Source of the DNA: a virus
Strand: one strand, 5' to 3'
IMG/VR virus record: IMGVR_UViG_3300037193_002766
Location: 1-60,911 of that record
Length of the DNA: 60,911 nt
Each line of letters begins with the position of its first letter. Positions within the stretch are counted from its first letter, which is position 1. The translations under genes were made by a program, and so were the position numbers. The notes under the pieces are model-generated. The model was given only the letters and a program-made list of their open reading frames with translations, was not told the DNA's origin and ran no database searches. Positions 1 to 60,911 of the stretch are shown here, in pieces.

Positions 1-141
1 GTGATGGGCACCGCACCGGAGAGGAACCGGGCGGAGATCGGGAAGGCGAGGTTGTTACGGGCGCGTGAGAGTTGGTCGGTAGACCTCGACGCGGAAGTTC
101 ACGACGTACTCGTGCCGGCCGTTGGCGTCGCGTCCCATGTA
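1..141. repeat. Terminal direct repeat, copy 1 (identical to 60771-60911)
   Basis: Read directly: gtgatgggcaccgcaccgga...cgtcccatgta occurs at both ends. Confidence 0.95.
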
Positions 142-489
142 CTCCGGGCCGGAGCCGATGCCGATGGCGAGCTGCAACTCAGTTCCGCCCGCCAGCGGCT
201 GGTGTCCGAGCCCGTGTAACGCGGCGTAGATCGCGTCGGCCCGCCGTTTCGGCACGCGCGGATCAACGGCATCGCCGCGGCAGCGGACCTGCAACCGCGG
301 TTCGTCGTAGGGATCCAGCGAGCTGGACTCGCTGCCGCCGTAGAGAGCGAGCGTCGTGCACTCGTCCGGTTCGGACGGTGCGACAGGCCAGTACAGGTTT
401 CCGCCCGGCTCGGTCGGCTTGTACGTGCCGAGGCTGAGTTCCTGCAACAGCAGGGCGAGCTCCTCTTCCAGTACCAGCGGTGTGGTCAT
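55..489 (-). CDS. Tail terminator / tail completion protein (by position; DUF3168-like)
   Basis: 144 aa. Last neck gene before the major tail gene across the circular junction. 4-nt overlap with the upstream gene. Confidence 0.55.
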   Translation of the reverse strand: MTTPLVLEEELALLLQELSLGTYKPTEPGGNLYWPVAPSEPDECTTLALYGGSESSSLDPYDEPRLQVRCRGDAVDPRVPKRRADAIYAALHGLGHQPLAGGTELQLAIGIGSGPEYMGRDANGRHEYVVNFRVEVYRPTLTRP

Positions 490-833
490 CGCAGTGCCCG
501 CCGGATCTGCGTGGCGATCAGCGCGAGCATGGTGTCGGCTTCTTCGCGGTGCGGGTCTTCGAGGTACTTCGCCTTGCGACCTTCGTCGTGACGCCAGCCG
601 AGTTCTTCGTGCTGCCGCACCGCGTAGATCGTGTCGTAGGAGACAGCGCCGACGAGGTTCTGCTCGTCGACGACGGCGACGCCGGAGCGTTCGAGGGTGC
701 CTTCCTCGATCGGCACTTGCTTGCGTGACTCGGTCAGCAGGTGCTCCATCGCCAGGCCGAGTCCACGGGCGGCTGCCTCGCGGGCGCGGCGGCCAGCCAG
801 TTTGAAGTTGACGCTGCTGCGTACACGCTTCAC
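486..833 (-). CDS. HK97 gp10-like neck/tail component
   Basis: 115 aa. Size, position and sequence style of the HK97 gp10 family. Confidence 0.6.
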   Translation of the reverse strand: MKRVRSSVNFKLAGRRAREAAARGLGLAMEHLLTESRKQVPIEEGTLERSGVAVVDEQNLVGAVSYDTIYAVRQHEELGWRHDEGRKAKYLEDPHREEADTMLALIATQIRRALR

Positions 834-852
834 CGCGACACCCCCGATCCGT

Positions 853-1167
853 TTACTCGAGTAGAAGCTCGACGTGGTCCGGGGTCGGCAGGCCGCCGCC
901 GTCGTGGTCGAGGCGCTGCAGGACGGTGGTGACGCGGCCGTTGACGGTGACGCGGGACTGCACCGGGGCGACGGTGCCGGGCGGGCAGTAGCTCGTCGTG
1001 GACGACAGCGTCACATCGCCGCCCGTACCGCGGATCAACCGGCGCTTGTCTGCGTTGAACGACCGCACGGTGACCGGAGGGTCGTACAGCGGCCCGGTGG
1101 CGCTCATGCCCGTGTAGGGCTCGATGATGATCGTGTGCGGCAACAAAAAGCCTGGGATCGTACCCAT
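853..1167 (-). CDS. Head closure / head-tail joining protein (by position)
   Basis: Internal ATG at 1167 (MGTIPGF...) overlaps the upstream stop as ATGA. The longer 174-aa ORF prefix is Arg-rich shadow. Confidence 0.55.
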   Translation of the reverse strand: MGTIPGFLLPHTIIIEPYTGMSATGPLYDPPVTVRSFNADKRRLIRGTGGDVTLSSTTSYCPPGTVAPVQSRVTVNGRVTTVLQRLDHDGGGLPTPDHVELLLE

Positions 1168-1841
1168 CAGACCTGCCGCCCGTCGAAGTGCAGCACCGAA
1201 CCAGGCAGCAGACCCGCGTTCTCCAGGAACGTGACCGCGTTCGGCGTGAGCTCCCCGCCCGTGCCTGAGGCTGCGGCGCGGCCATCGAGGGCGACGCTGC
1301 CGATCTTCACGCTGCTCCACTGGCCACCAGCGCCAAGCGAATCGCCGGTCTCGCCCCACCACTCGACCTGAGCGCACACCGCGTCGCGCATCGCCGCTTT
1401 CACCGCAGTGTCGGTGGGGAAGCCGTTGTCATCCACGTCGTAGATTGCGGTCTTGGTGGCGCGTTCGACGTCGCGGGACGCCTGCCACAGCAAGCGCCGG
1501 GCGTTCGCGGGAGGCGCCTTCTCCAGGAAGTTCGCCAGGTCCGCGGTCGTGGCGTAGACATGCGGGCCGGCGACCACCACCGGGAGGGCGGGCCGGGCGG
1601 TCACGGCGGACTGCTCGGCGCCCGCCCCGGTGCCGGTGACGACCCACCGGATCAGGTACTCGCCGGGCAGTGTCAGCGGCAGCTGCGCCGTCCAGATCGA
1701 GCGGTCGCCGTTCGGCGTGGTGGTCGGTGAGGTGACGACCCCGGTGGGAGACGTGACCGTGACCGTCGCAGAGGTGTCCACACCGGACGGTGCGACGGTC
1801 AACGTGAGGGTGGCGATGTCGCCGACGTCGTTGATGGTCAC
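1167..1841 (-). CDS. Head-tail connector/adaptor with N-terminal Ig-like domain
   Basis: GTG at 1841 overlaps the upstream stop (GTGA). The C-terminal half resembles gp6-like connectors (YATTADLANFL...). The N-terminal half is Thr/Val-rich and beta-like. Confidence 0.5.
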   Translation of the reverse strand: MTINDVGDIATLTLTVAPSGVDTSATVTVTSPTGVVTSPTTTPNGDRSIWTAQLPLTLPGEYLIRWVVTGTGAGAEQSAVTARPALPVVVAGPHVYATTADLANFLEKAPPANARRLLWQASRDVERATKTAIYDVDDNGFPTDTAVKAAMRDAVCAQVEWWGETGDSLGAGGQWSSVKIGSVALDGRAAASGTGGELTPNAVTFLENAGLLPGSVLHFDGRQV

Positions 1842-2185
1842 AGAGGCTCCCAGGCGACGTAGTTGGACACCGACACCAGACCGTCGCGCGACGGATGTGG
1901 GTCCCACATCTCGCCGTCCACATACACCACGGAGTGCGCGACACCGCGCGGAGAGGGGCCGAAAGCCATGCCGAACTGGGGTGGCTCCGTCGGCGGCTTG
2001 TAGCTCACGGCGTACCCACGCCGCATCGCGAACTCGCACAACCGCTCCAGCCAGTCGGCATAGCACGCGAAGTGCGGCACCTCGTCGAGATCGAGTTCGA
2101 GCAGGCTGGCCACCGCCGCCTGGAGGCAGTTGCCGGGCAAGCCGCTGCCGTCGCCCACTGTGATTGTCTGGGTCACCTGCTTCAC
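1838..2185 (-). CDS. Small Cys/His protein, possible papain/C39-like peptidase fold
   Basis: 115 aa with a GNCLQAAVASLL motif (candidate nucleophile Cys) and a later AHSVVYVDG His. Translationally coupled on both sides. Confidence 0.35.
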   Translation of the reverse strand: MKQVTQTITVGDGSGLPGNCLQAAVASLLELDLDEVPHFACYADWLERLCEFAMRRGYAVSYKPPTEPPQFGMAFGPSPRGVAHSVVYVDGEMWDPHPSRDGLVSVSNYVAWEPL

Positions 2186-3102
2186 CGGGCCTCCAATCCC
2201 GCGACGGTGCTGCTTGCGGTGAGCTGGGCGACGGCAGTCGAGGCGGTGTGCCTGCCGGGCACGAGCAGGGCACCTCCGACGGTGATCGGCAGCGCGCTGT
2301 CTGTCTCGGTGGCCAGCGCGAGCGACACCGACCGGTAGTGGACTCCTGCGTGCGCCGTGTCGGTCTCAACGGCTTGTTCCAGCAGGACCGCCTTGGTTAC
2401 GGAGCCAGGCAGCCCAGTGTCGTTCTCGACGGCCTGCGCGAGAGGCACTGCCTTGGCGACGACCAGCTGGTGGCTGGTGTCGAGTTCGGTGGCGAGTGCG
2501 AGCGGCACCACGTGCACGGGCTCGCCCGCGTGCGCGGTGTCGGACTCGACCGCCAGGTCGAGGGTGACGACGATCCCGCCGGCCGGGTCGACGTCGGTGA
2601 GCACGATGTCGACCCAGTAGTTGCCGCCGTTGAACGACCCGTCGGGGTACGCCACAGCGCCGGTCTTGAACGTGCCCTGGCCGCCACCGTCTGCGGCACC
2701 GGTGTTCGGCGCGGTGAGGATTCCCTGGACGACGCCGCTCTCGCCAGGCCCGCCGGTAGTCCAGTAGCCGCCGCTCGCGACGTAGTGCGTGGGCATGTGC
2801 GCCACGACCTTGTACCGCACGCCGACGGTGAGCTGCACGGGCGTGATCGCTGAGGACTGCCAACCTGTCCCCGACGCCGCTGGCGAGGTGACCTCGGCCA
2901 GCACAGTGCCAGCGCTTGAGGAGTCGACCCGGTACAACCTCAGGTTGTCCGCGTTGACGTTCGTCGTGCCTCGCCACCAACGCAGATGTGTGACCCACGC
3001 GGTGGTGCTGACGTAGAACTCGGTGCCGACGTTGAGCGCGACGCCGTCGTCGAACGAGGAGAACGGGCCGTCGGTGGCAGGCCAGATCGAGTAGTCGGTC
3101 AC
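2182..3102 (-). CDS. DUF4082-like structural protein with C-terminal degenerate repeats
   Basis: 306 aa. GTG start preceded by GGAGGGGG. The N-terminal beta domain is recalled as DUF4082-like. The C terminus has about 5 repeats of A-x-E-x-D-T-[AS]-H. Confidence 0.55.
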   Translation of the reverse strand: MTDYSIWPATDGPFSSFDDGVALNVGTEFYVSTTAWVTHLRWWRGTTNVNADNLRLYRVDSSSAGTVLAEVTSPAASGTGWQSSAITPVQLTVGVRYKVVAHMPTHYVASGGYWTTGGPGESGVVQGILTAPNTGAADGGGQGTFKTGAVAYPDGSFNGGNYWVDIVLTDVDPAGGIVVTLDLAVESDTAHAGEPVHVVPLALATELDTSHQLVVAKAVPLAQAVENDTGLPGSVTKAVLLEQAVETDTAHAGVHYRSVSLALATETDSALPITVGGALLVPGRHTASTAVAQLTASSTVAGLEAR

Positions 3103-3116
3103 CGCGCCCCCTCCGG

Positions 3117-3578
3117 TCAGGCTGCGCGGGCCAGCCCGGCTGCGTTGACCTCGGCGACGAGGTTCGTGCCGTCGGTGGTGGCGACGAAGTCGAACGCCAC
3201 CAACGGAATCAGCGCGGCGTCGCCTGGGGTTGTGGTGTCCGGGTCGTAGGCGACGACGAGCTTGCCGAGGCTGTTGTTCGCCGCGCCACCAGCAGAGGAC
3301 CAGGTCTGGTCAGGGACGTCGATGTCGACGCGGTTGTTCGTGTTGTCCTGCGTGATGGTGATACTGCTGGTGATGGACTTCCTGGTGTAGTTGGTGAAGT
3401 CCGCCTCGTCGCTGGCGCCAGCGAGCAGCGCGGCGACGTCGGCGTAGTCGGCGAGCACGTCGTCGGAGACGAGGCCCGCCGACTTGAGCAGCAGCACCAC
3501 GAGGCCGTCGTTCGCCGCGGGCAGCCCGAAGTAGTGCCGGATGCTCCCTTTGGCGACGTTGAAGACGATCGGTGCCAC
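3117..3578 (-). CDS. Hypothetical virion protein
   Basis: 153 aa with strong GC3 bias, in the head module. Confidence 0.6.
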   Translation of the reverse strand: MAPIVFNVAKGSIRHYFGLPAANDGLVVLLLKSAGLVSDDVLADYADVAALLAGASDEADFTNYTRKSITSSITITQDNTNNRVDIDVPDQTWSSAGGAANNSLGKLVVAYDPDTTTPGDAALIPLVAFDFVATTDGTNLVAEVNAAGLARAA

Positions 3579-3588
3579 AGTCGCCTCC

Positions 3589-3936
3589 TCAGGCGTCCAG
3601 CGCCGCGACCATCACGCCCGTCGGCGTGGTGCCCGTGTAGTTGACGTGCACCGTGCCGTCCGTCTGGCGGTGCTCCAGGCCGACCGGGATCAGCCGGTAC
3701 TCCCCGGCGGGAATGGTGACCGAGGTGTCGGAGATGGTCAGCGCGCCACGGCCGATCGTGCCCGGCGTCGGGATCGTCACCGTCAGGGACGCGTCGTCGC
3801 CGTTGAGCACGTAGAGGAACCGGTGTGCCTTGTAGGTGAACGAGTTGCCGTCGGTGATCTCAGCCGCGCTGTCGACGGCTGCTGGGCTTGTTCCCGTGGG
3901 TGCCAGCTCCGTCGCCGTCAGTGGTTGCCTCGCCAT
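3589..3936 (-). CDS. Hypothetical beta-rich virion protein
   Basis: ATG at 3936 preceded by GAGGAA. Overlaps the acidic tail of the upstream gene by 77 nt. Confidence 0.5.
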   Translation of the reverse strand: MARQPLTATELAPTGTSPAAVDSAAEITDGNSFTYKAHRFLYVLNGDDASLTVTIPTPGTIGRGALTISDTSVTIPAGEYRLIPVGLEHRQTDGTVHVNYTGTTPTGVMVAALDA

Positions 3937-4225
3937 CAGGTTCCTCGCTCGTGTTCGGGCCAGCAACGCTGGCGTCGGGGGCGCTCACTGCGCCGTCGTG
4001 GTTCTCCGGGACCGCGTCCGCCGGAGGCGGCGGAGCGTCGTCGTCCTGCGCAGGTGCGGAGTTTTCCGAGGACTCGTTCGGTTGCGTGCTTCCTGCGAGG
4101 CGCCACTCGCTGTTGCCTTCCAGCACCAGCACGCCGATCCGGGTGTCCTCGTGGCTGCCGTCGATCGGCGTGACCCGTTCGACCACTTCGCCGTTGACCA
4201 CGCGTTCGTAGGTCGTCACGTGCAT
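3860..4225 (-). CDS. Hypothetical protein with acidic Pro/Asp-rich tail
   Basis: 121 aa. ATG at 4225 preceded by GAAAGG. Confidence 0.5.
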   Translation of the reverse strand: MHVTTYERVVNGEVVERVTPIDGSHEDTRIGVLVLEGNSEWRLAGSTQPNESSENSAPAQDDDAPPPPADAVPENHDGAVSAPDASVAGPNTSEEPDGEATTDGDGAGTHGNKPSSRRQRG

Positions 4226-4301
4226 GCGCCTTTCGCTGTGACCGCAGGCCCGTGCCCGGCTGGACTACTCCCCAGCCGGGCACGGGCGTGCCGTTGTTGG
4301 G

Positions 4302-4889
4302 TCAGCTGACGATCGCCAGCGGGCACTTCGCCACGCCGGTCTGCGTACCGGTCGTCGCCGGAGCCGTGCCGGCCAACGCGGAACCGAACGTGAAGCCGAG
4401 CGCCTTCGATCCGGTGTGGACGGCGGCCGAGGCGGTCACGATCGGCGCGCAGCCGATCAGCGTGTTCACCGTGGTCGCGGTCATCGAGGTGGCAGCGATG
4501 TACCAGCCGTCCTTCTCGATCTTCACCGGAGCGGACAAGGCCAGTTTCTTCGCCGTGTTCGCCGCCCACGCCGCGCTGCCCTGGTCGGCGGACTGCGCGA
4601 GCAACGCGCCGTCGGGGTCGTACAGGGCGTGGAACCAGTTCGTGATGGTCGCAGCGGCGGTGTTGCCGGACACGAACGTCAGGTTCGTGACGACGTCGCC
4701 CTTGCGCAGGAACACACGCGTGCCGATCGCGACGCCGGTGGCCGTGGCGGCGAGGTCCGACGTGCAGTTGTAGACCGGGATGTTCGACCGGACGAACAGG
4801 TCCTGGTCGACCCCGGGCAGGGCGTTGTAGGGGAAGTCGAGGGCGGGCGAGTCCGTGAGGACCCGCGGGTACCGGCCGTGGGTCGTCAC
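4302..4889 (-). CDS. Hypothetical virion protein
   Basis: 195 aa, GC3-biased, coupled to the upstream gene. Confidence 0.6.
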   Translation of the reverse strand: MTTHGRYPRVLTDSPALDFPYNALPGVDQDLFVRSNIPVYNCTSDLAATATGVAIGTRVFLRKGDVVTNLTFVSGNTAAATITNWFHALYDPDGALLAQSADQGSAAWAANTAKKLALSAPVKIEKDGWYIAATSMTATTVNTLIGCAPIVTASAAVHTGSKALGFTFGSALAGTAPATTGTQTGVAKCPLAIVS

Positions 4890-5419
4890 TTCGCGTCCTC
4901 CTTGTGGTACTTCGCGACGAGCTGGTCGCGGGTCATGTCGTTGGCGTCCACCGCCGCCATTCCGTCGTACTTGGTGGCGTACTCGACGAAGTCGGCCTTG
5001 GACGCGGACTTGTTCGGCGGCTTCGGCTTGTCGCCCTCACCACCCGCGTTCTTGGCCGCGGACTGTGTTGCCAACTCCTCCGAGCCGACGGGCGCGGGCT
5101 GCGTGGGCTCTGGCGCCTTCACCCCGCTGCCTGCGACGGCCTCCGGGGCGACCGCCCTCGATGCGGGCGTGCCCGGTGCTGCCGTGTCCTTGTCGAGCTT
5201 CGCGTCCTCTGCGGACTCGACCTTCTCGACCGTGTAGCCCTTGCGCTGGAAGTAGGCCAGCGCACGGTTCGGCTGCGGCAGCGACGTTGCTCCGTCAGTT
5301 CGCTCGGCGTCCGGGTCGACGGTGAGCAGCGCCTGTCCCTGGGAGAACACGACGTTCGCGACGGTGCCGTTGAAGCCCGCCACAGGTGCGGTGATCTTGT
5401 ACTGCGTCATCGTGGCCAA
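4886..5419 (-). CDS. Hypothetical head-associated protein (possible decoration protein)
   Basis: 177 aa, immediately downstream of the capsid gene. Confidence 0.5.
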   Translation of the reverse strand: MATMTQYKITAPVAGFNGTVANVVFSQGQALLTVDPDAERTDGATSLPQPNRALAYFQRKGYTVEKVESAEDAKLDKDTAAPGTPASRAVAPEAVAGSGVKAPEPTQPAPVGSEELATQSAAKNAGGEGDKPKPPNKSASKADFVEYATKYDGMAAVDANDMTRDQLVAKYHKEDAK

Positions 5420-5425
5420 CTCCTC

Positions 5426-6484
5426 TCAGGCGACCTTGACGTTGCGGAGCACGCCGCAGGACTTGGTGTTGCGCAGGACCATCGCGCCTGGGCCGATCTC
5501 GATCTCGCCGGACTTCACCGCGCCGGGCTGGGACCAGTCCGGCATGAAGGTCTCGACGAGCGGCTTGCCCGCCATCGCCGCGCCGTGGAACGAGTCCAGG
5601 CCGAAGCTGACGGCGTACAGGTCGGTGAGGCTGGTGATGTTGCCGCCCGCGCCGCCGCCGTCCGGGTCGCGCGTCTCGATCGGGATGATCGGGGACGCGG
5701 AGACCGCCTTGTCGCCGAGGTCCACGAGGGTCCACGGCCCGTAGGACTCGATCTGACGGCCCAGGTCGTCCTTGGTCTGGGTGTACTGCCCGGCCCACCG
5801 TGCGAGCGCCCGCATGCGGGTGATGCTCTTGGTGTTGCCCAGGATCGCGCGGCGACCGGCGGGAAGCCCGCCCGGTGCGCCGAGGTCGCCGCCGCCGACA
5901 CGCGACGGCACCAGGGTGGACAGCCAGTCGTCGACGATGTCGAGCTGGATGTTCGCCTTGGCCTGGGTGTCGATCGCACCAGGCGACCAGTCCGCGTACG
6001 AGATGCCGCTGGAGTTCGGCACGTACTCGGTGGTCGAGCCGGTGAGGAGCTTGTCGAGACCGTCGAAACCGTTGGCGTCAACGGCGACGTCACCGTTGAT
6101 GATCTCTTCCTGCAGCCGGATCGTCGCGCCGGTCATCAGTTCCTGCATCTGGAATGTGACCTCGTTGGTCTGCGCCGGACCCAGCGAGCGCAGAACGCGG
6201 TCGATGGAGAACGCGCCACCGAACGGCTTGAGCGTGACGCTCCTCTGCTCGCGGACCGCGGAGTCGACGGAGTACTCGGTGTTGAGCGCTCGGAACTGAC
6301 CGGAGCGCGGGGTCTTGAGCAGGGTGTAGCCGTAGATCAGCGAGGCACCACCCGTGCCAGGCGTCGCGGTGTCGTCCCACACGATCTGGTCCCACAGCCA
6401 GGAGTACTGGCGCAGGTTGCGGATGACCGCGTGGTCGATGTCAGCGCGGGCGTTGATCTCCGCCTGCGCAAGGGTGATGGGCAT
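5426..6484 (-). CDS. Major capsid protein (HK97-fold type)
   Basis: 352 aa, follows the scaffold gene. N terminus and length are typical of actinophage major capsid proteins. Confidence 0.8.
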   Translation of the reverse strand: MPITLAQAEINARADIDHAVIRNLRQYSWLWDQIVWDDTATPGTGGASLIYGYTLLKTPRSGQFRALNTEYSVDSAVREQRSVTLKPFGGAFSIDRVLRSLGPAQTNEVTFQMQELMTGATIRLQEEIINGDVAVDANGFDGLDKLLTGSTTEYVPNSSGISYADWSPGAIDTQAKANIQLDIVDDWLSTLVPSRVGGGDLGAPGGLPAGRRAILGNTKSITRMRALARWAGQYTQTKDDLGRQIESYGPWTLVDLGDKAVSASPIIPIETRDPDGGGAGGNITSLTDLYAVSFGLDSFHGAAMAGKPLVETFMPDWSQPGAVKSGEIEIGPGAMVLRNTKSCGVLRNVKVA

Positions 6485-6495
6485 GCGCCCCTCCT

Positions 6496-7320
6496 TTAGG
6501 TGCGGGTCATGGTTTTGGCGACGGCGGCGTGCAAGCTGCCCGTGCGCTCGCCCGTGCTGGTGCCGCCGTTCATGTGTTCGGAGCCGGACTTCTTCGGCTT
6601 CGGTGCCTCGCGGGCGTAGCGGGTCGGGTTGTCCTTGACCCGCTGCTTGATCAGCGCGGCGAGGTCGTCCGCGAACGACTTGTCGGTGGCGTCAAGCTCA
6701 CCGACCTCCTTGAGGAACTCGCGGGAGTCGAGCAGCGCGCTGGGGTCGGCGCCGTGCTTGTCGGCGGCCTTCCACACGGCGAGTTCCTGACGGGCGTTGT
6801 CGCGCTCGGAGTTGGCCTTCGTGACATCCGCAGTGAGCTGCTCCTGCAGCTTCGCCGGGTCGACGTCCTCGCCCTTCTTGAAGCCGAGGGCGATGGCGAT
6901 CTTTTCGAGCTGCTGCTTCGTGGACTCCTCCGCCGCGGAGGCCTTCGCGCGGTTGTCCGCTGCTTCCTTGCGGAGCTCGCGGATCAACTTCTGTGCAGCG
7001 GCAGGAAAGTCCTTGACTTCCTTGGGCTCCGGCTTCGTGTCTTGGCCGGACTTGCCGTCGTTCTGCGTCCCGTCGGCGCCCTGACCGGAGTTCGTTTGGC
7101 CGGTGCCATCGTTCGGCTTGTCCTGCTGCTGGCCGGAGTCACTCCCGCCAGCGGTGTCCGCCCCGTCGCCACTGGTGTCGCCGCCCTCGTCGGGGGCGCC
7201 ACCGAGCACAGGCCAGATCGGGCCACGGGAGCCGATGCCGATTGCCTGCAAGCCGGTGAGCGGGTGGACAGGAAGTTGGTCGCCGGACGCGTCAGGCGTC
7301 CCGAGCGTGGTCGAGCGCAT
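6496..7320 (-). CDS. Capsid scaffolding protein
   Basis: ATG at 7320 preceded by GGAGGG. Gly/Asp/Gln-rich linker followed by a coiled-coil-like, Lys/Glu-rich C terminus. The longer ORF prefix would overlap the + strand lipoprotein gene. Confidence 0.7.
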   Translation of the reverse strand: MRSTTLGTPDASGDQLPVHPLTGLQAIGIGSRGPIWPVLGGAPDEGGDTSGDGADTAGGSDSGQQQDKPNDGTGQTNSGQGADGTQNDGKSGQDTKPEPKEVKDFPAAAQKLIRELRKEAADNRAKASAAEESTKQQLEKIAIALGFKKGEDVDPAKLQEQLTADVTKANSERDNARQELAVWKAADKHGADPSALLDSREFLKEVGELDATDKSFADDLAALIKQRVKDNPTRYAREAPKPKKSGSEHMNGGTSTGERTGSLHAAVAKTMTRT

Positions 7321-7399
7321 GTGCCCTCCAGGGGCAATCTGGGCCGGGTCAGCCGGCCGCGGGGTGTAGCGGTTGGATCTGCCGCTGCGATAGCCCGGT

Positions 7400-7825
7400 G
7401 TGACCAGACGAATCGGAGCGGTAGCAGTGGGGCTGCTGGCGGCTGTGGTGGCCGGCTGTAGCAGCACGGGAGGCGGAGCAGTGCCGACTACGGGCGGGCC
7501 GACGAGCAGCAGCGCGGTACCGGACACGGCGGCGTTGGAGCAGCAGGTGCGCGCCTACTCGACGGCGTTCCTCGCCGGTGACGGCAACGCCGCGTATGAG
7601 CTGCTTTCTCAGCGCTGCAAGGAACGCAACACACGGCCGGACTTCGTGCGCCTCGTGCAGCAGACCGCGACGCTGTACGGGCCGCAGGAGATACGATCTT
7701 TGAAGGTCGATCAGGCGTCGGGGGATCTCGCCCGCGTGACCTACACCTACGACAAGGCCGAGCTGGATCAGCGCGGCGAACCGTGGGTGCGTGAGTCAGG
7801 CGTGTGGCGGATCGACGACTGTTGA
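7400..7825 (+). CDS. Lipoprotein (reverse-oriented moron inside the head module)
   Basis: 141 aa. Signal peptide with lipobox, MTRRIGAVAVGLLAAVVAGC. NTF2-like mature part. Confidence 0.75.
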   Translation: MTRRIGAVAVGLLAAVVAGCSSTGGGAVPTTGGPTSSSAVPDTAALEQQVRAYSTAFLAGDGNAAYELLSQRCKERNTRPDFVRLVQQTATLYGPQEIRSLKVDQASGDLARVTYTYDKAELDQRGEPWVRESGVWRIDDC

Positions 7826-7829
7826 CCAG

Positions 7830-7867
7830 GTGGGCCCCAGCCGCGGTCGGGGCTGGCTGGGGCCCAC
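7830..7867. terminator. Hairpin (13-bp perfect stem, 12-nt loop) between convergent gene ends
   Basis: GTGGGCCCCAGCC at 7830-7842 pairs with GGCTGGGGCCCAC at 7855-7867. Confidence 0.6.
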
Positions 7868-7910
7868 CCATACTCTCCGAACCGTCGCCGCCAGCCAGTT
7901 CGGGAGCGTC

Positions 7911-9038
7911 CTATCTGGCGACGCCGATCAGTTCGCGTTGTGGCTGCCGTTTCGCCGATGTCGACTCGACGTGTGCCCGGATCGCAGCCTGGCCTGCTCG
8001 CACGTCGGCGGCTGCCTTGGCTTTGGCGTCCGGGTCGATCGCGGCCTCCTCGCGCCGCTTGGCCGCTCGCACGTCCCGTTCGAGTGCCCGTAGCTTCTGC
8101 CGGTCCTTGTCGCCCTGCTCGTCACGCGTGTGCGTGATCGGCTTCGTCACCCCGGCCAGGTAGGCGCTGAGCGAGTGCCGGCAGTTCGGATGCATCAACC
8201 CGTCGCCGACTGCCTCGTCGACCGAACCCGCGACGTCGACGCGCACCATGCGGCCGTCGATCGTCGCATGTTCCACCTCGACCGTGCGCCGCCCTCCAGG
8301 CCCGTTGCGGGCCAGTACCTTGCCTTCCCATGGACGGCAGCGGGCGCACTCCTGAGGCGCGTTCGACACGATCACCAGATCGAGGCCACGGTCACCGAGC
8401 CGGTCCAGGTGGCCCTGCACCGCAGCCTGCGCGGTCGTCGTGCGCACCGCCATCTCCACATAGGAGGCCAGCTCCCAGTCGCGGCCAGCCCGGTCGGTGA
8501 ATCCGCTGATCCCCTTGCCCAGCAGGTCATCCAGCGCCCGCTGCGCGGTGCGCACCCGCGTGTCGGTGCCCTGCAGCGTGCCGGTCGCCACCGTGCGGGC
8601 GACGACACCGCGGTAGATGTCGGCCGTCTCCCGCACGATCCGCACATGCGTGCCCCGCGTGCGTGTCACGAGCGACCACACCAGCCGCTGCACCGCGGCG
8701 CTGCCTGGCAGCTCCGAGCGCACCGCCGCGAGCTCACCAGCACGTGCACCCCCCAGGCGGGCAAGTTCCTCGAGCGCGGCTTCACCGCCGCGCGTGTACG
8801 CAGCGGTGACGAGTTGGTCGATCGTGCCGAGACTGTCGCCAGCGAGCTTGGCGACGAGCTGTTCAGCGAACCGGCGCAGTGCGCCGAGCTGCAGCAGCTT
8901 GCGGTCCGCCCAGTCCGGCTTGGAGATGTCCGCGCGGAGCAGGATGCCGATCTGCCCGGCGAGCCGGGTTTCGGCGGCGGCGTACAGCTGGACGAGCGTG
9001 GCGGCGAGGTCCTCGGCGAGCGTGCGGTCGACCGGCAT
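7911..9038 (-). CDS. Head morphogenesis protein, Mu F / SPP1 gp7 family
   Basis: 375 aa downstream of the portal gene. Has the MHPNCRHSL motif typical of the Mu F family. Confidence 0.8.
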   Translation of the reverse strand: MPVDRTLAEDLAATLVQLYAAAETRLAGQIGILLRADISKPDWADRKLLQLGALRRFAEQLVAKLAGDSLGTIDQLVTAAYTRGGEAALEELARLGGARAGELAAVRSELPGSAAVQRLVWSLVTRTRGTHVRIVRETADIYRGVVARTVATGTLQGTDTRVRTAQRALDDLLGKGISGFTDRAGRDWELASYVEMAVRTTTAQAAVQGHLDRLGDRGLDLVIVSNAPQECARCRPWEGKVLARNGPGGRRTVEVEHATIDGRMVRVDVAGSVDEAVGDGLMHPNCRHSLSAYLAGVTKPITHTRDEQGDKDRQKLRALERDVRAAKRREEAAIDPDAKAKAAADVRAGQAAIRAHVESTSAKRQPQRELIGVAR

Positions 9039-9049
9039 CAGGTCTCACC

Positions 9050-10654
9050 TCACGCCTCAGACTGCTCGCCGCCCGCGCCCTGCTCGTCCTCGCCCTGCTG
9101 TGGCCGGTTGACCACGATCTGCCCGCCCGTGAAGGTGTCCGGGTTCTCGACTGGCGGCCCTTCGATCGCCTTGACCTCCTTGTCGACGCGCGTCTTGTCC
9201 CAGTCCGGGTGGACCATTTCGACCTTCGTCCGTGTCGACACCGCGGCGGCCGCGTCGAGCAGCTGCACGGTGCGCGCCACCGTTTCGAGGTCCTCCGCGA
9301 CACCGTCTGGCCACTCGATCTCAGGCTCGTCGACGTCGGAGGAGCCTCCGAAGTGCGCGTAGTCCAGCTGCAGCAACACCGACGACATCTCGACTAGCGC
9401 CGGCGACCAGTAGAGCGTTTTGTGGCCACGCGTGAGGTAGGTGTCCTCTTGATCGGCCGCAACCTCGGTCGCGGTCTTCAAGCCTCCCTGGGTCTGGAAC
9501 CCGAAGGTCTCGCCGCTGTACCCACAGTCCTGCACGATCGCTTGGGACAGCTCACGCGCGGTGCCCAGGTGCTCCTCGAAGCGGATCGCGAACTGCGCCA
9601 CCGTGATCGGCGTTTGGCTGCCGGGCTGCGGCAGCATGCTGAGCGCCGAGTAGACCTCGCGCTCCGGATCCCACGACGCACCTCGACCGGGGCCGTTGTT
9701 CTGCAGGTACGCGTCCGGGACGACGATGCGTCCCTTGGCGAGCCGAATGTCGCGGAGCAGCGACGTCCACACTTCGTCGAGCGCATCGAGCATCGGCTCC
9801 GCGCCGGCGATGTCCGCGCGGCCGAGCTCGCACGCGGCCGGGATCTTGCGCCAGTACTTGTTGGGCCTCATGTTGGGCACGTACCGGACCGTCAGATCCT
9901 TGATCAGGGTCTCGATGCGGTCGCCGTCCTCGACCACGTCCACGTACTCGGTGGTCTCCGCATGCTCGTTGAGCGGGATCCTGCGGCCGAGATGATCCGG
10001 GGTGCCTTCGTAGAGGCCGTGCAGGATCGCGCCCGGTTCGTGGCGTTCGAGGTGCCGGATGACCCGGTTGCCGTCGTCCTCCAGCACGCGCCAGAACGAG
10101 CACGCGGTGAGCTTGCCGCCCTGCCACTGTGGAACCGCTGCGTCCGCGTAGGTGGTGTGCATCCACGGCTTGTTGGAGATGTCGGAGTTCCACAGCGCCC
10201 GCAGGTACACGCCGCCGTGGCCGGCGCAGAGTTCGCCGGCTTCAAGGAGTGTGGCGCGGAAGCTGTGGCCGAGCAGTTCGTCGAGCCGGTCCTGGGTGGC
10301 CGTCTGTTTGGCCTTGAAGGTGGGCGGTTCGGAGAACAGCAGCTTCGACGACTTGGCCGCGATGTCGGAGGCGAGCGGGATGTGGAGCTTGGCGCGCTGC
10401 TCGCCGAGCGGAATCGGGGTACCCCAGAACCAGCGGGCAAGCCGGCCGACGACGCCACCGCGGTACTGGCTGGGGTGGTTGCTGAGCCGGTTGCGGCTGA
10501 CCGAGTCGTAGCCGTGGGCGTAGGTGCTGCCGTAGATGTCGGCTAGGTGGTCAGGGTCTCCGGTGTACCAGGCGTCCCAGGAGTCGATACGGGCGAAGAC
10601 GGGGTCGAGCTGGCGTGGTGGCCAGGCGGTGTTTCCGCCTTCGGGGAGCGGCAC
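9050..10654 (-). CDS. Portal protein
   Basis: 534 aa. GTG at 10654 preceded by GGGAG. Position after terminase. SPP1 gp6-like length. Confidence 0.85.
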   Translation of the reverse strand: MPLPEGGNTAWPPRQLDPVFARIDSWDAWYTGDPDHLADIYGSTYAHGYDSVSRNRLSNHPSQYRGGVVGRLARWFWGTPIPLGEQRAKLHIPLASDIAAKSSKLLFSEPPTFKAKQTATQDRLDELLGHSFRATLLEAGELCAGHGGVYLRALWNSDISNKPWMHTTYADAAVPQWQGGKLTACSFWRVLEDDGNRVIRHLERHEPGAILHGLYEGTPDHLGRRIPLNEHAETTEYVDVVEDGDRIETLIKDLTVRYVPNMRPNKYWRKIPAACELGRADIAGAEPMLDALDEVWTSLLRDIRLAKGRIVVPDAYLQNNGPGRGASWDPEREVYSALSMLPQPGSQTPITVAQFAIRFEEHLGTARELSQAIVQDCGYSGETFGFQTQGGLKTATEVAADQEDTYLTRGHKTLYWSPALVEMSSVLLQLDYAHFGGSSDVDEPEIEWPDGVAEDLETVARTVQLLDAAAAVSTRTKVEMVHPDWDKTRVDKEVKAIEGPPVENPDTFTGGQIVVNRPQQGEDEQGAGGEQSEA

Positions 10655-10956
10655 GGCTCACTCCCTTCGTCAAGCAGGCGTTGGAGTTCTGCGTTGGCGG
10701 CAGCAAGGGTGTGGAGTTCCCGTTGTTGTTCGACGAGGCGTTCTCGGTGGTAGCCGATGACGCAACCGTGCGCCGTCTGCTGAGCCTCGATGACATCGCC
10801 GATGTAGCGCAGTCGGTCGTTCGGCTCCATGGCGTTGAATCGGGCGAGCCACTGGCCGGGGTTCGGCCAGCACGCCGGGTTCACGGGCGTGTCGTCCTCA
10901 CCTGCGCGCAGCCGGATCAGATCGAGCGTCGTCTGGTGCAGTGCCTTGTCGGTCAC
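10543..10956 (-). CDS. Hypothetical protein
   Basis: 137 aa. The last 37 codons overlap the portal start, so the C-terminal tail is possibly not real. Confidence 0.5.
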   Translation of the reverse strand: MTDKALHQTTLDLIRLRAGEDDTPVNPACWPNPGQWLARFNAMEPNDRLRYIGDVIEAQQTAHGCVIGYHRERLVEQQRELHTLAAANAELQRLLDEGSEPCRSPKAETPPGHHASSTPSSPVSTPGTPGTPETLTT

Positions 10957-10964
10957 GTGCGCTC

Positions 10965-11123
10965 CTACTCGTCGACCTCGATGCGCACGAGCTGGTCGAC
11001 GGACACGCCGAGTTCGACGAGTCCGTTGAGGACCTGCTCGATGTGCTCGTCCGGCACGTCGTGCACGTACGGCTTGAGCTGGACGGCGAGTTCCGCCTGG
11101 TTGGCGAACCTGCGTCGCTTCAC
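10965..11123 (-). CDS. Hypothetical small protein
   Basis: GTG at 11123 overlaps the upstream stop (GTGA). The ORF track extends to 11153. Confidence 0.45.
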   Translation of the reverse strand: MKRRRFANQAELAVQLKPYVHDVPDEHIEQVLNGLVELGVSVDQLVRIEVDE

Positions 11124-11437
11124 CACGTGCAGTCTCCGATCACCCAGTGCCACGTGCCGCCGGCGGGCGGAACGGGCTTGCCCTCGACAGTGCGTTCGCC
11201 GGGCTGTTCACGCACGCAGCCGCCGTCATCGGCGAGCGGGTGGAAGAACAGACCGGTCGGGTTCGTGACGCAGAGACCGACCCGGTTGGGGTCGGTGGCG
11301 TCGACCTCGGTGACGGTCGCGGCGCGGCAGGTGGGCGGGAACTTGCCGTCCAGCGAACCCCGGCTGACGTAGTGGACTGACGCGCCCACGGCGGGCGGGT
11401 ACGGCGGAGGAACCTCAGTGGACAGCAGATTTGTCAT
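11120..11437 (-). CDS. Hypothetical protein
   Basis: 105 aa, GC3-biased. Confidence 0.6.
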   Translation of the reverse strand: MTNLLSTEVPPPYPPAVGASVHYVSRGSLDGKFPPTCRAATVTEVDATDPNRVGLCVTNPTGLFFHPLADDGGCVREQPGERTVEGKPVPPAGGTWHWVIGDCTW

Positions 11438-11610
11438 GCTGGCGAGTCCTCCTTGACCGCGACCGCGATCGGGTACTGGGCGAGCATCTCCGCGAGCCGC
11501 GTCCAGCTGTCCGCCACGTACGTGAGCGCCTGAGCGCGCTCAGGGGGGATGCACTTCTCCGCCTGCTCCAGTACTGCCGCCGCCCGGTTCGCGGCTTCCT
11601 GCGGGGTCAC
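11434..11610 (-). CDS. Hypothetical 58-aa protein (below the ORF-track cutoff)
   Basis: My translation: VTPQEAANRAAAVLEQAEKCIPPERAQALTYVADSWTRLAEMLAQYPIAVAVKEDSPA. GTGA overlap with the upstream stop and ATGA overlap with the downstream start. Confidence 0.6.
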   Translation of the reverse strand: MTPQEAANRAAAVLEQAEKCIPPERAQALTYVADSWTRLAEMLAQYPIAVAVKEDSPA

Positions 11611-11864
11611 GCAGAACCTTGAGGTGCCGAAACGGCCACAGGGGTGAAGTCGAGGTAGTACTGCTGGCCGAGTTCGAACTGGACGTTCGGATTGTCGACC
11701 GTGATCTCCAAGCTGCCACTCGGCGTGTACTTGGCGTACCGCTGATCCTCCGGCAGGTCAGCGTCGTACACGGCCTGGAACCTGTAGGTCCGGACGCCGT
11801 CGGCGACGTTGTAGGAGCTGCGCGTCTCGCTGATGCACATGAACTTCGCGCGGGTTGTGATCAT
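11607..11864 (-). CDS. Hypothetical protein
   Basis: 85 aa, coupled to terL. Confidence 0.6.
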   Translation of the reverse strand: MITTRAKFMCISETRSSYNVADGVRTYRFQAVYDADLPEDQRYAKYTPSGSLEITVDNPNVQFELGQQYYLDFTPVAVSAPQGSA

Positions 11865-13135
11865 GCTGCTTCCTCCATCGGTTCCAGCAGCTGGCCACGC
11901 CAGACCGCTTCCGTCGTGTAAATCGCGTACCGGCCGGCGTCGAGCGAGTGGTCCTCCGCCTTGATCGGCGCGTCCTCGCCCTTCTCACCCTTCTTCGGGT
12001 CCCAGCTGTAGCCACCGATCTCCTCGGTCCAGCCCTTGCACGACCGGTGCACCCGGAACTGGTCCATCGCGATCAGCGACGACACCGTGCGGATGCCGTC
12101 CACCACCGCGTTGTTCGCCAACGTCGGCGTCAGCGTCTTGTCGGCGTACAGCTGCGTCACGAACGACTTCGCCGACGGGTCCACCACCGTCCACTCCGGA
12201 TGCACCCGGAGCCCGGTCAGCCACGCGGTGAGGCGCTGGCTGTACTCGGAGTCGGTCAGCGGCCGGTGCGAGGCCTTGCTGTCGTAGCGCCACTCGTGCG
12301 CCAGGTACAGGCGCTTGTCGACACCCAAGCCGAGCAGGAGTGCGGCGAACGGGTTCGTCGTGCCGTAGTCGATGCCCAGCGCGATCCAGCGGGTCATCGT
12401 GGGCAGGATGTCCACGATCATCTTGTCGGACCAGGCGTCGTACACGGCGCCCTCGGCGAGGCACCACTCGCCCTTGATGAACCGGCGGAACCACAACCCG
12501 ACGTACTGCCGCTTGAGCCGCGCAACGTAGGCCGGCTCCAGCGATGGGTTGTCGGCGAGCTGGAAGTGCCAGTGCCGCATGCCGACGTCGGCGGCCTTGA
12601 GGATGAAGTTCTTCCGCAGCCAGTGACCCGGACCGTCAGGGTTCGTCGTGGCCATCAGCTTCGCGCCCGGTACGCGGAGTCGGGACAGCAGCATCATCCA
12701 GAACCCGACCGGCACGAGCGTGGCCTCGTCGACGTACGCGAGTGCGATGGTCATGCCTCGGATGCGGTCCTCGGCGCGGATGTCGTTGGCGCCGATGATG
12801 TGGACGGTGCGGCCGAGGATCGTGGCGGTGTTCGCGCCGCGGGTGTGGTGGACGAACGCGGCGAACGGGCCGAACAGCAGCGGGGACTGCAGGGGCTCGA
12901 TCAGGTTCCGCTCGATGGTGTCCTTCGTCTTGCCCATGATCACGATCAGGCCGTGCGACGGGGCGACGGTGATCGCGATCAGGAACGCCAGCAACGAGGC
13001 GATCGTCTTGCCGGACGACACCGCGCCGGACCAGAGCGCGATCTGCGGCGTCTCCTGCGCGCGGACGACGCTGCGGATCTGCTTGGGCGACAGGATCTTC
13101 GTGATGCGCTGAAGATCAATCGTCGGCGGCATCAT
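11861..13135 (-). CDS. terL: Terminase large subunit
   Basis: 424 aa. Walker A GAVSSGKT. Nuclease-like C-terminal half. Follows the small subunit. Confidence 0.85.
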   Translation of the reverse strand: MMPPTIDLQRITKILSPKQIRSVVRAQETPQIALWSGAVSSGKTIASLLAFLIAITVAPSHGLIVIMGKTKDTIERNLIEPLQSPLLFGPFAAFVHHTRGANTATILGRTVHIIGANDIRAEDRIRGMTIALAYVDEATLVPVGFWMMLLSRLRVPGAKLMATTNPDGPGHWLRKNFILKAADVGMRHWHFQLADNPSLEPAYVARLKRQYVGLWFRRFIKGEWCLAEGAVYDAWSDKMIVDILPTMTRWIALGIDYGTTNPFAALLLGLGVDKRLYLAHEWRYDSKASHRPLTDSEYSQRLTAWLTGLRVHPEWTVVDPSAKSFVTQLYADKTLTPTLANNAVVDGIRTVSSLIAMDQFRVHRSCKGWTEEIGGYSWDPKKGEKGEDAPIKAEDHSLDAGRYAIYTTEAVWRGQLLEPMEEAA

Positions 13136-13643
13136 CGGCGACGCCCTCGTCGTCGAGCTGGTCCGCGACCGCCTTCAAGCCGGCGAACAGCTGGGACACC
13201 ATGCTGCGCGCGCCCTCGGCACCACCGTCGGTGTCGTGGTGATCGAGCCGCATGGAGGCGGTGAGCGCCACCGAGCAGGCGTTCATGATGTCGCGCTGGT
13301 CCTTGAACAGCGGCCGGTCAACCTGCTTGCTGTTGTAGGTGTGGTCCTTGCCGCCGAAGCTGTGAATTGTCGTTGGTGCCCACAGCTGCAGGCGCAGCCT
13401 GTCGGCGTCCTCAAGCAGGGCAAGCATCATCTGCGCGCGGCGCTTCTTGGCGTCTGCTCGCATCGCGTCGGTCGCGGCGGCGACCTCGGGGCCGCGTTCG
13501 AAGGAGAGGCCTTCGGCTGCGGCGTGGTTGCTGATGGTCGATCCGGAGCGGTTCATCTCGCGGGCAATGTCGTTACGGGACATGCCCTCGGCGTGCAGTT
13601 GGTGGAGGCGGGCGGTGTCGTCGTCGGTCCATTCGTTGCCCAC
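13116..13643 (-). CDS. terS: Terminase small subunit (HTH)
   Basis: 175 aa. N-terminal HTH (MSRNDIAREMNRSGSTISNH). Immediately upstream of terL. Confidence 0.65.
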   Translation of the reverse strand: MGNEWTDDDTARLHQLHAEGMSRNDIAREMNRSGSTISNHAAAEGLSFERGPEVAAATDAMRADAKKRRAQMMLALLEDADRLRLQLWAPTTIHSFGGKDHTYNSKQVDRPLFKDQRDIMNACSVALTASMRLDHHDTDGGAEGARSMVSQLFAGLKAVADQLDDEGVADDAADD

Positions 13644-13756
13644 GGCGCACCCCCGCTCGCGTGTGGGTGGCCGCAGCCGTCGGTTCCGGCCGCCGCGTGG
13701 GGCGTGCCCACACCGGGTGGCGGCTGCGGCCTGTCTCCCGCACCCCTGCAGGGGAG

Positions 13757-13869
13757 TGGTCCCGGCGGGATTTGAACCCGCGACCCAAAGGTGGGCGTTC
13801 TCCGCAGTCGAGTTCTTCGCTCTACGGAAAGCGCCGCACCCCTGCTCTGCCGAACTGAGCTACGGGACC
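13757..13869 (-). tRNA. Aberrant tRNA-like gene (113 nt) with an oversized anticodon region
   Basis: Minus-strand read. Acceptor GGTCCCG/CGGGACC, D arm GCTC-AGTTCGGCA-GAGC, T arm GCGGG-TTCAAAT-CCCGC, discriminator A. 61 nt lie between the D and T arms where about 22 are expected. Confidence 0.5.
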
Positions 13870-13872
13870 AAG

Positions 13873-13914
13873 CACGAAGCCCCAGCCGCTTCGCACGCGG
13901 CTGGGGGCTTCGTG
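13873..13914. terminator. Strong hairpin (17-bp stem with one bulged G, 7-nt loop)
   Basis: cacgaagccccagccgc / gcggctgggggcttcgtg. Lies between the 14124 gene and the tRNA-like gene. Confidence 0.55.
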
Positions 13915-14123
13915 GTGGTGCCAGGCCCTGGCGGGCGGGCACCTTTCATCACTGTGGACAGGACCTCAAGGGGTCCTTCTTGATGAAGATTCCTTTGGCG
14001 AGTCCAGCGTCCGCCATATGACGCTGTGCCTCGGTGGCGGTCAGGATGGTCGATCCACGGGTGTCGAGCTGGTGTGGACACAGCTCTGGCTGGCGAAAGC
14101 GTCACACAGCCTGTGACCTGCGG

Positions 14124-14342
14124 TCAAGCAGACTCGCGTAAGTGGTCGCTGCGGTGGTCGCCACGCCGGTCGAGGTACGCGGTGATCTCGCCGAGGTCGT
14201 AGCCGCGGCCCTTGGAGATCAGGTTGCGGTACTTCCAGTTGCGTACGGCGCTGTCGCTGACGTTGTAGCGCTCGTCGCCGGTGCGCTCGTACTCCTGCCT
14301 GAGCGCGAGCATCACGAGGTCCAGCGGCACGCGGTCAGCCAC
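14124..14342 (-). CDS. Hypothetical small protein
   Basis: 72 aa, 8-nt overlap with the upstream gene. Confidence 0.55.
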   Translation of the reverse strand: MADRVPLDLVMLALRQEYERTGDERYNVSDSAVRNWKYRNLISKGRGYDLGEITAYLDRRGDHRSDHLRESA

Positions 14343-14682
14343 GGTAGTAACCCCCCTCTGCGAGGCGTGACAAGACGAGTTCGAGAGTCACCCCGGATGG
14401 GCTGGAGTCGTGCCACACGCCATGCAGTCGTAGGCCTCGTAGCCTCTCGTCCCGATCAACGAGGTAAAGAGACCGCCCGAACACGGTGCACAACCCGCGG
14501 CGAGGTGAAACGTTCATTCCGACGCCTGCGATGCGGAGCATCGGACGCACCACCTCGTTCAGCGCACGCGGGATGCTGTCCGTGACGAGAGCGAAAGCCG
14601 CTCGATCCGGGCTGGCTGCGATGATCCGCAGGAAGTCCACCAGCCGCGATTCGAGCCCGGACTGCTCACGCCCGGCGCTCAT
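14335..14682 (-). CDS. Hypothetical protein
   Basis: ATG at 14682 (MSAGREQSG...). The ORF track extends to 14718. Confidence 0.5.
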   Translation of the reverse strand: MSAGREQSGLESRLVDFLRIIAASPDRAAFALVTDSIPRALNEVVRPMLRIAGVGMNVSPRRGLCTVFGRSLYLVDRDERLRGLRLHGVWHDSSPSGVTLELVLSRLAEGGYYRG

Positions 14683-15343
14683 GACGCTCCTTCTGCTCGG
14701 CGAGACGTTGCAGATCAAGCCCGTTGTAGAGCCGGTGTCCGCCCCCCGAGCACGGCTCGCTGCACCGACCGCCCCGCGCGGTCTGGAACACCGTGCCCGC
14801 GCACCCAGGCGTGAGACACGACCCGAGCGGTTTCGGTGGTGCGTCGTGCGCCTGCCGGCATGTCTGCGCGTGCAGCTGCTTTACGACCAGCACGAACTGG
14901 TCGCCCCACGTCTGCCAGGTGCACCACTCGGCGTTGATTCGCAGGTAGCGGGCCAGGCTCGGCACTGTGAGCAGCGGTCGGCTGTCCGGGTGGTCGTCGT
15001 CGACCCGCCGAGACCACACGTACCGACCGATCTGGCTCAGGCTGCCCAGGATCGACAGCGTCGCCTCGTGCGGGTCGTCGTCCGTGCCGTTGCCGTCGAC
15101 GTGGCTGCGGTAGTCGAGTGCGACGAGCTTGTCGAGGTTGAGCGGTTCGCGTGGCCCGTAGCCGCCTGCGCGGGGGAGGCCGTCGAGGACGCTGCGGCTG
15201 GGAAGGAGGCCGACGGTGCCGATGATGATGACGTGGTCCTGGATCTCGTCGAGCCGGCGCCAGGTGTCGCGGACGCAGAGCGGGCAGGCCCAGCGCAGCG
15301 TGGTCGATTCGCGGTGGCAGACGCGGCAGGCTGTCGTGGCCAT
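14666..15343 (-). CDS. Hypothetical protein with Cys clusters at both ends (zinc-ribbon-like)
   Basis: 225 aa. CRVCHRESTTLRWACPLC at the N terminus and CLTPGC...CSEPC at the C terminus. Confidence 0.6.
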   Translation of the reverse strand: MATTACRVCHRESTTLRWACPLCVRDTWRRLDEIQDHVIIIGTVGLLPSRSVLDGLPRAGGYGPREPLNLDKLVALDYRSHVDGNGTDDDPHEATLSILGSLSQIGRYVWSRRVDDDHPDSRPLLTVPSLARYLRINAEWCTWQTWGDQFVLVVKQLHAQTCRQAHDAPPKPLGSCLTPGCAGTVFQTARGGRCSEPCSGGGHRLYNGLDLQRLAEQKERHERRA

Positions 15344-15347
15344 GGCG

Positions 15348-15536
15348 TCACTCGTCGAGGTTGCGGAGGCATTCGGCGGCCTCGGTGTGTCCAGCGGCCG
15401 TGAGGAGGTCGGCGTAGTGCGCTCGGATTTCGCCGGCGCGTCGGTCGACGAGTGTGGCGACAGCTTCTTCGAATGCCGGGTCGTTGACCAGGTCGTCGAT
15501 CGAGGTGCCTTGGGTGGGTTCGTGCAGCTCAGCCAT
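15348..15536 (-). CDS. Hypothetical small acidic protein
   Basis: ATG at 15536 preceded by GGGGAG. The ORF track extends to 15596, into the lower-GC spacer. Confidence 0.5.
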   Translation of the reverse strand: MAELHEPTQGTSIDDLVNDPAFEEAVATLVDRRAGEIRAHYADLLTAAGHTEAAECLRNLDE

Positions 15537-15753
15537 GGTGCTCCCCTGCGGCCTGGGGTTGGCTAGTTGATCTGCGGAATATAGGTCCTTTCGCACGTAA
15601 GTTCTATTCCATCCGCAGGTGTCTGGGTGGGTTGTTACCGCGGCCAGGAATGGGCAAGTCGAATGCGGAAATGAACGCGACCGCTATAAATGTCAGCAAT
15701 ACGAGACCTGTCGGTGTCGACACCCCGGCGAGTAGCTTGAGCAGGATCTAGTC

Positions 15754-15999
15754 GTGCAGACATACTCAAGCCGGGACTGGCCGTACAGAGGGGAGCCCGC
15801 CGTGGCGTTTCGATGCTTGGCGACCGAATCGTGCAAGGACGGATACACCTGCCCCAGCATCTGGGTCGACGACGCCGACCCAGAGCACGTCGTGGTAGTC
15901 GGCCAGCTGATCGATCCAGGCCCAGACGTTCCGATGGCCGACGGCGAGCGCGCAGTGCGACTCCGCCGAGACACCGTCATCCGCGCCAACCTGGCGTAA
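15754..15999 (+). CDS. Hypothetical 81-aa protein, first gene of the plus-strand cassette
   Basis: GTG start after a lower-GC 217-bp spacer. No family recognised. Confidence 0.5.
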   Translation: MQTYSSRDWPYRGEPAVAFRCLATESCKDGYTCPSIWVDDADPEHVVVVGQLIDPGPDVPMADGERAVRLRRDTVIRANLA

Positions 16000-16004
16000 A
16001 GCGC

Positions 16005-16529
16005 ATGGACCTCAAGGATGTAGCTCGCCTCTTCGAGCAGTCAGCGAAGTCCGCGTTCCGTCTGGAGACGCTCCCGACCTACCTCGTGCCGCAGGAAGAA
16101 GACGCGCTCGCCGCATGGCGAGCCGGAGACCGGCGCCTGGACACACCCCAGGACAGCCCCTGGCTCGCCCGAATCAGGGCGAGCACCAACACCGGCTACC
16201 AATGGTCACGCGTCCACGTGCTGGACTACCCGCTCACCGAATACAGCGAGTTCGAGCTGTTTGGCTACCAAGCGCTGGTGGCGGCCGGCGAGCAGGTCTA
16301 CGTCGCAGACCGCGCCGACTCTCCCGAGTTGGAGCAGCTGCGCGAGGACTTCTGGGTCCTCGACGACGCCACCGTCATTCGCATGATCTACGACGCCAAC
16401 GGCCGGTTCCTGCAACCGGAACTCGTCGACGACATCGACCCCTACCTCGAAAGCCGGGACGTCGCGTTGCGTCACAGCGAGCCTCTCGCCGTTTACCTGG
16501 CGCGGCGCGAGCCGCGGCTCATCGCATGA
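16005..16529 (+). CDS. DUF6879-like protein
   Basis: 174 aa from ATG 16005 (MDLKDVARLFEQSAKSAFRLETLPTYL...). Motifs FRLET, RVHVLDYPLTEY and DFWVLDD match my recollection of DUF6879. Confidence 0.6.
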   Translation: MDLKDVARLFEQSAKSAFRLETLPTYLVPQEEDALAAWRAGDRRLDTPQDSPWLARIRASTNTGYQWSRVHVLDYPLTEYSEFELFGYQALVAAGEQVYVADRADSPELEQLREDFWVLDDATVIRMIYDANGRFLQPELVDDIDPYLESRDVALRHSEPLAVYLARREPRLIA

Positions 16530-17383
16530 ACCCCACGCCGGACGACAAGGCGAGGCTCGCGTCGACGCTCAAGAATCTCCGCGTCGACGCCGGACTCTCG
16601 ACGACCAGGCTCGCTGGCGTGTTGGGCTGGTCGCAGTCGAAGGTCTCGAAGACCGAGACAGGGCGCACCATGCCCGCGCCGGACGACGTGGCCGCGTGGT
16701 GCCGCCAGGTCAACGCGCCCGCCGGGGTGCGCGAGGAGCTGGTCGAGATCGCCGCAGCGGCCGCGGCTCAAGCCACGGAGTGGCGTCGCGAGCTGGCGCC
16801 CGGCCGTCGTCGCAAGCAGGACGACATCCGGCGCATGGAGCACAAGGCGTCGGTGATCCGGGTCTTCGCGCCGGACGTGGTCGTCGGTCTCGCGCAGACC
16901 AGGGCGTACGTGGAGAAGATGTTCCGGCTCGGCCGCAAGATCGGGCCTGTCGACGAACCGGCCGAGGATGTGATCAACGCACGTCTCGCACGCGCTGAGG
17001 TGCTCGACCGCACGGACAAGGTGTTCGTCCTGCTGATGGGCGAGTTCGCGCTTCGCCGGACCCTCATCCCCGCCGAGGAGATGCGGGCACAGATCCAGTG
17101 GCTGATCGAACTGTCACATCGGCCGAACATCGACGTCGAGGTCATCCCGTTCGCGGCCGAGGAGAAGGTGCACCAGTACAACGGGTTCGCGATCTTGGGT
17201 GACCCGGATGTCGACGATGAGGCGATCGTGCTCGCCGAGACTCTGACGCGCGGTCTGAGCATCCGTTCGAGTGAAGAGATCCGGGAGTACATCGAGCACT
17301 TCGACGCCCTTCGTGTCGCCGCTATTCGGGGCGATGAGCTGCGGGAATTCCTTCAGGAGGTCATCGACGGGCTCCCCAGGTGA
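16526..17383 (+). CDS. XRE-family HTH regulator with DUF5753 domain (WhiJ/Scr1-like)
   Basis: 285 aa, ATGA overlap with the upstream gene. HTH LSTTRLAGVLGWSQSKVSKTETG. DUF5753-like IRVFAPDVVVGLAQTRAY and FALRRTL. Confidence 0.8.
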   Translation: MNPTPDDKARLASTLKNLRVDAGLSTTRLAGVLGWSQSKVSKTETGRTMPAPDDVAAWCRQVNAPAGVREELVEIAAAAAAQATEWRRELAPGRRRKQDDIRRMEHKASVIRVFAPDVVVGLAQTRAYVEKMFRLGRKIGPVDEPAEDVINARLARAEVLDRTDKVFVLLMGEFALRRTLIPAEEMRAQIQWLIELSHRPNIDVEVIPFAAEEKVHQYNGFAILGDPDVDDEAIVLAETLTRGLSIRSSEEIREYIEHFDALRVAAIRGDELREFLQEVIDGLPR

Positions 17384-17484
17384 TTCCTCACGGCCTTGCC
17401 TAGTCTTGCTCTTCATTTGAAGTCGCGACTAACCTCGTTGGCGACATACGCGCCATAGCGAGCACGACGACCGAGGGAGAGCGG

Positions 17485-17712
17485 ATGAGCGGCCAGACAA
17501 CCTCAGGGCCGGCCGACGCCGAGCCCGTCTACACCCTCAAGGAGATCGCGCGGCCCTTGCGGGTGAGCACCGCCACCCTGCGGCGCCGGATCGCTTCAGG
17601 CGAGCTCGACGCGTTCCGGGTGGGACGCGGCCTGCGTGTCACCGAGTCGGCGCGCGACGCCTACTTCGAGCGGATCGGCTACAAGCCGCAGCGGGCGCAG
17701 GTGACGACGTGA
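17485..17712 (+). CDS. Excisionase-family (MerR-like) HTH DNA-binding protein
   Basis: 75 aa. YTLKEIARPLRVSTATLRRRIASGELDAFRVGRGLRV. RBS GAGGGAG. Confidence 0.7.
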   Translation: MSGQTTSGPADAEPVYTLKEIARPLRVSTATLRRRIASGELDAFRVGRGLRVTESARDAYFERIGYKPQRAQVTT

Positions 17713-18278
17713 CCATCACGGTGAACTGCGCGATCACCAGCGACGTCACCAGGCACCGCGCCTGGAACACCGGCAGCGGCAACGGCGAGGTGTGGCGCGT
17801 CTCCTGGAACCCCAGCCAGGCCTACACCCACGAGCAGGCCATCACCGCCATGTACATCGCCGAACTCGTCGGCAGCAACTACGCCAGCCCCCAGGACGGC
17901 ATCACCTCCCTGCCCGGCTGGGCGATCGAGCTCGGCCTGACCGCCAGCGACGCCGTGCGGCTCCTGCTCAACCACCAGTCCTGGGGCTACGCCGTCCGCC
18001 ACAGCACGCTGCCGTGGCAGCACAAGTCGCTCCTGCTGCTGCTCGGCACCTACCTGGACACCGACGGCACCTACCACCGCCCCGCCGCCAGCGAGATCTC
18101 GGACGTTGCCGGTCTCGGCGAGCAGGACACCGTCGATCTGCTCATGGAACTCGAAGCCGCGGGCTGGTTCTCCTGGCACACGGTCACCGGCACGGACGTC
18201 AACGGCCGATCGGCGCAGGACAGCTTTGCCCCCGTCCACACGGGACCCGCGCCTCCGCCACCCGCCGAGGCGATCTGA
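17709..18278 (+). CDS. Hypothetical protein (possible winged-helix C-terminal part)
   Basis: 189 aa, GTGA overlap with the upstream gene. Confidence 0.6.
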   Translation: MTITVNCAITSDVTRHRAWNTGSGNGEVWRVSWNPSQAYTHEQAITAMYIAELVGSNYASPQDGITSLPGWAIELGLTASDAVRLLLNHQSWGYAVRHSTLPWQHKSLLLLLGTYLDTDGTYHRPAASEISDVAGLGEQDTVDLLMELEAAGWFSWHTVTGTDVNGRSAQDSFAPVHTGPAPPPPAEAI

Positions 18279-18313
18279 CTACCCACTAGCCGACGAGCAC
18301 GAGGGGACACACC

Positions 18314-18508
18314 ATGCCGAACCTGGACGAGATCAGCGACGAGGAAGCCGAAGCCGGCGCGCTCACCGCCATGTGGGGACAGCTGGAGGCGTTCGCCGCC
18401 CGCTCCGGCCTGGACCTGCGGGCGGAAGTCCTTGAGGACCTCACGGACGAGGAATTCGCCGAGGCGCAGCGGACCGTCGCGTTCATGCGCGCAGGGTTCG
18501 AGGGGTAG
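18314..18508 (+). CDS. Hypothetical small acidic protein
   Basis: 64 aa, RBS GAGGGGA. Confidence 0.55.
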   Translation: MPNLDEISDEEAEAGALTAMWGQLEAFAARSGLDLRAEVLEDLTDEEFAEAQRTVAFMRAGFEG

Positions 18509-18512
18509 CGCC

Positions 18513-19016
18513 ATGCCGGTCACCGCTACCCAGGCCGCACAGCTCGCGCCCGGCTGGGAGACCACCTCGTACCACGAGGCCGGCCACGCCCTCGCGGCGC
18601 TCGAACTCGGCTTGCCGGTGCACCAGGTCAGCCTCCGCTACGAGCGCCGGTTCCTGCGATGGGCCGTGGTCGGGCAGACCGCGGTCGCACCGCCCGGTCA
18701 CACGATCGAGGTCGACGAGACCCGCGAACTGCTGTTCACCGTCGCGGGCATCGAGGCCGAGGCGCAGTGGCTCGTCTGGCGCGACAACATCGACTTCCCG
18801 CAGGAACGCCGCCTGGCCGAGTCGAACCCGGTGAACCAGGCCGGGGACATGGCCGAGATCGCAGCGTGCCTGCCCGCCGCCACCTTCACCTACGCCGAGG
18901 CCCAGCAGTGGGCGTTCAACCTGTTCGCCATCCACTGGCACACCGTCTCGACCATCGCCCAGCGGCTCCGCGACACCGGGCACATCACCGGCCGCCAGCT
19001 CGCCCACCTCGCCTGA
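18513..19016 (+). CDS. Stand-alone FtsH-like (M41-type) HEXXH metalloprotease domain
   Basis: 167 aa from ATG 18513. TSYHEAGHALAALELG matches the FtsH protease-domain signature. No AAA+ module. Confidence 0.65.
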   Translation: MPVTATQAAQLAPGWETTSYHEAGHALAALELGLPVHQVSLRYERRFLRWAVVGQTAVAPPGHTIEVDETRELLFTVAGIEAEAQWLVWRDNIDFPQERRLAESNPVNQAGDMAEIAACLPAATFTYAEAQQWAFNLFAIHWHTVSTIAQRLRDTGHITGRQLAHLA

Positions 19017-19033
19017 GCAAGGAGACCAGCGCC

Positions 19034-19237
19034 ATGCCCCGAACTCTGCCTTCCGAGTTCACCGCTGACGAACTCGACGCGATGCGCGACTGGCTCGACG
19101 ACGCCTGCCGTCAGTCCCTCGCCGACGAGGGCTTCACCGTTGACGACCTCGACGACGAGGACGTCCTGATCGGCATCAACACCCACCACATCGACGGCAT
19201 CCGGGGATTCCTCAACCTCTTCCACGACGAGGACTGA
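19034..19237 (+). CDS. Hypothetical small highly acidic protein
   Basis: 67 aa, RBS AAGGAGA, Asp/Glu-rich. Confidence 0.55.
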   Translation: MPRTLPSEFTADELDAMRDWLDDACRQSLADEGFTVDDLDDEDVLIGINTHHIDGIRGFLNLFHDED

Positions 19238-19264
19238 CCCAGCCCCGAGCAAGGAGACCCGCCT

Positions 19265-20149
19265 GTGAACACCGCCCAGCCTGTCAAGCCGCCCCGAGCA
19301 CCGGGCTTCTGGTGGGCCCTCGCCGGCTTCGGCCTGGGCTCCCTCGTCTCGGTCGGCTTCAACCTCCAGTCCGCCTGGCTCCCCGCCGCCGAACACGGAC
19401 CGAACTGGTCGCCGAGCCTCGCTTCCCAGGCCGCCGCCGTCGTGTGGCCGCTGACGCTCATCGTCAGCGTCGAGGTCCTCTCCCGCGTCACCTGGCCCGA
19501 CGGCAACGGCTGGAAGCTCGTCCGCTTCAGCGGCATCCTCGCCGTCGCCCTCGGCTCCGCAACCATCTCCTACGGCCACATCTACGAGGTCCTCATCGCC
19601 TGGGGCTACGACCGGCACCAGGCGATCGTCGGCCCGCTCGTCGTCGACGGCCTGATGCTCATCTCCGGCTTCGCCTTGGTCGCGCTCGGGAGGGCCGCCC
19701 GCGACGCGCTCCACGTCTCCCAGGAGGCCGTCGCCGAGCCTCCCGCAGTGCCCTCCCGCACCCCTGTCGTTCCTCGCCGCCCCGTCCCCTCAGGTGGCGA
19801 GGAACCCGCCGTCCCGGTCGCGTCCATCCCCCCGACCCCCGCGACCGGGACGGCACCTCAGGAGGCCTCCCAGCTTCGTCCTGAGGAGGCCTCCCAGGCG
19901 GCTCCCGAGGAGGCACGCGCCGCCCTCCATCTCGTGCAGACCAGGCGCGTCAGGAAGACCTCCCGGAAGACCTCCCGCACCGACGTCAGCAACGAGGACG
20001 TGTTCGCCGAGATCGCCTCCTACGCACGGGAGCACGACGGCGACCTCCCGACCGCGAACTGGCTGAAGAACAAGCTCACGATCGGCGCCTCCCGCGCCAA
20101 GAACCTCCTCACGGAGTACACGAACGACAAGCAGGAGGCCCTGGCATGA
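19265..20149 (+). CDS. DUF2637-like integral membrane protein
   Basis: 294 aa with 4 TM segments. ISYGHIYEVL...GPLVVDGLMLISGFALVAL fits DUF2637, a family typical of actinomycete conjugative elements. Confidence 0.7.
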   Translation: MNTAQPVKPPRAPGFWWALAGFGLGSLVSVGFNLQSAWLPAAEHGPNWSPSLASQAAAVVWPLTLIVSVEVLSRVTWPDGNGWKLVRFSGILAVALGSATISYGHIYEVLIAWGYDRHQAIVGPLVVDGLMLISGFALVALGRAARDALHVSQEAVAEPPAVPSRTPVVPRRPVPSGGEEPAVPVASIPPTPATGTAPQEASQLRPEEASQAAPEEARAALHLVQTRRVRKTSRKTSRTDVSNEDVFAEIASYAREHDGDLPTANWLKNKLTIGASRAKNLLTEYTNDKQEALA

Positions 20150-21849
20150 GCTGGCCCCCCGAAGGCTCGCAGCCGCCCAGCCCACCCCGCGTCACGCCCG
20201 CACCGCGGCCGCGTCCGGAGCGACCCTCACCGCCTGCCTCACCTGGTGAGGCGAAGGTGAAACCGCAGGCCAACACACCTGCGGCGCAGCCGCCGCAGTT
20301 CGGGCACGACGGCATCGACCCGCGCCGCGCCGCCCTGATCCTCGGCCTGCCGCTGCTCGCGATCGCAGGCACGCTGCTCTTCCTGTTCGCCTCGCCGCTG
20401 GTGTGGTGGATCGCCGTCGGCGTGGCCGTGGCGGGCGTGGCGGGAGGTGTGTTGCTGCGCCGCTCCGGGAGGGCGCGGGGTGCTCTCGGCCGTCTGCCCG
20501 GTGCCGGGAGGCTGTCGGCCGGGTTGCGGCGTGCCGCGAACGGGAGGTTCGCCCGGTCACCTCTCGGGAGGGTGGTCAACCGCGCGCTCGGGAGGCGACC
20601 GGCGGCCGCGTCAGGAGGCTCCTCGGGAGGGCCCGCGTCCCGACCGAAGGGGCTCGGCGGGAGGCTGCGGTCGATGCTCCCGTCGTGGGCGGGAGGCACC
20701 CGCGCGAAGCGTCCAGGAGGGCCGGGAGGCACCTCCTCGGGAGGCAAGCCGGGAGGCAAGCCGGGAGGCAAGCCGGGAGGCCGGCTGCGGTCGATGCTGT
20801 CCCGTCTCAAGCCGGGCGGGAGGCGTCCCGCTGGCTCCTCCGGCAGCCTGACGGGAGGCCGTTCCGGAAGGGCGGGAGCCGCCTCCCACGGCGGCTCGAA
20901 GCCGAAGCCTGGGAGCCTCCTCGGGAGGGCGTCCCGCACCGCCGGGAGGGCCGGTCGCGCGGTCGGGTCGAAGCTGTTCGGCATCCGCCGCCCCACCGCC
21001 CCGGCGGGCACGGGCGGCTCCAGCAAACCGAAGGGCAAAGGCAGGACTCCCGCCGGCGGCTCCGGCAACGGCTCGACGCTGGAGCTGGGCGTGGTGTGGA
21101 CCGGCGTCGGCAAGGCCGGCCGCCTACTCGGCCGCGGCCTGGGCGGCCTCGTCGGGCGGTTCCGGAACCGGAAGCACACCGACGAGGACACCGACGACTT
21201 CGATCCGGACTCGACCTACGAGATCGGCATCGAGGGTGAGGTCGTCAACGGCAAGCACACCGACAGCGAACTCGCTGAAATCGCGAAACAAGCGAAGAAG
21301 CTGGCCAAGAAGCGCGCGAAGAGCGCCCCGGTGTGGCCGAACGTCGACCTCGACACCCTCCCGCCCCCGCCTGCTCCCACGCCACCGCCTACTCCGCAGA
21401 ACTGGCCGGACTACGACGTCGACGACTACGCCCCCACGCCGGAGCAGCCGCCCAAGCAGTCGTTACCGGCCGAGCGGGACCACGACCCGCCGCCCTCACC
21501 ACCCGTCTCACCCACGCCTCACCGTGAGGCACCCCGCATCACCAGCACAAACGGAGGAAAAACGATGGCCGTCTCACCCACCAAGTACAACGACCTGATC
21601 ACCACCGCCACCAGCCGCACCCAGGGCTGGCAGGCCGCCGCCGACGCGTTCCGCCGCGACGCCACCGAGCTGGACGAGAAGGCGAAGGAGCACGACAACG
21701 CCGCCGCAGTGTTCGAGCAGGCCGGCAACCACGCGGCCGCCGAGGAACGGCGCGACGAGGCCCGCCAGCTTCGCGACGACGCCAACACGTGCCTCACCTA
21801 CGCCGGACGGATGCAGGAGAAGGCCAACAACGAGGTCTCCGCCGCCTGA
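20146..21849 (+). CDS. Membrane-anchored Pro/Gly/Arg-rich low-complexity protein (Spd-like by context)
   Basis: 567 aa, ATGA coupling. TM region GLPLLAIAGTLLFLFASPLVWWIAVGVAVAGVAGGVLL. GGKP x3 and a duplicated GGRLRSML motif. Coiled-coil-like C terminus. Confidence 0.6.
   Translation: MSWPPEGSQPPSPPRVTPAPRPRPERPSPPASPGEAKVKPQANTPAAQPPQFGHDGIDPRRAALILGLPLLAIAGTLLFLFASPLVWWIAVGVAVAGVAGGVLLRRSGRARGALGRLPGAGRLSAGLRRAANGRFARSPLGRVVNRALGRRPAAASGGSSGGPASRPKGLGGRLRSMLPSWAGGTRAKRPGGPGGTSSGGKPGGKPGGKPGGRLRSMLSRLKPGGRRPAGSSGSLTGGRSGRAGAASHGGSKPKPGSLLGRASRTAGRAGRAVGSKLFGIRRPTAPAGTGGSSKPKGKGRTPAGGSGNGSTLELGVVWTGVGKAGRLLGRGLGGLVGRFRNRKHTDEDTDDFDPDSTYEIGIEGEVVNGKHTDSELAEIAKQAKKLAKKRAKSAPVWPNVDLDTLPPPPAPTPPPTPQNWPDYDVDDYAPTPEQPPKQSLPAERDHDPPPSPPVSPTPHREAPRITSTNGGKTMAVSPTKYNDLITTATSRTQGWQAAADAFRRDATELDEKAKEHDNAAAVFEQAGNHAAAEERRDEARQLRDDANTCLTYAGRMQEKANNEVSAA
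20739..20782 (+). repeat. 12-bp tandem repeat gggaggcaagcc x3.6 (encodes GGKP repeats)
   Basis: Read directly in the sequence. Confidence 0.9.
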
Positions 21850-21851
21850 CG

Positions 21852-21881
21852 TCTCACCTCTCACCTCACCCCCGTCTCACC
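21852..21881 (+). repeat. Cluster of four CTCACC motifs upstream of the translocase gene
   Basis: tctcacctctcacctcacccccgtctcacc. Motif copies start at 21853, 21860, 21865 and 21876. Confidence 0.85.
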
Positions 21882-21905
21882 GCCCTGACCTGCAAGGAGG
21901 TCGTC

Positions 21906-23954
21906 GTGTCGCTCAAGTCCTTCACCATCCTCGCGGGTCTGGGCGTGACGGTGCTCGCCGCCGTCGTCCTCGCGCTGTTCCGCACGTACATGGAGGGGCC
22001 ACCGCTGTGGGCGATCGCGGCCGGCGGCCTCGGTGTGGTCGCGCTGGCCGCATGGTGGTGGCACGGCGAACTCGGCCGCGGCGCCAACTACGTCGAGTTC
22101 TCCAGCGAGGCCCGCCGCTGGATGGCCCGCATGATCACCGCTGCGGTGCTGGTGCACTGCGTGTGGCTCGTGTGGACCCTCGCCGACCTGGACTCGTGGA
22201 GGGCGCATGCGCTGCGGCTGATCGGATTGTCGCTGCTGGAGTGGGTGGTGGCGCTGGCGTGGGACCACCGCCTCACCCACCTCCTGCCGCAGGCCAAGCC
22301 CGCCGCCGAGGTCGAGGTGTACCGGCCGACGCTGGTCGCCAACAACGAGCCACGGCTGCAGCCCGCGGACGAGCGGATGCAGCTCATCCTGCAGCGAGGC
22401 GGCTGGCCGTATGTGCTGGTCACGAAGGTGTGGATGCTGCCGGACGGACACAAGGGGGCGACCTTCGAGTGCCGCGCGCTGTCCAAGAGCCTCGCATCCG
22501 AGCTCTCCGGCAAGGAGGTGAGCACGGTGAAGGCGATCGCGCCCGGCGACGAGGAAGACCTCGCGATTGCCGCCGAGGAAGAGCTGGGTGTGGACCTGGA
22601 GACCAGCTGGGTGCGCATTCAGCCGACCAGACGTCCCGGCCGGGTGCTGGTCACCATCGCCACCGAGGACATCTTCGCGAAGCCGCTCCCGTACCAGCTG
22701 GTCACCACGCTCGCGGACCCCGCCGAGCCGATCGTGCTCGGCTCCCAGGTCCACGGTGACCCTGCCGCGTTGAACGTTCGTCAGCACGGCGTGATCTGCG
22801 GTCCGACCGGATCCGGCAAGACCGGCCTGGTCAACGTGCTGTTCGCCGAGCTCACCCGCAGGCCAGGCCGGATCTTCGTCTGCGGCGTCGAGAAGATCTA
22901 CGACCTGGTCGGCCAATGGCTCGACGTCCACCTCGACACCGACAACGACCTGCCCATCACCGCGGTCGTCGGCATCGACGACACCCTGCAGCTGCTGGCC
23001 GAGGTGTACTACGAGGCCCGCCGCCGGCAGAACCTTGAGCACCACGAGCGCGCGAACCTGGAGCCCTGGTACATCGTCATCGAGGAAGCGCCTGCGGTCC
23101 TGAACAACAACGAACGCCAGATCGAGATCGAAGGCCGCAACTACAACGCATCAGCGCTGGTAGCGCACCTGGACCGCACGATCCTGTCGGTCGAGATGTA
23201 CATGAAGAAGCTGGCCCAGGAGTACGACAACGCGATGTTCGGCGACAGCGCGGCGTCGATCAAAGGCAACTCCGGCTACAAGATCCTCATGCGGTCGCAG
23301 TCCGGCGACGAGCGGTCCCGCGCGTTCGGCCGGGGCTACGCCGCGCTGCGCGACCTCAACCACCCCGGCGAGATGTACATCAAGGACAACGCCGACCCCT
23401 ACGCCGCGAAGTGCCGCTACATCAACGAGATGCACGCCAACAAGAAGCGCCTGCACGAGGGCGTTGACATCGCCACCGTGTCGCTCGCGCGATCTGCGCT
23501 GGTCAAAGCACGCGCCAAGGGGCCGTTGTCGCCGTGGATGGCGGCGTTGCCGACCCGCATGACCCGCAGTTACCGCGACTACCTGCAGGGCAAGTGCGCC
23601 CTGCCGATGGATGCGGGAACCAGCCGCATCGCGATCGAGGCCGTCGACGCCGGCACGCTGGTCGACAAGGCGATCGCCGATTTGGAGGCGCAGCTCGACG
23701 AGCGAGACGCGCGTCGCCTGCGCGTGGTCGACAACGAGCCCGCCAAGCCGCGGATGCGGGACTTCATCGCCACCACGCTGGCCGACAACACCGACGGGAT
23801 GACCACCGACGAGGTGCTGTCCGCGGTGCTCGCCGCCGGCTACGAGCAGGCGTCGAAGTCGAGCGTGGAGAACGCGTTGACCGCGCTGCGCGGCAAGGGC
23901 CGGATCCGGTCCGTCGACGGCCCCTCGGGCCGCCGCGTGCACCAGGCCGCCTAG
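21906..23954 (+). CDS. FtsK/SpoIIIE-family DNA translocase, TraB/TraSA-like
   Basis: 682 aa from GTG 21906 (RBS AAGGAGG). N-terminal TM segments. Walker A GPTGSGKTG and Walker B YIVIEEAP. C-terminal winged-helix-like tail. Confidence 0.8.
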   Translation: MSLKSFTILAGLGVTVLAAVVLALFRTYMEGPPLWAIAAGGLGVVALAAWWWHGELGRGANYVEFSSEARRWMARMITAAVLVHCVWLVWTLADLDSWRAHALRLIGLSLLEWVVALAWDHRLTHLLPQAKPAAEVEVYRPTLVANNEPRLQPADERMQLILQRGGWPYVLVTKVWMLPDGHKGATFECRALSKSLASELSGKEVSTVKAIAPGDEEDLAIAAEEELGVDLETSWVRIQPTRRPGRVLVTIATEDIFAKPLPYQLVTTLADPAEPIVLGSQVHGDPAALNVRQHGVICGPTGSGKTGLVNVLFAELTRRPGRIFVCGVEKIYDLVGQWLDVHLDTDNDLPITAVVGIDDTLQLLAEVYYEARRRQNLEHHERANLEPWYIVIEEAPAVLNNNERQIEIEGRNYNASALVAHLDRTILSVEMYMKKLAQEYDNAMFGDSAASIKGNSGYKILMRSQSGDERSRAFGRGYAALRDLNHPGEMYIKDNADPYAAKCRYINEMHANKKRLHEGVDIATVSLARSALVKARAKGPLSPWMAALPTRMTRSYRDYLQGKCALPMDAGTSRIAIEAVDAGTLVDKAIADLEAQLDERDARRLRVVDNEPAKPRMRDFIATTLADNTDGMTTDEVLSAVLAAGYEQASKSSVENALTALRGKGRIRSVDGPSGRRVHQAA

Positions 23955-23955
23955 C

Positions 23956-24046
23956 TCTCACCTCACCTCTCACCTCACCACCCGCACACGCTCATGTGTG
24001 CAGGTAGGGACGTGTGTCCGAGGGTGAGGTGAGAGGTGAGGTGAGA
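23956..24046. repeat. Perfect 24-bp inverted repeat built from CTCACC units (43-nt spacer)
   Basis: tctcacctcacctctcacctcacc at 23956-23979 is the exact reverse complement of 24023-24046. The spacer holds a GCACAC/GTGTGC mini-hairpin. Starts 2 nt after the translocase stop. Confidence 0.9.
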
Positions 24047-24074
24047 CGCCCAACCCAACCAGAAGGAGCACCCC

Positions 24075-24359
24075 ATGTACGACACCGACCAACGCGAACT
24101 GACCGAGGTCGAGCAGGCGGTGTACCTGACCTACCTGCAGCTCTCCGAATGCCCGCAAGACTGGATCCGGATCGCCCGCATCCACGAGCACCTCGACTAC
24201 CACCCCGACGACATCAGCGACGCCATCGTCTCCCTCGTCCACAACGGCGACGCCCACATCGCACCCGAGTCGAACACGAAGGTCCTCACCGCCGAAGACC
24301 ACGCCGCGGCGATCCGGGAAGGCAGCGAAGCCTGCCACCTGATCCTGTTCGAGGACTGA
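24075..24359 (+). CDS. Hypothetical protein
   Basis: 94 aa, RBS GAAGGAG. Confidence 0.6.
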   Translation: MYDTDQRELTEVEQAVYLTYLQLSECPQDWIRIARIHEHLDYHPDDISDAIVSLVHNGDAHIAPESNTKVLTAEDHAAAIREGSEACHLILFED

Positions 24360-24361
24360 CG

Positions 24362-24700
24362 ATGATCACCGCCAGAGCACTCCGACGCCATCTGACTGCG
24401 CTCGGCAAGGAACTAGCCGACAACTGCTACTGCGAAGACCTGAACTGCGAATCGGACCTGTACCACCCCTACGAAGGCACCGGCCTCGGCGTCCCCCCAT
24501 ACGGCCTGACGCTCGTCACCCCCGACGGGAAACTCGACGAGGCCCGCAACAAGGAGTACATCGCGTACTGGTGGGGCAAGAGCGCGCACCTGGACGAGGT
24601 CCAGGATCAGATCGACGTGCTGGATGACTGGGCTGAGATCCTCTGCGTGATCGAACATCGCACCGGCAGGTTCTGGCGTGGTACCGACTTCGCTGGTTGA
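24362..24700 (+). CDS. Hypothetical protein
   Basis: 112 aa from ATG 24362. The ORF-track N-terminal extension reads through the inverted repeat and is discarded. Confidence 0.55.
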   Translation: MITARALRRHLTALGKELADNCYCEDLNCESDLYHPYEGTGLGVPPYGLTLVTPDGKLDEARNKEYIAYWWGKSAHLDEVQDQIDVLDDWAEILCVIEHRTGRFWRGTDFAG

Positions 24701-24705
24701 TCCCC

Positions 24706-24746
24706 GTAGGTGTTGCCTGCCGGGGCAGGCAACGGACAACACCTAC
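24706..24746. terminator. Interrupted GC-rich hairpin after the 24362 gene
   Basis: gtaggtgttgcctgcc / ggcaggcaac...caacacctac. Confidence 0.5.
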
Positions 24747-24778
24747 CCGCTGGTGTCCGCTGCGGTGAGGCTGGACTC

Positions 24779-25201
24779 ATGAAGTTCACCCCGACGCGCC
24801 CCGACGCGCTCATCGTGACGCGCGGCTTCCTGCACCCGCTCCCGGACGGACTCCCGCCCGTCGACCTGGTCCTCGACCTGCGCCGGATCCTCGCCGACCC
24901 GGCGCACCGACCCGAGGGCGACATGCTCGACATGAACGGCCTGCAGCGCGAGGTGCGCGACTTCGTGCTCGCCACACCCGGTGCCGAGGCGCTGCTCGCG
25001 GGCGCAGTGCCGCTGCTGTCCGCAGTGGCCACGGCGAGGTTCGTCGTGGTGATGGTCGGCTGCTCCGGCGGGAAGCACCGCGCGCCGGCGATCGGCGCCG
25101 AGCTCGGCGCGCGTCTGCGGGCTGAGGGGCTGGTGGTGCCGGTGCGTCATCTGCACGTGCACCTGCCGCGCGTCGTCCGGCCGACGGAGCTCGCCGCCTG
25201 A
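24779..25201 (+). CDS. RapZ C-terminal-domain-like protein
   Basis: 140 aa from ATG 24779. VVVMVGCSGGKHRAPAIGAELGARL resembles the RapZ C-terminal IGCTGGxHRS motif. No P-loop domain. Confidence 0.45.
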   Translation: MKFTPTRPDALIVTRGFLHPLPDGLPPVDLVLDLRRILADPAHRPEGDMLDMNGLQREVRDFVLATPGAEALLAGAVPLLSAVATARFVVVMVGCSGGKHRAPAIGAELGARLRAEGLVVPVRHLHVHLPRVVRPTELAA

Positions 25202-25261
25202 GGGGGCATTCCTGGCGAGGTGTGCTTACGATGCCTGCACCCGTCAGCACTGGAGGTCGAC

Positions 25262-25477
25262 ATGCTCGTCGTGCGTGACCGCAGCCGCAACGGCAAAGCC
25301 GTCTCCTGGGGCACAGACCACGTCCGGATGCGCGAGATCGAGGCACTGGACCGCAACTTCGAGGCTGTCCCGGACTTCGGTGCCGCTCGCTACTACTGCC
25401 ACGTCAAGCGGCAGGGCCTTGCCTGGGAGCACCCGTACGACAGGGACGCCCGCCTGTACGCCGAGATCAAGCCCTGA
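25262..25477 (+). CDS. Hypothetical protein
   Basis: 71 aa from ATG 25262, preceded by GGAGG. Confidence 0.55.
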   Translation: MLVVRDRSRNGKAVSWGTDHVRMREIEALDRNFEAVPDFGAARYYCHVKRQGLAWEHPYDRDARLYAEIKP

Positions 25478-25707
25478 TGCCCGCGCTGGTGCGCCTCGAC
25501 CGGGACGACCTCGACGCCCTGGCCGCATGGCTCCGCACCCAGATCGACGACGACAAGGCCGGCCGCGCGCACGCCGCGATGCTCCAGGCGATCACACCGC
25601 ATCTGCACCAGCACTCGACCGCCGGCCAGCTCGCACGCCACACGCTCATGCAGCTCGGCTCGATCTACGACGACCAGCCCGGCTACCGCGAAGAGTGGCG
25701 GCCCTGA
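25477..25707 (+). CDS. DUF6221-like protein (short paralog of 38929-39372)
   Basis: 76 aa. C-terminal DDQPGYREEWRP matches ADRPGYRAEWRP in the other copy. Confidence 0.6.
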   Translation: MPALVRLDRDDLDALAAWLRTQIDDDKAGRAHAAMLQAITPHLHQHSTAGQLARHTLMQLGSIYDDQPGYREEWRP

Positions 25708-25756
25708 CAACGACAGCGGCCCCCGAACCGAGCTGGTTCGGGGGCCGCTGTCGTTG
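25708..25756. terminator. Bidirectional terminator hairpin (22-bp perfect stem, 5-nt loop)
   Basis: caacgacagcggcccccgaacc-gagct-ggttcgggggccgctgtcgttg, between convergent genes. Confidence 0.8.
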
Positions 25757-25757
25757 T

Positions 25758-26420
25758 TCAGGTCAGCGGGGGTATCGGCTCGACGTCGTTGCAGTACAGC
25801 TCCCAAGCCTCCACGATCCGGCTGGCCGTCCATCCCTGCCTGGCCGCATATTCCAGCAGCGTGGTGATGCCAGCCAGCGCCGCGTCACGCGCAGGTCGGT
25901 AGGCATCCACCAGTTGGTCAGTGGGCAGGCCAGTGACGGCCAAGGCCTGCTCGGCAATGGTGCCGATGGCGTGGTCGATCTGCTCGGCGACCTCGCACGG
26001 CTCCGGCAGCGTTCCGGCCCACTCGACGCCGTGCTGGTCGCCCAGCTCGGACAGCAGCTCACGCACCTGATCCTCGTCGGGCGGCGCCATCGGCGCGAAC
26101 CACAGCTCTACCTGGAACTCGCCGGGCGGCACCACGAGCAACTTGATGCTGTAGCTCGGGAGGTGCTCCTCGTCTAGGTGCTCATGGCAGGCCCAGTCCA
26201 GTACGCGCGGGTCCGGTGTCGGTTCCGTCAGCGCCAGGGGTGCGTCCTCGTCGAACTCACCGTCGGGCCGGGGTTCGGGTGGCAGAGCGTCCAGAGCCGC
26301 CTGTGTGGGCCGGTTCAACGCGGCGGACAGGGCATGGATGTCATGGAATCCGCGGACGATGGGAGCGCGCAGTTTGGGGCGTGCGATTTCCCAGAGGTGA
26401 AGCCTTGGATGGCTGGGCAC
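25758..26420 (-). CDS. Hypothetical protein
   Basis: 220 aa, GTG start preceded by GAAGGGA. Confidence 0.6.
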   Translation of the reverse strand: MPSHPRLHLWEIARPKLRAPIVRGFHDIHALSAALNRPTQAALDALPPEPRPDGEFDEDAPLALTEPTPDPRVLDWACHEHLDEEHLPSYSIKLLVVPPGEFQVELWFAPMAPPDEDQVRELLSELGDQHGVEWAGTLPEPCEVAEQIDHAIGTIAEQALAVTGLPTDQLVDAYRPARDAALAGITTLLEYAARQGWTASRIVEAWELYCNDVEPIPPLT

Positions 26421-26506
26421 TCGTGATCCCTTCGGGTTGAGGTCTGTCCTTTGGTACCGCGCACGCGGTTGTTGTGCGCACGACCCGCATGGATGTCCTG
26501 TATCTG

Positions 26507-26701
26507 TCAGGTTTCTGCCGTGGTCGTGTCAGAAACCGCAGAGGCGTTGAGGCCGAGCATGTCGAGCAGCCGTGCGCAGTCCTCAACGTCGATCGCGTTG
26601 CCCGCCACCGTGAGCGCGGCAGGCCTGCACAACTCGGCCCGGATCTGCGGCATGACCGCGGGCACCGAGTGCGCGTGGTCGAACGCTTCCTCGTGCGGCA
26701 C
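26507..26701 (-). CDS. Hypothetical small protein
   Basis: 64 aa, abuts the ruvC-like stop. Confidence 0.5.
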   Translation of the reverse strand: MPHEEAFDHAHSVPAVMPQIRAELCRPAALTVAGNAIDVEDCARLLDMLGLNASAVSDTTTAET

Positions 26702-27256
26702 CTACACCACCGCGTCCAGCTCAGCGCGCAACCCGTCCACGACCGCAGTCCGGTACGAGTAGAGCGGGAACGGGCACGGACCGTAGAGCAGCTGCATCCC
26801 GATGCCCGCGAGAGCGAGCGCGTCGGCGGTGTCGTTCTTGATGCCCTCCACCGCCGGCCACATGCGCGCGGCCGCGAGTATCATGTCGTCCTTGTCGGCG
26901 TTGCCCTTGCCGGTCGCCCACTTCTTCGCCGACGCCGGCGGCACGACGAGGATCGGAGCCGGGTAGTGCTCGATCGCGTCGTAGACCTTGCCCCAGAACC
27001 ACGAGCGGTCGTGAGACGCCGGCGACTTCGAGTTGAACGACGGACCCTCCAGCACGACCAGGTTCGCGGGCAGCACGTGCTCAGTGATCGCATGGGCGAG
27101 GTCGCGGAGCCGCTTCGAGCGCATCGGCCACGTGTCGGTCAGCTTTCCGACGGACTGCACGCGATGGATGTCGGTGACGACGCTGGTGTCGATCCAGGTG
27201 ATGCGGGAAATGCCGGTGCTGGTGAGCGAAAGATCCAGCCCAATCACTGTGGTCAC
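26702..27256 (-). CDS. ruvC: RuvC-like Holliday junction resolvase
   Basis: GTG at 27256 (VTTVIGLDLSLTSTG...). Has the catalytic-type D near the N terminus, LEGPSF and NDTADALALA motifs. GTGA overlap with the HNH stop. Confidence 0.8.
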   Translation of the reverse strand: MTTVIGLDLSLTSTGISRITWIDTSVVTDIHRVQSVGKLTDTWPMRSKRLRDLAHAITEHVLPANLVVLEGPSFNSKSPASHDRSWFWGKVYDAIEHYPAPILVVPPASAKKWATGKGNADKDDMILAAARMWPAVEGIKNDTADALALAGIGMQLLYGPCPFPLYSYRTAVVDGLRAELDAVV

Positions 27257-27771
27257 TGTGCTGCTCCCTTCCTCTGGCGGTAACGCCGTGTGGCCTCGGC
27301 GGCACGGGCCTTCTGCTCCGGCGACTTCTCCCTCCCCTTCTCTCGATCGCACGCTCGACATCTCCGTGCGCCGCTGGGTCGGATGTGCGTGTTGGTCTCG
27401 TCGTAGGGGTGGTTCCGTGGGCAGTGCGTGATGGATCGCTGGCGGTTGCCGTTGACTTGGCCGACGATCCCTCGCAACGCGTTCTCGGAGGGCGTGACCT
27501 CCTCAAGGTGGCGCGGGTTCACGCACGCGGGCGTCCGGCATAGGTGGTCGGTGTGCATGCCATTCTCGGGCAAGCGGCCGTGCTCGAGCAGGAAGGCCAC
27601 GCGATGCGCGTTGACCATCCCGCCTGCTCGCCCACCCAGGCTGAACCTGCCGTAGCCGTTGTGGTCACGCTTCGCGATCCACAGCCAGCAGTCGTTTTCG
27701 TCGACCTTCTTCACCTTGGGCCAGAACCGTGTGGCGATCTTCGCCAGGTCCAGCCCGATGACAGTGGTCAC
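27253..27771 (-). CDS. HNH endonuclease
   Basis: 172 aa. NAHRVAFLLEHGRLPENGMHTDHLCRTPACVNPRHLE. The first nine residues duplicate the RuvC N terminus. Confidence 0.85.
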   Translation of the reverse strand: MTTVIGLDLAKIATRFWPKVKKVDENDCWLWIAKRDHNGYGRFSLGGRAGGMVNAHRVAFLLEHGRLPENGMHTDHLCRTPACVNPRHLEEVTPSENALRGIVGQVNGNRQRSITHCPRNHPYDETNTHIRPSGARRCRACDREKGREKSPEQKARAAEATRRYRQRKGAAQ

Positions 27772-28217
27772 GCCTTCACCTTCCGCAGCTCGGCGAGCAG
27801 GTCGTCCAGCTCGCCCGGCGTGATCAGGACGTCGCGTGCTCGTGCACCGTCCGCCGGGCCGACCACACCAAGTTCGTGGAGCCGGTCGAGGATGCGGTGG
27901 CTTTCCGCGAACTTGACGCCCAGCCTGCGCTGCAGGAACGACGCTGATCCGAACTGGGCGCCGACGACAAGTTCGGCGGCCTGGATGATCTGTTCGTTGG
28001 TGGGCATGGGAGGTTCCTCCTCGAGGAGGCCGCGGCGGAGTGCCTCGGCGACGGTGTGGGTGATGTGGCGGGTGCCGAGCGCGCGGGCAGCGTGCTGGCA
28101 GCGGTGCTTGGCGGCGTTCTCGCTGATGCCGAGCTGCTCTCCGGATGTGCGGTAGGTGTGGCCGTCGGCGTAGAGGCGGAGCACCGCGACCTGCTCGGCG
28201 GTCAGCACGGGCCTCAC
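27768..28217 (-). CDS. Fusion of LuxR-type HTH and FtsK-gamma-like winged helix
   Basis: 149 aa from GTG 28217. LTAEQVAVLRLYADGHTYRTSGEQLGISENAAKHR, followed by AAELVVGAQFGSASFLQRRLGVKFAESHRILDRLHELGVVGPADGARARDVL. Confidence 0.7.
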   Translation of the reverse strand: MRPVLTAEQVAVLRLYADGHTYRTSGEQLGISENAAKHRCQHAARALGTRHITHTVAEALRRGLLEEEPPMPTNEQIIQAAELVVGAQFGSASFLQRRLGVKFAESHRILDRLHELGVVGPADGARARDVLITPGELDDLLAELRKVKA

Positions 28218-28543
28218 GACGTGGCCTCGGCGTACGTGTGGCGCGCGGGCTCGATGCCAGTGGCGTCGATCAAGCACACGTTCTGCTCGACGTTCCACAG
28301 CGACGCAGGGAACCCGCACCAGCCGTCGTACGTGTGCTCCTGCAGAAACTCGCCGGCTGCACGTGCGATCGGCAGGTGTTCGGTGCACGTGGCGAGAGCG
28401 ACCGCGCCGTAGGCGGGGTCGTACGTGCGCAGGTGCATCGTGGCGGGCTTTCCGCACTGAGGCTCGCCTGGGCGCAGGCTGTAGACGCAAACGGCTCGGT
28501 GCTCGGTGCTTTCGCCGCCGACGCGGGGAAGTTCGTCGTTCAC
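28214..28543 (-). CDS. Hypothetical protein
   Basis: 109 aa, GTGA coupling at both ends. Confidence 0.6.
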   Translation of the reverse strand: MNDELPRVGGESTEHRAVCVYSLRPGEPQCGKPATMHLRTYDPAYGAVALATCTEHLPIARAAGEFLQEHTYDGWCGFPASLWNVEQNVCLIDATGIEPARHTYAEATS

Positions 28544-28680
28544 GGCTCGTGCCTTTCGATCTCGGAGTTCGCGTACAGCTCGGTCAGTACCAAGTCGGGT
28601 TCCTCGCCTGCCTGTGCACGCTGCAGCGCGTCACGAAGCTGGCTGTCCGAGATGACGAACCATCCTTCTGGCGCGGTCAT
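28540..28680 (-). CDS. Hypothetical 46-aa protein
   Basis: ATG 28680 (MTAPEGWFVISDSQL...) with ATGA/GTGA coupling. Confidence 0.5.
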   Translation of the reverse strand: MTAPEGWFVISDSQLRDALQRAQAGEEPDLVLTELYANSEIERHEP

Positions 28681-28886
28681 GTGGTGCCGTCCGGGTGGCT
28701 GTCGTAGTGCTTGCCTCCGCCGTCGCACCACGGGTGTTGCTGGCCGGGCTGGGTCTTCTTCTTGGTGCGGTGCTTGGCGCGCAGCGCGGTGGCCTTGTTG
28801 ACGACGATGTTCGGCCGCTGGCAGTGGTTGCAGGTGACGCTGCCCGGCGTGGCCGCACGCACCGCCGTCCAGTTGATCGTCTTCAC
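28677..28886 (-). CDS. Hypothetical small basic Cys-containing protein
   Basis: GTG 28886 overlaps the upstream stop. Contains CNHC...C. Confidence 0.5.
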   Translation of the reverse strand: MKTINWTAVRAATPGSVTCNHCQRPNIVVNKATALRAKHRTKKKTQPGQQHPWCDGGGKHYDSHPDGTT

Positions 28887-29137
28887 CGCACCACCGCCGG
28901 GTCGAGTTCGGCGAGCGTGAGCCAACCGCGGCGCAGGCACTCAACGACGGTGTGCGCCGTCGTGTGGGTGTCGAGCACTAGGCCGATGCGATAGAAGCGC
29001 ATGTTGATGGCGCTGGTGCTGACGCCAAACAAGTCGGCGATTTTCTCGTGGCTGGCACCGGTGGCGGCGAGCTTGATGGTGCGCAGCTCGACCGCAGTGA
29101 GCTCGGTTCCGGGCTGCACGTTACGAAGTCGGGCCAT
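28883..29137 (-). CDS. LuxR-type HTH regulator
   Basis: 84 aa. LTAVELRTIKLAATGASHEKIADLFGVSTSAINMRF. Confidence 0.7.
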   Translation of the reverse strand: MARLRNVQPGTELTAVELRTIKLAATGASHEKIADLFGVSTSAINMRFYRIGLVLDTHTTAHTVVECLRRGWLTLAELDPAVVR

Positions 29138-29435
29138 CGTCGGCTTCTCCTTCCCGCGTCAGGTGGTCGCGGAGGTCGAGCAGCCGCAAAGCCGTGTCGC
29201 GGTCGCTGCTCTTGGCCAGCTCCATCAGCACTGCGGATACGACGTTCCGCGCGACTGGGCGGGCGTCGGCGATGACGGGGATCGCGTACCGCTTCGGCAG
29301 ATTGACGTCCTCGGCGCACTGGGCGTCGGTGTGCTCAACGACGTCCCACTTGGCGACCATCTCGTTGTCGCTGTCGGGTTCGAGTGGCAGCGCCTGGAGG
29401 GCGGCGTTGACGAGCAGCTCGTGCAGCTCAGCCAC
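29121..29435 (-). CDS. Hypothetical protein
   Basis: 104 aa, GTG start. Confidence 0.55.
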   Translation of the reverse strand: MAELHELLVNAALQALPLEPDSDNEMVAKWDVVEHTDAQCAEDVNLPKRYAIPVIADARPVARNVVSAVLMELAKSSDRDTALRLLDLRDHLTREGEADDGPTS

Positions 29436-30216
29436 GGCGGACCTCCAGCACCTCGGCGAGCGGGCCGCGCTTGCGCACCAACGTCCACCACGTGATCGGC
29501 AGCCGGTCCTTCGCTTTCCACAGGCCGTCGGCGTTGCGGGTCCACAGAAGCCCGGCGGCGTCGGTCACCTGTGTGCAGTCGTCCGGTTCGGTCTCGCAGT
29601 CTGCGAGGTCCCACACGCGGGGCTGCCGGATCGGTGGTGCCGCGCGCAACTCGGCCAGCTCGGCGTCCTGCTCGCGGATCCTCCGCGCCATCGCGTCGAC
29701 CTGCATCTGCATCGACCGGAACCCGGCCCTCAGCAGCGCCACTGACAGCGACGCATCCGCCAGCGGCACGTCGCCAGCGAGCTTGTCGGCCTGCCACACC
29801 AACACCTCGGCCGCTGCCTTCGCGACGTAGCCAGCCCGGAGGTTGTCGCCCTGGACGTCGTCGCGGCCGAGCGGGTGGGTGCGCAGGAACGGCAGCAGCG
29901 CGTCCAGCACGCGGTCGCAGTCCTCGGAGCGGTACTGGAGCCGATGCCGCACCATGTCGACGACGTCCAGCAGGGTCGGTGGGCTGTCATCGTCGTACTC
30001 GGCTGCGACCAGTTCGAACAACTGCTCACGCGCCGCGCTGTGGTCGGTGCCGCACTGGCGGGCCAGGTCCAGGAGGCACGCGAGGTCCATCCACGACAGC
30101 GGCTGGTCGGCGACCCGGTAGGTCCGCTCGGTGTCGGCGGCGTCGACCACGGCCTTCAACCGTGCGACTGCCTGCTCGACCGCGGACTCGGCCCAGTGCA
30201 CTCGCATCGTCTTCAT
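29428..30216 (-). CDS. Hypothetical protein
   Basis: 262 aa from ATG 30216 (MKTMRVHW...), ATGA coupling. Confidence 0.6.
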   Translation of the reverse strand: MKTMRVHWAESAVEQAVARLKAVVDAADTERTYRVADQPLSWMDLACLLDLARQCGTDHSAAREQLFELVAAEYDDDSPPTLLDVVDMVRHRLQYRSEDCDRVLDALLPFLRTHPLGRDDVQGDNLRAGYVAKAAAEVLVWQADKLAGDVPLADASLSVALLRAGFRSMQMQVDAMARRIREQDAELAELRAAPPIRQPRVWDLADCETEPDDCTQVTDAAGLLWTRNADGLWKAKDRLPITWWTLVRKRGPLAEVLEVRRG

Positions 30217-30659
30217 CGAACGAGGCCCTTCCGGAAGTCGAGCGGGACGTCGAGGTCCCACAGGTATTCGTGGCCGCGCGCGGGGAACGGCTTCGCCAGC
30301 ACGCGCGGGTTGGCCAGTTGCCAGTGCGTGGACCTCGGCCGTGCCCACGGCCCGCAGTCGCACACCACGGTCGCCTCGTGACGGCTCGCGGTGCACACAC
30401 CGGTCACGTCGACCACAGCGAGCACCAGACCGGTGTCAGTCAGTGGGTCGTCGCGCATCGATTCCGGGACCGTGAAGCCCTGCGATTGCGCAAGGTGGAC
30501 GACCTGGCGCAACGCATCTTCTCCGGCGTCGTCCCACTTCTTGCCGGCGTGGATGCCAAGTGGACCGCGGTGGTTCGTGATGCGCGACCGGTTCTCGATG
30601 TTCTTCCACCCGTGCGCGATCGCCGATGCGTTCGGCTGCCGGACAGTCAACATCTTCAT
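30213..30659 (-). CDS. ASCH-domain protein
   Basis: 148 aa from ATG 30659 (MKMLTVRQPNASAIAHGWKNIENR...). Confidence 0.7.
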   Translation of the reverse strand: MKMLTVRQPNASAIAHGWKNIENRSRITNHRGPLGIHAGKKWDDAGEDALRQVVHLAQSQGFTVPESMRDDPLTDTGLVLAVVDVTGVCTASRHEATVVCDCGPWARPRSTHWQLANPRVLAKPFPARGHEYLWDLDVPLDFRKGLVR

Positions 30660-31519
30660 GCGGGCACCTCGACGCTGTAGGTCCTGGCCATCGCGGGCAA
30701 CACGGCGCACTCCGATGCCCGCACGAGCACCTCGACCTGACCCTCGTACTCGCCCGCCCACGAACCAGCCGTCACCGTGCACGCCCCGCACACGACGAGA
30801 TCCGAGGCCGCGAAACACTCGCCGGACTTGGTGTCGTGGCCGCAGTCGCCCTCACAACACCAGGCAGGCAGGAACACCTGCGGACGGTGCTCGGACGCGA
30901 CGGCGAGCAGCTGCACGAACCGCTCCGCAGGCCCTTCGTCTTCCAGGTCCCGCAGGAGCTTGCGGCAGATTTCGAGGTACAGCAGCGGGTTCGGCAGCTC
31001 CCGCACCAACGTGTCGTGCTGCGCGGCCGACGCCGGGTGTAGTGCGACGAGCTCGCGGTGCGTGTTGCCGGTGGCGATCGCGACAGTCCACGCGCAGTAG
31101 GCGCAGGCGCCGTGCGTGTCGAGGTGCTCGTTGCCGCGCTCGAACACACCCCACTTCGGGAAAACCTTGACCGCGGCACCGCACTCGGCCTCGACGGTCC
31201 GGAGTTCGCCCATGGTGGAGTCAGCGACACTCGGCCGGATCGCGTGCAGGCCGCGTCCGTCGTTACCGCCGATCGCCCACGCCTCGGAGGCGGGGCCTGC
31301 GGCGAGGACCTCGGTGGGCCACCAGGTGGAGGTGGTGACGGTGCGGCTCATCAGCTGGCCGGCGCGCGTGGTTCTGGCGAGGCCTTCGCGGAGGAGGTGC
31401 TGGGCGCGGACGCGGGGCCAGGGGCCGGAGTAGAACTCGGTGCCGTCTTCGGCGCGCCAGTGGACGCCGAACTCTTCGCGCTCGGTGGCGTTGTTCGGCT
31501 CGACGTGTGGCTCAGGCAT
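30656..31519 (-). CDS. Hypothetical Cys-rich protein
   Basis: 287 aa from ATG 31519. CAYCAW and AWCCEGDCGHDTKSGEC...CGAC clusters. Confidence 0.6.
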   Translation of the reverse strand: MPEPHVEPNNATEREEFGVHWRAEDGTEFYSGPWPRVRAQHLLREGLARTTRAGQLMSRTVTTSTWWPTEVLAAGPASEAWAIGGNDGRGLHAIRPSVADSTMGELRTVEAECGAAVKVFPKWGVFERGNEHLDTHGACAYCAWTVAIATGNTHRELVALHPASAAQHDTLVRELPNPLLYLEICRKLLRDLEDEGPAERFVQLLAVASEHRPQVFLPAWCCEGDCGHDTKSGECFAASDLVVCGACTVTAGSWAGEYEGQVEVLVRASECAVLPAMARTYSVEVPA

Positions 31520-31859
31520 CGCTGGCCTCGACCGCCGTGAAGAACTCCTCGATCGAGCCCTTGTACAGCTCGTTCGCCCGCTCGCCGAGGTCGTCGGGGC
31601 AGACGAACCGGCCGACGACCTTGTTGTGTGCGGGCATGTAGCCGTCGTCGTCGCAGTTGTCGACGAGGGCGTCGACATCAGCCTCGGACATCAGCGTGTC
31701 GTCGAGGGTGTAGTCCAGCCCGATCTTGGAGCGTTTGGCGGCGGCGCTGAGCAGTCGCCGGAGCTTCGTGATCTGTTCTTCGTTGCCGTCGACCTGGAGG
31801 TAGAAGCGCCAGGTCTCGCCTTCCCACTCGTTGCGTTCGGTGAGCTTGATGAACTGCAT
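31512..31859 (-). CDS. Hypothetical protein
   Basis: 115 aa from ATG 31859, preceded by GGAGGA. Confidence 0.6.
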   Translation of the reverse strand: MQFIKLTERNEWEGETWRFYLQVDGNEEQITKLRRLLSAAAKRSKIGLDYTLDDTLMSEADVDALVDNCDDDGYMPAHNKVVGRFVCPDDLGERANELYKGSIEEFFTAVEASDA

Positions 31860-31884
31860 GGTGTCCTCCGTGGACGGTTGACGG

Positions 31885-32124
31885 CTAGAAAGGGAACTCG
31901 TCGTCGAACGGCCCCGTGTACGCGGGCTCCAGCCGGTCGGGCGCGTCCCACATCTCGTACTCGTCGACCACACGCTCGAAGCAGTCGACGCAGTCACAGT
32001 GCGGATGGTGCGAGCAGGATGAGCAGCCGGAGTCGTTGCACAGAAAGCAGTCGGGCTCTTCCTTGACCGGGCCGAGGTTGTCGTCCCAGCCGTCGAACGG
32101 GTCATCGCTGTACTTGCCGGTCAC
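31885..32124 (-). CDS. Small Cys-rich protein
   Basis: 79 aa. CFLCNDSGCSSCSHHPHCDCVDC. Confidence 0.6.
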   Translation of the reverse strand: MTGKYSDDPFDGWDDNLGPVKEEPDCFLCNDSGCSSCSHHPHCDCVDCFERVVDEYEMWDAPDRLEPAYTGPFDDEFPF

Positions 32125-34214
32125 GCGACAGCCTCCGAGCGGTGCAGGGCTTCACGGAGCCGCGCACCGATCCACTCGCCAACGGCCGGCGTGACGGCGT
32201 TGCCGAACCCGTCCGTCTGGTCCCGCGCCGAACCCCACACGACGAAGCTGCCCTCGTAGCCATAGCCGGGGAAGCTGACGTCGAAGCCGCAGCCGCGGCC
32301 GATCTCGTGCGGGCCCAACATGCGGAAGTAGCAGTCCTCCAAGGAGATCTTGGAGAGCGTGTCGCGCCACTCTGCGGACAGCACGGCGGTGGTGTCGCGG
32401 CCGGTGAGGGTGCCGAGCGGGTCGGTCAGCGGGTGCGGCGCGGTCGCGTCTTCGGAGCTGCCGTTCTGCTTGTACCAACCCGAGAACAGCAGCGCCTGGT
32501 TGGAAGCCGACGCCACGACGGTGCCCAGCGGATCGCTCACCGGGTGCGCGCGGTACTGGGCTTCGTCGATCGAGCCGTTGTTCTTGATGGTGCCGGCTGC
32601 GGTGAGCAGGCCGGGGATCTGTTCGGAGGTGAAGGTCGGCATCGGCTCGCCGTGCGTGGTCGGCACGGTGTTCTTGCGGAACGGGACCACGCCGGAGGAG
32701 AGAACGCCGAGCCCGCCCGATCCAGCGCCCGCGACGATCGTCTCCATCGGCTCACCCAGGTCGCGGCTAGTTGCGTGGGTGCGGTTCGGCATGACCCGAG
32801 CGGACAGCAAGCCGAGGGTTTCCGAGCCGGGCTGTGTTGGCAGCGGTTGGTCTGTTCCGCGCGGAGCGCCCTGGAAGTTGTTGACCGCGGCCAGCAGCAC
32901 CGCCTTCTCATGAGTCGACGTCACGGTGTCCATCGGCCTGCTGATGTGCTGGCCGTCGCCGTTGTGTCGGTGCGCGGCGATGACTTGGCCCGTGAGCGCG
33001 ATCGGCGGGGTCACCATGCCGACCGTGTTCGTCGCAGTCTGCGCCCACAGCGGCTGCGACAGGTCGCGTGAGCGGCAGTCGGATCCTGGCCGCTCGTAGG
33101 TGTTGCCAGCGGCGACCATGACCGCCCCGGTCGACAGCAGCGCGGTCTCCTGCTGGCTGGTCTGGGTGGCCATGGGCTGCCACGGGTGCTTCTCCGTGCC
33201 GTGCGTGGCCTTGGCTGGCAGGAGGACCGCGGGGAACTCGGCGAAGCGGCTGCGGCAGCGCTCGGCACGCGCCATGGTCGCCGGGGCGAGAGGCTTGGTG
33301 CGGTCGCCGATGCGGGTGCCGAGGTTCGTGAGGTCCAGGGCGTTGATCGACGGCGCCATCGGCGGGATGACCTGGCGGCGGCAGCTGGGGCAGGTGTAGT
33401 TGTACTGCTTGCCGTACCTGACGCTGCCGGTCGCGGGGAGTCCGGTCTTCCATGTCCACTTGGCTTCCACGACCGTCTGGCAGCGGTCGCACCACGAGAT
33501 GGGCCTGTGGTCCAGGTCTGGCGCGGGAATGCTGCGGTCCCACATGGCGATGAACAGGCGATCCCTAGACTGCGGGACGCCGAAGAATGCCGTGTTCAAG
33601 TACATGATCTTGTGGTCGTAGCCGAGCAGCGTGAACTGCTTGAGCCACCACCTGAACGTCGTGCCGTCACCGACCTTCGGCCGGCCGGGGATCGCTGGTC
33701 CCCACGAGGTGAGTTCGGTCGTGCACTCGACCAGGATCATGCGCGGGTGGTGCTTCTCGGCGTAGTGCAGCACGCAGTTCGCCGTCGCCCGGTCACGCTC
33801 GCTGCGGGTCACGTTGGCCTCGTAGTCCGGATCGTCCATTCCGAACAACGTCAAGCCTTGCTCGTAGGCCTTGATCGTGTTGGCCTGCGAGTGGTTCTTG
33901 CAGCTGACTCCTGCCACCAGGATGTCCGCGGGCGGGAGGTCGCGGGCGTCGTGGTAGTCCGAGGAGTCGGGGTCGACGAGGTCGGCGATCCAGTGCTCGG
34001 CATCCGGATGGTTCGCCTCGTGCACCTCGACCTTGTAGGAGTTGTGGTTCGCGGCCATGATCGTCGTGAATCCGGCGCGCCGGATTCCCTCGGTGAGGCC
34101 GCCGAAGCCTGAGAACAAGTCGACGGCGATGAGCTCGTCGTGACGGAATCGGCGGCGGCGGGTCGCCGGCCGGTGGGTCGCGACGCGCTGCATGCGCTGG
34201 GCGGCACGGCTCAT
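32121..34214 (-). CDS. DNA (cytosine-5)-methyltransferase-like protein, long form with repeated TRD-like modules
   Basis: 697 aa from ATG 34214 (ATGA coupling). Motif I DLFSGFGG, motif VIII QSRDR, motif X GNAV. Motif IV reads GVSCKNHS and motif VI reads VECT, neither being the canonical PCQ/ENV. Confidence 0.75.
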   Translation of the reverse strand: MSRAAQRMQRVATHRPATRRRRFRHDELIAVDLFSGFGGLTEGIRRAGFTTIMAANHNSYKVEVHEANHPDAEHWIADLVDPDSSDYHDARDLPPADILVAGVSCKNHSQANTIKAYEQGLTLFGMDDPDYEANVTRSERDRATANCVLHYAEKHHPRMILVECTTELTSWGPAIPGRPKVGDGTTFRWWLKQFTLLGYDHKIMYLNTAFFGVPQSRDRLFIAMWDRSIPAPDLDHRPISWCDRCQTVVEAKWTWKTGLPATGSVRYGKQYNYTCPSCRRQVIPPMAPSINALDLTNLGTRIGDRTKPLAPATMARAERCRSRFAEFPAVLLPAKATHGTEKHPWQPMATQTSQQETALLSTGAVMVAAGNTYERPGSDCRSRDLSQPLWAQTATNTVGMVTPPIALTGQVIAAHRHNGDGQHISRPMDTVTSTHEKAVLLAAVNNFQGAPRGTDQPLPTQPGSETLGLLSARVMPNRTHATSRDLGEPMETIVAGAGSGGLGVLSSGVVPFRKNTVPTTHGEPMPTFTSEQIPGLLTAAGTIKNNGSIDEAQYRAHPVSDPLGTVVASASNQALLFSGWYKQNGSSEDATAPHPLTDPLGTLTGRDTTAVLSAEWRDTLSKISLEDCYFRMLGPHEIGRGCGFDVSFPGYGYEGSFVVWGSARDQTDGFGNAVTPAVGEWIGARLREALHRSEAVA

Positions 34215-34720
34215 GCCGACTCCTTGGTGCTGGTGATGACGGTCCGCCGGCAGGCGGTGCAGACGTAGCGGTGGTGCCCGGAGCGGGTGGGCGGTCCGTC
34301 GTAGGCGGCGTCGATGACGAGCCGCCCGTCGACCAGGCGGGCGCCGAGGAGGTCGTAGGTCTCGACGGCGTGGTCCTCGACGCGGATCTGGTCGTGCTGG
34401 CCGCAGTCGCTGTAGGGGCAGACGAGGACCAGGTGGCCGTTCGTGTCCTGCGCGGTGCCGACCGGCATGGCGGGGCGGGCGTTGAGCGGGAGCAGGCCTT
34501 TGGCGACGAGCCAGCCGAGGACTTCTTCGGTCGAGGGGCGCGGCATGGCGCTGACCTGGTCGAGGGTCTTGCAGTCCGGCTTGGTGCAGTTGCAGAGGTC
34601 TTCGTGCAGGCCGGTGGCGTGGGAGGCGTCGATGAGGTCGCCGAGGAACAGCAGCTGGTCGTAGGCGTCGTCGGGCAGGCCTGCGAGGTCCTGGTTGTCG
34701 CGGAACGGCAAGTAGCTCAC
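34211..34720 (-). CDS. Hypothetical protein with Cys pairs
   Basis: 169 aa. Confidence 0.6.
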   Translation of the reverse strand: MSYLPFRDNQDLAGLPDDAYDQLLFLGDLIDASHATGLHEDLCNCTKPDCKTLDQVSAMPRPSTEEVLGWLVAKGLLPLNARPAMPVGTAQDTNGHLVLVCPYSDCGQHDQIRVEDHAVETYDLLGARLVDGRLVIDAAYDGPPTRSGHHRYVCTACRRTVITSTKESA

Positions 34721-35094
34721 GCGGGAATCTCCTCGGCCTCGGCGGCGGCCGCGAAGTCCTCGGTGAGCTCGGCGATGCGGGTCTTGGTCCTGGCCGTGAT
34801 CTTCTGTCCGGTGCGGTGGTAGGCAGCGGCGATCGCGTCGGCGTTGGCGCGCATCGTGTTGAGCTGCAGCCGCATGGCCTCGATGTCGATGTGCTCAACG
34901 CCGGTGTCGGCGTACGACTTGTCGCCGCACTCGTCCATCTCCTGCGGGAAGCACTGGTTGGGCATCTTGTCGAGGACGTCGTCGAGGAGGTTGGCCCAGG
35001 CACTCCAGGCGCGGCCAGCGACATCGACGCTGTGCGCGTGGTGGTCGCCGAAGTTGCGCATGGTGGTGAAGAGCGAGTTCGTCTCGTTGTCCAT
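34717..35094 (-). CDS. Hypothetical protein
   Basis: 125 aa. Confidence 0.6.
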   Translation of the reverse strand: MDNETNSLFTTMRNFGDHHAHSVDVAGRAWSAWANLLDDVLDKMPNQCFPQEMDECGDKSYADTGVEHIDIEAMRLQLNTMRANADAIAAAYHRTGQKITARTKTRIAELTEDFAAAAEAEEIPA

Positions 35095-35097
35095 GGC

Positions 35098-35505
35098 TCA
35101 GTTCTCCTTGGCGGTGAAGGTGATGCGCGGCGCGTCGTCGAGGACCTGGATGTCGTCGAGGCCGAGGTAGGCGCCGTATTGGGTGTTGATCGGCTCGTTG
35201 CGGTCGACCATGTGCCGGACGATGCAGGAGGCCTGGCAGACGATGACGTAGTCGAGCGGTTCGCCGTCTCGGCGGTGGTCCCAGGTGGCGACAACGGTGA
35301 GCGGCAGCTGCGGGACGGCGACGCCGTTGGAGACGGTGCCGGGCTTGGCCAGGATTTGGGTGCCGACCGCAGGCAGGGGCGGGCAGGTGCAGGCGTCGGG
35401 GCAGCCCTTGCAGCTGGAGCAGTGCGCGGTCGTGGACTCGCCGCACTCAGGCGCCTGACCGGCTGCGAGGAGGTCCATGCACACCAACGGGTCCGGCGCG
35501 GTCAT
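35098..35505 (-). CDS. Hypothetical protein with Cys-dense N terminus
   Basis: 135 aa. CGESTTAHCSSCKGCPDACTC. Confidence 0.6.
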   Translation of the reverse strand: MTAPDPLVCMDLLAAGQAPECGESTTAHCSSCKGCPDACTCPPLPAVGTQILAKPGTVSNGVAVPQLPLTVVATWDHRRDGEPLDYVIVCQASCIVRHMVDRNEPINTQYGAYLGLDDIQVLDDAPRITFTAKEN

Positions 35506-35939
35506 GCCGCGACCGCCCCGGTGTCGACTGCGGGCACGTCGCCGATCTGGATGCGGCGCAACGAGTGCACCGTCACTTCCGACAGGCTGCCGAGGTAGTC
35601 GGCGGCCTGAGAGCCGTGGATGCCGCAGAAGGCCTTGAGTCGCCGGCCACGGAAGGTTCCGTCGACCTCGATGTGAACACCAGGCTGGCCGGTGTTCTCG
35701 GAGTTGCTGACGTCGAGACGGGCGTCGTCCAGCAGGTAGAACCAGGTGATGACCGCCGCTGCGGTGTCCTCAGGCCTGGTGTCCCTGCTGAAAGAGAAGA
35801 TCTGGGCCTGGCTGTAGCTGCTGTTGACGCCGATGCCGGTGAGCGGCCCGAGCTTGTCGCCGTGCTGGTTGATGAACTCGACGAAGATGCCGAGATCGTC
35901 GAGGCGCTGGAGCGTCATGGCGTGCTGAACGGCGGTCAT
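35502..35939 (-). CDS. Hypothetical protein
   Basis: 145 aa. Confidence 0.6.
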   Translation of the reverse strand: MTAVQHAMTLQRLDDLGIFVEFINQHGDKLGPLTGIGVNSSYSQAQIFSFSRDTRPEDTAAAVITWFYLLDDARLDVSNSENTGQPGVHIEVDGTFRGRRLKAFCGIHGSQAADYLGSLSEVTVHSLRRIQIGDVPAVDTGAVAA

Positions 35940-36439
35940 CGGGTCTCTCCGGTGGTGTCGGTGGTGGACGGCGTCCAGGTGAGCTGGAGTCCGCCGCGGA
36001 GGGTGTGGCGGCCGCGGATCGCGCCGGCGGGCCGGGTGATGCCGTGCTCGGCGAGCGCGGCGGCGAGCTCGTCTTCGGTGAGGCCGCGGCGGATGGTTTC
36101 GCTGGCGCTGGTGGCCTCGGGGTCGCCGACGGTCAGGAAGCCGGTCGTCAGGTCGTAGGTCTGCGCGGCGGGCTCGGTGTCGTTGTGCCGCTTGGCGAAG
36201 GGGTTGTCTTTGTCGGAGGGCAGGGCGTCGCGGTGGTACTCGGACCAGTGCCGGTCAACCGCGCGGTCGGCGGCGCGGAGCGCGAGCCAGCTGGACAGGA
36301 CCGCGGCGGCGAGGAACGTGTAGAAGGTGCGGTCGCTGAGGGGCACGGCCGAGGCGATGAGGAGACCGACGAGGTTGATGCCGGCGATCGTGGTGAGGAG
36401 GCGGTGGTTGTCGAGGATGCGGCGGACCGTGTGTTTCAT
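35936..36439 (-). CDS. Membrane protein (2 TM)
   Basis: 167 aa from ATG 36439 (MKHTVRRILDNHRLLTTIAGINLVGLLIASAV...). Confidence 0.6.
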   Translation of the reverse strand: MKHTVRRILDNHRLLTTIAGINLVGLLIASAVPLSDRTFYTFLAAAVLSSWLALRAADRAVDRHWSEYHRDALPSDKDNPFAKRHNDTEPAAQTYDLTTGFLTVGDPEATSASETIRRGLTEDELAAALAEHGITRPAGAIRGRHTLRGGLQLTWTPSTTDTTGETR

Positions 36440-36687
36440 CGGGTGGCTGCCTCTCGGATGGCGTCGGCGGGGGTCTGGGTGTCGGGGTGGTTCTTGCGGG
36501 ACCAGATGCCGTCGCGGATGCGGTAGATGGCGTCTTCGGGGCGGCAGTGGAGGGCGCGGGCAGCTCGGCACATGGCGGGCCAGCGGCGGTGGGTGGGTCC
36601 GAGGACGCCTTCGTTGACGAGGTCCCGGACCGTGGCGATGTGGCGGTCGCGTCGGCTGCGTTGTCTCGGGACGTCGTCTGCGGTCAT
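36436..36687 (-). CDS. Hypothetical basic protein
   Basis: 83 aa. Confidence 0.5.
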   Translation of the reverse strand: MTADDVPRQRSRRDRHIATVRDLVNEGVLGPTHRRWPAMCRAARALHCRPEDAIYRIRDGIWSRKNHPDTQTPADAIREAATR

Positions 36688-37016
36688 GACGTGCTGCCGG
36701 CCTGGATGGTGGCGATGGCGGTGTCGACGTCGACCAGCTCGGGGATCGAGCTCTGCTCGACGTCGTCGCGCCAGCCGAGGAGCGCGGCGTCCAGGTCGTC
36801 GATCGGTCCGGTGCCGGGGGTGGCGGAGCCGAGGCGGTCGAGCAACTGGTCGTCGTCGCGGATCTGGGCGGCGATGGCGTCGTGCTCGTCGGCGACGCGG
36901 AGAGCGGCCTCGCGGGCGGAGGTGCTCACCGCGTAGGTGGCGGCCATCTCGCGCAGGCGGGCGGCCATGTTCTCGTGCTCTTCGGCGGTCTGCGGCGGCG
37001 TGGCGTTAAGGCTCAT
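36684..37016 (-). CDS. Hypothetical protein
   Basis: 110 aa from ATG 37016 (MSLNATPPQ...). Confidence 0.55.
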   Translation of the reverse strand: MSLNATPPQTAEEHENMAARLREMAATYAVSTSAREAALRVADEHDAIAAQIRDDDQLLDRLGSATPGTGPIDDLDAALLGWRDDVEQSSIPELVDVDTAIATIQAGSTS

Positions 37017-37107
37017 CGGTTCTCTGGTCTCCGTGTGGGCGGGGGAGGTGGTGTGGGTGGCGCCGCGCTGCCCGGTGTGGGGAGGCACGGGCAGTGCGGC
37101 GCCGTGC

Positions 37108-37416
37108 TCAGCGGGACCGCGACCTGGTGCGGACCCTGGGCGCCATGGGGGTGCGGAACTCGTCCGGCATGCGCTGCATGCGGGGACGGCGCTCGACCTC
37201 GCTCTGTCCGCCCCAGACGCCGGCGTCCTGGCCGTTCTCCAACGCCCAGGTGAGGCAGTCGGAGATGACGGGGCAGCGGTGGCAGACGGCCTTGGCTTCG
37301 TTGATCTGTGCGACGACAGCGGGGTTGGGGGTGCCGCCGGGGAAGAGTTCGTCGCCGATGGGGAAGAACAGTTCGGGGTCCTCGTAGCGGCAGATCGCGC
37401 GGCGGCGCCAGTTCAT
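37108..37416 (-). CDS. whiB: WhiB-family transcription factor
   Basis: 102 aa with four Cys (C9, C45, C48, C54) and a GVWGG turn. Confidence 0.9.
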   Translation of the reverse strand: MNWRRRAICRYEDPELFFPIGDELFPGGTPNPAVVAQINEAKAVCHRCPVISDCLTWALENGQDAGVWGGQSEVERRPRMQRMPDEFRTPMAPRVRTRSRSR

Positions 37417-37431
37417 GGCGGGTCCTTCCGG

Positions 37432-37803
37432 CTAGCGCGCGTAGGCGCGGAGGTTGGCCTTGTCGAGCAGCTCGTCCGCGGTGATCGCGTACGCCGCCTC
37501 GTCCCACAGCTGCCAGTAGGTCGCGTTGGGCGGGTCGGTCGGGGCCGGGTGGTACGAGTCGGCCTCGAAGGCGGCCTTGTCGTCGGTGAAGTCGGGCTCG
37601 AAGCCGCGGGCGCGCCACTCGACGAGCAGGTGGTCGCGGATCAGGTCGTAGGCGGCCTGGTCGATGTCGTCGCGGAAGCCGGCGACCCACTCGAAGCCGT
37701 AGCGCTCGCGGAGGTCGACGATCGCGGGCTGGTCGCTGTTGTCCCAGGCGTAGGCGGGGCAGTCGATGACCTTGATGCGGGGTTCGGTGGTCGTGGTGGT
37801 CAT
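37432..37803 (-). CDS. Hypothetical protein, first gene after promoter copy A
   Basis: 123 aa, RBS GGAGAC. Confidence 0.6.
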   Translation of the reverse strand: MTTTTTEPRIKVIDCPAYAWDNSDQPAIVDLRERYGFEWVAGFRDDIDQAAYDLIRDHLLVEWRARGFEPDFTDDKAAFEADSYHPAPTDPPNATYWQLWDEAAYAITADELLDKANLRAYAR

Positions 37804-37836
37804 CGAGGTCTCCGTAGGTTCTGCGGCTGCTGTAGT

Positions 37837-37871
37837 GCCTACATTACGCCTACAAAACGCCTACAAACAAG
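37837..37871 (-). promoter_or_regulatory. 35-bp promoter/operator cassette, copy A (identical to 46787-46821)
   Basis: gcctacattacgcctacaaaacgcctacaaacaag, three GCCTACA boxes 11 bp apart. The minus strand reads TTGTTT...TAATGT. Confidence 0.6.
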
Positions 37872-38012
37872 CCTCCGTGACACTTTCGTGTCTCGCCCGC
37901 AGGGGTCCAGATCGCCGCCGCACGCCTCATGACCTGCGGTGCATCCCATCGCCCGCATATTGCGCGAACCGCCTACACCGACCGGTCGCCGGTCGCGGTG
38001 CCGGGTTCGTCT

Positions 38013-38308
38013 GCAGGGTTTGGTGCAGGGTTTGCAGGGTTTGGGTTGGTGGATGCAGGGTTTGCGGCTGGTGTGGAATTTGTGGGTTGACCTGGGGTTT
38101 GCAGGGTTTGCCGGGTTTGCAGGGTTTGTTTTTGACCTCTACGTGTGGTGTGCGCGTGCGCATGTGCGCGTGTGCGCGCAGTGGCGGCGCCAGAAACCCT
38201 GCAAAGCCTGCAAAGCCTGCAATGTGCTGGTCAGGGGTGGTTTGGGTGGCGTTTGCAAACCCTGCATCTGGGCGGGAGAAACCCTGCGGGTAACCCTGCA
38301 AACCCTGC
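38013..38308. repeat. Iteron field: six GCAGGGTTTG direct copies, then seven inverted CAAA[C/G]CCTGC-type copies
   Basis: Plus-orientation copies start at 38013, 38025, 38034, 38055, 38101 and 38119, with partial copies at 38094 and 38112. Inverted copies start at 38193, 38202, 38211, 38256, 38278, 38290 and 38299. Confidence 0.85.
38148..38180. repeat. 33-nt perfectly alternating purine-pyrimidine tract (GTGCGC-type repeats)
   Basis: gtgtgcgcgtgcgcatgtgcgcgtgtgcgcgca at the centre of the iteron field. Confidence 0.85.
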
Positions 38309-38318
38309 GGCGCGTGGA

Positions 38319-38336
38319 TGTAGGCGCTGTGTAGGC
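38319..38336 (+). promoter_or_regulatory. Two TGTAGGC boxes (11-bp spacing) abutting the start codon of the 38339 gene
   Basis: gaTGTAGGCgctgTGTAGGCggATG. Same box as in the 35-bp cassette, in opposite orientation. Confidence 0.5.
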
Positions 38337-38338
38337 GG

Positions 38339-38929
38339 ATGCTGAGGTGCGACGATGGCCGAATGGAGCGCTTCTTCGTGTCCCTGCCGGTCGACCCCTG
38401 CTCGTTGTTCGGCTACGACGAGGCTGGCGTTCGTACGTTCACGCGGAATGTCGAGCGGATGGCGGTCGAGGAGCTGGAGGGGCGCTTGGGCGTCGGTCAC
38501 CGTGAGCAGATCGCGGTGCAGTGGACGGCTCGTGTCCGCGGTGCGGGCGGGGAGATGGTCGAGGCGTTGTGGACGCCGCCCGCGTATGTGAAGGGGTGCG
38601 GGATGTTCACGTGCACCGCGTGGGTCGTGGATGAACCGCACCTGCTCGGTGGCGCGTTCGCGCTCTCGCCGGCCGAGGCCAGTAATCCTGTCGTCGTGAT
38701 GAGTGTTGCTCGGCTTGCCGATCAGCAGCTGGAGGTCGACGCGGCGAAGGCGGGCCAGGTGATCACGAGTCGCCCGGATCCGACGTGGACGATCGAGCGT
38801 CGGTCGGAGGACGGCGCGATCGCTGAGGAGCGTTGGCAGCCGGGGGAGTCCGTGGTGGGGGCTCTGCGCGTGGTTTATCGGGCTGAGGCGATTACGGCGC
38901 AGCTGCCGGCGGCATGGGTGGGGGCGTGA
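38339..38929 (+). CDS. Hypothetical protein
   Basis: 196 aa, plus-strand island next to the iteron field. Confidence 0.55.
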   Translation: MLRCDDGRMERFFVSLPVDPCSLFGYDEAGVRTFTRNVERMAVEELEGRLGVGHREQIAVQWTARVRGAGGEMVEALWTPPAYVKGCGMFTCTAWVVDEPHLLGGAFALSPAEASNPVVVMSVARLADQQLEVDAAKAGQVITSRPDPTWTIERRSEDGAIAEERWQPGESVVGALRVVYRAEAITAQLPAAWVGA

Positions 38930-39372
38930 TGGATGAGCTGGTGACGTGGCTGCGCGAGCAGATCACCGAGGATCGGCAGTTCGCGACGGAGGCCATGCAC
39001 GACCGCGACGGCACGTGGACGCACGTCGTGACACCCGGCGGTGACAACAAGGTGGTCGACGATCTCGGCTATTCGGTGAGTGGTCACTACGACATCGACA
39101 GCGAGCCGTGGTGGACGCAGCCACACATCGCTCGGCACGACCCGCGCACCGTGCTGGCCGTGTGCAACGCGTACACAGCGATCCTCGACCGCTACGAAAC
39201 CAGCCTGCGTATCCCTCTCAGCAAAATCTCCGGTTTCGTGCGCGGGCAGGACGACGGTTACCAGCAGGCGTGCCTCGACGCGATTCGTGACATTGCCGCC
39301 TCGATGGCGGACCGCCCTGGCTATCGAGCCGAGTGGCGGCCTACGACGCCTTTGTCCACTGCGGACTGCTGA
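38929..39372 (+). CDS. DUF6221-like protein
   Basis: 147 aa from ATG 38929 (TGATG overlap). HIARHDPRTVLAVCNAY...ADRPGYRAEWRP. Confidence 0.65.
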   Translation: MDELVTWLREQITEDRQFATEAMHDRDGTWTHVVTPGGDNKVVDDLGYSVSGHYDIDSEPWWTQPHIARHDPRTVLAVCNAYTAILDRYETSLRIPLSKISGFVRGQDDGYQQACLDAIRDIAASMADRPGYRAEWRPTTPLSTADC

Positions 39373-39565
39373 ACGACTCCGGCTTGTACATGCTGGGCTG
39401 GTATTGGCCGTCCGGTCGTTCCCACCAGGTATGGCCGGCGCCGGTGTCGTCGGTCCACACGAGCCACCGGCCGCCGAGGTGGGGCGTCGTCTCGGTGTAG
39501 ACCTCGGCCTGGGCGGGGTCGAGGTGGTCGGGGAGTTCGGGGCGCGAGTCGAACTGGCTTGGCAT
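39341..39565 (-). CDS. Hypothetical protein
   Basis: 74 aa with strong GC3 bias. Convergent 32-nt overlap with the previous gene. Confidence 0.55.
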   Translation of the reverse strand: MPSQFDSRPELPDHLDPAQAEVYTETTPHLGGRWLVWTDDTGAGHTWWERPDGQYQPSMYKPESFSSPQWTKAS

Positions 39566-39636
39566 GGTCGGGATCTTGCCATCTGCGTGACGGAGCGCCC
39601 GGCAGCTGGTGCTGACCGGGCGCTCGTGTGGTGTGT

Positions 39637-40095
39637 TCAGCAGGCGGTGCTGATGCTGCGGAGGATCGAGCGAGGATCGTGTAGCCGGGCATCGATCGAC
39701 CCGTATCCGCCGATGATGCGGGCGAGTCGCTGGTTCTGCAGCTCCGCCGGCGTCGGTGGCGTGAAGAACACCGGCGCGGGTTGTGACCTGAGGATCTCCT
39801 CGAAGACTTCCTCAAGCACCTCGCTCAGAAGGGCGGGCATGGTCAGCTGCCTGCGGTCGTTCCAGATGCGCCGGGCCTCCTGTAGTTCCTCGCGGAGCAG
39901 GTGTGCGTCGACGAGGTGGTCGTCGGTTAGCGGAAGGGCGGGGCTGCTGGCGTACCGCGCGAGCCAGCGTTCCTGGTGCTCCTCGCAGCAGTAGTTCGGC
40001 GACGACGAGTCCGCGGTGAGCGGGGCCTGGCACCAGCCGCACACGGTGACGGCGTCGATCGCGTCGAGGGTGCGCCGCAGGGCGTCCGTGTCCAT
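39637..40095 (-). CDS. Hypothetical protein with CxxC...CC motif
   Basis: 152 aa from ATG 40095, preceded by GGAGG. Confidence 0.6.
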   Translation of the reverse strand: MDTDALRRTLDAIDAVTVCGWCQAPLTADSSSPNYCCEEHQERWLARYASSPALPLTDDHLVDAHLLREELQEARRIWNDRRQLTMPALLSEVLEEVFEEILRSQPAPVFFTPPTPAELQNQRLARIIGGYGSIDARLHDPRSILRSISTAC

Positions 40096-40108
40096 CGTTC
40101 CTCCCTGG

Positions 40109-41686
40109 TCAGGATCCCACGGCTTCGACGCGGTAGCGCCAGGTCGCGGTGCGGGTCTTACCGCGGGTGAGCCGCAGGTGCTGCCCGGCTTCGTTCGTTC
40201 CCAGCACGGCGCCGCGCTTGCCGGACAGCAGCCGGCCGAGCGACTTCGGGCTGGTGAAGTGGTCGATACCAAGCGGGAGTTCGGAGATGGTCTTGGTGTG
40301 CTGCTCGCGCAGGACCTTGAGCAGCTCGCTGGCCGTGACGCCTTCGACAGGCACGTCGCCGTTCTCTTCGAGCTGGGCGTAGGTGAGGGCGAACTGCTCC
40401 CACAGCTGCGACTCCTCGTCGACCTGGTCGAGCTGTTCTTCGCGGCCGTGCATGAGGCCTTCGACTCCGGCGTTGCGGAGGATGCCGTCGATCACCCGCG
40501 TCCAGGCCTCGAAGGAGGGGAGCACGGCTTCGCCGTCGGGCATGCCGGCGGCGATCCACGCTTGGACGAGGGTGGCGAGGGCGGCCTGGATGTTGCCGCG
40601 GTTCTTGGTGGCCCAGCGGTCGAGGTCCTTGTGCCGCCAGGCGTTGTAGTCGCGGGGGTGCGGCTCGATGCGGATGATCATCGAGCGGCGGGACATCTCG
40701 GCGGACATGCTCATGCCGTTGCCGGTGATGACCCAGGCGGCCGGTGAGGCGAGTTCGATGTTGTCCGAGGTGCCGAGGATGCGTGCTTCCCAGGCGGGGT
40801 AGGCGGTGACGGCGGCGGCGAAGGTTCCGGAGTCGACGACGTCGTTGACGTTGTCGAAGATCATGACGGCGCGGCCCTTGCGGGCCTGGGAGACGAGCGC
40901 CTTGGCCCACTCGTCGGCGTTGGTCGGCGCGGTGGGCAGGGTGGCGTCGCCGATGGCGTGGCCGGTGACCATCTTGGTGAGCTTGGTTTTGCCGGATCCG
41001 GCGCTGGGGGCGTCGAACACGTAGAGCGGCCGGGGACCGTTGATCAGCTCGGAGACGAGCGGGGTCAGCATGAGGCCGAGGACCGCGGGCAGGTCGCCGA
41101 CGGGGTTGGTGAACAGGAAGTCGCCGAGCAGTTCTTCACGGAGCAGCTGCAGCGCGGCCTGGACCTCGTCGCCGGTGGGGTTCTCGGGGACAGGCGGGAG
41201 GTAGAGGCCGGCTTCGGGGGCGTAGTAGGTGCTGGTTTCGGGGATGTAGCCGGGGCGATCGTGGTAGGCGCCGTCGGCGTCGAAGACGGGGCACATGGTG
41301 ACCTGCTTGAGCCGCGGCACGCTGAGTGCGTGGGCGCGGTCGTAGAGGCCGGAGAGGTCGTCGAGGGAGGGCTTGGCGGGCATCATCGCGTAGCCCTTCT
41401 TCGCGTCGAGCTTGACGGTTTCGACCATCGCGACGACTCGGCTGCGGAACGCGCTGGCCGTCATGTCCCGAAGGGACGGTGCCTCGCCGTCGCGGCCGGG
41501 GTCGACCTCGACGAGGCGTCCGCCGCGGATGTAGACGAGCGGGTTGCCGTTGAGGTCGTTGCGTTCGCGGATGTGCCTGGTGAGTTCGACCTCCAGTTCG
41601 TGGAGGTCCCTGTCGCTGATCACGACTCGTGGCCTGTCCGTCTCGTCGGGTTCTGGTGCGGGCACCGGTGCGAGGTGCGTGGTCAT
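40109..41686 (-). CDS. SF3-type replicative NTPase/helicase (P4 alpha / VirE C-terminal-like)
   Basis: 525 aa. Walker A APSAGSGKTK, Walker B VMIFDNV. Confidence 0.65.
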   Translation of the reverse strand: MTTHLAPVPAPEPDETDRPRVVISDRDLHELEVELTRHIRERNDLNGNPLVYIRGGRLVEVDPGRDGEAPSLRDMTASAFRSRVVAMVETVKLDAKKGYAMMPAKPSLDDLSGLYDRAHALSVPRLKQVTMCPVFDADGAYHDRPGYIPETSTYYAPEAGLYLPPVPENPTGDEVQAALQLLREELLGDFLFTNPVGDLPAVLGLMLTPLVSELINGPRPLYVFDAPSAGSGKTKLTKMVTGHAIGDATLPTAPTNADEWAKALVSQARKGRAVMIFDNVNDVVDSGTFAAAVTAYPAWEARILGTSDNIELASPAAWVITGNGMSMSAEMSRRSMIIRIEPHPRDYNAWRHKDLDRWATKNRGNIQAALATLVQAWIAAGMPDGEAVLPSFEAWTRVIDGILRNAGVEGLMHGREEQLDQVDEESQLWEQFALTYAQLEENGDVPVEGVTASELLKVLREQHTKTISELPLGIDHFTSPKSLGRLLSGKRGAVLGTNEAGQHLRLTRGKTRTATWRYRVEAVGS

Positions 41687-42282
41687 GCGACACCGGTCCG
41701 GGAGGTGTCGGTGACGGTGGGGGCGTCGGCGCCAGTGGCGCGGCGGTGCCGACGCCAGAGGTCACCGAGCGCCGCGCGGTCGCCCAGTTCTTGCTCGAAC
41801 TCGGGAAGGCCGCGTTCCTCAGCGGCTTGGGTGATGCGGATGGCGTACTCGATTCCGGCTCGTCGGTAGGCCTGCTCAAGAACGACTCCGGCGAGCCACG
41901 CGGCGTTGGACACCGCGGCGTGGAACTTCGCGTCGATGAGCCTGTCGGTGAGCAGCTGGAGGTTCGGGGTGCTGATGCCCACGGTTTGGGCGTGGGCGAG
42001 CACGGTGGCGCACGTAGGGGTGACGCCGTGGGCGACGAGGTCGCGGATGAGGGCGAGTGCGTGCTGCTCAACCTGGCCGTCGAGGTCTTCGTCGCGGACG
42101 AGCTCGAGCAGCGGGGTGATCTCGGCGGGCGGCATGTTGAGCAGGCAGCCGACGAATTCGGTACTGGCGGAGAGGATCGCGGGGCCGGAGCAGGAGGTGC
42201 GGGGGTCTGCGCGGGCGATGGGGCCGCGCGCGTTGTGAGTCGCGGCGGAGGTGTCCCGCTCGGTGCGGTTGGTGCTTGTCAC
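41683..42282 (-). CDS. DnaB N-terminal-domain-like protein
   Basis: 199 aa. FVGCLLNMPPAEITPLLELVRDEDLDG...ALIRDLVAHG pattern. Confidence 0.5.
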   Translation of the reverse strand: MTSTNRTERDTSAATHNARGPIARADPRTSCSGPAILSASTEFVGCLLNMPPAEITPLLELVRDEDLDGQVEQHALALIRDLVAHGVTPTCATVLAHAQTVGISTPNLQLLTDRLIDAKFHAAVSNAAWLAGVVLEQAYRRAGIEYAIRITQAAEERGLPEFEQELGDRAALGDLWRRHRRATGADAPTVTDTSRTGVA

Positions 42283-42362
42283 GGTTCACCTCGGGTGGTT
42301 GGGCGCGGTGCGCGGTGCTGGGGTGCGGCCGGGCCGTGGGGGAGCCGGTCCGGCCGCACGGG

Positions 42363-42530
42363 CTAGCTGTGGTGCGGTGTGCGGTGCAGTGAGACGAGTT
42401 CGTCGAGGTCGACTTCCCAGCCGGGGTGGGTCGGTGTTTCGCGGTGGCGGCCGGGGTTGCCGGCGACGGCCATCTGGTGGTGGTAGGCCACGGCAATGAG
42501 GAGGAAAGCGGCGAGCAGTGCCGCGATCAC
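42363..42530 (-). CDS. Small membrane protein
   Basis: 55 aa from GTG 42530 (GTGA coupling). VIAALLAAFLLIAVAY TM segment. Confidence 0.45.
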   Translation of the reverse strand: MIAALLAAFLLIAVAYHHQMAVAGNPGRHRETPTHPGWEVDLDELVSLHRTPHHS

Positions 42531-43015
42531 GCGGCACGCTCCGGGTCGAACAACGCACGTCCCGAGCGAAGCCTGTTCCGCGACTGGTTCAGGCCGATGA
42601 TCTCCAGCCGAAGCACGTCGCGTGCGGCGCGCGGGTCGTAGTCCGGCCCGAACCACGGGAAGGGGTCTTCGCATCGCCCGAAGTCGAGGTGCTCCTGGAG
42701 TTCGAGGGCGATCTGGGCCTGCGCCTGCTTGATGCGGAGGAAAGGCTGCAGGTCGGAGATGACCTGGACGGCGTTGACGCCGTGCCGCACCCACTGGAAC
42801 TGCGGCCTGTGCTCGGGGTTCTTCGGGGTGAAGCACCCGACGTTCCCGCCCCAGATCGACGCCGCGAGGTCGTGGGGCTGGCGTCGAGTCCCCGCGATGC
42901 CGACCTGTGCGGCGTGGTACGCAACGCCCTTCCGGACGGAACGAGTGATCGTGATGTAGCCGTCGCTGTCGATGACGCCAGCGAGGTAGGCGAGGTCGAG
43001 AGGATCAGGCGACAT
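42527..43015 (-). CDS. LAGLIDADG-type homing endonuclease-like protein
   Basis: 162 aa from ATG 43015. LAYLAGVIDSDGYITI motif. Confidence 0.7.
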   Translation of the reverse strand: MSPDPLDLAYLAGVIDSDGYITITRSVRKGVAYHAAQVGIAGTRRQPHDLAASIWGGNVGCFTPKNPEHRPQFQWVRHGVNAVQVISDLQPFLRIKQAQAQIALELQEHLDFGRCEDPFPWFGPDYDPRAARDVLRLEIIGLNQSRNRLRSGRALFDPERAA

Positions 43016-43377
43016 CAGAACGGCTCCTTGGCAGTGGCGAGGTGGACGTCGTGGAACCAGTTGAGGACCAGGTCGAGTGGCGGATCGATCACCATGCGGC
43101 CGGGCCGTCCGCGCTCGAACGAGAACAACGCGTCGCCGGCCGCCACGCTCACACTCCGATCGCGGGCTTGTGCGAGCTGCCGGGTGGCGTCGTTGGCGAG
43201 GAACCTTCCGATGCCGGGCATGACCTCCTCGGCCTGTCGGACCTGAGGGCAGGTCGGGCACTCCGGGCAGCACGGCGTGCAGTCGGCCGGGTCGCAGCAC
43301 AACTTGTGACGTCCAGCGGCGTGGTCGCCGCAGCAGTGCGTCACCGCGCCCAGCGGCACCAGCGCGGCCGCGGTCAT
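43015..43377 (-). CDS. Hypothetical protein with extremely Cys-dense N terminus
   Basis: 120 aa. HCCGDHAAGRHKLCCDPADCTPCCPECPTCP. Confidence 0.6.
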   Translation of the reverse strand: MTAAALVPLGAVTHCCGDHAAGRHKLCCDPADCTPCCPECPTCPQVRQAEEVMPGIGRFLANDATRQLAQARDRSVSVAAGDALFSFERGRPGRMVIDPPLDLVLNWFHDVHLATAKEPF

Positions 43378-44240
43378 TGCTCGTCCTCAGGTGTGACCAC
43401 CTCGGCGTCGATGACGTCGCTGTCCTCCAGGAGCGCGCCGCTGACGTCGATGGGCTCGCCGTTCGGACCGGTCGGCGCGGGCGCGAACGATTCGGTCTCG
43501 CCCACGACGTCCTGTACGGCACGGAGCTGCTCGCGTCGGTACTCCGCGCTGGTCGGCACCCACTTCGCGAGCTGTCGCACGGCGGACTTCAGCCACATCG
43601 CGGCCTCGTGCTTCTGCCACGGTGAGTACTCGGTGTGCGAACCCTGCGACGACTTCTTGATCGTCTCGATCGCGGCCTTGTTCAACACCACGACCTTCGA
43701 CGTCGCGCCGTCCTTCATGACCGCGTAGGCGTAGACCAGGCGCAGCGTGCCCCGGTCGTCGGCGTCCCAGTCGATGTGGTGCACCGGCCGCTCATCGACA
43801 CCAGGCTGGAACCGGAATTCGTCCTTGGAGTACACGCACTCCGCGACCACCGAGGAGATGGCGCCCGCCCGGTACATCAGCTCGATGTAGCCCTGGTAGC
43901 CGACGATGCCCAGGATCTCCAGCTGGCCGCCCTTCTTTCGCGGCGTGAGGTAGTACTGCTCAGTGCCGGGCTCCAGGCCGAGCCGTGCGGCCTCCAGGAG
44001 CGAGGCGAGGAACAACGTCGGGTTGTTGTTCGCGGCCAACTCCAGCTCGGTGACCGTTTGACCGGTCTGCGGGTTCCGGACTCGCTTGCCCTTCTTCAGG
44101 GCGCCCTGTGCGAGCCGGACCCAGGTGGCGGGCTTGACGTGTGAGGGCAGCACGGCGGCGAAGTCGTTGCGGTAGTCCGCCACAAGGGCGCGTGGCGAGT
44201 TGTCGCGCTGGGCGACAGCGGTGGAGATGGTCTCGGTCAT
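43374..44240 (-). CDS. recT: RecT-family single-strand annealing protein
   Basis: 288 aa from ATG 44240. The ORF-track N-terminal 199 aa is an Arg-rich shadow. Confidence 0.85.
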   Translation of the reverse strand: MTETISTAVAQRDNSPRALVADYRNDFAAVLPSHVKPATWVRLAQGALKKGKRVRNPQTGQTVTELELAANNNPTLFLASLLEAARLGLEPGTEQYYLTPRKKGGQLEILGIVGYQGYIELMYRAGAISSVVAECVYSKDEFRFQPGVDERPVHHIDWDADDRGTLRLVYAYAVMKDGATSKVVVLNKAAIETIKKSSQGSHTEYSPWQKHEAAMWLKSAVRQLAKWVPTSAEYRREQLRAVQDVVGETESFAPAPTGPNGEPIDVSGALLEDSDVIDAEVVTPEDEQ

Positions 44241-45142
44241 CAGGCGGCGCTCACTTTCAGGCCCGCGGTCTTGCGGGTGGTGGCTTGGAGGTGGGGCAGG
44301 TTGTCGCCCTTGGCGATGCGCATGGCGATCTGGTCGCCGTCGAAGAAGGCGCGGCGGGCGTTGCCCATGAAGTCGGCGAGCACGGATCCGGCGCGTTGCT
44401 TCTCGGCCTTGGCCTTCTTGTAGGCCTCGTTCGCGTCGAGGTACGGGACGGCGATGGTGCCGGGAACGTCGACTCGAACGTCCTCGATGTCGGGGTGCAG
44501 CTCGCGGACGATGGCGTAGGTCGCGTCGTGATCGTCGATGCTCGGCCGTTCGCGGCGCTCGACGGTGCCGAGGAATGCGAGTGCGCGTTCGCGCATGAAC
44601 TCGGCTTCTTCGGCGGAGGCGGTTACTTGGTACTCGCGGTACTCGGAGCCGCCGATGAGCACGGCCAGGTGGCACAGGTCCAGGCCGAACACGTCGAGGT
44701 ACCAGAGGACCTGGGCGCGGTAGTAGACCGGGATCTCGTCGGTGCCTTCTTCGCCCCATCCGTCGTCGGTGCGCGCGGTTTTCGCTTCGAAGAGCAGGCG
44801 GTCGCCGATCAGGCCGTCCGGGTTGGCGATCTGCCACGGGCGGTCGACGTGGCGCCAGGTACCAGCCTCGACGGCGTTGAGTCCGTCGTCAGCGTGGCGG
44901 CGGTTGAACTCCTCGCGGATCGTTCGTTCGAGGAGTTTGCCCCAGTACATGACGTCGTTCTCGGCGGTGGGGGCGGCGAGTCCTGCCTTGCGGTGCCAGA
45001 GACTGAACAGCGATTCCCAGGGGGAGAGGCCGAGGACGGGGGCGATCTCGCTGCCGCCGAGTCCGTTGGCGCGGGCGGCGTGCCACTCGGGTGAGCCGAC
45101 AGCGAAGTGGCCGACGAGCTCGGCGGCGTTCAGGCGGTTCAT
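44240..45142 (-). CDS. YqaJ/lambda-exonuclease-like recombination exonuclease
   Basis: 300 aa from ATG 45142. GGSEIAPVLGLSPWES and FEAKT motifs. Confidence 0.8.
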   Translation of the reverse strand: MNRLNAAELVGHFAVGSPEWHAARANGLGGSEIAPVLGLSPWESLFSLWHRKAGLAAPTAENDVMYWGKLLERTIREEFNRRHADDGLNAVEAGTWRHVDRPWQIANPDGLIGDRLLFEAKTARTDDGWGEEGTDEIPVYYRAQVLWYLDVFGLDLCHLAVLIGGSEYREYQVTASAEEAEFMRERALAFLGTVERRERPSIDDHDATYAIVRELHPDIEDVRVDVPGTIAVPYLDANEAYKKAKAEKQRAGSVLADFMGNARRAFFDGDQIAMRIAKGDNLPHLQATTRKTAGLKVSAA

Positions 45143-45909
45143 GCTGCGGGCCCGCTCTCGGCGTAGGGGATCAGCGGCCACTCGCGGTTGATGTGGACGG
45201 CGGCGATCTCGGCCTCGGACTCGCCGGCCGCGGCCTTGGTGCGGCGCACGTAGCCCTCGTAGTTGTCGGCCCACGCCCGGTGCCAGGCTCGCTGGGCGCC
45301 CCACAGTGAGCGCAGGTCGCGGCGGCCGACCTTCACGGCGTGACGCTTGGCCTGGGCGGTGAGCACGCGACCGGCGGCTTCGGCGTCGGCGGCGCTGTTG
45401 TGCGCGTTGATCAGCGTGACGCCGTAGAACTGGCACATGTCCGGGAGCTTGCGAGGGCCCTTGCGGTAGCGGTCGACGCCGCGGTCAATCACGAGCGGGT
45501 CCAGAACCGGACCGGTGATCTTCAGCTCGCGGTCGTGGTGGCGGCGCAGCTCGCGGTCGGTGGCGGTGAGGTCGTAACAGGCGTTGAACGCGACGACCGG
45601 CAGACCGCGGGTCCAGGCGGCTTCCAGGTCGTCGAGCACGAGCAGCGCGACCTCGGCGGCGGGCTGGCCGTGCGTGCGGGCGTACTCGGTGGTGATGCCG
45701 TGGACCTCGGTGGCTTCGGCGGGGATCTCGACGCCGGGGTCGGCGAGGTAGCTCTTGTGGGCGGCGATGGTGCCGTCGACCGGGTTCAGCCAGAGGGTGT
45801 CCGCGGTGACGATGCGGGCCGTGGTGGGGTCGGGTCCGGTGGTTTCGAGGTCGAAGCACACGAGGTAGTTCTGGTGCCACGCGCTCTTAGTGGTTTCAGT
45901 GCTGGTCAA
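45139..45909 (-). CDS. DnaQ-like DEDD 3-prime to 5-prime exonuclease
   Basis: 256 aa, TTG start. CFDLETTG Exo I motif and HNSAADAEA Exo III-like motif. Confidence 0.8.
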   Translation of the reverse strand: MTSTETTKSAWHQNYLVCFDLETTGPDPTTARIVTADTLWLNPVDGTIAAHKSYLADPGVEIPAEATEVHGITTEYARTHGQPAAEVALLVLDDLEAAWTRGLPVVAFNACYDLTATDRELRRHHDRELKITGPVLDPLVIDRGVDRYRKGPRKLPDMCQFYGVTLINAHNSAADAEAAGRVLTAQAKRHAVKVGRRDLRSLWGAQRAWHRAWADNYEGYVRRTKAAAGESEAEIAAVHINREWPLIPYAESGPAA

Positions 45910-45971
45910 AACAATCAGGCCTTCCGGTGCCAGGGGTGCGAGCGGAAGCGGTGAAAAGTGCTGGTGAGCGG

Positions 45972-46439
45972 CTACGAGGCGCGGTGCGCGGGCTGGTAGC
46001 GGATCGGCTCGTCGTGACCAGCGAGGTAGTCGAGGATCACGTGGCCAGGCAGGAACAGCCGGGTGCCTCGGCGCTCTGCCGTGATCTTGGCGTCAGTGCC
46101 GTGGGTGAGGCGGTGCGCGATCTGGTACGGCACGCCGAGGAATGCGGCGAGGTTCTTGAGGAAGTACTCGCGGTCCGGATCGATGACCCGTCGCGGGTCG
46201 GTGATCCCGTCAGGCGTGCGGCCGAGGATGTCGACGATGGTCGCGCCGCTGACGAGGTACTGCTTGCCGGTGTTGCGGGTCGGCAGCTCCCCGTTGCGGA
46301 TCAACCGCCACACAGTGGACGGTGAGGCGTCGAAGACCTCGATCGTTTTCTCCGCGCTGTAGGCGACCTGCGGAACGTCCTGGTCGGCGTTGCCGAACAG
46401 GATGGTGCGGATCACCGACGGCGTGCTGGGGGTGCTCAT
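45972..46439 (-). CDS. Excisionase/MerR-type HTH DNA-binding protein
   Basis: 155 aa. STVWRLIRNGELP. Confidence 0.55.
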   Translation of the reverse strand: MSTPSTPSVIRTILFGNADQDVPQVAYSAEKTIEVFDASPSTVWRLIRNGELPTRNTGKQYLVSGATIVDILGRTPDGITDPRRVIDPDREYFLKNLAAFLGVPYQIAHRLTHGTDAKITAERRGTRLFLPGHVILDYLAGHDEPIRYQPAHRAS

Positions 46440-46783
46440 GCCACCTCCTGTGCCGTCTTCGACCGCGGGCCGGGCAGGGCTGCGGTGGCGTGCTCGATGC
46501 GCTCGCTGAGGACGGCCACCTGCTCGCGGAGGTCATCGAGCTGCTCCTCAGCGGCCGGGTTGTCGGCGAAGTCGGCGCGCAGTTTGTCGGCCGGGATGCC
46601 GAGCGCCTTGGCGAGGCGGACGACGGTCCGCGGCCGAGGCCGGCGGCGGCCCGCTTCGAGGTGCTGCACGCCGGACTCGGACATGCCGGCGCGTTGGGCG
46701 AGCTCGGCGAGCGAGAGTCCGGCCTTGGTGCGGTAGTGGCGGAGGCTGTGCCACCGGGGCGGTGGCGCGGTGGGCGGGTTCAT
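46436..46783 (-). CDS. Cro-like XRE-family HTH regulator, probably leaderless
   Basis: 115 aa. LSLAELAQRAGMSESGVQHLEAG. The ATG lies 7 nt after the TAATGT -10-like hexamer of promoter copy B, with no SD. Confidence 0.75.
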   Translation of the reverse strand: MNPPTAPPPRWHSLRHYRTKAGLSLAELAQRAGMSESGVQHLEAGRRRPRPRTVVRLAKALGIPADKLRADFADNPAAEEQLDDLREQVAVLSERIEHATAALPGPRSKTAQEVA

Positions 46784-46786
46784 GCC

Positions 46787-46821
46787 GCCTACATTACGCC
46801 TACAAAACGCCTACAAACAAG
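46787..46821 (-). promoter_or_regulatory. 35-bp promoter/operator cassette, copy B (identical to 37837-37871)
   Basis: Exact repeat read directly. Lies in the divergent CI/Cro-like intergenic region. Confidence 0.65.
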
Positions 46822-46894
46822 GGTTGGGTCGATCTTGTTGCTCCACCTGCCCTAACCGGGCGTGACACGGCCTACCAGGGCGTAGCGGTCTGCG

Positions 46895-47422
46895 ATGCTT
46901 TGCGGGACGATGCGCCCCATGAGCGACACGGCACACGAGTGGCCCCTGGGAGAACGCGTGCGTGAGGCGCGCGGCGAGGAGTCGCACAAGTCGGTCGCTC
47001 GCCGCGCCGGGATCGGGGCGGAGACGGTCTGGCAGATCGAGAACGGGCGGCGCCGCGCCGTCGGGCCATTCAGTCGGCCTAAGCCGGACACGATCGCGAA
47101 GCTCGCGCGGGCGCTGGGCATCCCCGTCTCGGAGGCGCTGACCCTCGCCGGGTACAACCCGGAGAACTACGTCAACCTGCTGGACGAGGGTGTCGAAACG
47201 GCGCTGGCCCGGAAGATGGCGAAGCTTCAGCCGGAAGAGCAGCGGGCTCTCGAGATCCTCGTCGACGGCCTGCTGGTGGCACGCGGGCACATGAGTGCCG
47301 GGGGCGGCGCCACGGTCGACGTCGTGGTGCGGTCCGCTGGGGAAGAAGTCAAGACCGACGTCCAGTCTCACGGCGAACCGGTCAACGGTGCGGTGCCGTC
47401 GCGGCAGCCGCAGGAGGACTAG
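46895..47422 (+). CDS. CI-like XRE-family HTH repressor candidate
   Basis: 175 aa, with alternative starts at 46910 and 46919. SVARRAGIGAETVWQIENG. Divergent from the cro-like gene. Confidence 0.7.
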   Translation: MLCGTMRPMSDTAHEWPLGERVREARGEESHKSVARRAGIGAETVWQIENGRRRAVGPFSRPKPDTIAKLARALGIPVSEALTLAGYNPENYVNLLDEGVETALARKMAKLQPEEQRALEILVDGLLVARGHMSAGGGATVDVVVRSAGEEVKTDVQSHGEPVNGAVPSRQPQED

Positions 47423-47694
47423 CTGGCAGTGCGGCGCCGGCGCTGCGTTCGGGAGTCTTCGATCGCGTCGGCGAGAATGCCGCGCTCGGTGCTGGGGTCC
47501 AGCTCTCCGTACGGGTAGATGCGGTGAATGTCGTACCGCTTGCCGTTCTCGTCCTCGGTGAAGGTTTGCACCACGGTGACGCAGTGCGTAATGACGGTGG
47601 TCGAGTCGAGTTTTCCGGCTTGTCTTAATGCCTCGGCAACGCCGTCACCAAGGGTGAGGTGGGAACTGCTCTCGCGGTCCATGCTCTCCGTCAT
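47419..47694 (-). CDS. Hypothetical protein between repressor and attP
   Basis: 91 aa from ATG 47694, preceded by GGGGGA. The ORF track extends to 47757. Confidence 0.5.
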   Translation of the reverse strand: MTESMDRESSSHLTLGDGVAEALRQAGKLDSTTVITHCVTVVQTFTEDENGKRYDIHRIYPYGELDPSTERGILADAIEDSRTQRRRRTAS

Positions 47695-47894
47695 CGTTCT
47701 GGTCCCCCGGCGGCTTTGGATGGCTTCGGGCTGGAATGTGGGTTCGAGGCATTCCACCTAAGCAGGACCACTCTGAGGATGCGAACCGCTTCGATGGTTG
47801 ATCGTTCGTGTTCCCCCTATCGGGCTAGTGGTCGAGGTGGGGCACTGCGATCTTCGGTGCTACTTCGTCGATCGGCGCAACTAGTTGCGGGCGC

Positions 47895-48043
47895 AATCGT
47901 TTGTCAGAACATGATCGTTCCAAACGATTACCCAACGCCTACAAGCAAGAACGTGCGGTAGGTTAGCGCAAGCGTGCACACGGTCAACGCAACGGACACG
48001 CAACTCTGGGGCAGGTCAACGCGACACTGTCGCGGATCAACGG
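47895..48043. promoter_or_regulatory. attP left arm with repeat elements (candidate arm-type sites)
   Basis: 9-bp inverted repeat AATCGTTTG/CAAACGATT (47895-47903 and 47921-47929). CCCAACGCCTAC at 47931-47942. [G/A]TCAACG-containing repeats starting at 47982, 48014 and 48035. Confidence 0.5.
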
Positions 48044-48084
48044 AACGTAACCGTAAGTGAGCAAAAGATGGAACGCACACCCGT

Positions 48085-48117
48085 CCAGTCTGGGTTCGAC
48101 TCCCAGTGGGGGCACAA
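48085..48117 (+). other. Putative attP core: 3-prime fragment of a tRNA gene
   Basis: T arm CTGGG-TTCGACT-CCCAG (48090-48106), acceptor strand TGGGGGC (48107-48113), discriminator A. About 100 bp upstream of the integrase start. Confidence 0.65.
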
Positions 48118-48127
48118 GAAACCGCAG

Positions 48128-48196
48128 GTAGGCGGGCTAGACACCCGCCTACAAAGCGCCTACATTGGTCGCACCCAACGAAAACCCAACGCTTAC
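48128..48196. promoter_or_regulatory. attP right arm / int control region
   Basis: Inverted repeat GTAGGCGGG-7 nt-CCCGCCTAC (48128-48152). GCCTACA boxes at 48147 and 48158, 11 bp apart. CCCAACG at 48174 and CCCAACGCTTAC at 48185. Confidence 0.55.
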
Positions 48197-48215
48197 GCGA
48201 GGTCGGGGGTGCACC

Positions 48216-49454
48216 GTGGCTAGGCCTCCGCTGGAGATCGGCACCTACGGAGAGATCTACAGGTCAGCGCGCGTGGACGGCAGATGGATGCCGTTGGACG
48301 ATGTTCCCGAGGGCGCCACGCCTGACCAGTTCAAGGCGTCGGCCCGCTACCGCCCCAAGGACGGGCACACGCGGCAGATGGAGCGCGTCGGGACCACCGT
48401 GAACAAGGCGGTGCAGAACCTCAAGAAGGCACTCGCCGAGCGACTCGGTAACAGCAAGACCGGCAAAATCACCGCAGGCACGCGGTTCAGCGTTGCCGCG
48501 GCGGAGTACCTCAGCCTCGTGCGCCAACGACAGGTCGGTACCACCTACGACAGGTACAAGGGCCGCTACAAGTGCCACCTGGCGCCCGCACTCGACGGGC
48601 TGTTGATTCGCGAGTGCACGCCGAAAAGGCTCACCGAGGTCTTCCGCGAATTGGAGGCCGCTGGCCTATCCGCCCAAACGCGGCGTGGCATCAAGACCGT
48701 CCTCAGCGGCATTCTGCAAGAGGCCATCAACCAAGGCGCCCTGGAGGTCAACCCGGCGCGGTCGATGGAGCGCATCAAGGGGCAGCGCCGCAAGAAGCAG
48801 GTCGCGCTCGACGGCACCGCGCTCGTCACCTTCTTCGCGCGGCTCGACGGCGACGATGTCGCATGCCGGCAGGACCTGCCGGACTTCCTTCGACTGCTCT
48901 TCGGCGTCGGGTGCCGCTACGGCGAGGCGCTCGCCCTGCGGTGGCGCGACATCAACCTGACCGACGAAACGGTCATCGCCGAAGACGGCTACGGCAACGA
49001 GGTCGAGCTGCCTCCTCGCAGCATCTGGTTCAACGGCAACCTGGTGCACATCACCGGTCAGGGCGTCGTTCGCCACGAGGGCAAGACCTTCACGAGTAAC
49101 GGCGTGGTCATCATGCCGGAGTTCCTGTACCTGATGCTGTTGATCCGCAAGCCTGTCGGTGCCGGGCTTGACGACCCGGTGTTCCCGAGCCAGACGATGG
49201 GGTGGCGGTCGCCGTCCAACATGCAGCGGTCGGTGCGGCGGATGCGGATCCGCATCGGTTACCCGAAGCTGAGGACCCACGACGGCCGGCGGTCCGTCGC
49301 GACGGCGCTCGACAAGGCCGGGCAGACCGGTCGGGTCATCGCTCAGGTGCTGCGGCAGGCGAAGCCGTCGATGGCGCAGGACCGGTACATGGATCTGCGG
49401 TCGCCGAGCGCTGAAGCGGCGGCTGCGCTGGATCGCCTTCATGGGGCGGCCTGA
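48216..49454 (+). CDS. int: Tyrosine integrase
   Basis: 412 aa from GTG 48216 (the ORF track starts at TTG 48165). Arg in CRYGEALALRWRDI, H-x-x-R in THDGRRSVAT, and a C-terminal Tyr in AQDRYMD. Confidence 0.9.
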   Translation: MARPPLEIGTYGEIYRSARVDGRWMPLDDVPEGATPDQFKASARYRPKDGHTRQMERVGTTVNKAVQNLKKALAERLGNSKTGKITAGTRFSVAAAEYLSLVRQRQVGTTYDRYKGRYKCHLAPALDGLLIRECTPKRLTEVFRELEAAGLSAQTRRGIKTVLSGILQEAINQGALEVNPARSMERIKGQRRKKQVALDGTALVTFFARLDGDDVACRQDLPDFLRLLFGVGCRYGEALALRWRDINLTDETVIAEDGYGNEVELPPRSIWFNGNLVHITGQGVVRHEGKTFTSNGVVIMPEFLYLMLLIRKPVGAGLDDPVFPSQTMGWRSPSNMQRSVRRMRIRIGYPKLRTHDGRRSVATALDKAGQTGRVIAQVLRQAKPSMAQDRYMDLRSPSAEAAAALDRLHGAA

Positions 49455-49473
49455 GCGGCCCGGAGAACGACGA

Positions 49474-49531
49474 AACGCCCCTCCCGCGGCTCGACCCAGG
49501 CGGAAGCTGGGGAGCACGCGGGAGGGGCGTT
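49474..49531. terminator. Bidirectional hairpin (15-bp perfect stem, long loop) between int and the lysis cassette
   Basis: aacgcccctcccgcg pairs with cgcgggaggggcgtt. Confidence 0.6.
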
Positions 49532-49595
49532 GTCGTGCCGCGCAGGAGGTGCGGCATCCGGGGTGGGCTCACTGCGGTGGGATCGCGGCGAGCGT

Positions 49596-49898
49596 CTACA
49601 GCACGTGGCCGTCGACGACGAGTGGCCGGCCGCTGTTGTCGACTGGGTCGCTGACCGGCGTCACCTTCGGCTCTGCGGACTTCACGACGCCGAACGCGGA
49701 GAGAAGTGATGTCACGAGCGCGACAACGCCAGGGATCGCGCCAAGAAGGCCGTTGACCGCGTCGCCTTGTGTGGCGCTGATGATGCCCCACCCGACCAGG
49801 CTCGTCACGATCGAGCCGATCAGTGCGACTGCCGAGCCGACAGACTTGAACGCTTCGAGGATTGGCCGCGGGCGGGTACGGATGTCGACTGTGGACAT
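49596..49898 (-). CDS. Holin-like protein (2 TM)
   Basis: 100 aa, RBS AGGAG. TM1 SVGSAVALIGSIVTSLVGWGIISA, TM2 GLLGAIPGVVALVTSLLSAFGVV. Confidence 0.6.
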   Translation of the reverse strand: MSTVDIRTRPRPILEAFKSVGSAVALIGSIVTSLVGWGIISATQGDAVNGLLGAIPGVVALVTSLLSAFGVVKSAEPKVTPVSDPVDNSGRPLVVDGHVL

Positions 49899-49901
49899 GG
49901 A

Positions 49902-50963
49902 TCACTCCTGCTTCTGGTTCGAGCCGTCGGCGGGGGTGCCGGCGGGGGCGGGAACGCGCGTGAGGCGGACGTCCGCGATCGCGCGGTCGACCTTTTGGTC
50001 CACGAGCTGCATCAGGGCTTCGGGGTCGAGGCCGTTGGACATGGCCAGTGCCTTGACGACCTCGGTGAGAACGCTGGCGTGGAAGGCGAATCGGGCGCCG
50101 GTGCCGACGACGTTCGCCAAGGTGTCCCACCAGCCGACCTGGCGCTGCTCGCCGGGGTTGTCCGGGTCGTCCTCCATCACGGGCGTGCCGTCCGGGTTGA
50201 CCTCCGGAACCCAGATCGGCGAGTTGCCGAGCACCTCGGCGAAGTCTTGCCGCGCCCGCACGACATCCGGGTGCTCGCTGTCGCTCGCGAGCTCGTGGAA
50301 GTAGCTGGAGATCCCGTTGTGCGCGTCCGCTGCGGACATGGTGTCGCCTCCGATGGGTTCGAACTGCTTGACGAGGTCCGCCTCGACCGGCGGTTCGCCG
50401 GGGTAGATGCGGCCGTTGTTCCACTGGTAAATGGCGATGCCCGGTCGCCAGCCCGACTCCGCGCCGCACAGCCACAGCTCGTCGACGACGTTGCGGTCCT
50501 GTAGGCGGTAGATCACGTCCTTGAACCCGTAGCCGCCCGCCAGATAGCCGGCCGCGCGGACCACCTCGGCGAACGCAGCGAAGAATTGCTCCGCGACGTC
50601 GAGGTTGTAGGAGCCGATCGGTGCGTCGCCACAGGCGTAGATCGGCTCGCCTGTGCGGTAGCCAATCGAGCGCGCGTACGCGACCGCGGCATGCCCGAAC
50701 TCGCGACCGCGCGCTGCACCGCCCATCGGGTCGTGGGTGCCGCGCTGGTAGATCAGCAACGAGCGGATGCCAGCGGCGAGGTGCGACTCGTACTCGGCCT
50801 TCGTCAGCACTGCATGCTGCTGGCCAGGGAAGTCCGCGTACCTCAGGACGAATGAGAGCCGCCACTGCTGGAAACCCGAATCGGTGTACCTGAAGCGGCT
50901 CAACGCGTCGCCGTGGATCTGTCGGGCGCTCCAGTCGGCGCCGTACGCGATGGGTGTGGCCAT
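49902..50963 (-). CDS. Putative endolysin, Rv2525c/DUF1906-like glycoside-hydrolase fold
   Basis: 353 aa in the lysis cassette. The N-terminal domain pattern is recalled as DUF1906-like. The C-terminal half is unknown. Confidence 0.55.
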   Translation of the reverse strand: MATPIAYGADWSARQIHGDALSRFRYTDSGFQQWRLSFVLRYADFPGQQHAVLTKAEYESHLAAGIRSLLIYQRGTHDPMGGAARGREFGHAAVAYARSIGYRTGEPIYACGDAPIGSYNLDVAEQFFAAFAEVVRAAGYLAGGYGFKDVIYRLQDRNVVDELWLCGAESGWRPGIAIYQWNNGRIYPGEPPVEADLVKQFEPIGGDTMSAADAHNGISSYFHELASDSEHPDVVRARQDFAEVLGNSPIWVPEVNPDGTPVMEDDPDNPGEQRQVGWWDTLANVVGTGARFAFHASVLTEVVKALAMSNGLDPEALMQLVDQKVDRAIADVRLTRVPAPAGTPADGSNQKQE

Positions 50964-50967
50964 GGCC

Positions 50968-51747
50968 TTACCTCACGGTGGGGAGTAGGGAAATGCCCGT
51001 GGTGGTTGTGGGTGTCGGCGTCACGGTCGAGGTCGTGCAGGCGTTGCCCGCGTCCTCGGTGGCACCGTCGGTGTAGGTGACCCGCCACCGGCAGTCGACG
51101 ACCTCGGCCCGCTGCACACCGCGACCCGGCGGACCTACTGGAAGTGGCCCGGCGTCTTGTGTGGTGCCGTCGGTGTACGTGACGACCAGGCGGCCCTCGA
51201 CGGCCGCCACGGAGGTGACACCCCGGCCGGGTGCACCGTCGTCGCCGTCGGTTCCAACGACCTGGCCCACGTCTTCGGTAGAGCCGTCGCTGTACGACAG
51301 CACCAGACGCCCAGCGACGATCGCCGTACCAACCACACCCCGCCCGGCCGCACCGTTCGCGCCAGGCTGGCCGACGACCGGGCCGACGTCACGGGAAGTA
51401 CCGTCGTCGTAGGCGATCAGCAGGCGGCCGTCCACGATGGCCGTGCCCGCGATGCCGCGCCCTGCGGGCCCCGGTTCGCCTGGCGGGCCACGTTCAGGTT
51501 CCGGCGGCTGAACCACCGGCACACCGCCAAGCTTTTCCACCTGGTCGGCGAGCACCTGCGCCACCCGCGCGTTGTCATCAGCCCGCGTGCCAAGGGAATC
51601 GACGCTGCGGAACAGCATCACCATCGCGGCTGCCGCGCTTACAAGGCCGAGAACTAACACTGCGAACCCGATCCACAGCCCTCGGTGCCGCCGGTCATCA
51701 CGGGCAGCGTGCGCTGCTTGTTCAACCACCTGCTCGATCCGGGTCAC
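50968..51747 (-). CDS. Membrane-anchored protein with short collagen-like Gly tracts and four ~35-aa tandem repeats
   Basis: 259 aa with an N-terminal TM segment. The unit G-x-x-GRG-[IV]...IV-x-GRL...Y-x-DGT-x-x-D-x-G occurs 4 times. Confidence 0.65.
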   Translation of the reverse strand: MTRIEQVVEQAAHAARDDRRHRGLWIGFAVLVLGLVSAAAAMVMLFRSVDSLGTRADDNARVAQVLADQVEKLGGVPVVQPPEPERGPPGEPGPAGRGIAGTAIVDGRLLIAYDDGTSRDVGPVVGQPGANGAAGRGVVGTAIVAGRLVLSYSDGSTEDVGQVVGTDGDDGAPGRGVTSVAAVEGRLVVTYTDGTTQDAGPLPVGPPGRGVQRAEVVDCRWRVTYTDGATEDAGNACTTSTVTPTPTTTTGISLLPTVR

Positions 51748-52001
51748 GTCTCGTCGCCTCCCTCGGGGAGCTCTTCGAGCGCGCCGGCCAGCTCGTCGGG
51801 CGTGATCTCGCCGTCTTCCGCGGCTGCGACGAGCGCTTTGACGAACGCCGCCATCTCGTCGGCTCCAGCCTGTGCCGCTGTCTTCCGCTCGCGCCGCGAC
51901 ATGCGCCTGGTGTTGGCGATGAGCACGTAGGCACCGGCAATCGCGGTGACGAGCCCGCCGAGGCCGCTGATCGCCGTGATGAGCGCTGCAACTTCACCCA
52001 C
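51744..52001 (-). CDS. Small membrane protein (holin/lysis accessory candidate)
   Basis: GTG 52001 preceded by GGAGG (the ORF track extends to 52028). One TM segment plus a charged C terminus. Confidence 0.55.
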   Translation of the reverse strand: MGEVAALITAISGLGGLVTAIAGAYVLIANTRRMSRRERKTAAQAGADEMAAFVKALVAAAEDGEITPDELAGALEELPEGGDET

Positions 52002-52173
52002 CCACACCTCCTGACCTTTGTTGTGCACGCCAGGTGAGTTGGTCGTGACGGCTGGTGGTGGCCGTGCTCTGATCGGGTGCCAACTTCAACCAGCAGGTAG
52101 CGCCAGGCGTCCTTGATTCCGATACAGCCAGGGAGTGCCCTCGGATGCGGGCGCCGTTCAAGGGGAGTTCCGC

Positions 52174-52581
52174 GTGAAGAAGCAGGCCACTGTGTTGGCA
52201 GCCGCAGGTGTCGTTGTCGCCACGATGGCAGCGGCGGGTGCGACCTTGCTGTCCAGCACGGGCGGTGAGCCGCCGGCGCGGGATACCGTGCCAGCTGGAC
52301 AGTTTGTTTCGACGCCCGCGTCGTCCGCGCCCACCAGTTCGACTGAGCTCAACGCGGCGGTGGCGAGCGAGACCGCGAAGGACACCGCCGTGACGAACCC
52401 TCAAGCGCCGCAGCCGGTGCAGCCGCAACCGCCCGCAGACGCATCCACGAACGCGCCAGCGCCGGATCCGGTGCCGACGGCGGACAACGGTGCGCCGCTC
52501 AACCCGCCGCCCCCGCCGCCGGCGGCGCCCGGTTCCAACCCGAACGGTGTGCCCAACCCGGATCCCGCGCCGACGACCTGA
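52174..52581 (+). CDS. Secreted or membrane-anchored Pro-rich protein (reverse-oriented moron in the tail module)
   Basis: 135 aa from GTG 52174, preceded by AAGGGGAG. Signal/anchor KKQATVLAAAGVVVATMAAAGATLL, then a Pro/Ala/Thr-rich region. Confidence 0.6.
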   Translation: MKKQATVLAAAGVVVATMAAAGATLLSSTGGEPPARDTVPAGQFVSTPASSAPTSSTELNAAVASETAKDTAVTNPQAPQPVQPQPPADASTNAPAPDPVPTADNGAPLNPPPPPPAAPGSNPNGVPNPDPAPTT

Positions 52582-52582
52582 G

Positions 52583-53275
52583 TCAGGGTGTCTGGCGCAT
52601 CGAGCAGCGGAACACCCCGCCGACCGCGCCTGCGCCGTTGGTGCGCTGCACCTCAAGCTCAAGCCGGACACGGTCGTTGTAGTTGCCAGGAAGAGCAACC
52701 GTCTGGATCGCCTGCCAGGCGAACAATCCGGACGTGACCGGCATGACGGACCCGATCGGTGAGCCGTTGCACGTGAACCGGGCGTTGCCGATGCCGCCTC
52801 CGGTCGAGAGAACCAACGCCTCCAGTTCGGCATACGGCTGCTGCTTGATGACCTGCCCGCTGGACTGCATGGCGATGTAGGTGGCACTGGACGTGGTTGG
52901 GATCTCGGTCGACAGCACGTTGATGACCGGGTGTGGAAGCCACGGCCGGGCGAGCCCCTGCCCGGCCGCCGCGTCGTCGGACAGCACGACGTTCGCCGCG
53001 CGGTCCCAGCCAGCCCAGAACTGGTCTCCACTCCCAGTTGTGCCCAGTTCGATCGCGGCGGTCCCATCGTCGCGCCGCAGCGAGAAGAAGTACTTGCCTC
53101 CGGCACCCAAGCCGACCTTCAGCAACCAGGTGCCGAGATTGGCGTGCAGCACCTGGAACTCGCCGCGGAATGAGCTCGACGACAGGCCCTTGTTCTTCCT
53201 CAGCTCGGCGAGCTGGAGTCGCAGGTCCTTGATCTGATCGATCAGGGTCGTCGGGAGGTTGTTGCCCGCCATCAC
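52583..53275 (-). CDS. Minor tail protein
   Basis: 230 aa, last tail-tip gene. Confidence 0.6.
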   Translation of the reverse strand: MMAGNNLPTTLIDQIKDLRLQLAELRKNKGLSSSSFRGEFQVLHANLGTWLLKVGLGAGGKYFFSLRRDDGTAAIELGTTGSGDQFWAGWDRAANVVLSDDAAAGQGLARPWLPHPVINVLSTEIPTTSSATYIAMQSSGQVIKQQPYAELEALVLSTGGGIGNARFTCNGSPIGSVMPVTSGLFAWQAIQTVALPGNYNDRVRLELEVQRTNGAGAVGGVFRCSMRQTP

Positions 53276-53284
53276 GGCCTCCCG

Positions 53285-54433
53285 TCAGGCGACGTCGTCC
53301 AGCAGCGGCGCCATCGTCAACTCGACGCTCTCGTCCTGGTCCTCCGTGGCGGGAGTGACGTCGGCACGCATGATCCGCATCGTGGTGTCGATCCCGTTCG
53401 GGAACCAGTCGTCCTCGATGCGGACGCGGCCGTCGTCGCCAACACCCCACTCGCCGATCCGCGGTGAGCGGTCGCCACGCACGACGAGCCTCGGCAGCAC
53501 CACAGGAAGCCGGGCCAGTTGCTGGTCGGAGTCCGCGTGCGACTGGAGCACGGTTGGGTCGGTAACGCTGGAGTAGCCGGTCTCGGACTCCATCAGGGGC
53601 CATGCCGCGCGAGCCTCGCTGGTGTCCTCGGCGACAGCGATCGGCTGGGCGAACTCGTTGCCCGAGCCGGCGGCGAACACGCGCTTGGCGTAGCGGGCGC
53701 CGTCGCTGGGCCAGGTGTAGTCGGTGATGTTGCCGTCGGTCTCCCACACCCACGCCGAGCCCTGCTGACCGAGCAGCGGCGTTCCAGTGCGCATGATCCG
53801 CACGGGGCGGCCGTTGGCGTCGGGGCTAGGGGAGACCCCGAACGTGATGTCCGGGCCGTCCACGATCGCTGTGAGGCGCCGCAGTTCCTGGCCGACGTCG
53901 GCGAGTTCGTAGCCGTACCACGTGCGGTCACGCAGGATGCCGCTGGTGACGGCGTCGAGGCTGATGTTGAGGTTGCCGCCGGAGTGGGACTGGGCGAGCG
54001 TCACGAGGTACCGAGCGAGAGCGTTCTGGTCGACGCCGGTCTGCGTGACCGACAGGTTGGCGATCTCGAACTGCACGTCGATCGGTGGCGTGAGCAGCGG
54101 CAGGAGTTTGCGGTGGTCGAAGTACGTCCACCAGTCGCCCGCCTGCAGCTGCACGACGCCGGAACTCTTGCTGTAGGTGCGGGTCCAGATGATGCCGCCC
54201 CACTGCGGGACGCCGTCCCGCAGGGCGTAGATGCAGCGTCGGCACGGAAGCGTTGCGTCGTAAGGGTCTTTGACCCGCCGCTTCGCGGCCGTCCGGGAGT
54301 CGACCTTGAACGAGCCGCGGAGCTGGCCGGCGTCGTTGAGCACCAGGCTGTAGCCGACGCCGGTCAACGGCAACTCGGTGATGAGGACGTTCGTCAGCAG
54401 GTCGTGCACGGTGTATGTCCAGGTAGCGACCAT
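53285..54433 (-). CDS. Minor tail protein (Tal-like by position)
   Basis: 382 aa from ATG 54433 (ATGA coupling). Confidence 0.6.
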   Translation of the reverse strand: MVATWTYTVHDLLTNVLITELPLTGVGYSLVLNDAGQLRGSFKVDSRTAAKRRVKDPYDATLPCRRCIYALRDGVPQWGGIIWTRTYSKSSGVVQLQAGDWWTYFDHRKLLPLLTPPIDVQFEIANLSVTQTGVDQNALARYLVTLAQSHSGGNLNISLDAVTSGILRDRTWYGYELADVGQELRRLTAIVDGPDITFGVSPSPDANGRPVRIMRTGTPLLGQQGSAWVWETDGNITDYTWPSDGARYAKRVFAAGSGNEFAQPIAVAEDTSEARAAWPLMESETGYSSVTDPTVLQSHADSDQQLARLPVVLPRLVVRGDRSPRIGEWGVGDDGRVRIEDDWFPNGIDTTMRIMRADVTPATEDQDESVELTMAPLLDDVA

Positions 54434-55704
54434 CAGGGTCCAACCCAGCGCAGGTCGAGCTGGCACCAGCCCTCGTCGGTGGAGTTGGCCTCGGAGGCGG
54501 CGTTGTTGCCACCACCACCACCGCTGTTACCGGTCCTGATTCCAGCGATGCAGATGATGTCGCCAGCAGCGAACCGGCGGCGGACGGCCACTGCGAGGTT
54601 GGTCGAGTTGGTGTCGGCCAGCGGCTCGTTCACCGTGGTGACCTTGTAGGCGCTTGTGCCGGGCGAAGCGCCGGGGAAGATGCCGAGCTGGTAGCGCATC
54701 GCCGCGACGTTGGTGATGTTGGCGCGGACGCTGGCGTCGATGTCCCAGGTGCCACCGCGCTGCAACGTGAACTGGTCGGACGAGCCGTTCGGCACGACGT
54801 CGGCAGAGGTATTGACCGCCACGTCGAACGCCTGCCGGACCCAGGTCGCGGCGACGAACGCGTTGGCCTGGGCACTGGTGCGCTTGTACTTGGCGTGTCC
54901 GCCGTTCACGGCGGTGTGCAGCACACCGAGCCACGCCGAGCCGGTCCACCGGTACAGCATGCTGTCCGTGGACAGGATGACGAGCTGGCCGCTGTACGGG
55001 TCGGTGACGTCGGCGAGCGCGGCGACGGTGACCAGGCCGCGGATGCGCCAGGCGGCGCCGTCGGACGTTTCGTGCCAGCCCTTGTCGAGGCGGTAGATGG
55101 TGAACCCGGCCCAGTGCGTGAGGGTCGCGCGGTCGGTGAGGGACTTGACGGGCAGCACGCCGCCGAGCGCGACGACCCAGCCGGGCCGCAGGTCGTCGAT
55201 CATCGCGTTGGTGATCGTTGTCGCGCCAGCGGTCACGCGCACGCGCGCCAGCGGGATGTAGTCGGGGTACGCGGCGAGCGACGGGTCCGCTGGCGTGGCG
55301 GACGGCGTGCCCTGCACGCGGATCGCACCTGACAGGGTCGACGGGTCGCTGTAGTAGGTGTCGAGCTGCCGGTAGATGATCAGGTCGTTGCGCTGATTAC
55401 TCGGATCCGCCGGCACGTCCAGGATCGGCACGGTGATCTGTGCTGGCTCCGTGACGATGTACGGAGGGTTGTTCGTGCCGCGCGTGGCGGGCAGGCCGCC
55501 TTGGAACGCCTGCACCGTCACGTTCGCACCAGGTGTGCCGGTAGCCGCGACCAGACCCGGTGATCCAGGCCCTGGCCGAAGCCCTTGACGGGTGTTGAGC
55601 GCGCTGCTTCCCGGCGTCCACAGTGCACCGATCGCGTGCCGCGCGTCCTCAGCGTCGACCAGGCGGCTCGAACCGTTCATCACGGCCCACGGATCACGCG
55701 CCAC
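54433..55704 (-). CDS. Minor tail protein
   Basis: 423 aa, GTG start preceded by AAGGGGG. Confidence 0.65.
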   Translation of the reverse strand: MARDPWAVMNGSSRLVDAEDARHAIGALWTPGSSALNTRQGLRPGPGSPGLVAATGTPGANVTVQAFQGGLPATRGTNNPPYIVTEPAQITVPILDVPADPSNQRNDLIIYRQLDTYYSDPSTLSGAIRVQGTPSATPADPSLAAYPDYIPLARVRVTAGATTITNAMIDDLRPGWVVALGGVLPVKSLTDRATLTHWAGFTIYRLDKGWHETSDGAAWRIRGLVTVAALADVTDPYSGQLVILSTDSMLYRWTGSAWLGVLHTAVNGGHAKYKRTSAQANAFVAATWVRQAFDVAVNTSADVVPNGSSDQFTLQRGGTWDIDASVRANITNVAAMRYQLGIFPGASPGTSAYKVTTVNEPLADTNSTNLAVAVRRRFAAGDIICIAGIRTGNSGGGGGNNAASEANSTDEGWCQLDLRWVGP

Positions 55705-55719
55705 AGCAGACCCCCTTTG

Positions 55720-56607
55720 CTAGTGCCATGCGTGCCGCCAGCGGGCGACGAGCTGAGAAGCCGGGTCGTAGACCGCGGCGCCGAACGAGATGGGTGTGGA
55801 GACACCGGGTTGCAGCGGTGCCCACTGGTCGACGATGAGGTTCTGCCGCACGCTGACCCCGCTGATTTCGACGGTGTGCCAGGTCGGGCGGGTGTCGATG
55901 GTCATCGTCTGGCCGGCGAGCACGACGAAGTCGGACTTGAACCTGAGCGTGCGGCCGGAGTACGTGATGGTCGGCCCGGTGCAAGGGCCGATGATGTCGA
56001 ACGCGGGCCACGTGGGCACGTGGCCCGCGTTGAGAGCAGTGATCACGCCGTTCTGCTGCGCGCCACCGAAGTCCAGCCCGCCGCCGCTGAAGTCGAGGCC
56101 ACCAGAGCTGAAGTCCAGACCGGACACCGACCCGGTCGCGAGGTTGGTGCTGAGGGTCTCCTCGTTGATGCTGTAGAGCCGCGGATCGGTGGCCTCCCAC
56201 ACGATCAGGCCCTCGGTGTAGCCGACCGTGTAGCGCTTGTCCGTGGGAATGAAACGGCGGTGCACACGCGCCCAGCACAGCCGCGGCTTGCCATCCAACT
56301 GGACCGCGAGGGCTTCTTCTGCTGGATCCTCGTCCGGCGCGGTGATCTGCAGCAGTTGATCGATCGCGTCGGGGAACTCCGCGCGCGGCGTGTTCTTGGT
56401 CTTGAAATGAAACTCGACGTACCGCTCGGTCGAGAGCTTCCGGCCAGGGAACGCGCCGTGCCGGTTGGGCAGCGGAGCATTGCCGCCCCGCTGCCCAGGC
56501 AAGTCCCACCAGCCGATGATCTGCTTGGTGCTGAAGGCCGTTCCGCTGCCGAGCACCGTGTTGCGCCACTCCAGTTGCGCATCCGCGGTGAGCAGCTCGC
56601 CTGCCAT
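55720..56607 (-). CDS. Distal tail protein (Dit-like)
   Basis: 295 aa, directly after the tape measure gene. Confidence 0.7.
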   Translation of the reverse strand: MAGELLTADAQLEWRNTVLGSGTAFSTKQIIGWWDLPGQRGGNAPLPNRHGAFPGRKLSTERYVEFHFKTKNTPRAEFPDAIDQLLQITAPDEDPAEEALAVQLDGKPRLCWARVHRRFIPTDKRYTVGYTEGLIVWEATDPRLYSINEETLSTNLATGSVSGLDFSSGGLDFSGGGLDFGGAQQNGVITALNAGHVPTWPAFDIIGPCTGPTITYSGRTLRFKSDFVVLAGQTMTIDTRPTWHTVEISGVSVRQNLIVDQWAPLQPGVSTPISFGAAVYDPASQLVARWRHAWH

Positions 56608-59600
56608 TAGCCACCTGCCTTCGAGATCCAGTCCAGGTCCTGGGCGGTGGCATACGGGTCGTCGCCCTTGGGCGGGTAGTAGTTCTCGATGTTCACCAGA
56701 GCCCGCTGACCATCGCCGGCGCTCGTGCTGTCGTGGCCGAATGCCGAGGCCTGGCGAGGATCGGCGGGAACCGAGCCGCCAGACGGCATGAGCGTTGCCG
56801 ACTGGGCACCGGCTTCCGCGAGCCGGTCACCGAGCGAACCGACGTACCCGAACAGCTCGGCCTCTTGCGATCGCAGTCCCGCAAGCAGGCCGTGCATGAT
56901 CGCCTGACCTGCTGGTACCAGCAGCTTGCGGTCGTAGGGCAGCGGGCCCTTCAGCTCGCGGATCTTGTCGGCGATCCCGGAGACGTAGTTGTACACGTCC
57001 TGGGCCGCGTCCTTGATGCCGCGCAGCAGGCCGTTGAGCAAGTCCTTGCCCGCTTGCCAGAGCTTGCTGCCCAAATCGCCGATGCCCTCGACGATCCGGC
57101 CAGGCAGGCCCTTTGCCCACTCGACGAGCTCGCGGCCCTTCTCCTCGGCCCCGTCTTTCGCCCTCTGCCAGGCATCCCTGGCCCACTGACCGATTCGGGC
57201 GTTGAGGTCCGAGACGGCCTCGACGATGCGTCCGGGTAGATCCTCCGCCCAGTCGAGCAGCTCCTGGCCCTTACGGGCCGCCGTGTCCTTGGCGTTCTGC
57301 CAGGCTTGCCGTGCCCACTCGCCGATCTTGGCGTTGAACTCGGCAAGAGCCTCAACGATCCGACCGGGCAACCCCGTGGCCCACTCGATCAACTCCGTGG
57401 TCTTCGTGACCGCCGTGTCCTTGGCCCACTGCCAGGCGTCGCCGATCCACTCGATCAGCTTCGATCCCAGTTCTCCGCCAGCCTCAACCAGCTTGAACGG
57501 CAACACGATCGCCCACGCGATCGCCCACTGAAGGCCCTCGGTGAGGGCCCACTTGATGCCCTCGACCGCAGCGTCGAACCAGCCCTTGGCCTGCTCTCCC
57601 AGACCTGAGAGGCCCTGGCCGATCTTCGCCGGGAGACTGATCACCCAGGCGACCAGCTCATCCAGCTTCCGAACCGCTGAGTCCTTGACCTGCCCGAACC
57701 AGGTCTCGACCTTGCCTGGCAGCGACGTGATCCAGGACAGCGCATCGGAGATCCACTGGCCCGCATCCTTGAAGACCTGAACCGTGCCGTTCCAGGCGTC
57801 CTTGGCGTCGTCCTTGATCGCCTGCCAGTCGCCGCCCAGCAGTTCGACGAGCCCGCCGACGAGATTGTCGGCGGCGCCGATCGCGGCGTCGACCGCGCCG
57901 CCGACGATGCCTTCCACGCCGGCCCAGGCTTTCGACCAGTCACCGCTCAAGATCCCGGCGACGAGCTGAACCGCACCACGGATCATCTGGACCAGGCCCT
58001 CAAAAATCCTGATGGTGCCCTCGATCTTGGTCGCGACGGTGTCGATCCAGTCGCTGCTCTCCCACACGTCCTCGACGAACGCGATCGTCTCGGACACGGC
58101 CTTGGTGACCTCGTCGTAGAGGCGCTTGCCGCCGGCGACGATGCGGTCGATCTGCTCGCCGTGTGTGGATGCCCAGTCGCGGACGTCCTGCACGATGCCG
58201 TCGATCAGTTCGCGGCCCTGAGAGACGATGTTCTCGATGGCCGCCGGGACGCCAGTCAGCTTCAGGCCGTCCATGAGCGCCGACAGCGACGGCAGGACGT
58301 TGTTGCCGATGAAGTTGACCAGGCCGTGTTCCATCGTCCGCTTAAAGCTCTCGATGCGGGTGGAGGCGTTGTCGGCGAGCGTCTCGCCCATCTTGTCCGC
58401 CGCGCCCTCGACCTGTCCGAGTGCCGCGACAGCCTCGCTGGGGTCGAGCGCGAAGAGGCTGTCGGCGAGATCCTCGGCCTTGGTGCCGAACAACGCGACG
58501 GCGGCGGCGTTGCGCTCGACGGGGTCTTCCATGTTCCGCAGCCGGTCGAGGACGGTGTCGAGCGCCTGGGAGGCTTCAGGGCCGCCGCGGGCGAAGATCG
58601 CCGTCATCTCCTTGGCGTTCAAGCCAATGGCCTCGAACCCCTCGGCGCTGGTGGTGCTGGCGTCCTGCGCGCGGATCGCGAATTCCTTCAGTGCGTCGGC
58701 GACGGTGTCGCTGTCGCGTGCGCCCGCGCGCAGGCCCTGGCTGATCAGCCCCATCGCCTGCTCACCGGACAGGCCGAGGTCGCGGAACATCGTGGGGTAT
58801 TCGGAGAACGTGTCGAGCAGGTCTTCGGCCTCGTTCGCGCCCTGCTGGGCGCCACGGGTGAGGATGTCGAAGGCCTGGTCGGCGTTGTCCGCCAACCCGG
58901 TTTTGATCATTTTCGCGGCGGCGCGGGTGGCCTTGGTGACGTCCTCGCCGATCACCGTGGCGAAGTTCATCGCCTTCGCCGTGACTGCTTCGATTTCCGA
59001 CGCGAGGGCATCCTCGGGGATCAGCCCGGACTGCCACACGCTGCGTAGCGCCTCGGTCACGTCGGTCATGGACTCGCCGTAGGCGTCGGCGTATAGGTCA
59101 CCGGCGATCCGGCCGAACTCCTGCGACATCTCCGGCGTGGCGCCGATCTGCGCGGCGAGCTTGTCGACCGCGGCCTCGGCGTCGAGTGCTTTGGTGAACC
59201 CGGCGATCAGCACGGCGCCGATCGCCGCACCTGCGGCTGCCCAGCCGAGGCCCTTGAGCGAGCCCATCATCCCGGCGCCTGCGGTTTCCGCGCCGGCCTG
59301 TCCGGAGTCACCCAGCCCTTCGGAGAGGCCTTCACCGACGTCTTCACCGGCTCGGACGAACCGGCCCCTCGAATCCCGCAATCGCCCGTCCGCGCCGCGG
59401 GTGAACTCCTCCGCGACGTCCTCGCCGGAGCCGCGCGCGGCGTCCTCGGCGTCGTCGAACGCACGCTCGACGATGTCGTCCAGCTCGCGGAAGCCGCGTT
59501 CCATCTCCTCCGTGAAGGCCTCAGCCTCACGTTCGAACTGCCGCTCCAACTGCTCCAAGTCGGAGTCGATGTCCGCGATGAAGCGGTCGAATTGCCTTTC

Positions 59601-59672
59601 AGCGCTGGACAGTCCGGACTCGAACTCGCGGTCGTCGATGTCCATGTAGGCGGCGAGGGTGCCGACGTCCAT
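56607..59672 (-). CDS. Tape measure protein
   Basis: 1021 aa, helical, with three ~37-aa tandem repeats (...LPGRIVEA...NA[KR]IG[EQ]WAR.AWQ...). Confidence 0.9.
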   Translation of the reverse strand: MDVGTLAAYMDIDDREFESGLSSAERQFDRFIADIDSDLEQLERQFEREAEAFTEEMERGFRELDDIVERAFDDAEDAARGSGEDVAEEFTRGADGRLRDSRGRFVRAGEDVGEGLSEGLGDSGQAGAETAGAGMMGSLKGLGWAAAGAAIGAVLIAGFTKALDAEAAVDKLAAQIGATPEMSQEFGRIAGDLYADAYGESMTDVTEALRSVWQSGLIPEDALASEIEAVTAKAMNFATVIGEDVTKATRAAAKMIKTGLADNADQAFDILTRGAQQGANEAEDLLDTFSEYPTMFRDLGLSGEQAMGLISQGLRAGARDSDTVADALKEFAIRAQDASTTSAEGFEAIGLNAKEMTAIFARGGPEASQALDTVLDRLRNMEDPVERNAAAVALFGTKAEDLADSLFALDPSEAVAALGQVEGAADKMGETLADNASTRIESFKRTMEHGLVNFIGNNVLPSLSALMDGLKLTGVPAAIENIVSQGRELIDGIVQDVRDWASTHGEQIDRIVAGGKRLYDEVTKAVSETIAFVEDVWESSDWIDTVATKIEGTIRIFEGLVQMIRGAVQLVAGILSGDWSKAWAGVEGIVGGAVDAAIGAADNLVGGLVELLGGDWQAIKDDAKDAWNGTVQVFKDAGQWISDALSWITSLPGKVETWFGQVKDSAVRKLDELVAWVISLPAKIGQGLSGLGEQAKGWFDAAVEGIKWALTEGLQWAIAWAIVLPFKLVEAGGELGSKLIEWIGDAWQWAKDTAVTKTTELIEWATGLPGRIVEALAEFNAKIGEWARQAWQNAKDTAARKGQELLDWAEDLPGRIVEAVSDLNARIGQWARDAWQRAKDGAEEKGRELVEWAKGLPGRIVEGIGDLGSKLWQAGKDLLNGLLRGIKDAAQDVYNYVSGIADKIRELKGPLPYDRKLLVPAGQAIMHGLLAGLRSQEAELFGYVGSLGDRLAEAGAQSATLMPSGGSVPADPRQASAFGHDSTSAGDGQRALVNIENYYPPKGDDPYATAQDLDWISKAGG

Positions 59673-59683
59673 GACGGATCACC

Positions 59684-60297
59684 TCACCCTCGCCGTGCGA
59701 ACGCCCTGAGTGCTTCGCGGCCGTCTTCGCCGGACAGGACGATCGGTTCCTTGGATGCCACCTGCCGCCACCTGGACTGGTCGGACAGGCCGACGAGCTG
59801 GAACCGGAACTGGGTCCAGCTCAGGCCGTTGCGGAGCTCGGCGCGGAGGTCGCTTCGGTACTCGCGGCGCCAGTCGGCGACGAGGAGTGCCCAGAAGCGG
59901 ATGACGAGGTCGAGCCAGTGGGTTCCGGGGCCGCCCCCTTCGGGGCGTTCGCTTCCCCCGCGTCGTCCGCGTCAGCGTTCTTGTTGTTGCGCTTGCGGTA
60001 GACGGCCATGCATCGCTGGAGTACGTCGCCGAGCCGGTCGATGCCGATGCCGCGCTCGACGATCTCCTCGACCGCGTCGGCGCCGATGAGGACACCGACC
60101 ATGCTCTTGATCTCGGTGATCCCGACGTTGCGTTTGGCGTCGTCCTCGCCGGTTTTGACGCGGTGCACGAACAGCACGAGCTTGGCTGGCAGGGTGGCGG
60201 GCAGCGTGTAGATCTTGCCCATGAGCCGGATCTTCGGCGCTGATGCGTCTTCCTCGGCCCAGTCCTCGTCGAAGTCGATCGCCAGATCGTCGAGCAT
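59684..60297 (-). CDS. Tail assembly chaperone G-T fusion via -1 programmed frameshift
   Basis: The -1 frame is open from 59971 to the TGA at 59684-59686 and has no start codon of its own. It reads ...THWLDLVIRFWALLVADWRREYRSDLRAELRNGLSWTQFRFQLVGLSDQ.... Candidate slip runs are GGGGGAA at 59953-59959 and G5 at 59934-59938. Confidence 0.7.
59821..60297 (-). CDS. Tail assembly chaperone (G form)
   Basis: 158 aa from ATG 60297 (ATGA overlap with the major tail stop). Lies between the tail tube and tape measure genes. Confidence 0.75.
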   Translation of the reverse strand: MLDDLAIDFDEDWAEEDASAPKIRLMGKIYTLPATLPAKLVLFVHRVKTGEDDAKRNVGITEIKSMVGVLIGADAVEEIVERGIGIDRLGDVLQRCMAVYRKRNNKNADADDAGEANAPKGAAPEPTGSTSSSASGHSSSPTGAASTEATSAPSSATA

Positions 60298-60749
60298 CAG
60301 GCCACCGCCGCGGTGGTGGCTGGGCCAGACCGGGTGACCGTGCAGGACCACGAGCTCTTGTCGTTGGTGCCGCCGCCCTGCTCGCCGACCTTGAACGTGG
60401 CGTTCCAGATCGTCCAGGTGGTGTCCATGACGTCGCGGAACCGGATCTTGCCGAGGGAGTCGTAGCCGATGGCGTCGGCGAGAACTTCGCACCGTGCCTG
60501 GCCGGGATCCTTGACGCCGGTGGATCGGTCCTTGGTCTTGAATCCCTCCAGGGTGAACGCGGCGCCGCGCTGCATGACCTCTTCTTCGTAGGCGCCGTCG
60601 CTGTCCATTGTGGTGGTGTCAGCGGTTTCCTCGTTCGCGGAGCGATCGAAGCCGATGGTGTTGAGGTTCGCGATTTCCGTCCACGTGGTGCCGTCGGCTT
60701 CGGCGACCTGGACGATCTGGTCGCGGGCGTTGACCTTGACCATGACCAT
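60297..60749 (-). CDS. Major tail (tube) protein
   Basis: 150 aa, RBS GGAGGA. Position before the chaperones. Confidence 0.65.
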   Translation of the reverse strand: MVMVKVNARDQIVQVAEADGTTWTEIANLNTIGFDRSANEETADTTTMDSDGAYEEEVMQRGAAFTLEGFKTKDRSTGVKDPGQARCEVLADAIGYDSLGKIRFRDVMDTTWTIWNATFKVGEQGGGTNDKSSWSCTVTRSGPATTAAVA

Positions 60750-60770
60750 GGTGTTGTCCTCCGGACATGC

Positions 60771-60911
60771 GTGATGGGCACCGCACCGGAGAGGAACCGG
60801 GCGGAGATCGGGAAGGCGAGGTTGTTACGGGCGCGTGAGAGTTGGTCGGTAGACCTCGACGCGGAAGTTCACGACGTACTCGTGCCGGCCGTTGGCGTCG
60901 CGTCCCATGTA
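60771..60911. repeat. Terminal direct repeat, copy 2 (identical to 1-141)
   Basis: Read directly. Confidence 0.95.

What the first reader, a model, noticed from the sequence alone, without database searches (positions are those of the whole stretch)
13757..13869. tRNA-like gene with perfect acceptor, D and T arms but a 61-nt block in place of the anticodon arm
On the minus strand the sequence reads GGTCCCG-TA-GCTC-AGTTCGGCA-GAGC-A-[61 nt]-GCGGG-TTCAAAT-CCCGC-CGGGACC-A. The acceptor stem (7 bp), D arm and T arm are canonical. The intervening 61 nt is about 40 nt longer than an anticodon arm plus variable loop, and I could not fold it into a standard 5-bp stem with a 7-nt loop and U33. Alternative helices do exist (GGGTG/CGCCC, CGCT/AGCG, CCGTAG/CTGCGG). 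The extra length is too short for a group I intron and too long for a class II variable arm. Possible explanations include:
- a tRNA with a short unconventional intervening sequence;
- a tRNA-mimic ncRNA (Y-RNA/YrlA-like, or a decoy for an anticodon nuclease);
- a degraded tRNA.
It lies just upstream of terS and just after a strong hairpin (13873-13914).
Basis: seen in the sequence. Interest (0 to 1): 0.6.

Follow-up and report, generated by a model that had tools for sequence, protein, structure and literature searches.

The report
Non-decoding tRNA-shaped RNA before phage terminase
A temperate Streptomyces-type phage carries, just ahead of its DNA-packaging genes, a gene that keeps the full shape of a tRNA but has a long hairpin where the anticodon should be, so it cannot read codons, yet evolution has clearly preserved its fold; it most likely works as a tRNA-shaped processing signal or small RNA rather than as a dead or spliced tRNA.

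Summary
Window 13757-13869 (-) scores 46.5 bits on the Rfam tRNA model, with 47 nt where about 9 are expected. It folds as a cloverleaf whose anticodon arm is a roughly 23-bp hairpin. No removal of an insert yields a canonical anticodon loop.

Only one homologue was found in all collections scanned, a 60.9-kb sister phage. Neutral divergence between the two is about 26% and the element is only 62% identical. Even so, every acceptor, D and T pair is kept through compensatory changes. The base of the long arm also covaries, and the tertiary 15:48 pair switches from G:C to A:U. The hairpin apex is almost invariant.

This argues against a pseudogene and an intron-bearing tRNA. YrlA membership fails: 17 bits against 69, no Ro60 gene, different topology.

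The body is about 94% identical to a Streptomyces phage tRNA-Asp. The gene lies in the leader between a promoter-like site with a hairpin and the HTH/terS-like, terL and portal genes.

Best reading (inferred): a tRNA-derived, non-decoding RNA excised by tRNA-processing enzymes, with an apex-specific partner. This scan noted similar elements before on other phage DNA.

No expression data could be obtained. Interest is moderate.

The parts
13757..13869 (-). tRNA-shaped, anticodon-less RNA gene (113 nt)
   Evidence: Rfam tRNA 46.5 bits. Cloverleaf MFE with z = -4.5. The homologue in L002:2788-2904 shows compensatory changes.
13863..13869 (-). Acceptor stem, 5' strand (GGUCCCG); U at -1
   Evidence: Pairs with 13758-13764. 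In the sister phage the stem is GGCCCCCG/CGGGGGCC, with every pair kept through double changes or a paired insertion.
13844..13860 (-). D arm (GCUC / 9-nt loop with G18 G19 / GAGC)
   Evidence: The stem is identical in both phages. The loop is 5/9 different but keeps A14 and GG. Position 15 (G in W, A in R) covaries with position 48 (C in W, U in R).
13787..13843 (-). Long hairpin replacing the anticodon arm (about 23 bp)
   Evidence: The arm alone folds at -31.3 kcal/mol, z = -3.4. The base stem has 3 double compensatory changes against the sister phage, and the sub-apical helix has 1 double and 1 single change (read).
13808..13824 (-). Conserved apex: AG / CGA-AGAAC-UCG / A
   Evidence: GAGCGAAGA and CUCGAC are identical in both phages, while the rest of the arm is about 60-70% identical.
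13765..13781 (-). T arm (GCGGG UUCAAAU CCCGC)
   Evidence: The sister phage has GCAGG...CCUGU: one double and one G-C to G-U change, with an identical loop.
13757..13764 (-). Acceptor 3' strand plus discriminator A; no encoded CCA
   Evidence: The sister phage encodes A-CCA after an 8-bp stem.
13873..13914 (-). GC-rich hairpin 4 nt upstream (terminator-like, weak U tract)
   Evidence: Kept with compensatory changes in L002. Similar hairpins lie before the HTH gene in L045, L048, L049 and Piccadilly. It does not meet the consensus terminator scan.
13915..13960 (-). 46-nt leader block, 100% identical in the sister phage
   Evidence: 46/46 identical, against 62-83% in the neighbouring segments.
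14098..14127 (-). Promoter-like site: TTGACC, 18 nt, TG-n-GACGCT
   Evidence: Conserved in L002, L045 and L048. It is not called by the consensus scan, so this is an inference.
13735..13753 (-). Conserved block right after the tRNA-like gene, containing palindrome CCCUGCAGGG
   Evidence: Present in both phages (the 21-nt segment 13736-13756 is 19/21 identical) and unique in the window.
13669..13732 (-). Long hairpin between the element and the start of the HTH gene
   Evidence: Inverted repeat GGCCGCAGCCGCC...GGCUGCGGCC. The arms are conserved in L002, which has a shorter loop.
13116..13643 (-). HTH_38 / phrog_5536 protein (terS-like), first gene after the leader
11861..13135 (-). Large terminase
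14124..14342 (-). Small upstream gene (72 aa) whose stop overlaps the -35-like hexamer; possible late regulator
   Evidence: ORF with high GC3. Its C-terminus is conserved in L002 and L045. No family hit.

Best explanation
This is a functional, tRNA-derived RNA that cannot decode. It probably descends from a tRNA-Asp-type gene. It keeps the acceptor, D and T arms and the L-shape tertiary contacts, and carries a hairpin of about 23 bp with a sequence-conserved apex in place of the anticodon arm. It lies in the long leader of the packaging/late operon, downstream of a promoter-like site and a hairpin, and is co-transcribed with the HTH/terS-like, terL and portal genes. Proposed mechanism (inferred, not shown): host RNase P cuts at its 5' end, where U is at -1, and a 3' tRNA-processing nuclease cuts after the discriminator. 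This would sever the hairpin-bearing leader from the late mRNA, whose new 5' end starts with conserved hairpins, and would release a stable tRNA-shaped RNA of about 113 nt. The invariant apex, held at a fixed distance from the tRNA body, probably binds a specific partner that is still unknown.
For: Shown: tRNA model match with an oversized anticodon region. Cloverleaf with long arm as the MFE.

Shown: the single homologue is 62% identical across the element, while third codon positions of the adjacent gene differ by 25.6%. All 16-17 acceptor, D and T pairs stay paired. The chance of this under neutral change is about 1e-3 with a conservative alignment, and 3e-5 conditional on the nine changed sites in the gap-free alignment.

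Shown: three double changes in the base stem of the long arm, and one double plus one single in the sub-apical helix. The 15:48 pair switches from G:C to A:U. U8, A14, G18G19 and the T loop are kept.

Shown: the apex GAGCGAAGA...CUCGAC is identical in both. The 5' strand of the arm is 21 nt in both.

Shown: the body is about 94% identical to tRNA-Asp(GUC) of Streptomyces phage Frankenweenie.

Context: a promoter-like site and hairpin are conserved in relatives. Ordinary tRNAs occupy the equivalent slot in pMLP1 and lie ahead of gp29-HNH-terS in phiC31.

U at -1 and A at the discriminator position are present in both copies.
Against: The family has only two members. Exact-pattern scans of viral, GTDB-genome and JGI-metagenome contigs found no other copy.

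The sister copy scores 28.6 bits, just under the Rfam threshold, and has an 8-bp acceptor stem and a 4-nt 8/9 linker. Its arm is not more stable than shuffles (z = -0.2).

A pure processing signal would not need a D arm or a conserved apex. The promoter and terminator are not called by the consensus scans. About 25 phages with a homologous HTH gene do without any tRNA-like element.
Confidence: 0.5

Rival explanations
1. It is a trans-acting decoy or sponge. The released tRNA-shaped RNA would occupy a host protein that recognises the tRNA body, such as a tRNA-targeting defence nuclease or nucleotidyltransferase toxin, or a tRNA-modifying or CCA-adding enzyme. Its place in the late leader would only set its timing.
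For: The full L-shape, including the D arm and the 15:48 pair, is conserved, which is more than RNase P needs. It is the only tRNA-like gene in either phage. The idea that phage tRNAs counter tRNA-targeting defences is published (PMC10264068, listed).
Against: It has no anticodon loop, so it cannot be a substrate mimic for anticodon nucleases. No candidate partner was identified. It is very rare: two phages only.
Confidence: 0.2
2. It is a real tRNA interrupted by a short protein-spliced or otherwise removed hairpin intron.
For: In W the inner part can be read as GGCG-CUUUC[27 nt]AA-CGCC, which gives a Glu-like CUUUCAA loop. Other viral contigs do hold tRNA genes with hairpin inserts that leave canonical loops, for example L191 Arg-UCU.
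Against: That loop would sit on a stem of about 11 bp rather than 5 bp. The sister phage has no equivalent loop at the aligned positions. ARAGORN intron models disagree between the two copies and lack U33 and R37. My screen for a canonical stem plus loop fails for both W and R. Neither phage has a tRNA ligase, RtcB or splicing endonuclease among its Pfam hits.
Confidence: 0.04
3. It is a decaying tRNA pseudogene disrupted by a palindromic insertion and retained only through recent common ancestry.
For: Sequence identity (62%) is no higher than neutral expectation. A distant relative has an ordinary tRNA at the same site. The sister copy falls just under the Rfam threshold.
Against: All stem pairs are kept through compensatory changes (P about 1e-3 or lower). 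A tertiary pair covaries. The apex and T loop are invariant.
Confidence: 0.05
4. It is a Y-RNA-like partner of a host Ro60 (Rsr) protein, effectively a non-permuted YrlA analogue whose long arm presents the Ro60-binding motif.
For: YrlA RNAs have a tRNA-like module plus a long stem carrying GNCGAAN0-1G (PMC4201824). The apex here reads AGCGAAG, one mismatch away. Some actinobacteria encode Ro60 (same paper).
Against: The Rfam YrlA model gives 17.1 bits against a gathering score of 69, and that weak match does not include the apex. Neither phage has a TROVE gene. The topology differs: the ends are at the acceptor stem. The motif is short and imperfect.
Confidence: 0.05
5. The conserved features act at the DNA level, for example as a pac or terminase/HTH-protein binding site in the region upstream of terS, and the tRNA shape is incidental.
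For: It lies directly upstream of the terS-like gene, and the flanking blocks are 90-100% conserved.
Against: The changes are compensatory for RNA pairing, including G-U pairs and a tertiary tRNA pair, which DNA-protein recognition does not explain. The element itself is the least conserved part of the region in sequence.
Confidence: 0.05

Closest known systems
t-elements of plant mitochondria (tRNA-like processing signals in mRNAs; PMC1920247) and mascRNA-type tRNA-like 3'-end signals
   Same: A tRNA-shaped, non-decoding structure is embedded in a longer transcript next to protein-coding genes. It is expected to be recognised by RNase P and a 3' tRNA nuclease, which would define the mRNA ends.
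   Different: Those are organellar or eukaryotic and often lack parts of the cloverleaf. Here the D arm and tertiary pairs are complete, there is a long arm with a conserved apex, and processing has not been shown. The Rfam mascRNA model gives only 15.9 bits against 42.5.
Ordinary tRNA genes at the head of actinophage late/packaging regions: phiC31 tRNA-Thr before gp29-HNH-terS and pMLP1 initiator-like tRNA(CAU) about 200 nt before the homologous HTH gene
   Same: Same genomic slot and orientation. Same tRNA body type (D arm GCUCAGUUCGG..AGAGC is shared with phiC31 tRNA-Thr and Frankenweenie tRNA-Asp).
   Different: Those have normal 5-bp anticodon stems with 7-nt loops and can decode. This one cannot.
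YrlA / bacterial Y RNAs (RF02553; PMC4201824)
   Same: A tRNA-like module with T and D arms and an acceptor-like stem, joined to a long helix that bears a short CGAA-containing motif. M. smegmatis YrlA is cut by RNase P and receives CCA.
   Different: YrlA is circularly permuted relative to a tRNA, with its ends at the long stem, and is encoded next to Ro60. Here the ends are at the acceptor stem, there is no TROVE gene, and the covariance score is far below threshold.
Phage T4 RNAC and RNAD (small stable RNAs from the T4 tRNA region, roles unknown; PMC3014915)
   Same: Phage-encoded small RNAs associated with tRNA genes or processing, with no known decoding role.
   Different: They lie in a tRNA cluster of a lytic myovirus.
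Expanded-arm tRNA-shaped genes in IMG/VR contigs (found here)
   Same: Intact acceptor, D and T arms with 45-72 nt between the D and T arms. About two thirds of 65 distinct arms lack a canonical anticodon stem-loop, as here.
   Different: Their arms are unrelated in sequence and none shares this apex. Their genomic contexts vary: an HNH gene, or Gam/recombination genes. About one third look like intron-bearing tRNAs, mostly Tyr-GUA.

Membership tests
Canonical decoding tRNA (RF00005) | 7-bp acceptor stem, D arm, and T arm with UUCRANY loop | tested here: met
   The sister copy has an 8-bp acceptor stem and a 4-nt linker.
Canonical decoding tRNA (RF00005) | 5-bp anticodon stem closing a 7-nt loop with U33 and a purine at 37 | tested here: not met
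   There are 47 nt in place of 9. Default ARAGORN finds nothing. No split of the insert gives a canonical loop in W or R.
Canonical decoding tRNA (RF00005) | Score at or above the Rfam gathering threshold (29 bits) | tested here: inconclusive
   W scores 46.5 bits and passes. The sister copy scores 28.6 bits, just below.
Intron-containing tRNA (group I, archaeal BHB, or hairpin-intron type) | Removing the insert restores the same canonical anticodon stem-loop in homologues | tested here: not met
   ARAGORN -i gives 'Arg acg' (loop CAACGCC) in W and 'Glu ctc' (G33, misregistered acceptor stem) in R.
Intron-containing tRNA (group I, archaeal BHB, or hairpin-intron type) | Self-splicing intron core, or a splicing endonuclease or ligase encoded nearby | tested here: not met
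   The insert is about 38 nt. There is no intron family hit in Rfam. No RtcB, RNA ligase or endonuclease appears among the phage's Pfam hits.
YrlA / Y RNA (RF02553) | Covariance-model score at or above 69 bits | tested here: not met
   17.1 and 13.7 bits, E 0.35-3.4 on 221 nt.
YrlA / Y RNA (RF02553) | Encoded within a few kb of a Ro60/TROVE gene on the same strand | tested here: not met
   No TROVE match in either 61-kb phage.
YrlA / Y RNA (RF02553) | GNCGAAN0-1G motif on the long stem | tested here: inconclusive
   The apex reads AGCGAAG (first G replaced by A) in both copies. The motif is short, so a chance match is possible.
tRNA-like processing signal (t-element type) | tRNA-like acceptor/T-arm structure inside a transcript that also carries protein-coding genes | tested here: inconclusive
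   The structure is met. Co-transcription is inferred from orientation, the 4-nt spacing after the hairpin, and the absence of a separate promoter.
tRNA-like processing signal (t-element type) | Cleavage by RNase P at the 5' end and by RNase Z or another nuclease at the 3' end, defining mRNA termini | not testable with these tools
tmRNA | tRNA-like domain plus a tag reading frame | tested here: not met
   ARAGORN finds no tmRNA.

The most novel reading that the evidence does not exclude
The element is one member of a widespread, undescribed class of phage-encoded RNAs. These keep a complete tRNA body as a handle for host tRNA-recognising machinery, and swap the anticodon arm for lineage-specific hairpin modules. 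Each module would deliver a different function, such as partner binding, decoy action or regulation of the late operon. In this actinophage the module is an arm of fixed length ending in the invariant AG/CGA-AGAAC-UCG/A apex.
Probability: 0.25. Interest if true: 0.75.

Novelty: new variant of a known kind. Interest (0 to 1): 0.5.

Why it matters
Phage tRNA genes are usually explained by codon supply or by escape from anticodon nucleases. A tRNA-shaped RNA that cannot decode, yet is held together by compensatory evolution down to a tertiary base pair, points to a third use of the tRNA fold in phages. It could be a built-in handle for host RNase P and other tRNA enzymes in the late-operon leader, or a scaffold that presents a specific hairpin. 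The quick IMG/VR scan run here, and earlier notes of this scan on unrelated prophages, suggest that such elements are common but unannotated, because default ARAGORN misses them. This actinophage pair is a compact case: one gene, one conserved apex, and a defined genomic slot. Ordinary experiments on such a case could show what these RNAs do.

Tried and rejected
**Searches for more copies**
- Pattern scans (apex plus T loop) of viral contigs, genome contigs and metagenome contigs returned only the sister phage. All other hits were coding sequence or ordinary tRNAs.
- blastn against phages and plasmids found no homologue of the leader or the element.
- A scan for the 100% conserved leader block found only the sister phage.

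**Synteny route**
- 25 or so loci with a homologous HTH or terL gene were scanned with Rfam. Only pMLP1 and its IMG/VR twin have a tRNA there, and it is an ordinary one.
- Closer relatives exist as proteins P0001-P0008 (71-90% identity).

**Expression**

**Hypotheses tested and rejected**
- Intron hypothesis: tested with ARAGORN -i and a custom loop screen, and rejected.
- YrlA hypothesis: tested with Rfam and a TROVE search, and rejected as membership.
- cos-site idea: related phage records are cut at arbitrary gene starts, which suggests permuted genomes (my inference), so no end could be mapped. The idea was dropped.
- Targets complementary or identical to the apex elsewhere in the window: none above chance.

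**Not obtained**
- Consensus promoter and terminator scans call nothing in this GC-rich leader.
- Papers on the phiC31 late promoter could not be retrieved. That the phiC31 late promoter lies upstream of its tRNA-Thr rests on my own recollection only.

Full report
**What is there**

On the minus strand, 13757-13869 reads as a complete tRNA body. It has a 7-bp acceptor stem (GGUCCCG/CGGGACC), U8 A9, a 4-bp D stem with a 9-nt loop holding GG, a 5-bp T stem with loop UUCAAAU, and discriminator A.

The Rfam tRNA model matches from end to end at 46.5 bits (threshold 29; E 8.8e-07 over the window). It has to skip 47 nt where the model has 9. ARAGORN with default settings reports nothing in the window.

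The minimum-energy fold is a cloverleaf whose third arm is one long hairpin. Its 5' strand reads GGGGUG, a bulged C, GGCG, UUU, CCGUAG, then an AG/A internal loop, and the 3-bp stem CGA/UCG closes loop AGAAC. The fold energy is -59.8 kcal/mol, z = -4.5, and no shuffle of 200 folds as well.

**The genome**

The window is a complete 60.9-kb IMG/VR virus record whose terminal repeat is an assembly overlap. G+C is 68%.

It encodes a tyrosine integrase, WhiB, a RecE-like exonuclease, RuvC, and siphovirus-type head and tail genes. The HTH gene next to the element is related to genes of Streptomyces phages of the SV1/Austintatious type. It is therefore a temperate phage of a Streptomyces-like actinomycete. 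It has no other tRNA.

**Context**

On the minus strand the order is as follows:
- a small 72-aa gene (14124-14342);
- a promoter-like site whose -35 hexamer overlaps that gene's stop codon (TTGACC, 18 nt, TG-n-GACGCT; 14098-14127);
- a small hairpin;
- a 46-nt block (13915-13960);
- a GC-rich hairpin (13873-13914);
- after 3 nt (13870-13872), the tRNA-shaped gene;
- a conserved block containing the palindrome CCCUGCAGGG;
- a long hairpin (13669-13732);
- a ribosome-binding site and the HTH_38/phrog_5536 gene (terS-like);
- terL, then two small ORFs and a plus-strand ORF before portal (9050-10654).

Relatives with a homologous HTH gene share the promoter-like motif and a hairpin directly before that gene (L045, L048, L049, Piccadilly). 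The consensus scans call neither a promoter nor a terminator in this GC-rich DNA. Reading this region as a late-operon leader of the lambda PR'-tR' kind is therefore an inference from position and conservation.

**Homologues**

Only one was found: a 60.9-kb sister phage, IMGVR_UViG_3300041406_000131. Its HTH protein is 90% identical and its terL 94%.

- Exact-pattern scans for the apex plus T loop in IMG/VR, in one genome per GTDB species, and in JGI metagenome contigs gave only chance hits besides this one.
- About 25 more distant loci with a homologous HTH or terL gene have no tRNA-like element.
- The exception is Micromonospora phage pMLP1 and its IMG/VR twin. They carry an ordinary 74-nt tRNA(CAU) with initiator-like features about 200 nt before the HTH gene.
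- In phiC31 a tRNA-Thr likewise lies ahead of gp29, HNH and terS.

The slot is therefore one in which actinophages place tRNA genes, but the expanded element is confined to two phages as far as I could see.

Closer relatives exist at the protein level (P0001-P0008, 71-90% identity).

**Is it under selection?**

Third codon positions of the adjacent HTH gene differ by 25.6% between the two phages. The element is only 62% identical. The upstream 46-nt block is 100% identical. The element's sequence therefore drifts at or above the neutral rate. Its pairing does not.

| Part | What changed between the two phages |
|---|---|
| Acceptor stem | Gap-free alignment: three pairs changed on both sides, all eight kept. 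Conservative alignment: one double change plus a paired insertion of a C:G pair |
| T stem | One double change and one G-C to G-U change |
| D stem | Unchanged |
| Base stem of the long arm (anticodon-stem equivalent) | W: A-U, G.U, G.U, G-C, G-C. Sister phage: C-G, G.U, G-C, A-U, C-G. Three double changes and one single |
| Sub-apical helix | U.G to C-G and A-U to U-A; one outer pair lost |
| Tertiary Levitt pair 15:48 | G:C to A:U |

For the base stem, the 5' strands were aligned without gaps because both are 21 nt long up to the apex.

Simulated neutral change at the synonymous rate keeps all acceptor, D and T pairs intact in about 1 in 1000 trials. Conditioned on the nine changed sites of the gap-free alignment, it does so in about 3 in 100,000.

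U8, A14, G18 G19 and the whole T loop are kept. The apex (GAGCGAAGA...CUCGAC) is identical apart from a one-base difference in loop length.

The middle of the arm differs. It is a continuous helix here, but it has internal loops in the sister phage, whose arm alone is no more stable than shuffles. The sister copy also has an 8-bp acceptor stem and two extra bases in the 8/9 linker. It encodes CCA and scores 28.6 bits, just under the Rfam threshold.

Taken together, the L-shaped tRNA body, the arm length and the apex are under constraint. A decaying pseudogene does not fit.

**Can it decode, or be spliced into something that decodes?**

No split of the insert leaves a 7-nt loop with U33 on the 5-bp base stem. 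ARAGORN forced to allow introns proposes 'Arg-acg' with loop CAACGCC here. In the sister phage it proposes 'Glu-ctc' with G33 and a misregistered acceptor stem. These two models are incompatible with each other and both are non-canonical.

In this phage alone, the inner part could be read as a Glu-like CUUUC[27 nt]AA loop. However, it would sit on a stem of about 11 bp, and the aligned positions in the sister phage do not support it.

No ligase, RtcB or splicing endonuclease appears among the phage's Pfam hits. I rate the intron reading at about 4%.

**Origin**

The two halves of the body are about 94% identical to tRNA-Asp(GUC) of Streptomyces phage Frankenweenie. The D arm is identical, and the T arm and acceptor stem are near-identical. 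The discriminator is A, where that tRNA-Asp gene has G after the acceptor stem. The element probably descends from a phage tRNA-Asp-type gene whose anticodon arm was replaced.

**Y-RNA idea**

YrlA RNAs combine a tRNA-like module with a long stem bearing GNCGAAN0-1G. In M. smegmatis they are cut by RNase P and receive CCA (PMC4201824). The apex here reads AGCGAAG, one mismatch away, which is suggestive. Against this:
- the YrlA covariance model gives 17 bits against a threshold of 69, and that weak match does not include the apex;
- neither phage has a TROVE gene;
- the topology is not permuted.

The element may resemble YrlA in how it works, but it is not a member of that family.

**Most likely mechanism**

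*Shown:* it is a conserved, non-decoding, tRNA-shaped RNA gene placed between a leader hairpin and the packaging genes.

*Inferred:* it is transcribed with the late/packaging operon, since there is no room for a promoter in the 3 nt after the hairpin. Host RNase P cuts at its 5' end, where U is at -1 in both copies. A 3' tRNA nuclease cuts after the discriminator. This would detach the hairpin-bearing leader and leave a late mRNA that begins with conserved hairpins. It would also release a stable tRNA-shaped RNA. The invariant apex, held at a conserved distance from the body, probably binds a specific partner.

The conserved D arm and apex go beyond what a bare processing signal needs. I therefore keep a trans-acting role (decoy or scaffold) as the main rival, at about 20%.

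**Wider picture**

- 71 of the places inspected have a paired acceptor stem and T stem, giving 65 distinct arms.
- About one third look like intron-bearing tRNAs. Most are Tyr-GUA, probably from giant viruses, with a few Arg-UCU bearing hairpin inserts.
- About two thirds have no canonical anticodon stem-loop, as here.

Their arms are unrelated to this one and their contexts differ. One precedes an HNH gene, as in phiC31, and others precede Gam/recombination genes.

Earlier notes of this scan, which are unchecked AI leads, describe anticodon-less tRNA-like RNAs in the late leaders of Clostridia, Ruminococcus and Streptococcus prophages, and a phage family with variable inserts. The present case agrees with them in position and shape. 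I found no paper describing such elements in actinophages.

**Verdict**

It is a new variant of a known kind, the tRNA-like non-decoding RNAs. Its mechanism is not demonstrated, and the family so far has only two members. Interest is moderate (0.5).

Noticed in passing
window 13915-13960 (-): A 46-nt non-coding block is 100% identical in the sister phage, while its neighbours are 62-83% identical. It contains CGCCCGCC and a small GGUGCC...GGCACC inverted repeat. It could be a protein-binding or antitermination site of the late leader.
   Followed up: partly
window 14098-14127 (-) and L002, L045, L048: The promoter-like TTGACC, 18 nt, TG-n-GACGCT overlaps the stop codon of a 72-aa gene (14124-14342). 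That gene's C-terminus (..GYDLGEI..YL..) is conserved in relatives, so it may be a late regulator with its promoter.
   Followed up: partly
L037:1231-1304 (Micromonospora phage pMLP1, CP058906) and L070: An ordinary 74-nt tRNA(CAU) has initiator-like features: an A1xA72 mismatch, GGG/CCC in the anticodon stem, and A11-U24. It lies about 200 nt upstream of the homologous HTH/terS-like gene, between hairpins.
   Followed up: partly
IMG/VR loci L085-L201: There are dozens of tRNA-shaped genes with 45-72 nt between the D and T arms. Subfamilies include one with a hairpin followed by ACAGCAA (L117, L119, L170, L175, L178, L182, L198). Another is a recurrent 62-nt arm (L086, L108, L152, L190, L193). 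A third has near-perfect long hairpins (L147, L196, L162).
   Followed up: partly
L191 (arm AGUGC-CUUCU[26 nt]AA-GCACU) and L087, L103, L164: Phage tRNA genes in which removing a hairpin insert right after the anticodon would leave a canonical Arg-UCU-type loop. These are candidates for protein-spliced or otherwise processed phage tRNA introns.
   Followed up: no
L014:~2290-2400 and L019:~6200-6290: L014 holds a tRNA(CAU)-like gene with an insert of about 38 nt after the anticodon. L019 holds a tRNA-like gene with an 18-nt anticodon loop.
   Followed up: no
L129 (element at oriented 9799-9902): A high-GC viral contig has an expanded-arm tRNA-shaped gene followed by a 100-aa ORF and an HNH endonuclease. 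This is the same order as phiC31 tRNA-Thr, gp29, HNH.
   Followed up: partly
window 24710-25201 (+): A 163-aa protein has a RapZ C-terminal (PapZ_C, PF22740) domain at 54.8 bits. In RapZ this domain binds small RNAs. No link to the tRNA-like RNA was tested.
   Followed up: no
window 13742-13753 (-): A perfect 12-nt palindrome, CCCCTGCAGGGG, lies 3 nt after the discriminator. Its core CCCTGCAGGG is kept in the sister phage.
   Followed up: no

Follow-up and report, generated by a model that had tools for sequence, protein, structure and literature searches.

What does a tightly packed unit of three genes, the last of which encodes a WhiJ/Scr1-type regulator, do in a temperate actinomycete phage? 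The unit (g1, g2, and g3) consists of three plus-strand open reading frames running in the same direction in the window, by which we mean the whole 60,911-nt stretch of phage DNA that was analyzed. The initial annotation had suggested a function expressed in the lysogen, either a toxin-antitoxin or abortive-infection type of defense or control of host development. Our analysis indicates that the locus is most likely a portable three-gene transcription-control cassette and probably not a toxin-antitoxin or defense system. The main reading, to which we assign a probability of roughly 0.55, is an autoregulated control cassette of the WhiJ/Scr1 type that gates the adjacent phage operon. The cassette and the spacer in front of it are laid out as follows.

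15537-15801, no strand: divergent intergenic spacer of 265 bp (58% GC), from the start of the minus-strand gene (15536) to g1
15802-15999, plus strand: g1, small protein of 65 aa (homologues, 64 to 66 aa; ribosome-binding site GGGGAG at 15790-15795)
16005-16529, plus strand: g2, DUF6879 protein of 174 aa (Pfam E value, 6e-42), beginning 5 nt past the g1 stop
16526-17383, plus strand: g3, 285-aa regulator with an XRE HTH (residues 10 to 72) and a DUF5753 domain (residues 99 to 278), from Pfam and an AF2 model

The 5′ limit of the cassette depends on the start of g1. A start at 15754 was rejected; the homologues, none of which falls outside the 64- to 66-aa range, begin at the residue equivalent to the GTG at 15802, and the ribosome-binding site upstream also supports this codon, which by sequence is most likely the g1 start. 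Positions 15737-15778 are noncoding and form a conserved, predicted promoter/operator. Since the start of g1 was moved, the spacer is 265 bp long rather than the 217 bp first described, whereas its lower GC content still stands (56.2% for 15537-15753 compared to 68.1% window-wide). The short gap between g1 and g2, together with the ATGA shared by the ends of g2 and g3, which is indeed seen at 16526-16529, makes this a tightly coupled operon. The cassette was also described as running against its flanking genes. This is true of the minus-strand genes upstream but not of the downstream genes (17485-25707), which are on the cassette's strand; what runs against the remaining genome is an entire 10-kb block that begins with the three cassette genes. 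It can nonetheless be called a unit of its own, as proposed, having its own conserved, predicted promoter/operator. The temperate nature of the phage was likewise borne out by a tyrosine integrase, a CI/Cro-like pair, a terminase, a portal, and a tape measure protein. By the closest homologues, candidate hosts are Pseudonocardiaceae such as Lentzea, Umezawaea, or Kutzneria. No tRNA genes were found in the 60.9-kb window, and an Rfam search of 15200-17800 returned sub-threshold chance matches only. Read depth was flat, at 4 to 15x along the contig, in four runs of unstated library type.

The family assignments of the initial annotation were upheld by Pfam. The middle protein is DUF6879 (PF21806; 143.4 bits against a cutoff of 23.9, covering profile positions 2 to 166 of 167), and the third carries HTH_31 (53.3 bits) followed by DUF5753 (122.6 bits; E value, 1.8e-35). 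The g3 protein scored below the cutoff of the NCBIfam Sco1979 family (NF058600, an equivalog model) at 106.5 versus 350 bits, meaning that it is related but not an equivalog. The order small protein, DUF6879, XRE/DUF5753 is conserved across Actinomycetota, and a survey of neighborhoods showed XRE-DUF5753 on the same strand and directly 3′ of DUF6879 in 77 of 90 fetched loci. By their sequences the cassette genes are real, far beyond chance, because of these profile E values and this synteny. The three-gene set is also present in 24 IMG/VR contigs, in Streptomyces phage Kromp, and in three further phage-like backbones. The pairing is not known to have been described as a phage-borne module, and the literature searched contained no mention of DUF6879. 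This phage is not the only carrier of the pairing. A DNA search against deposited phages gave nothing for the cassette and only short matches in an HTH gene of the terminase region.

A good example of a relative is Kromp (MH744420), in which gp31-gp30-gp29 match g1, g2, and g3 in kind and order at 27 to 29% identity: gp30 is DUF6879 (E value, 4.9e-57), gp29 is HTH_31 plus DUF5753, and gp31 aligns with the g1 family. The Kromp block opposes the adjacent tail/lysis genes and lies 2 to 4 kb from the integrase and the immunity repressor. All three of its proteins are annotated as "hypothetical protein," its small protein has no cysteine pair, and no HTH_17 gene follows its regulator.

The g1 family is undescribed so far. 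It has no Pfam family, and a library of 1.8 billion proteins held 26 genuine representatives at an E value of 0.001 or lower, a count that leaves out one repetitive 1,229-aa match. Its motifs are C-x5-C-P, VVVG/VVQG, and GE-x-AV. A small g1-like open reading frame lies 5′ of DUF6879 in 34 loci, and in the proteins P0108 and P0116, on several contigs, g1 is fused to the N terminus of DUF6879. A reading of g1 as a diverged BldB was rejected: none of 33 g1-family proteins matched DUF397, and an hhalign comparison of the family with seven DUF397 sequences gave a probability of 0.2%.

The noncoding DNA on both sides of the cassette contains matching promoter-like and operator-like elements, the former called by eye and by conservation.

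15737-15766, plus strand: cassette promoter-like element (−35 TTGAGC at 15737-15742, 18-nt spacer, −10 CATACT at 15761-15766)
15749-15778, no strand: upstream operator-like palindrome TAGTC-N20-GACT, straddling the cassette −10
17401-17431, no strand: downstream operator-like palindrome TAGTC-N21-GACTA, 19 nt past the g3 stop
17406-17411 (TTGCTC) and 17430-17435 (TAACCT), separated by an 18-nt spacer: downstream promoter-like element, enclosed by the palindrome

The window contains no more than two loci with the palindrome TAGTC-N20/21-GACT; both flank the cassette, and the downstream one matches on both strands. Among 34 close relatives (loci with g3 at 46% identity or more), 28 have the upstream site, about 47 nt before the g1 start, 26 have the downstream site, 11 to 19 nt past the g3 stop, and 22 have both; the background frequency is 0.031 sites per kb. 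None of 43 distant relatives has the upstream site. TTGAC/TTGCT and ATACT/ATGCT blocks are kept at equal spacing in 28 relatives, and in several relatives another site follows in tandem 34 bp away, as would be expected of operators. The DNA is homologous to a chromosomal locus (L028) over 15748-17678 at 75.5% identity, with the left edge exactly at the upstream site and the right edge inside the next phage gene. The possibility that the palindromes are the ends of a transposable unit was set aside, given that there is no transposase, that the sites sit at fixed offsets on promoter elements, and that they occur in tandem in relatives. A generic sigma-70 promoter scan found none and missed the cassette element, which has 8 of 12 matches; a terminator scan gave only two minus-strand matches inside g2, which are not meaningful. 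Together, the two flanking operator-like sites suggest that the cassette controls the adjacent operon, a possibility that the initial annotation did not take up. The downstream genes are listed below. Functional assignments beyond the first of them are weak.

17485-17712, plus strand: excisionase-family/HTH_17 protein of 75 aa, the probable first target gene
17709-25707, plus strand: rest of the co-directional block
18432-19016, plus strand: HEAGH-motif protein (weak assignment)
19265-20149, plus strand: DUF2637 protein (weak assignment)
21789-23954, plus strand: FtsK/SpoIIIE-like P-loop protein of 721 aa (weak assignment)
24710-25201, plus strand: RapZ-C-like protein (weak assignment)

The first protein matches Pfam HTH_17 (E value, 1.4e-8; 35.3 bits against a cutoff of 27) and TIGR01764 "excise" (36 bits against 28.8), the latter a domain-level match only, and is predicted to be excisionase-like. 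The integrase lies 30 kb away from this gene. The HTH_17 gene accompanies the cassette in the chromosomal relative and in two phage-like contig families (L028, L094, and L097; 48 to 71% identity), and the four-gene unit as a whole is carried by three other phage-like backbones. In L094 and L097 it sits at a divergent junction and heads a long co-directional run of small genes. Both also have the downstream palindrome; the strict upstream palindrome is unmatched in these two and is degenerate (GATT for GACT) in L028. The rest of the block, 17709-25707, is possibly under the same control as the HTH_17 gene.

This position could mean that g3 is the main lysogeny repressor, holding an early operon off from the downstream operator-like site, with g1 and g2 as inducers or antirepressors. 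In the window, as in L094 and L097, a long run of small early-type genes that all point the same way opens with this unit at a divergent junction, and there is an operator-like site on the promoter-like element ahead of them. However, a conventional divergent CI/Cro-like repressor pair is present beside the integrase (46436-47422), separate from the cassette, and the immunity repressor of Kromp (gp38) is annotated separately, in addition to its cassette. Moreover, close homologues are functional next to RiPP genes in nonphage settings, and such a repressor would share its direction with the genes it silences. We therefore consider primary immunity an improbable role.

The chromosomal relatives bring in a second alternative. 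Related loci have a mobile, variable neighborhood, being found in phages, in prophages, and near conjugation genes, and the chromosomal ones are followed by RiPP genes (PCMT 11 times, Asn synthase 5 times, and PqqD twice, of 118 neighbors). This agrees with published reports in which DUF5753 regulators co-occur with graspetide clusters (PMC13097080, PMC8939145). The cassette might be a lysogenic-conversion "moron," in which g3 expressed from the prophage acts mainly in trans on host development or specialized metabolism, in the manner of WhiJ/Scr1-type regulators, and any effect on phage genes is incidental. Besides the RiPP neighbors of its close relatives, three observations would agree with this. 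First, chromosomal XRE-DUF5753 proteins regulate antibiotic production and differentiation pleiotropically (PMC10364602, PMC10294661). Second, prophage Samy transcribes its XRE-DUF5753/DUF397 pair in each of 10 noninducing conditions; by analogy with this pair, expression of the cassette in a lysogen is plausible. Third, the GC3 of g1 to g3 (0.79 to 0.86) is below that of the neighboring genes (0.91 to 0.94), which suggests acquisition from elsewhere. Against it, the only two such palindromes in the phage flank the cassette, the second of them on the promoter-like element that precedes the HTH_17 gene, and this gene stays with the cassette across four backbones. A role mainly in the host is improbable, though more likely than primary immunity.

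What g2 and g3 might do as proteins was approached through predicted structures. The AF2 model of g2 (pLDDT, 95.7) found in Foldseek best matches that are nearly all members of the PLD superfamily (E value about 1e-3; TM score, 0.4 to 0.53): PLD3, a Streptomyces PLD, Zucchini, the DUF1669 domain of FAM83, BfiI, PssA, and PPK. In the g3 model (pLDDT, 84.8), the N-terminal domain resembles the HTH regulators C.BclI, ClgR, and DdrO, and the C-terminal domain resembles PLD-fold Zucchini, FAM83A, SauUSI, and NgoAVII; over g2 and this domain, PLD matches reach a probability of 1.0 and TM scores of 0.53 to 0.61 at E values of about 1e-3. The predicted folds of DUF6879 and DUF5753 match single PLD-type domains of about 150 to 190 aa, at the fold level only. 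The invariant residues of DUF6879 are F18, R19, E21, Y26, G64, R69, P76, Y80, Y88, W117, D120, Y129, and D130, and no His or Lys is invariant or near-invariant in 94 DUF6879 sequences; for this reason the catalytic HxK(x)4D (HKD) motif is absent, the equivalent strand being R69-V-[HR]71. Both DUF6879 and DUF5753 thus model as PLD-like folds that lack the HKD motif, with modest fold-level support in each case. Noncatalytic members are found elsewhere in the superfamily, such as the FAM83 DUF1669 pseudo-PLD and the C-terminal domains of PPK1 and TrmBL2; compared to the superfamily, DUF6879 has no HKD motif and no sequence similarity to any PDB chain (no matches of its profile to PDB sequences even at an E value of 10 or lower). 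An hhalign comparison of DUF6879 with DUF5753 was not significant, either with shallow alignments or with more diverse ones (P = 0.012 over 155 collinear columns; probability, 3.5%), which is why common ancestry and heterodimerization of the two are conjecture. An apparent fusion of DUF6879 to the regulator at one locus (L054) was rejected as an out-of-frame extension of an open reading frame.

These results bear on the defense role. In a toxin-antitoxin or abortive-infection system, DUF6879, with or without g1, would be the toxin and the XRE-DUF5753 protein its autoregulating antitoxin, and infection or loss of the element would free the toxin. Like type II systems whose XRE-HTH antitoxin gene follows the toxin gene (HigBA and MqsRA type), the cassette has small upstream genes, a downstream HTH protein that would be autoregulatory, overlapping genes in a tight operon, and a mobile location in phage, prophage, and conjugation-gene contexts. 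The PLD fold also serves nucleases (Nuc, BfiI, Zucchini, and SauUSI), and XRE/DUF397 pairs have been predicted to be type II toxin-antitoxin systems (Makarova 2009, as cited in PMC10364602 and PMC7159879). However, the cassette differs from type II systems in having three genes, no match to a toxin family, no catalytic motif, and a second operator-like site on a neighboring promoter. Neither g1 nor g2 matched any family in PADLOC-DB v2, and g3 matched generic HTH models only. The lack of an invariant His or Lys in DUF6879, and hence of the HKD motif, also speaks against this role; the sister XRE/DUF397 pairs of S. coelicolor were nontoxic in 15 of 15 tested (PMC10364602); and five loci (L044, L046, L047, L048, and L053) have two or three tandem DUF6879 copies before a single regulator. 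Finally, the site on the downstream promoter and the RiPP association are features of a regulator. We found nothing that favors the defense proposed in the initial annotation, and it is unlikely to be what the cassette provides.

The published systems closest to the main reading are the WhiJ/BldB/AbaA modules, which include Scr1/Scr2 (SCO4441/4442), WhiJ9-BldB9-IosA, and SCO1979. Their regulators have an XRE HTH and a C-terminal DUF5753 in about 280 aa, as does g3 (PMC10364602, Table 1), and are clustered tightly, as g3 is, with small partner proteins that do not bind DNA. Both kinds of unit occur many times per genome, beside natural-product clusters and on phages. Fusions support partner relations in both, between BldB and WhiJ in one (PMC10294661) and between g1 and DUF6879 in the other. 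WhiJ9 is an autorepressor that binds its own intergenic region and also controls the neighboring gene, with BldB as a partner that lacks DNA binding (PMC10294661); this combination of own-region binding and adjacent-gene control fits the two-site layout of the cassette.

The differences are also clear. In place of DUF397 or HATPase_c_2 proteins, the cassette has as partners a DUF6879 protein of 174 aa and a Cys-Pro protein of 65 aa. Pfam found no DUF397 match in g1 or g2; HATPase_c_2 was not found in the nine window proteins scanned (14124-18278) and is absent from the top 25 neighbor families of related loci. On phages, the more usual arrangements are seen in Samy, where gp91/gp90 is an XRE-DUF5753/DUF397 pair with gp90 a clear DUF397, and in Picard, whose gp25/gp24/gp26 make up a full triad that includes an AbaA-like HATPase_c_2 protein, with gp24 a clear DUF397. 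The partners lie upstream of the regulator in the cassette and downstream in the WhiJ modules, and the candidate cassette operator is an inverted repeat present twice, whereas that of WhiJ9 consists of three direct repeats. WhiJ9 activates its neighbor, so the sign of regulation in the cassette could be opposite to the one proposed below.

On the reading of an autoregulated cassette that gates the adjacent operon, the layout would be operator/promoter, g1, g2, g3, operator/promoter, and target. The g3 protein would be the DNA-binding component, probably acting as a dimer on both 29- to 31-bp palindromes. At the upstream palindrome, on the cassette −10, it would repress its own operon; at the downstream palindrome it would control the promoter-like element ahead of the HTH_17 gene (17485-17712), and this control would probably extend over the remainder of the 10-kb block. 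The g1 and g2 proteins would be partner or input proteins that do not bind DNA and set the activity of g3, comparable to DUF397/BldB and AbaA for WhiJ. Binding of g1 to g2 is proposed from their fusion in some genomes. In turn, g2 may pair with the DUF5753 domain of g3 and alter its oligomeric state or DNA affinity, because both belong to the same noncatalytic PLD-like fold class and PLD-fold domains typically act as dimers or pseudodimers. A signal might be received by the cysteine pair of g1 or by the conserved Arg, Glu, Asp, and Tyr residues of g2. The cassette would in this way couple a cellular signal to an excisionase-like, early-type operon, apart from the CI/Cro-like switch beside the integrase. 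A bolder version, which we offer as speculation with the odds well against it, is a hitherto unrecognized signal-input switch of temperate actinophages. In it, a WhiJ-type repressor would answer to DUF6879, a catalytically dead PLD-like domain that duplicates the repressor's sensor fold as a separate protein and pairs with DUF5753, and to g1 as a cysteine adaptor; prophage excision and early genes would respond to a signal from the host (redox, developmental, or metabolite) alongside CI/Cro, and the host would reuse the same operator-bracketed unit for RiPP clusters.

XRE-DUF5753 (WhiJ-like) proteins belong to the regulator families that have expanded most, and are understood least, in Streptomyces-type bacteria. 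The locus would represent a second, undescribed partner set for them, made up of DUF6879 and a new small-protein family. The candidate operator TAGTC-N20/21-GACT and a defined target promoter make this concrete and testable, and the structural idea is that the partner and the sensor domain of the regulator may both be PLD-like pseudoenzymes. For natural products, the same cassette is suggested to gate lasso-peptide or PIMT-type RiPP clusters. Being phage borne, it could serve as a compact model in which to learn whether modules of this kind govern induction or excision or else convert the host.

The initial annotation had proposed the three-gene cassette as an autonomous unit, and the analysis bears this out: the cassette is genuine and self-contained, and the phage carrying it is temperate. 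The second gene (g2, 16005-16529) gave a full-length match to Pfam DUF6879 (E = 6e-42) and the third (g3, 16526-17383) matched HTH_31 and DUF5753 (E = 1.8e-35), as had been predicted. The ATGA overlap of these two genes and the low GC content of the preceding spacer (15537-15753, 56% versus 68% overall) were also confirmed. The first gene (g1), however, had been drawn too long. It most likely starts at GTG 15802 and encodes 65 aa, with a ribosome-binding site (GGGGAG) at 15790-15795, and all of its homologues are 64 to 66 aa long with an equivalent start. By comparison with the relatives' DNA, the 48 extra bases are a conserved, putative promoter/operator stretch.

By its sequence, the window is a temperate tailed phage. 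Exactly 141 bp are shared by its two ends (1-141 and 60771-60911), which means that the assembly is circular and, rather than a piece of chromosome flanked by host DNA, represents a complete phage genome; its unique length is 60,770 bp. The main phage features are as follows.

9050-10654, minus strand, SPP1-type portal
11861-13135, minus strand, large terminase (57-59% identity to Streptomyces phages Raleigh, ToastyFinz, and Vondra)
46436-46783, minus strand, Cro/XRE-like gene (115 aa), adjoining the repressor-like gene
46895-47422, plus strand, repressor-like gene (175 aa), divergent from the Cro/XRE-like gene
48165-49454, plus strand, tyrosine integrase
56607-59672, minus strand, tape measure

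The integrase lies 0.7 kb from the divergent repressor-like and Cro/XRE-like pair, a conventional lysogeny module (46436-47422, 48165-49454). This means that the phage has a second regulatory switch, distinct from the cassette. Nearly all genes are on the minus strand except for a 10-kb plus-strand block (15802-25707), of which the cassette forms genes 1 to 3. Of the opposed orientation to both flanks described initially, only the upstream half stands, since the next downstream genes share the strand of the cassette. Just upstream and divergent is a 225-aa protein (14666-15343, minus strand) with two CxxC pairs near its N terminus and no family match in Pfam, NCBIfam, or PHROGs. Elsewhere, within a 1,057-aa protein (32121-35294, minus strand), a C-5 cytosine DNA methylase domain is embedded near residue 390; the protein may be a fusion enzyme with which the phage protects itself from restriction.

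Conservation of the unit was analyzed in 90 loci encoding DUF6879, 24 viral (IMG/VR) and 66 genomic. An XRE-DUF5753 gene followed DUF6879 on the same strand in 77 of them, mostly within 100 bp, and four of the other 13 (L009, L027, L057, and L075) have a contig end or partial gene. A small co-directional ORF preceded DUF6879 in 34 loci. Their products belong to a single family that shows, in this order, C-x5-6-C-P, VV(Q/V)G, G-E-x-(A/V)-V, and a short C-terminal helix. The family has no Pfam model, and a 1.8-billion-protein library yielded 26 genuine representatives at E ≤ 0.001, one repetitive 1,229-aa match being left out. The g1-type domain is fused to the DUF6879 N terminus in two proteins (P0108 and P0116), and a few loci have it as a tandem duplicate; such patterns classically indicate that g1 and g2 work jointly. 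In L044, L046 to L048, and L053, two or three DUF6879 copies stand ahead of a single regulator. Among 50,697 deposited phage genomes, DUF6879 was found only in Streptomyces phage Kromp, where gp31, gp30, and gp29, all annotated as hypothetical, are the equivalents of g1, g2, and g3 in the same order. The integrase and annotated immunity repressor of Kromp lie 2 to 4 kb away.

When relatives from unrelated contexts were aligned, three elements proved conserved in the DNA upstream of g1: a −35-like TTGA(C/G), a −10-like (C/G)AT(A/G)CT, and, spanning the −10 element, the inverted repeat TAGTC...GACT. A scan of the whole window for TAGTC-N16-24-GACT gave two loci only, 15749-15778 and 17401-17431, the latter matching on both strands. 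The second palindrome lies 19 nt past the g3 stop codon and encloses a promoter-like TTGCTC-N18-TAACCT ahead of the next gene. Thus, the cassette is bracketed by two copies of one putative binding site, both placed on core promoter-like elements. In the 34 close relatives (≥46% regulator identity to g3), the upstream palindrome was present about 47 nt 5′ of the g1 start in 28, the downstream one 11 to 19 nt after the regulator stop in 26, and both in 22; several had a second downstream palindrome 34 bp further on. The upstream palindrome was found in none of the 43 more distant relatives, and the background elsewhere in 925 kb of fetched DNA was 0.031 per kb. Occurrence in close but not distant relatives is the pattern expected if operator and HTH co-evolve. 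g3 would bind both palindromes, repress its own promoter, and control the promoter following the cassette.

The genes behind this second promoter-like element include the following.

17485-17712, plus strand, excisionase-family/HTH_17 protein, directly after the cassette
18432-19016, plus strand, small HEAGH-motif (HExxH zinc-protease-like) protein, three genes after the regulator
19265-23954, plus strand, DUF2637 membrane protein, 567-aa unknown protein, and 721-aa P-loop protein

The HEAGH protein, for which Pfam, NCBIfam, and PHROG gave no family, recalls the ImmA-type anti-repressor proteases near XRE repressors. The P-loop protein has weak similarity to FtsK/SpoIIIE and to conjugation ATPases, and the block also holds other proteins without assigned function. 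Gene sets like that of 19265-23954, which lies within this inverted block, are more usual in conjugative elements of actinomycetes than in phages.

DNA homology to the closest chromosomal copy (L028, recorded as Streptomyces sp. ID05-26A) is restricted to 15748-17678 (75.5% identity), a span that takes in both operator-like sites, g1 to g3, and the greater part of the HTH_17 gene. This four-gene unit also sits at a divergent junction, heading long strings of small co-directional genes, in L094 and L097, two further phage-like contig families, both with the downstream palindrome at +19. L094 also encodes an Acb2/Tad1-hairpin protein (434-691, minus strand; anti-CBASS/anti-Thoeris sponge family) about 7 kb upstream. 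The upstream neighbors of cassette relatives are diverse. Downstream of chromosomal cassettes, RiPP genes are frequent: the 118 neighbors include 11 PCMT-type methyltransferases, 5 asparagine-synthase-like cyclases, and 2 PqqD proteins, besides 3 integrases and 2 conjugation coupling proteins. In line with this, published reports place DUF5753 regulators alongside graspetide and PIMT clusters (PMC13097080, PMC8939145). Five RiPP-associated relatives, L046 (9402-9470), L055 (9402-9470), L072 (9400-9468), L081 (9277-9345), and L048 (10988-11056), have two tandem palindromes 34 bp apart, with a ribosome-binding site and ATG within about 15 nt 3′. From its sequence, this arrangement looks like a direct operator-controlled promoter, possibly serving a precursor-peptide gene or the first gene for biosynthesis.

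The AlphaFold model of DUF6879 (pLDDT 95.7) gave best PDB matches that were nearly all of the phospholipase-D (PLD) superfamily (PLD3, Streptomyces PLD, Zucchini, FAM83 DUF1669, BfiI, PssA, and PPK; E of ∼1e-3, TM of 0.4 to 0.53), as did a viral structure library. The invariant residues include R19, E21, Y26, R69, Y80, Y88, W117, D120, Y129, and D130; none is His or Lys, and therefore the HKD catalytic motif is missing. In the g3 model (pLDDT 84.8), the HTH resembles C.BclI/ClgR/DdrO, and the C-terminal DUF5753 domain unexpectedly also gave PLD-fold matches (Zucchini, FAM83A, SauUSI, and NgoAVII; target-normalized TM up to 0.61). Profile-profile comparison of DUF6879 and DUF5753 was collinear but not significant, and we claim a shared fold class in the models, not homology. 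PLD-type domains normally act as dimers, which suggests that DUF6879 may dock on the DUF5753 domain.

g3 is a WhiJ/Scr1-type regulator, whose canonical partners are DUF397 (BldB) and AbaA-like proteins. The cassette differs in having its own partners, DUF6879 and the g1 family (unrelated to DUF397), another gene order, and two palindromic sites. In L078 (6315-9418) and L082 (1136-4171), a canonical XRE-DUF5753/DUF397 pair lies directly 5′ of a g1-like/DUF6879/XRE-DUF5753 cassette, both module kinds side by side, each with its own partner families. WhiJ9 binds its own intergenic region, represses itself, and controls the neighboring gene, and BldB binds no DNA and acts through protein contacts (PMC10294661). 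Canonical modules are also found on phages: Samy gp91/gp90, with transcription in all 10 non-inducing conditions (S3 table, PMC11302927), and the full triad gp25/gp24/gp26 of Streptomyces phage Picard. In Picard (L003, 3007-4782), AbaA-like gp26 (HATPase_c_2), WhiJ-like gp25 (DUF5753), and BldB-like gp24 (DUF397) are deposited as "histidine kinase," "DNA binding protein," and "hypothetical protein," respectively. DUF6879 goes unmentioned in the searched literature library, and no paper there presents a WhiJ-type module in the role of phage regulator.

The initial annotation had also considered toxin-antitoxin or abortive-infection defense. XRE/DUF397 pairs had likewise been predicted as toxin-antitoxin systems, but in Streptomyces coelicolor 15 of 15 pairs (Scr1/Scr2 earlier, the other 14 in the cited study) were non-toxic, pleiotropic regulators (PMC10364602). 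Nothing specific for either kind of defense was found in the cassette, and this is not where the evidence points. Action in trans on host genes is possible. Functional statements on the cassette all derive from comparative genomics and predicted structures, and this evidence favors a module that controls transcription and is tied to the neighboring excisionase-like operon.

Follow-up and report, generated by a model that had tools for sequence, protein, structure and literature searches.

What does a temperate phage do with a block of genes that resembles the DNA-transfer apparatus of actinomycete plasmids? The question is raised by a viral stretch of 60,911 nucleotides (the window), in which an earlier note, made from the sequence, had described a conjugative-element module embedded in a tailed-phage genome. 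We addressed it by examining the carrier genome, the genes of the block, the DNA that flanks its translocase gene and the relatives of the block.

The carrier genome and the extent of the block

The window is the complete, circularly assembled genome of a temperate siphovirus-type phage (60.8 kb, with a 141-nt terminal overlap), whose host is a filamentous actinomycete, probably of the Pseudonocardiales. PHROG and Pfam matches identified a tailed-phage gene set (terminase, portal, major head protein, tape measure, endolysin, RecE/RecT, RuvC and a tyrosine integrase), so that virion, lysis and integration genes do lie in the same replicon, as the earlier note had stated. We saw neither partition genes nor plasmid replication genes in this genome. 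The putative transfer module is encoded on the strand opposite to the lytic genes, as are the integrase and the repressor.

The plus-strand reading frames described in the earlier note were found at their positions and the observation of a block was confirmed, but its limits had to be moved: it begins at ∼15754-16005 rather than at 17485, and five small genes continue it 3' of the translocase gene, at which the original gene list had ended. The first clear gene (16005-16529; plus strand, as are all genes below) encodes a DUF6879 protein (Pfam PF21806, 143 bits). It is followed by a gene for an XRE-type HTH regulator carrying a DUF5753 domain (16526-17383; Pfam HTH_31 and DUF5753), in place of which the relatives L002, L023, L024 and L028 have a GntR/UTRA regulator, divergent or upstream. 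The excisionase-type HTH protein of the earlier note (17485-17712) was recovered as an excisionase/MerR-type HTH_17 protein, with scores of 35.3 bits for HTH_17 (threshold 27) and 36 bits for TIGR01764 (threshold 28.8) and a match to phrog_66. It is kept in L015 and L023 and is the sole Xis candidate of the genome; it could equally be a regulator. The next gene, whose start overlaps the preceding stop codon by 4 nt, encodes a 189-aa protein (17709-18278), the possible winged-helix protein of the earlier note, with no family match in Pfam, PHROGs, NCBIfam or PADLOC and no counterpart found in the relatives. The small acidic proteins that had been claimed are visible in the translations, one of 64 aa (18314-18508; no family match in Pfam, PHROGs or NCBIfam) and one of 67 aa (19034-19237; likewise with no family match).

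Between these two lies the gene for a stand-alone HEAGH protein (18513-19016), an accessory part of the module that is present in L002, L023 and L024 and absent in L015 and L025. The HEAGH motif is invariant across four homologues. The window copy matched nothing in Pfam and the L002 homologue reached 20.3 bits for Peptidase_M41 (threshold 29.9); when the PDB was searched with a profile of the four sequences, FtsH protease domains were the sole matches (E 1.5e-3), in agreement with the FtsH-like domain proposed before. The protein is probably an FtsH-like (M41) metalloprotease domain.

At the other end of the block, the five small genes encode a 94-aa acidic protein (24075-24359; tblastn matches in L024 and L002), which is often linked to the module and lies on the opposite strand in L002; a 112-aa protein (24362-24700) and a stand-alone RapZ C-terminal-domain protein (24779-25201; Pfam PapZ_C, 55 bits), both kept in L003, L015 and L024; an 85-aa protein (25220-25477) kept in L001, L003, L015 and L023; and a 76-aa protein corresponding to the C-terminal part of DUF6221 (25477-25707; Pfam, 31 bits), kept in L001, L023 and L025. 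A perfect stem with a 5-nt loop (25707-25757, no strand), located between convergent genes and probably acting as a bidirectional terminator, marks the end of the plus-strand block. This hairpin had been noticed before, with a stem of 22 nt; the stem measures 23 nt.

The translocase and its membrane partners

The conserved core of the module consists of three genes, which encode a DUF2637-type integral membrane protein (19265-20149), a 567-aa membrane protein with a Gly/Arg tract (20146-21849) and a 682-aa membrane-anchored DNA translocase of the FtsK fold (21906-23954). The trio is translationally coupled, the ATG of the second gene overlapping the stop codon of the first (ATGA). The DUF2637 assignment of the earlier note stands on homologues, as the N-terminal half of the protein shares 50-60% identity with proteins that bear the name DUF2637 or contain PF10935, whereas its own Pfam score of 19.7 bits falls below the threshold of 22.8. 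The protein has hydrophobic segments and a conserved C-terminal domain of ∼50 aa; it is kept in L015, L023, L024 and L025, and its positional equivalents in L026 and L028 match PF10935. DUF2637 proteins are common in prophages that have no translocase at all. A close homologue of the window protein is found in such a prophage, in Saccharomonospora cyanea, and DUF2637 is hence in itself no hallmark of conjugation. The 567-aa protein has a Pro-rich N-terminus, a hydrophobic hairpin (residues 60-105), a cationic Gly/Arg/Ser-rich tract (∼106-340; residues 100-340 are 27% Gly and 15% Arg), an acidic Pro-rich linker and a helical C-terminal domain. It is membrane-anchored as previously described, and is kept in L002, L003, L015, L023, L024 and L025.

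The translocase bears four hydrophobic helices at its N-terminus, Walker A (GPTGSGKT, residue 299) and Walker B (YIVIEE, residue 389) motifs and, in an AlphaFold model (pLDDT 80), a C-terminal helix-helix-helix-strand-strand topology of the winged-helix type. A Foldseek comparison of this model returned the FtsK motor as best match (E 1e-13), followed by the TcpA coupling protein (4e-12) and EccC (9e-11). The FtsK/SpoIIIE-type translocase of the earlier note is therefore upheld in anchor, motor motifs, fold and tail. The Pfam FtsK_SpoIIIE score is 17.3 bits for a threshold of 24, as low as that of the annotated TraB of pCQ3 (18.6 bits), and FtsK_gamma gave no Pfam match in the translocase. By hhalign, the match to an FtsK-like protein of a Streptomyces linear plasmid had a probability of 93% (E 2.5e-7), whereas that to pCQ3 TraB was marginal (46%). 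As judged from these alignments, the translocase is a remote homologue of the plasmid-borne FtsK-like protein, and its family (29 close and 302 distant representatives) is very divergent, with a sequence similarity to plasmid TraB/TraA at the superfamily level only.

Every clear genomic context found for the family is a phage or a prophage; a genuine AICE or small conjugative plasmid is not among them. Clustering with phage-specific FtsK-like proteins, which the earlier note had set against its own reading, is therefore half borne out. Among 50,697 isolated-phage records, we found no close family member and no homologue of the DUF2637-type partner, and Saccharomonospora phage PIS 136 gave the sole tblastn match of the translocase. 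The best match in a viral structure library was an 853-aa protein (E 5e-27), a length equal to that of the PIS 136 FtsK protein. In the survey of related prophages proposed in the earlier note, the block recurred throughout a clade of phages and prophages, at 36-79% protein identity, and the clade takes in phages whose head module differs. Streptomyces plasmids of 86-99 kb carry distant homologues of the family. On the linear Streptomyces longwoodensis plasmid NZ_CP107738, the source of the FtsK-like protein aligned above, genes for a DUF2637 protein, a membrane protein that has a Gly-rich tract and the FtsK-like protein follow each other in the order of the window, and the middle protein has the build of the 567-aa protein.

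A repeat-built element at the translocase gene

A cis element beside the translocase gene (23956-24046, no strand) is a new result of this analysis. It is a perfect 24-nt inverted repeat of (TC)TCACC units, which begins 2 nt past the translocase stop codon. Each arm (23956-23979 and 24023-24046) is made of two copies of TCTCACCTCACC, and the 43-nt spacer between the arms holds a conserved core, CAGGTAG(A/G), of which the window copy is CAGGTAGG. Each of the eight relatives that we examined (79-36% protein identity) has the inverted repeat, 2-8 nt past the translocase stop. Over nine loci, and to protein identities as low as 36%, the sequence of the repeat, the 43-44-nt spacer and the core are conserved. 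An additional site between the second core gene and the translocase start (21852-21885, plus strand) reads TCTCACC TCTCACC TCACC cccg TCTCACC, in the orientation of the downstream left arm; every relative with an identity of 52% or more has it, and L002 and L026 lack it. The 12-mer does not occur elsewhere in the window, the motif being confined to the flanks of the translocase gene.

In distant relatives of the translocase, the same site architecture is built from other repeat units, TCACACACACA or ACAAAC, and the recognition helices also differ in remote members with a changed repeat unit. In L002 and L026 the core is kept but exactly mirrored, which points to a function at the DNA level. 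On the basis of these comparisons, we propose 23956-24046 as a candidate clt-like recognition site of the translocase.

Possible roles of the module and comparison with known systems

As the module is built like a Streptomyces plasmid conjugation system, the phage may have a second way to spread, as naked DNA that passes from one hypha to another. Our best explanation, held tentatively and at somewhat short of an even chance, is that the block is a phage-resident translocation module, TraB/Spd-like, that moves the phage's own double-stranded DNA. At hyphal walls or septa, membrane-borne hexamers of the translocase would read, with their winged helices, the (TC)TCACC repeats on circles of phage DNA that have been excised or are replicating; driven by ATP hydrolysis, they would pump this DNA into an adjacent compartment or into a mycelium in contact with the first, the two membrane proteins would supply a Spd-like channel and contact with the DNA or the cell wall, and the integrase would then establish the prophage in the recipient. 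If true, this would represent virion-independent spread of a prophage in a filamentous host, probably of the Pseudonocardiales; to our knowledge, naked-DNA spread between hyphae has no demonstrated case for an integrating prophage. The TraB-type reading of the earlier note is supported by the architecture, the plasmid synteny and the 3' cis site; it is weakened by the divergence of the family and its marginal similarity to pCQ3 TraB, by clear contexts that are all phage or prophage, by DUF2637 proteins in prophages that lack a translocase and by the XRE regulator that the window has in place of a GntR one.

The motor and its site could instead serve segregation within the host, phage DNA (episomal, or replicating after induction) being pumped across closing sporulation or vegetative septa so that each spore or compartment inherits a copy, as SpoIIIE, FtsK and SffA ensure for chromosomes. 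Septal FtsK motors are indeed the best structural matches, an FtsK architecture with a sequence-reading C-terminal winged helix and its own cis site would suit this task, and all contexts are phage or prophage. We nevertheless consider it unlikely: in a genome that has an integrase and in which neither partition nor plasmid replication genes were seen, a prophage once integrated would be passed on with the chromosome in any case, the site is single and local rather than a genome-wide oriented signal like KOPS, and two extra membrane proteins together with the plasmid synteny fit a Tra/Spd apparatus better. A role in lysogenic conversion or exclusion, in which the membrane ATPase would bar the entry of phage or plasmid DNA or expel it, or disturb host FtsK and septation, while the repeat acts as operator or attenuator, agrees with transcription opposed to the lytic genes, as for integrase and repressor, with the block's own regulators and with the many translocase-free prophages that have DUF2637 proteins. 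It appears improbable, since PADLOC returned no defence-family match beyond the P-loop stretch, an operator would be expected upstream and the conserved inverted repeat lies at the 3' end, where it co-varies with the translocase family under either regulator (XRE or GntR).

The inverted repeat might also act in RNA, as a 3' hairpin that stabilises, terminates or processes the mRNA of a translocase devoid of sequence specificity. The predicted hairpin is very stable (∼ -72 kcal/mol), the two arms of L026 contain matched 3-nt insertions, and the arm changes on one side only in L002, L024 and L026 are all G-U compatible on the plus strand, so that an RNA hairpin is conceivable. We give this little credence: the arms are nearly invariant, rather than co-varying, down to 36% protein identity and consist of short tandem units throughout the family, the extra upstream copies have a single orientation and could not form a hairpin, and conservation of the asymmetric core extends to both orientations, between which the RNA loop would be wholly different. 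In addition, the stem is not followed by a T-run, a terminator hairpin distinct from the site lies 3' of it in L002, and Rfam gave no family match. Lastly, the plasmid-like synteny and a slightly higher G+C content at 19-22 kb would suit a recently captured AICE or plasmid fragment, a mere passenger of this one phage. This is very improbable: the block contains neither an integrase gene nor a replication gene, direct repeats of at least 12 nt do not flank it, it is conserved over the phage clade at 36-79% protein identity, also in phages with another head module, and no DNA-level match to it was found in plasmids or phages. The embedded AICE of the earlier note is accordingly replaced by a stable component of a phage clade.

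With regard to known systems, the favoured translocation module has counterparts of several kinds. FtsK- or Spd-like genes occur in other phages of filamentous hosts, such as PIS 136, the Streptomyces phages Jaresh, AndoPrime and Geonosis, phiC31 and VWB; in the first four the FtsK-like gene has been noted singly, with no assigned role. We know of no cognate site described for these actinophage genes. The SpdB2 homologues of phiC31 and VWB have been proposed to aid the spread of phage DNA (PMC4447253). FtsK and SpoIIIE, the best structural match, share with the translocase an N-terminal membrane domain, a motor and a C-terminal winged helix, which reads a short G-rich motif in their case (KOPS or SRS) and would read one in the translocase; they differ in that their motif is skewed genome-wide, whereas the window has one local site and a phage-encoded motor with two dedicated membrane partners.

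The TraB/TraA-clt conjugation systems of Streptomyces plasmids and AICEs (pSVH1, pIJ101, pJV1 and pWTY27) likewise rely on one FtsK-like ATPase of ∼680-770 aa that is anchored in the membrane and has a winged helix at its C-terminus, on a repeat-built cis site, specific in sequence to each protein, that overlaps or follows the 3' end of the gene, and on adjoining, translationally coupled membrane (Spd) proteins. Their clt sites contain short direct and inverted repeats at or past the tra 3' end; that of pWTY27 comprises 16 bp inside traA and 159 bp downstream, with 7-bp TGACACC repeats (PMC3583192). CTGACA repeats follow pCQ3 traB. The spd operons are translationally coupled and a GntR regulator controls traB (PMC4447253); here a GntR-type regulator occurs in relatives only, the window having an XRE regulator and no GntR Kor-type one. 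The window further differs by its carrier, a 60.8-kb tailed phage with virion, lysis and recombination genes, by the strict 24-nt inverted repeat with fixed 43-nt spacer and conserved core, and in that transfer is predicted from sequence. The pZL12-type elements (pZL12 and its relatives pCQ3, whose TraB is only marginally similar to the translocase, and pSLE1) are autonomous plasmids of ∼85-90 kb with ParAB and RepA, in contrast to the window, with its tyrosine integrase and no partition genes found; the accessory proteins of the window have no detectable similarity in these plasmids. However, the available portions of its description indicate that plasmid-phage pZL12 of Streptomyces sp. [quoted passage not shown]

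The phage genome and its plus-strand gene block

The window spans an entire JGI contig and carries about 95 genes, the majority of which lie on the minus strand (GC3-based gene map). PHROG profiles identified a large terminase (11861-13135), a portal (9050-10654), a major head protein (5426-6484), a tape measure (56607-59672), an endolysin (49902-50963), RecE/RecT (43374-45142) and a RuvC-like resolvase (26702-27256, minus strand), as well as a primase/polymerase-like protein and a DNA methyltransferase. On the plus strand lie a tyrosine integrase gene (48216-49454) and one resembling an XRE repressor (46895-47422), and neither partition nor plasmid replication genes were seen among about 40 window proteins scanned. 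As positions 1-141 and 60771-60911 are identical over 141 nt, the assembly is circular, with a real length of 60,770 bp, and represents either a circularly permuted phage genome or a circular episome. The phage gene set, the integrase and the circular assembly together establish that the window is a complete temperate tailed-phage genome, and the tailed-phage replicon with virion, lysis and integration genes described in the earlier note is borne out by the PHROG matches and the circular assembly. The resolvase and the adjoining HNH endonuclease (27253-27771, minus strand) open with the same nine residues, VTTVIGLDL, an agreement suggesting that insertion of an HNH homing-endonuclease gene at the resolvase gene's 5' end duplicated the start of the latter.

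All the open reading frames previously listed for the plus-strand block were found at the coordinates proposed; the block itself begins to the left of them, opening with genes for a DUF6879 protein and an XRE-DUF5753 regulator. Together with a small ORF upstream, this pair makes up a regulatory cassette of the WhiJ/Scr type (15754-17383), which is typical of filamentous actinomycetes. The terminal hairpin (25707-25757) is present, with a perfect stem of 23 nt rather than 22 nt. The last gene of the block (25477-25707) resembles a C-terminal fragment of a DUF6221 gene, a full-length copy of which (38914-39372, 77 bits) lies among plus-strand genes elsewhere in the window. A scan of the block for promoter and terminator consensus sequences was uninformative. 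No GntR-family regulator of the kil-kor type adjoins the module in the window, where the XRE-DUF5753 regulator is found instead; a GntR/UTRA regulator occupies the position of this XRE regulator at four related loci (L002, L023, L024 and L028).

Within the block, the excisionase-type HTH protein scores above its curated cutoff in Pfam as well as in NCBIfam, and the 189-aa protein has no family match. For the HEAGH protein, a four-member profile matched nothing but FtsH protease domains in the PDB (E 1.5e-3), chiefly around the motif, which is invariant among the homologues compared; the window copy has no match in Pfam and the L002 homologue matches Peptidase_M41 below threshold. The 294-aa protein (19265-20149) scores 19.7 bits against DUF2637 (PF10935), below the gathering score of 22.8. 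Its N-terminal half, however, shares 50-60% identity (E 1e-35 to 1e-26) with proteins that carry PF10935 or are named DUF2637, and its positional equivalents at L026 (37 bits) and L028 match the DUF2637 model; by sequence, the 294-aa protein is clearly homologous to DUF2637 family members. The proteins carrying PF10935 or named DUF2637 are found in Saccharothrix, Saccharomonospora, Lentzea, Kibdelosporangium and Actinophytocola, a resemblance that points to a host among the Pseudonocardiales. No match to this protein was obtained among the phages or plasmids searched. A close homologue of its N-terminal domain lies in a typical prophage of the Saccharomonospora cyanea chromosome (3.99-4.02 Mb), which encodes an integrase, HTH_17, a DnaC-like gene, Prim-Pol, terminase and portal and has no FtsK-like gene, so DUF2637 proteins are common prophage genes in their own right.

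In the 567-aa protein (20146-21849), a hydrophobic hairpin (residues 60-105) precedes a stretch of about 240 residues that is 27% Gly and 15% Arg. A 12-nt tandem repeat at 20733-20785, with three exact copies (GGCAAGCCGGGA register), codes for GKPG repeats within this Gly/Arg-rich tract and could mark a length-variable region. Downstream of the translocase, a stand-alone RapZ C-terminal-domain protein (24779-25201; PapZ_C, 55 bits) is kept 3' of the translocase gene in L003, L015 and L024.

The translocase and its relatives

The 682-aa translocase (21906-23954, plus strand) carries a Walker A motif, GPTGSGKT, at residue 299 and a Walker B motif, YIVIEE, at residue 389. It scores 17.3 bits against Pfam PF01580 (FtsK_SpoIIIE), short of the gathering score of 24, which the annotated TraB of plasmid pCQ3 likewise misses (18.6 bits), and it has no PHROG match. 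Because sequence-only searches of the PDB, with the single protein or with a family profile, gave P-loop-level matches only, a fold comparison was needed. The AlphaFold model, obtained from 28 homologues (pLDDT 80.4), has four long helices at the N-terminus, then an ATPase core, and a helix-helix-helix-strand-strand domain at the C-terminus (residues 617-681); hydrophobic windows cover residues 1-30 and 74-95. When compared to the PDB with Foldseek, the model matched the FtsK motor best (E 1e-13), then the pCW3 coupling protein TcpA, and then EccC/EssC, HerA and VirB4; the top 20 matches were to the FtsK motor and TcpA, with E values of 1e-13 to 1e-10 and target TM-scores of 0.5-0.57. The modelled structure predicts an FtsK-type motor, with a RecA-like P-loop ATPase core of the FtsK alpha/beta fold, and an N-terminal membrane anchor as in TraB-type proteins. 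The earlier assignment to the FtsK/TraB type is thus retained for the anchor and, on the basis of the fold, for the motor, and is not matched by the Pfam family score. The profile matches of the C-terminal domain to winged-helix proteins were only weak.

A word-indexed search of 5.8 billion proteins returned only 29 relatives of the translocase. When 1.84 billion cluster representatives were scanned in full with an HMM, 302 family members emerged at E <= 1e-3, 98 of which were better than 1e-30 and mostly full length; a metagenome scan with the protein profile added one locus, which was already known. The relatives with a readable genomic context reside on phage-like contigs of 41-61 kb (L001, L002, L015, L023, L024 and L025), in a prophage with a Mu-like portal within a 442-kb contig (L026), on a 14-kb NCBI contig (L003) and in the genome of Actinosynnema sp. 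NPDC023587 (L028). In a tblastn matrix, the genes for the DUF2637-type protein, the Gly/Arg-rich protein and the translocase always occur together, and the HEAGH and HTH_17 genes, like the small genes downstream, vary in their presence. Among 50,697 isolated-phage records the translocase had a single match, an FtsK/SpoIIIE protein encoded by Saccharomonospora phage PIS 136 (E 1e-5), and the top match in a viral structure library was an unnamed 853-aa protein equal in length to it. At the DNA level, the 8.2-kb block has no match to phages or plasmids. Two of the related phages encode a second large protein in the early region (L001, 7113-9032, minus strand, 639 aa; L023, 16313-18196, 627 aa), which in L001 bears a Pfam FtsK_gamma domain at its C-terminus and which has no clear counterpart in the window.

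An inverted-repeat site adjoining the translocase gene

A perfect 24-nt inverted repeat (23956-24046) begins two nucleotides past the stop codon of the translocase gene; its arms, TCTCACCTCACCTCTCACCTCACC and the complement (23956-23979 and 24023-24046), are built of (TC)TCACC units and separated by a 43-nt spacer. These arms are found 3' of the stop codon in all eight relatives examined, at protein identities from 79% down to 36%; across the nine loci, the left arm begins 2-8 nt past the stop and the spacer measures 43 or 44 nt. Relatives with at least 52% identity also carry 3-4 extra units, in a single orientation, between the preceding gene and the translocase start (21852-21885 in the window). 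Within the genome the 12-mer GGTGAGGTGAGA is confined to the flanks of the translocase gene, a distribution that ruled out a KOPS-like genome-wide signal. Among 185,579 species genomes, the 23-mer arm gave only four single, unrelated matches (Prevotella, Verrucomicrobia, Gemmatimonadales), so the exact motif is absent from representative genomes.

The spacer and flanks have diverged among relatives except for a core, CAGGTAG(A/G), which reads CAGGTAGG in the window. Comparison of the window spacer (23980-24022) with those of L002 (12013-12056) and L026 (10134-10176), the most distant of the close relatives, revealed that the core is reverse-complemented in these two loci at an exactly mirrored position (16-23 versus 21-28), and therefore that the whole element is inverted relative to the gene. 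The segment bounded by the inverted repeat, or the entire element, may have flipped during evolution or may undergo active inversion. Such mirroring would be easily reconciled with a double-stranded DNA site and hardly with an RNA loop.

Three more distant members show the same architecture with different sequences: TCACACACACA units around a CGCAGGTCAC core in L030, ACAAAC-type units in L031, and TCACCTCAC combined with a CTCTCCCTCTCC stem around CAGGT in L028. A translational sequestration device, to which the resemblance of the arms to anti-Shine-Dalgarno (TCACCTC) and Shine-Dalgarno (GAGGTGA) sequences had pointed, was dropped because these remote members carry unrelated units (TCACACACACA, ACAAAC) in a like architecture. 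Within the C-terminal domain of the translocase, the pattern S-x-S-S-x-[ED]-N-x-L, a putative recognition helix, is kept where the repeat motif is kept and altered where the motif is altered.

Possible roles and comparison with plasmid transfer systems

The block runs against the lytic genes and has a dedicated regulator, which suggests that it is expressed outside the lytic programme. The interpretation we favour, though we give it slightly less than an even chance, is that of a phage-resident TraB/Spd-like module moving the phage's own double-stranded DNA. Translocase hexamers in the membrane would read the repeats on circular phage DNA and pump it across the wall or septum, the Spd role would fall to the DUF2637 protein and its cationic membrane partner, and the integrase would then fix the transferred DNA in the recipient. 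The fuller proposal, a self-transmissible temperate phage that leaves as a virion and whose double-stranded DNA is also driven into adjacent hyphae or mating partners by its own TraB-like translocase loaded at the inverted-repeat site, is more doubtful; if it holds, the clade would stand for a second way of spreading, widespread yet overlooked, among phages of filamentous actinomycetes.

Several other roles can be weighed against DNA transfer. The module might serve segregation at septa, which we regard as unlikely. A function in exclusion or conversion is less probable still, PADLOC having yielded only a P-loop-local mad8 match. We hold it just as improbable that the cis-element hairpin acts at the RNA level: all three single-sided arm substitutions are G-U compatible, a weak sign that chance would produce about 1 time in 8, but the conservation of the core in mirrored orientation speaks against it, and comparison with known RNA families gave sub-threshold matches only, to generic hairpin models such as miRNA precursors. 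That the block is a passenger fragment of an AICE is very improbable, since it lacks int, rep and att and is conserved across the clade. A nested integrative element was likewise rejected: direct repeats of at least 12 nt between the flanks are absent, and the window contains no tRNA gene.

If transfer of the phage's own DNA is confirmed, one integrating element would combine virion and conjugation-like transmission, and models of how phages spread in mycelial bacteria, of their host range and of the frequency of lysogens would change. With its 91-bp site, the translocase would also provide a compact, testable protein-DNA pair for studying substrate choice by FtsK-type motors. The question is approachable by experiment, as a cultured relative exists in Actinosynnema sp. 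NPDC023587, and a positive transfer experiment would be noteworthy.

The earlier note had further proposed an AICE-like element embedded in the phage, and this proposal has to be abandoned: the block contains no int, rep or att-like flanking repeats and is conserved across the clade. AICEs are compact (about 9-24 kb), have their int/xis, rep and tra modules side by side and lack virion genes, whereas the window element measures 60.8 kb, encodes terminase, portal, capsid, tail and lysin, and has its integrase 24 kb from the translocase; it is not an AICE. A transfer-like module in a phage is less novel in view of several precedents. Plasmid pZL12 is a plasmid-phage with a transfer locus (as cited in PMC3583192 and PMC4487206), SpdB2 homologues occur on phiC31 and VWB (PMC4447253), and FtsK-like genes have been noted in several Streptomyces phages without an assigned function. 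The only Streptomyces plasmid-phage known to bear such a locus, pZL12 has drawn little notice. What is new here is a distinct, divergent translocase family, a fixed three-gene module in integrase-bearing tailed phages, and a conserved, co-varying inverted-repeat site.

More distant relatives, matching in the motor only, are found on actinomycete plasmids, namely a set of 86-99-kb Streptomyces plasmids, Amycolatopsis japonica pAmyja1 and pCQ3. The Streptomyces set and pAmyja1, which carry the nearest plasmid-borne relatives, may themselves be plasmid-phages because of their phage-like genes and their pZL12/pCQ3/pSLE1 size class; pAmyja1 (NZ_CP008954) encodes a GH25 lysozyme and a large LamG-domain protein. 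In pCQ3 the gene is annotated traB and adjoins traA. The translocase shows marginal similarity to this TraB (hhalign 46%), and its accessory proteins show no detectable similarity to the pCQ3 neighbours. Comparison with the FtsK-like protein of the S. longwoodensis linear plasmid NZ_CP107738 gave 93% with hhalign (E 2.5e-7), and the gene order of this plasmid is like that of the window: a DUF2637 protein, a 702-aa protein and the translocase. From its acidic N-terminus, the 702-aa protein continues through a membrane segment, a long Gly-rich cationic tract and another membrane segment to a C-terminus that is helical.

In Streptomyces plasmids, transfer has TraB as its sole essential protein, the translationally coupled Spd proteins are membrane proteins in complex with TraB, and traB is kept in check by a GntR regulator (PMC4447253). 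The membrane proteins of the phage module, candidates for the Spd role, show a position next to a tra-like gene, membrane segments and a cationic tract. The module proposed earlier as TraB/Spd-like stands as to its three-gene core and the adjacent clt-like repeats, and not as to TraB family membership by sequence or a GntR regulator in the window; it can be likened to a TraB/Spd-clt system but cannot be filed by sequence in any characterised TraB family. The clt sites consist of plasmid-specific short repeats, direct and inverted, at or just past the tra 3' end, and it is the C-terminal winged helix that reads them: in pWTY27, TGACACC repeats in a clt made up of 16 bp inside traA and 159 bp downstream; in pJV1, 9-bp repeats; and in pSVH1, 8-bp repeats bound via helix alpha-3 (PMC3583192). 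In pCQ3, CTGACA repeats in both orientations lie 3' of traB. Family-specific repeats at the 3' end of a tra-like gene are what is known for clt, and by this analogy the inverted repeat following the phage translocase gene is a putative clt-like site.
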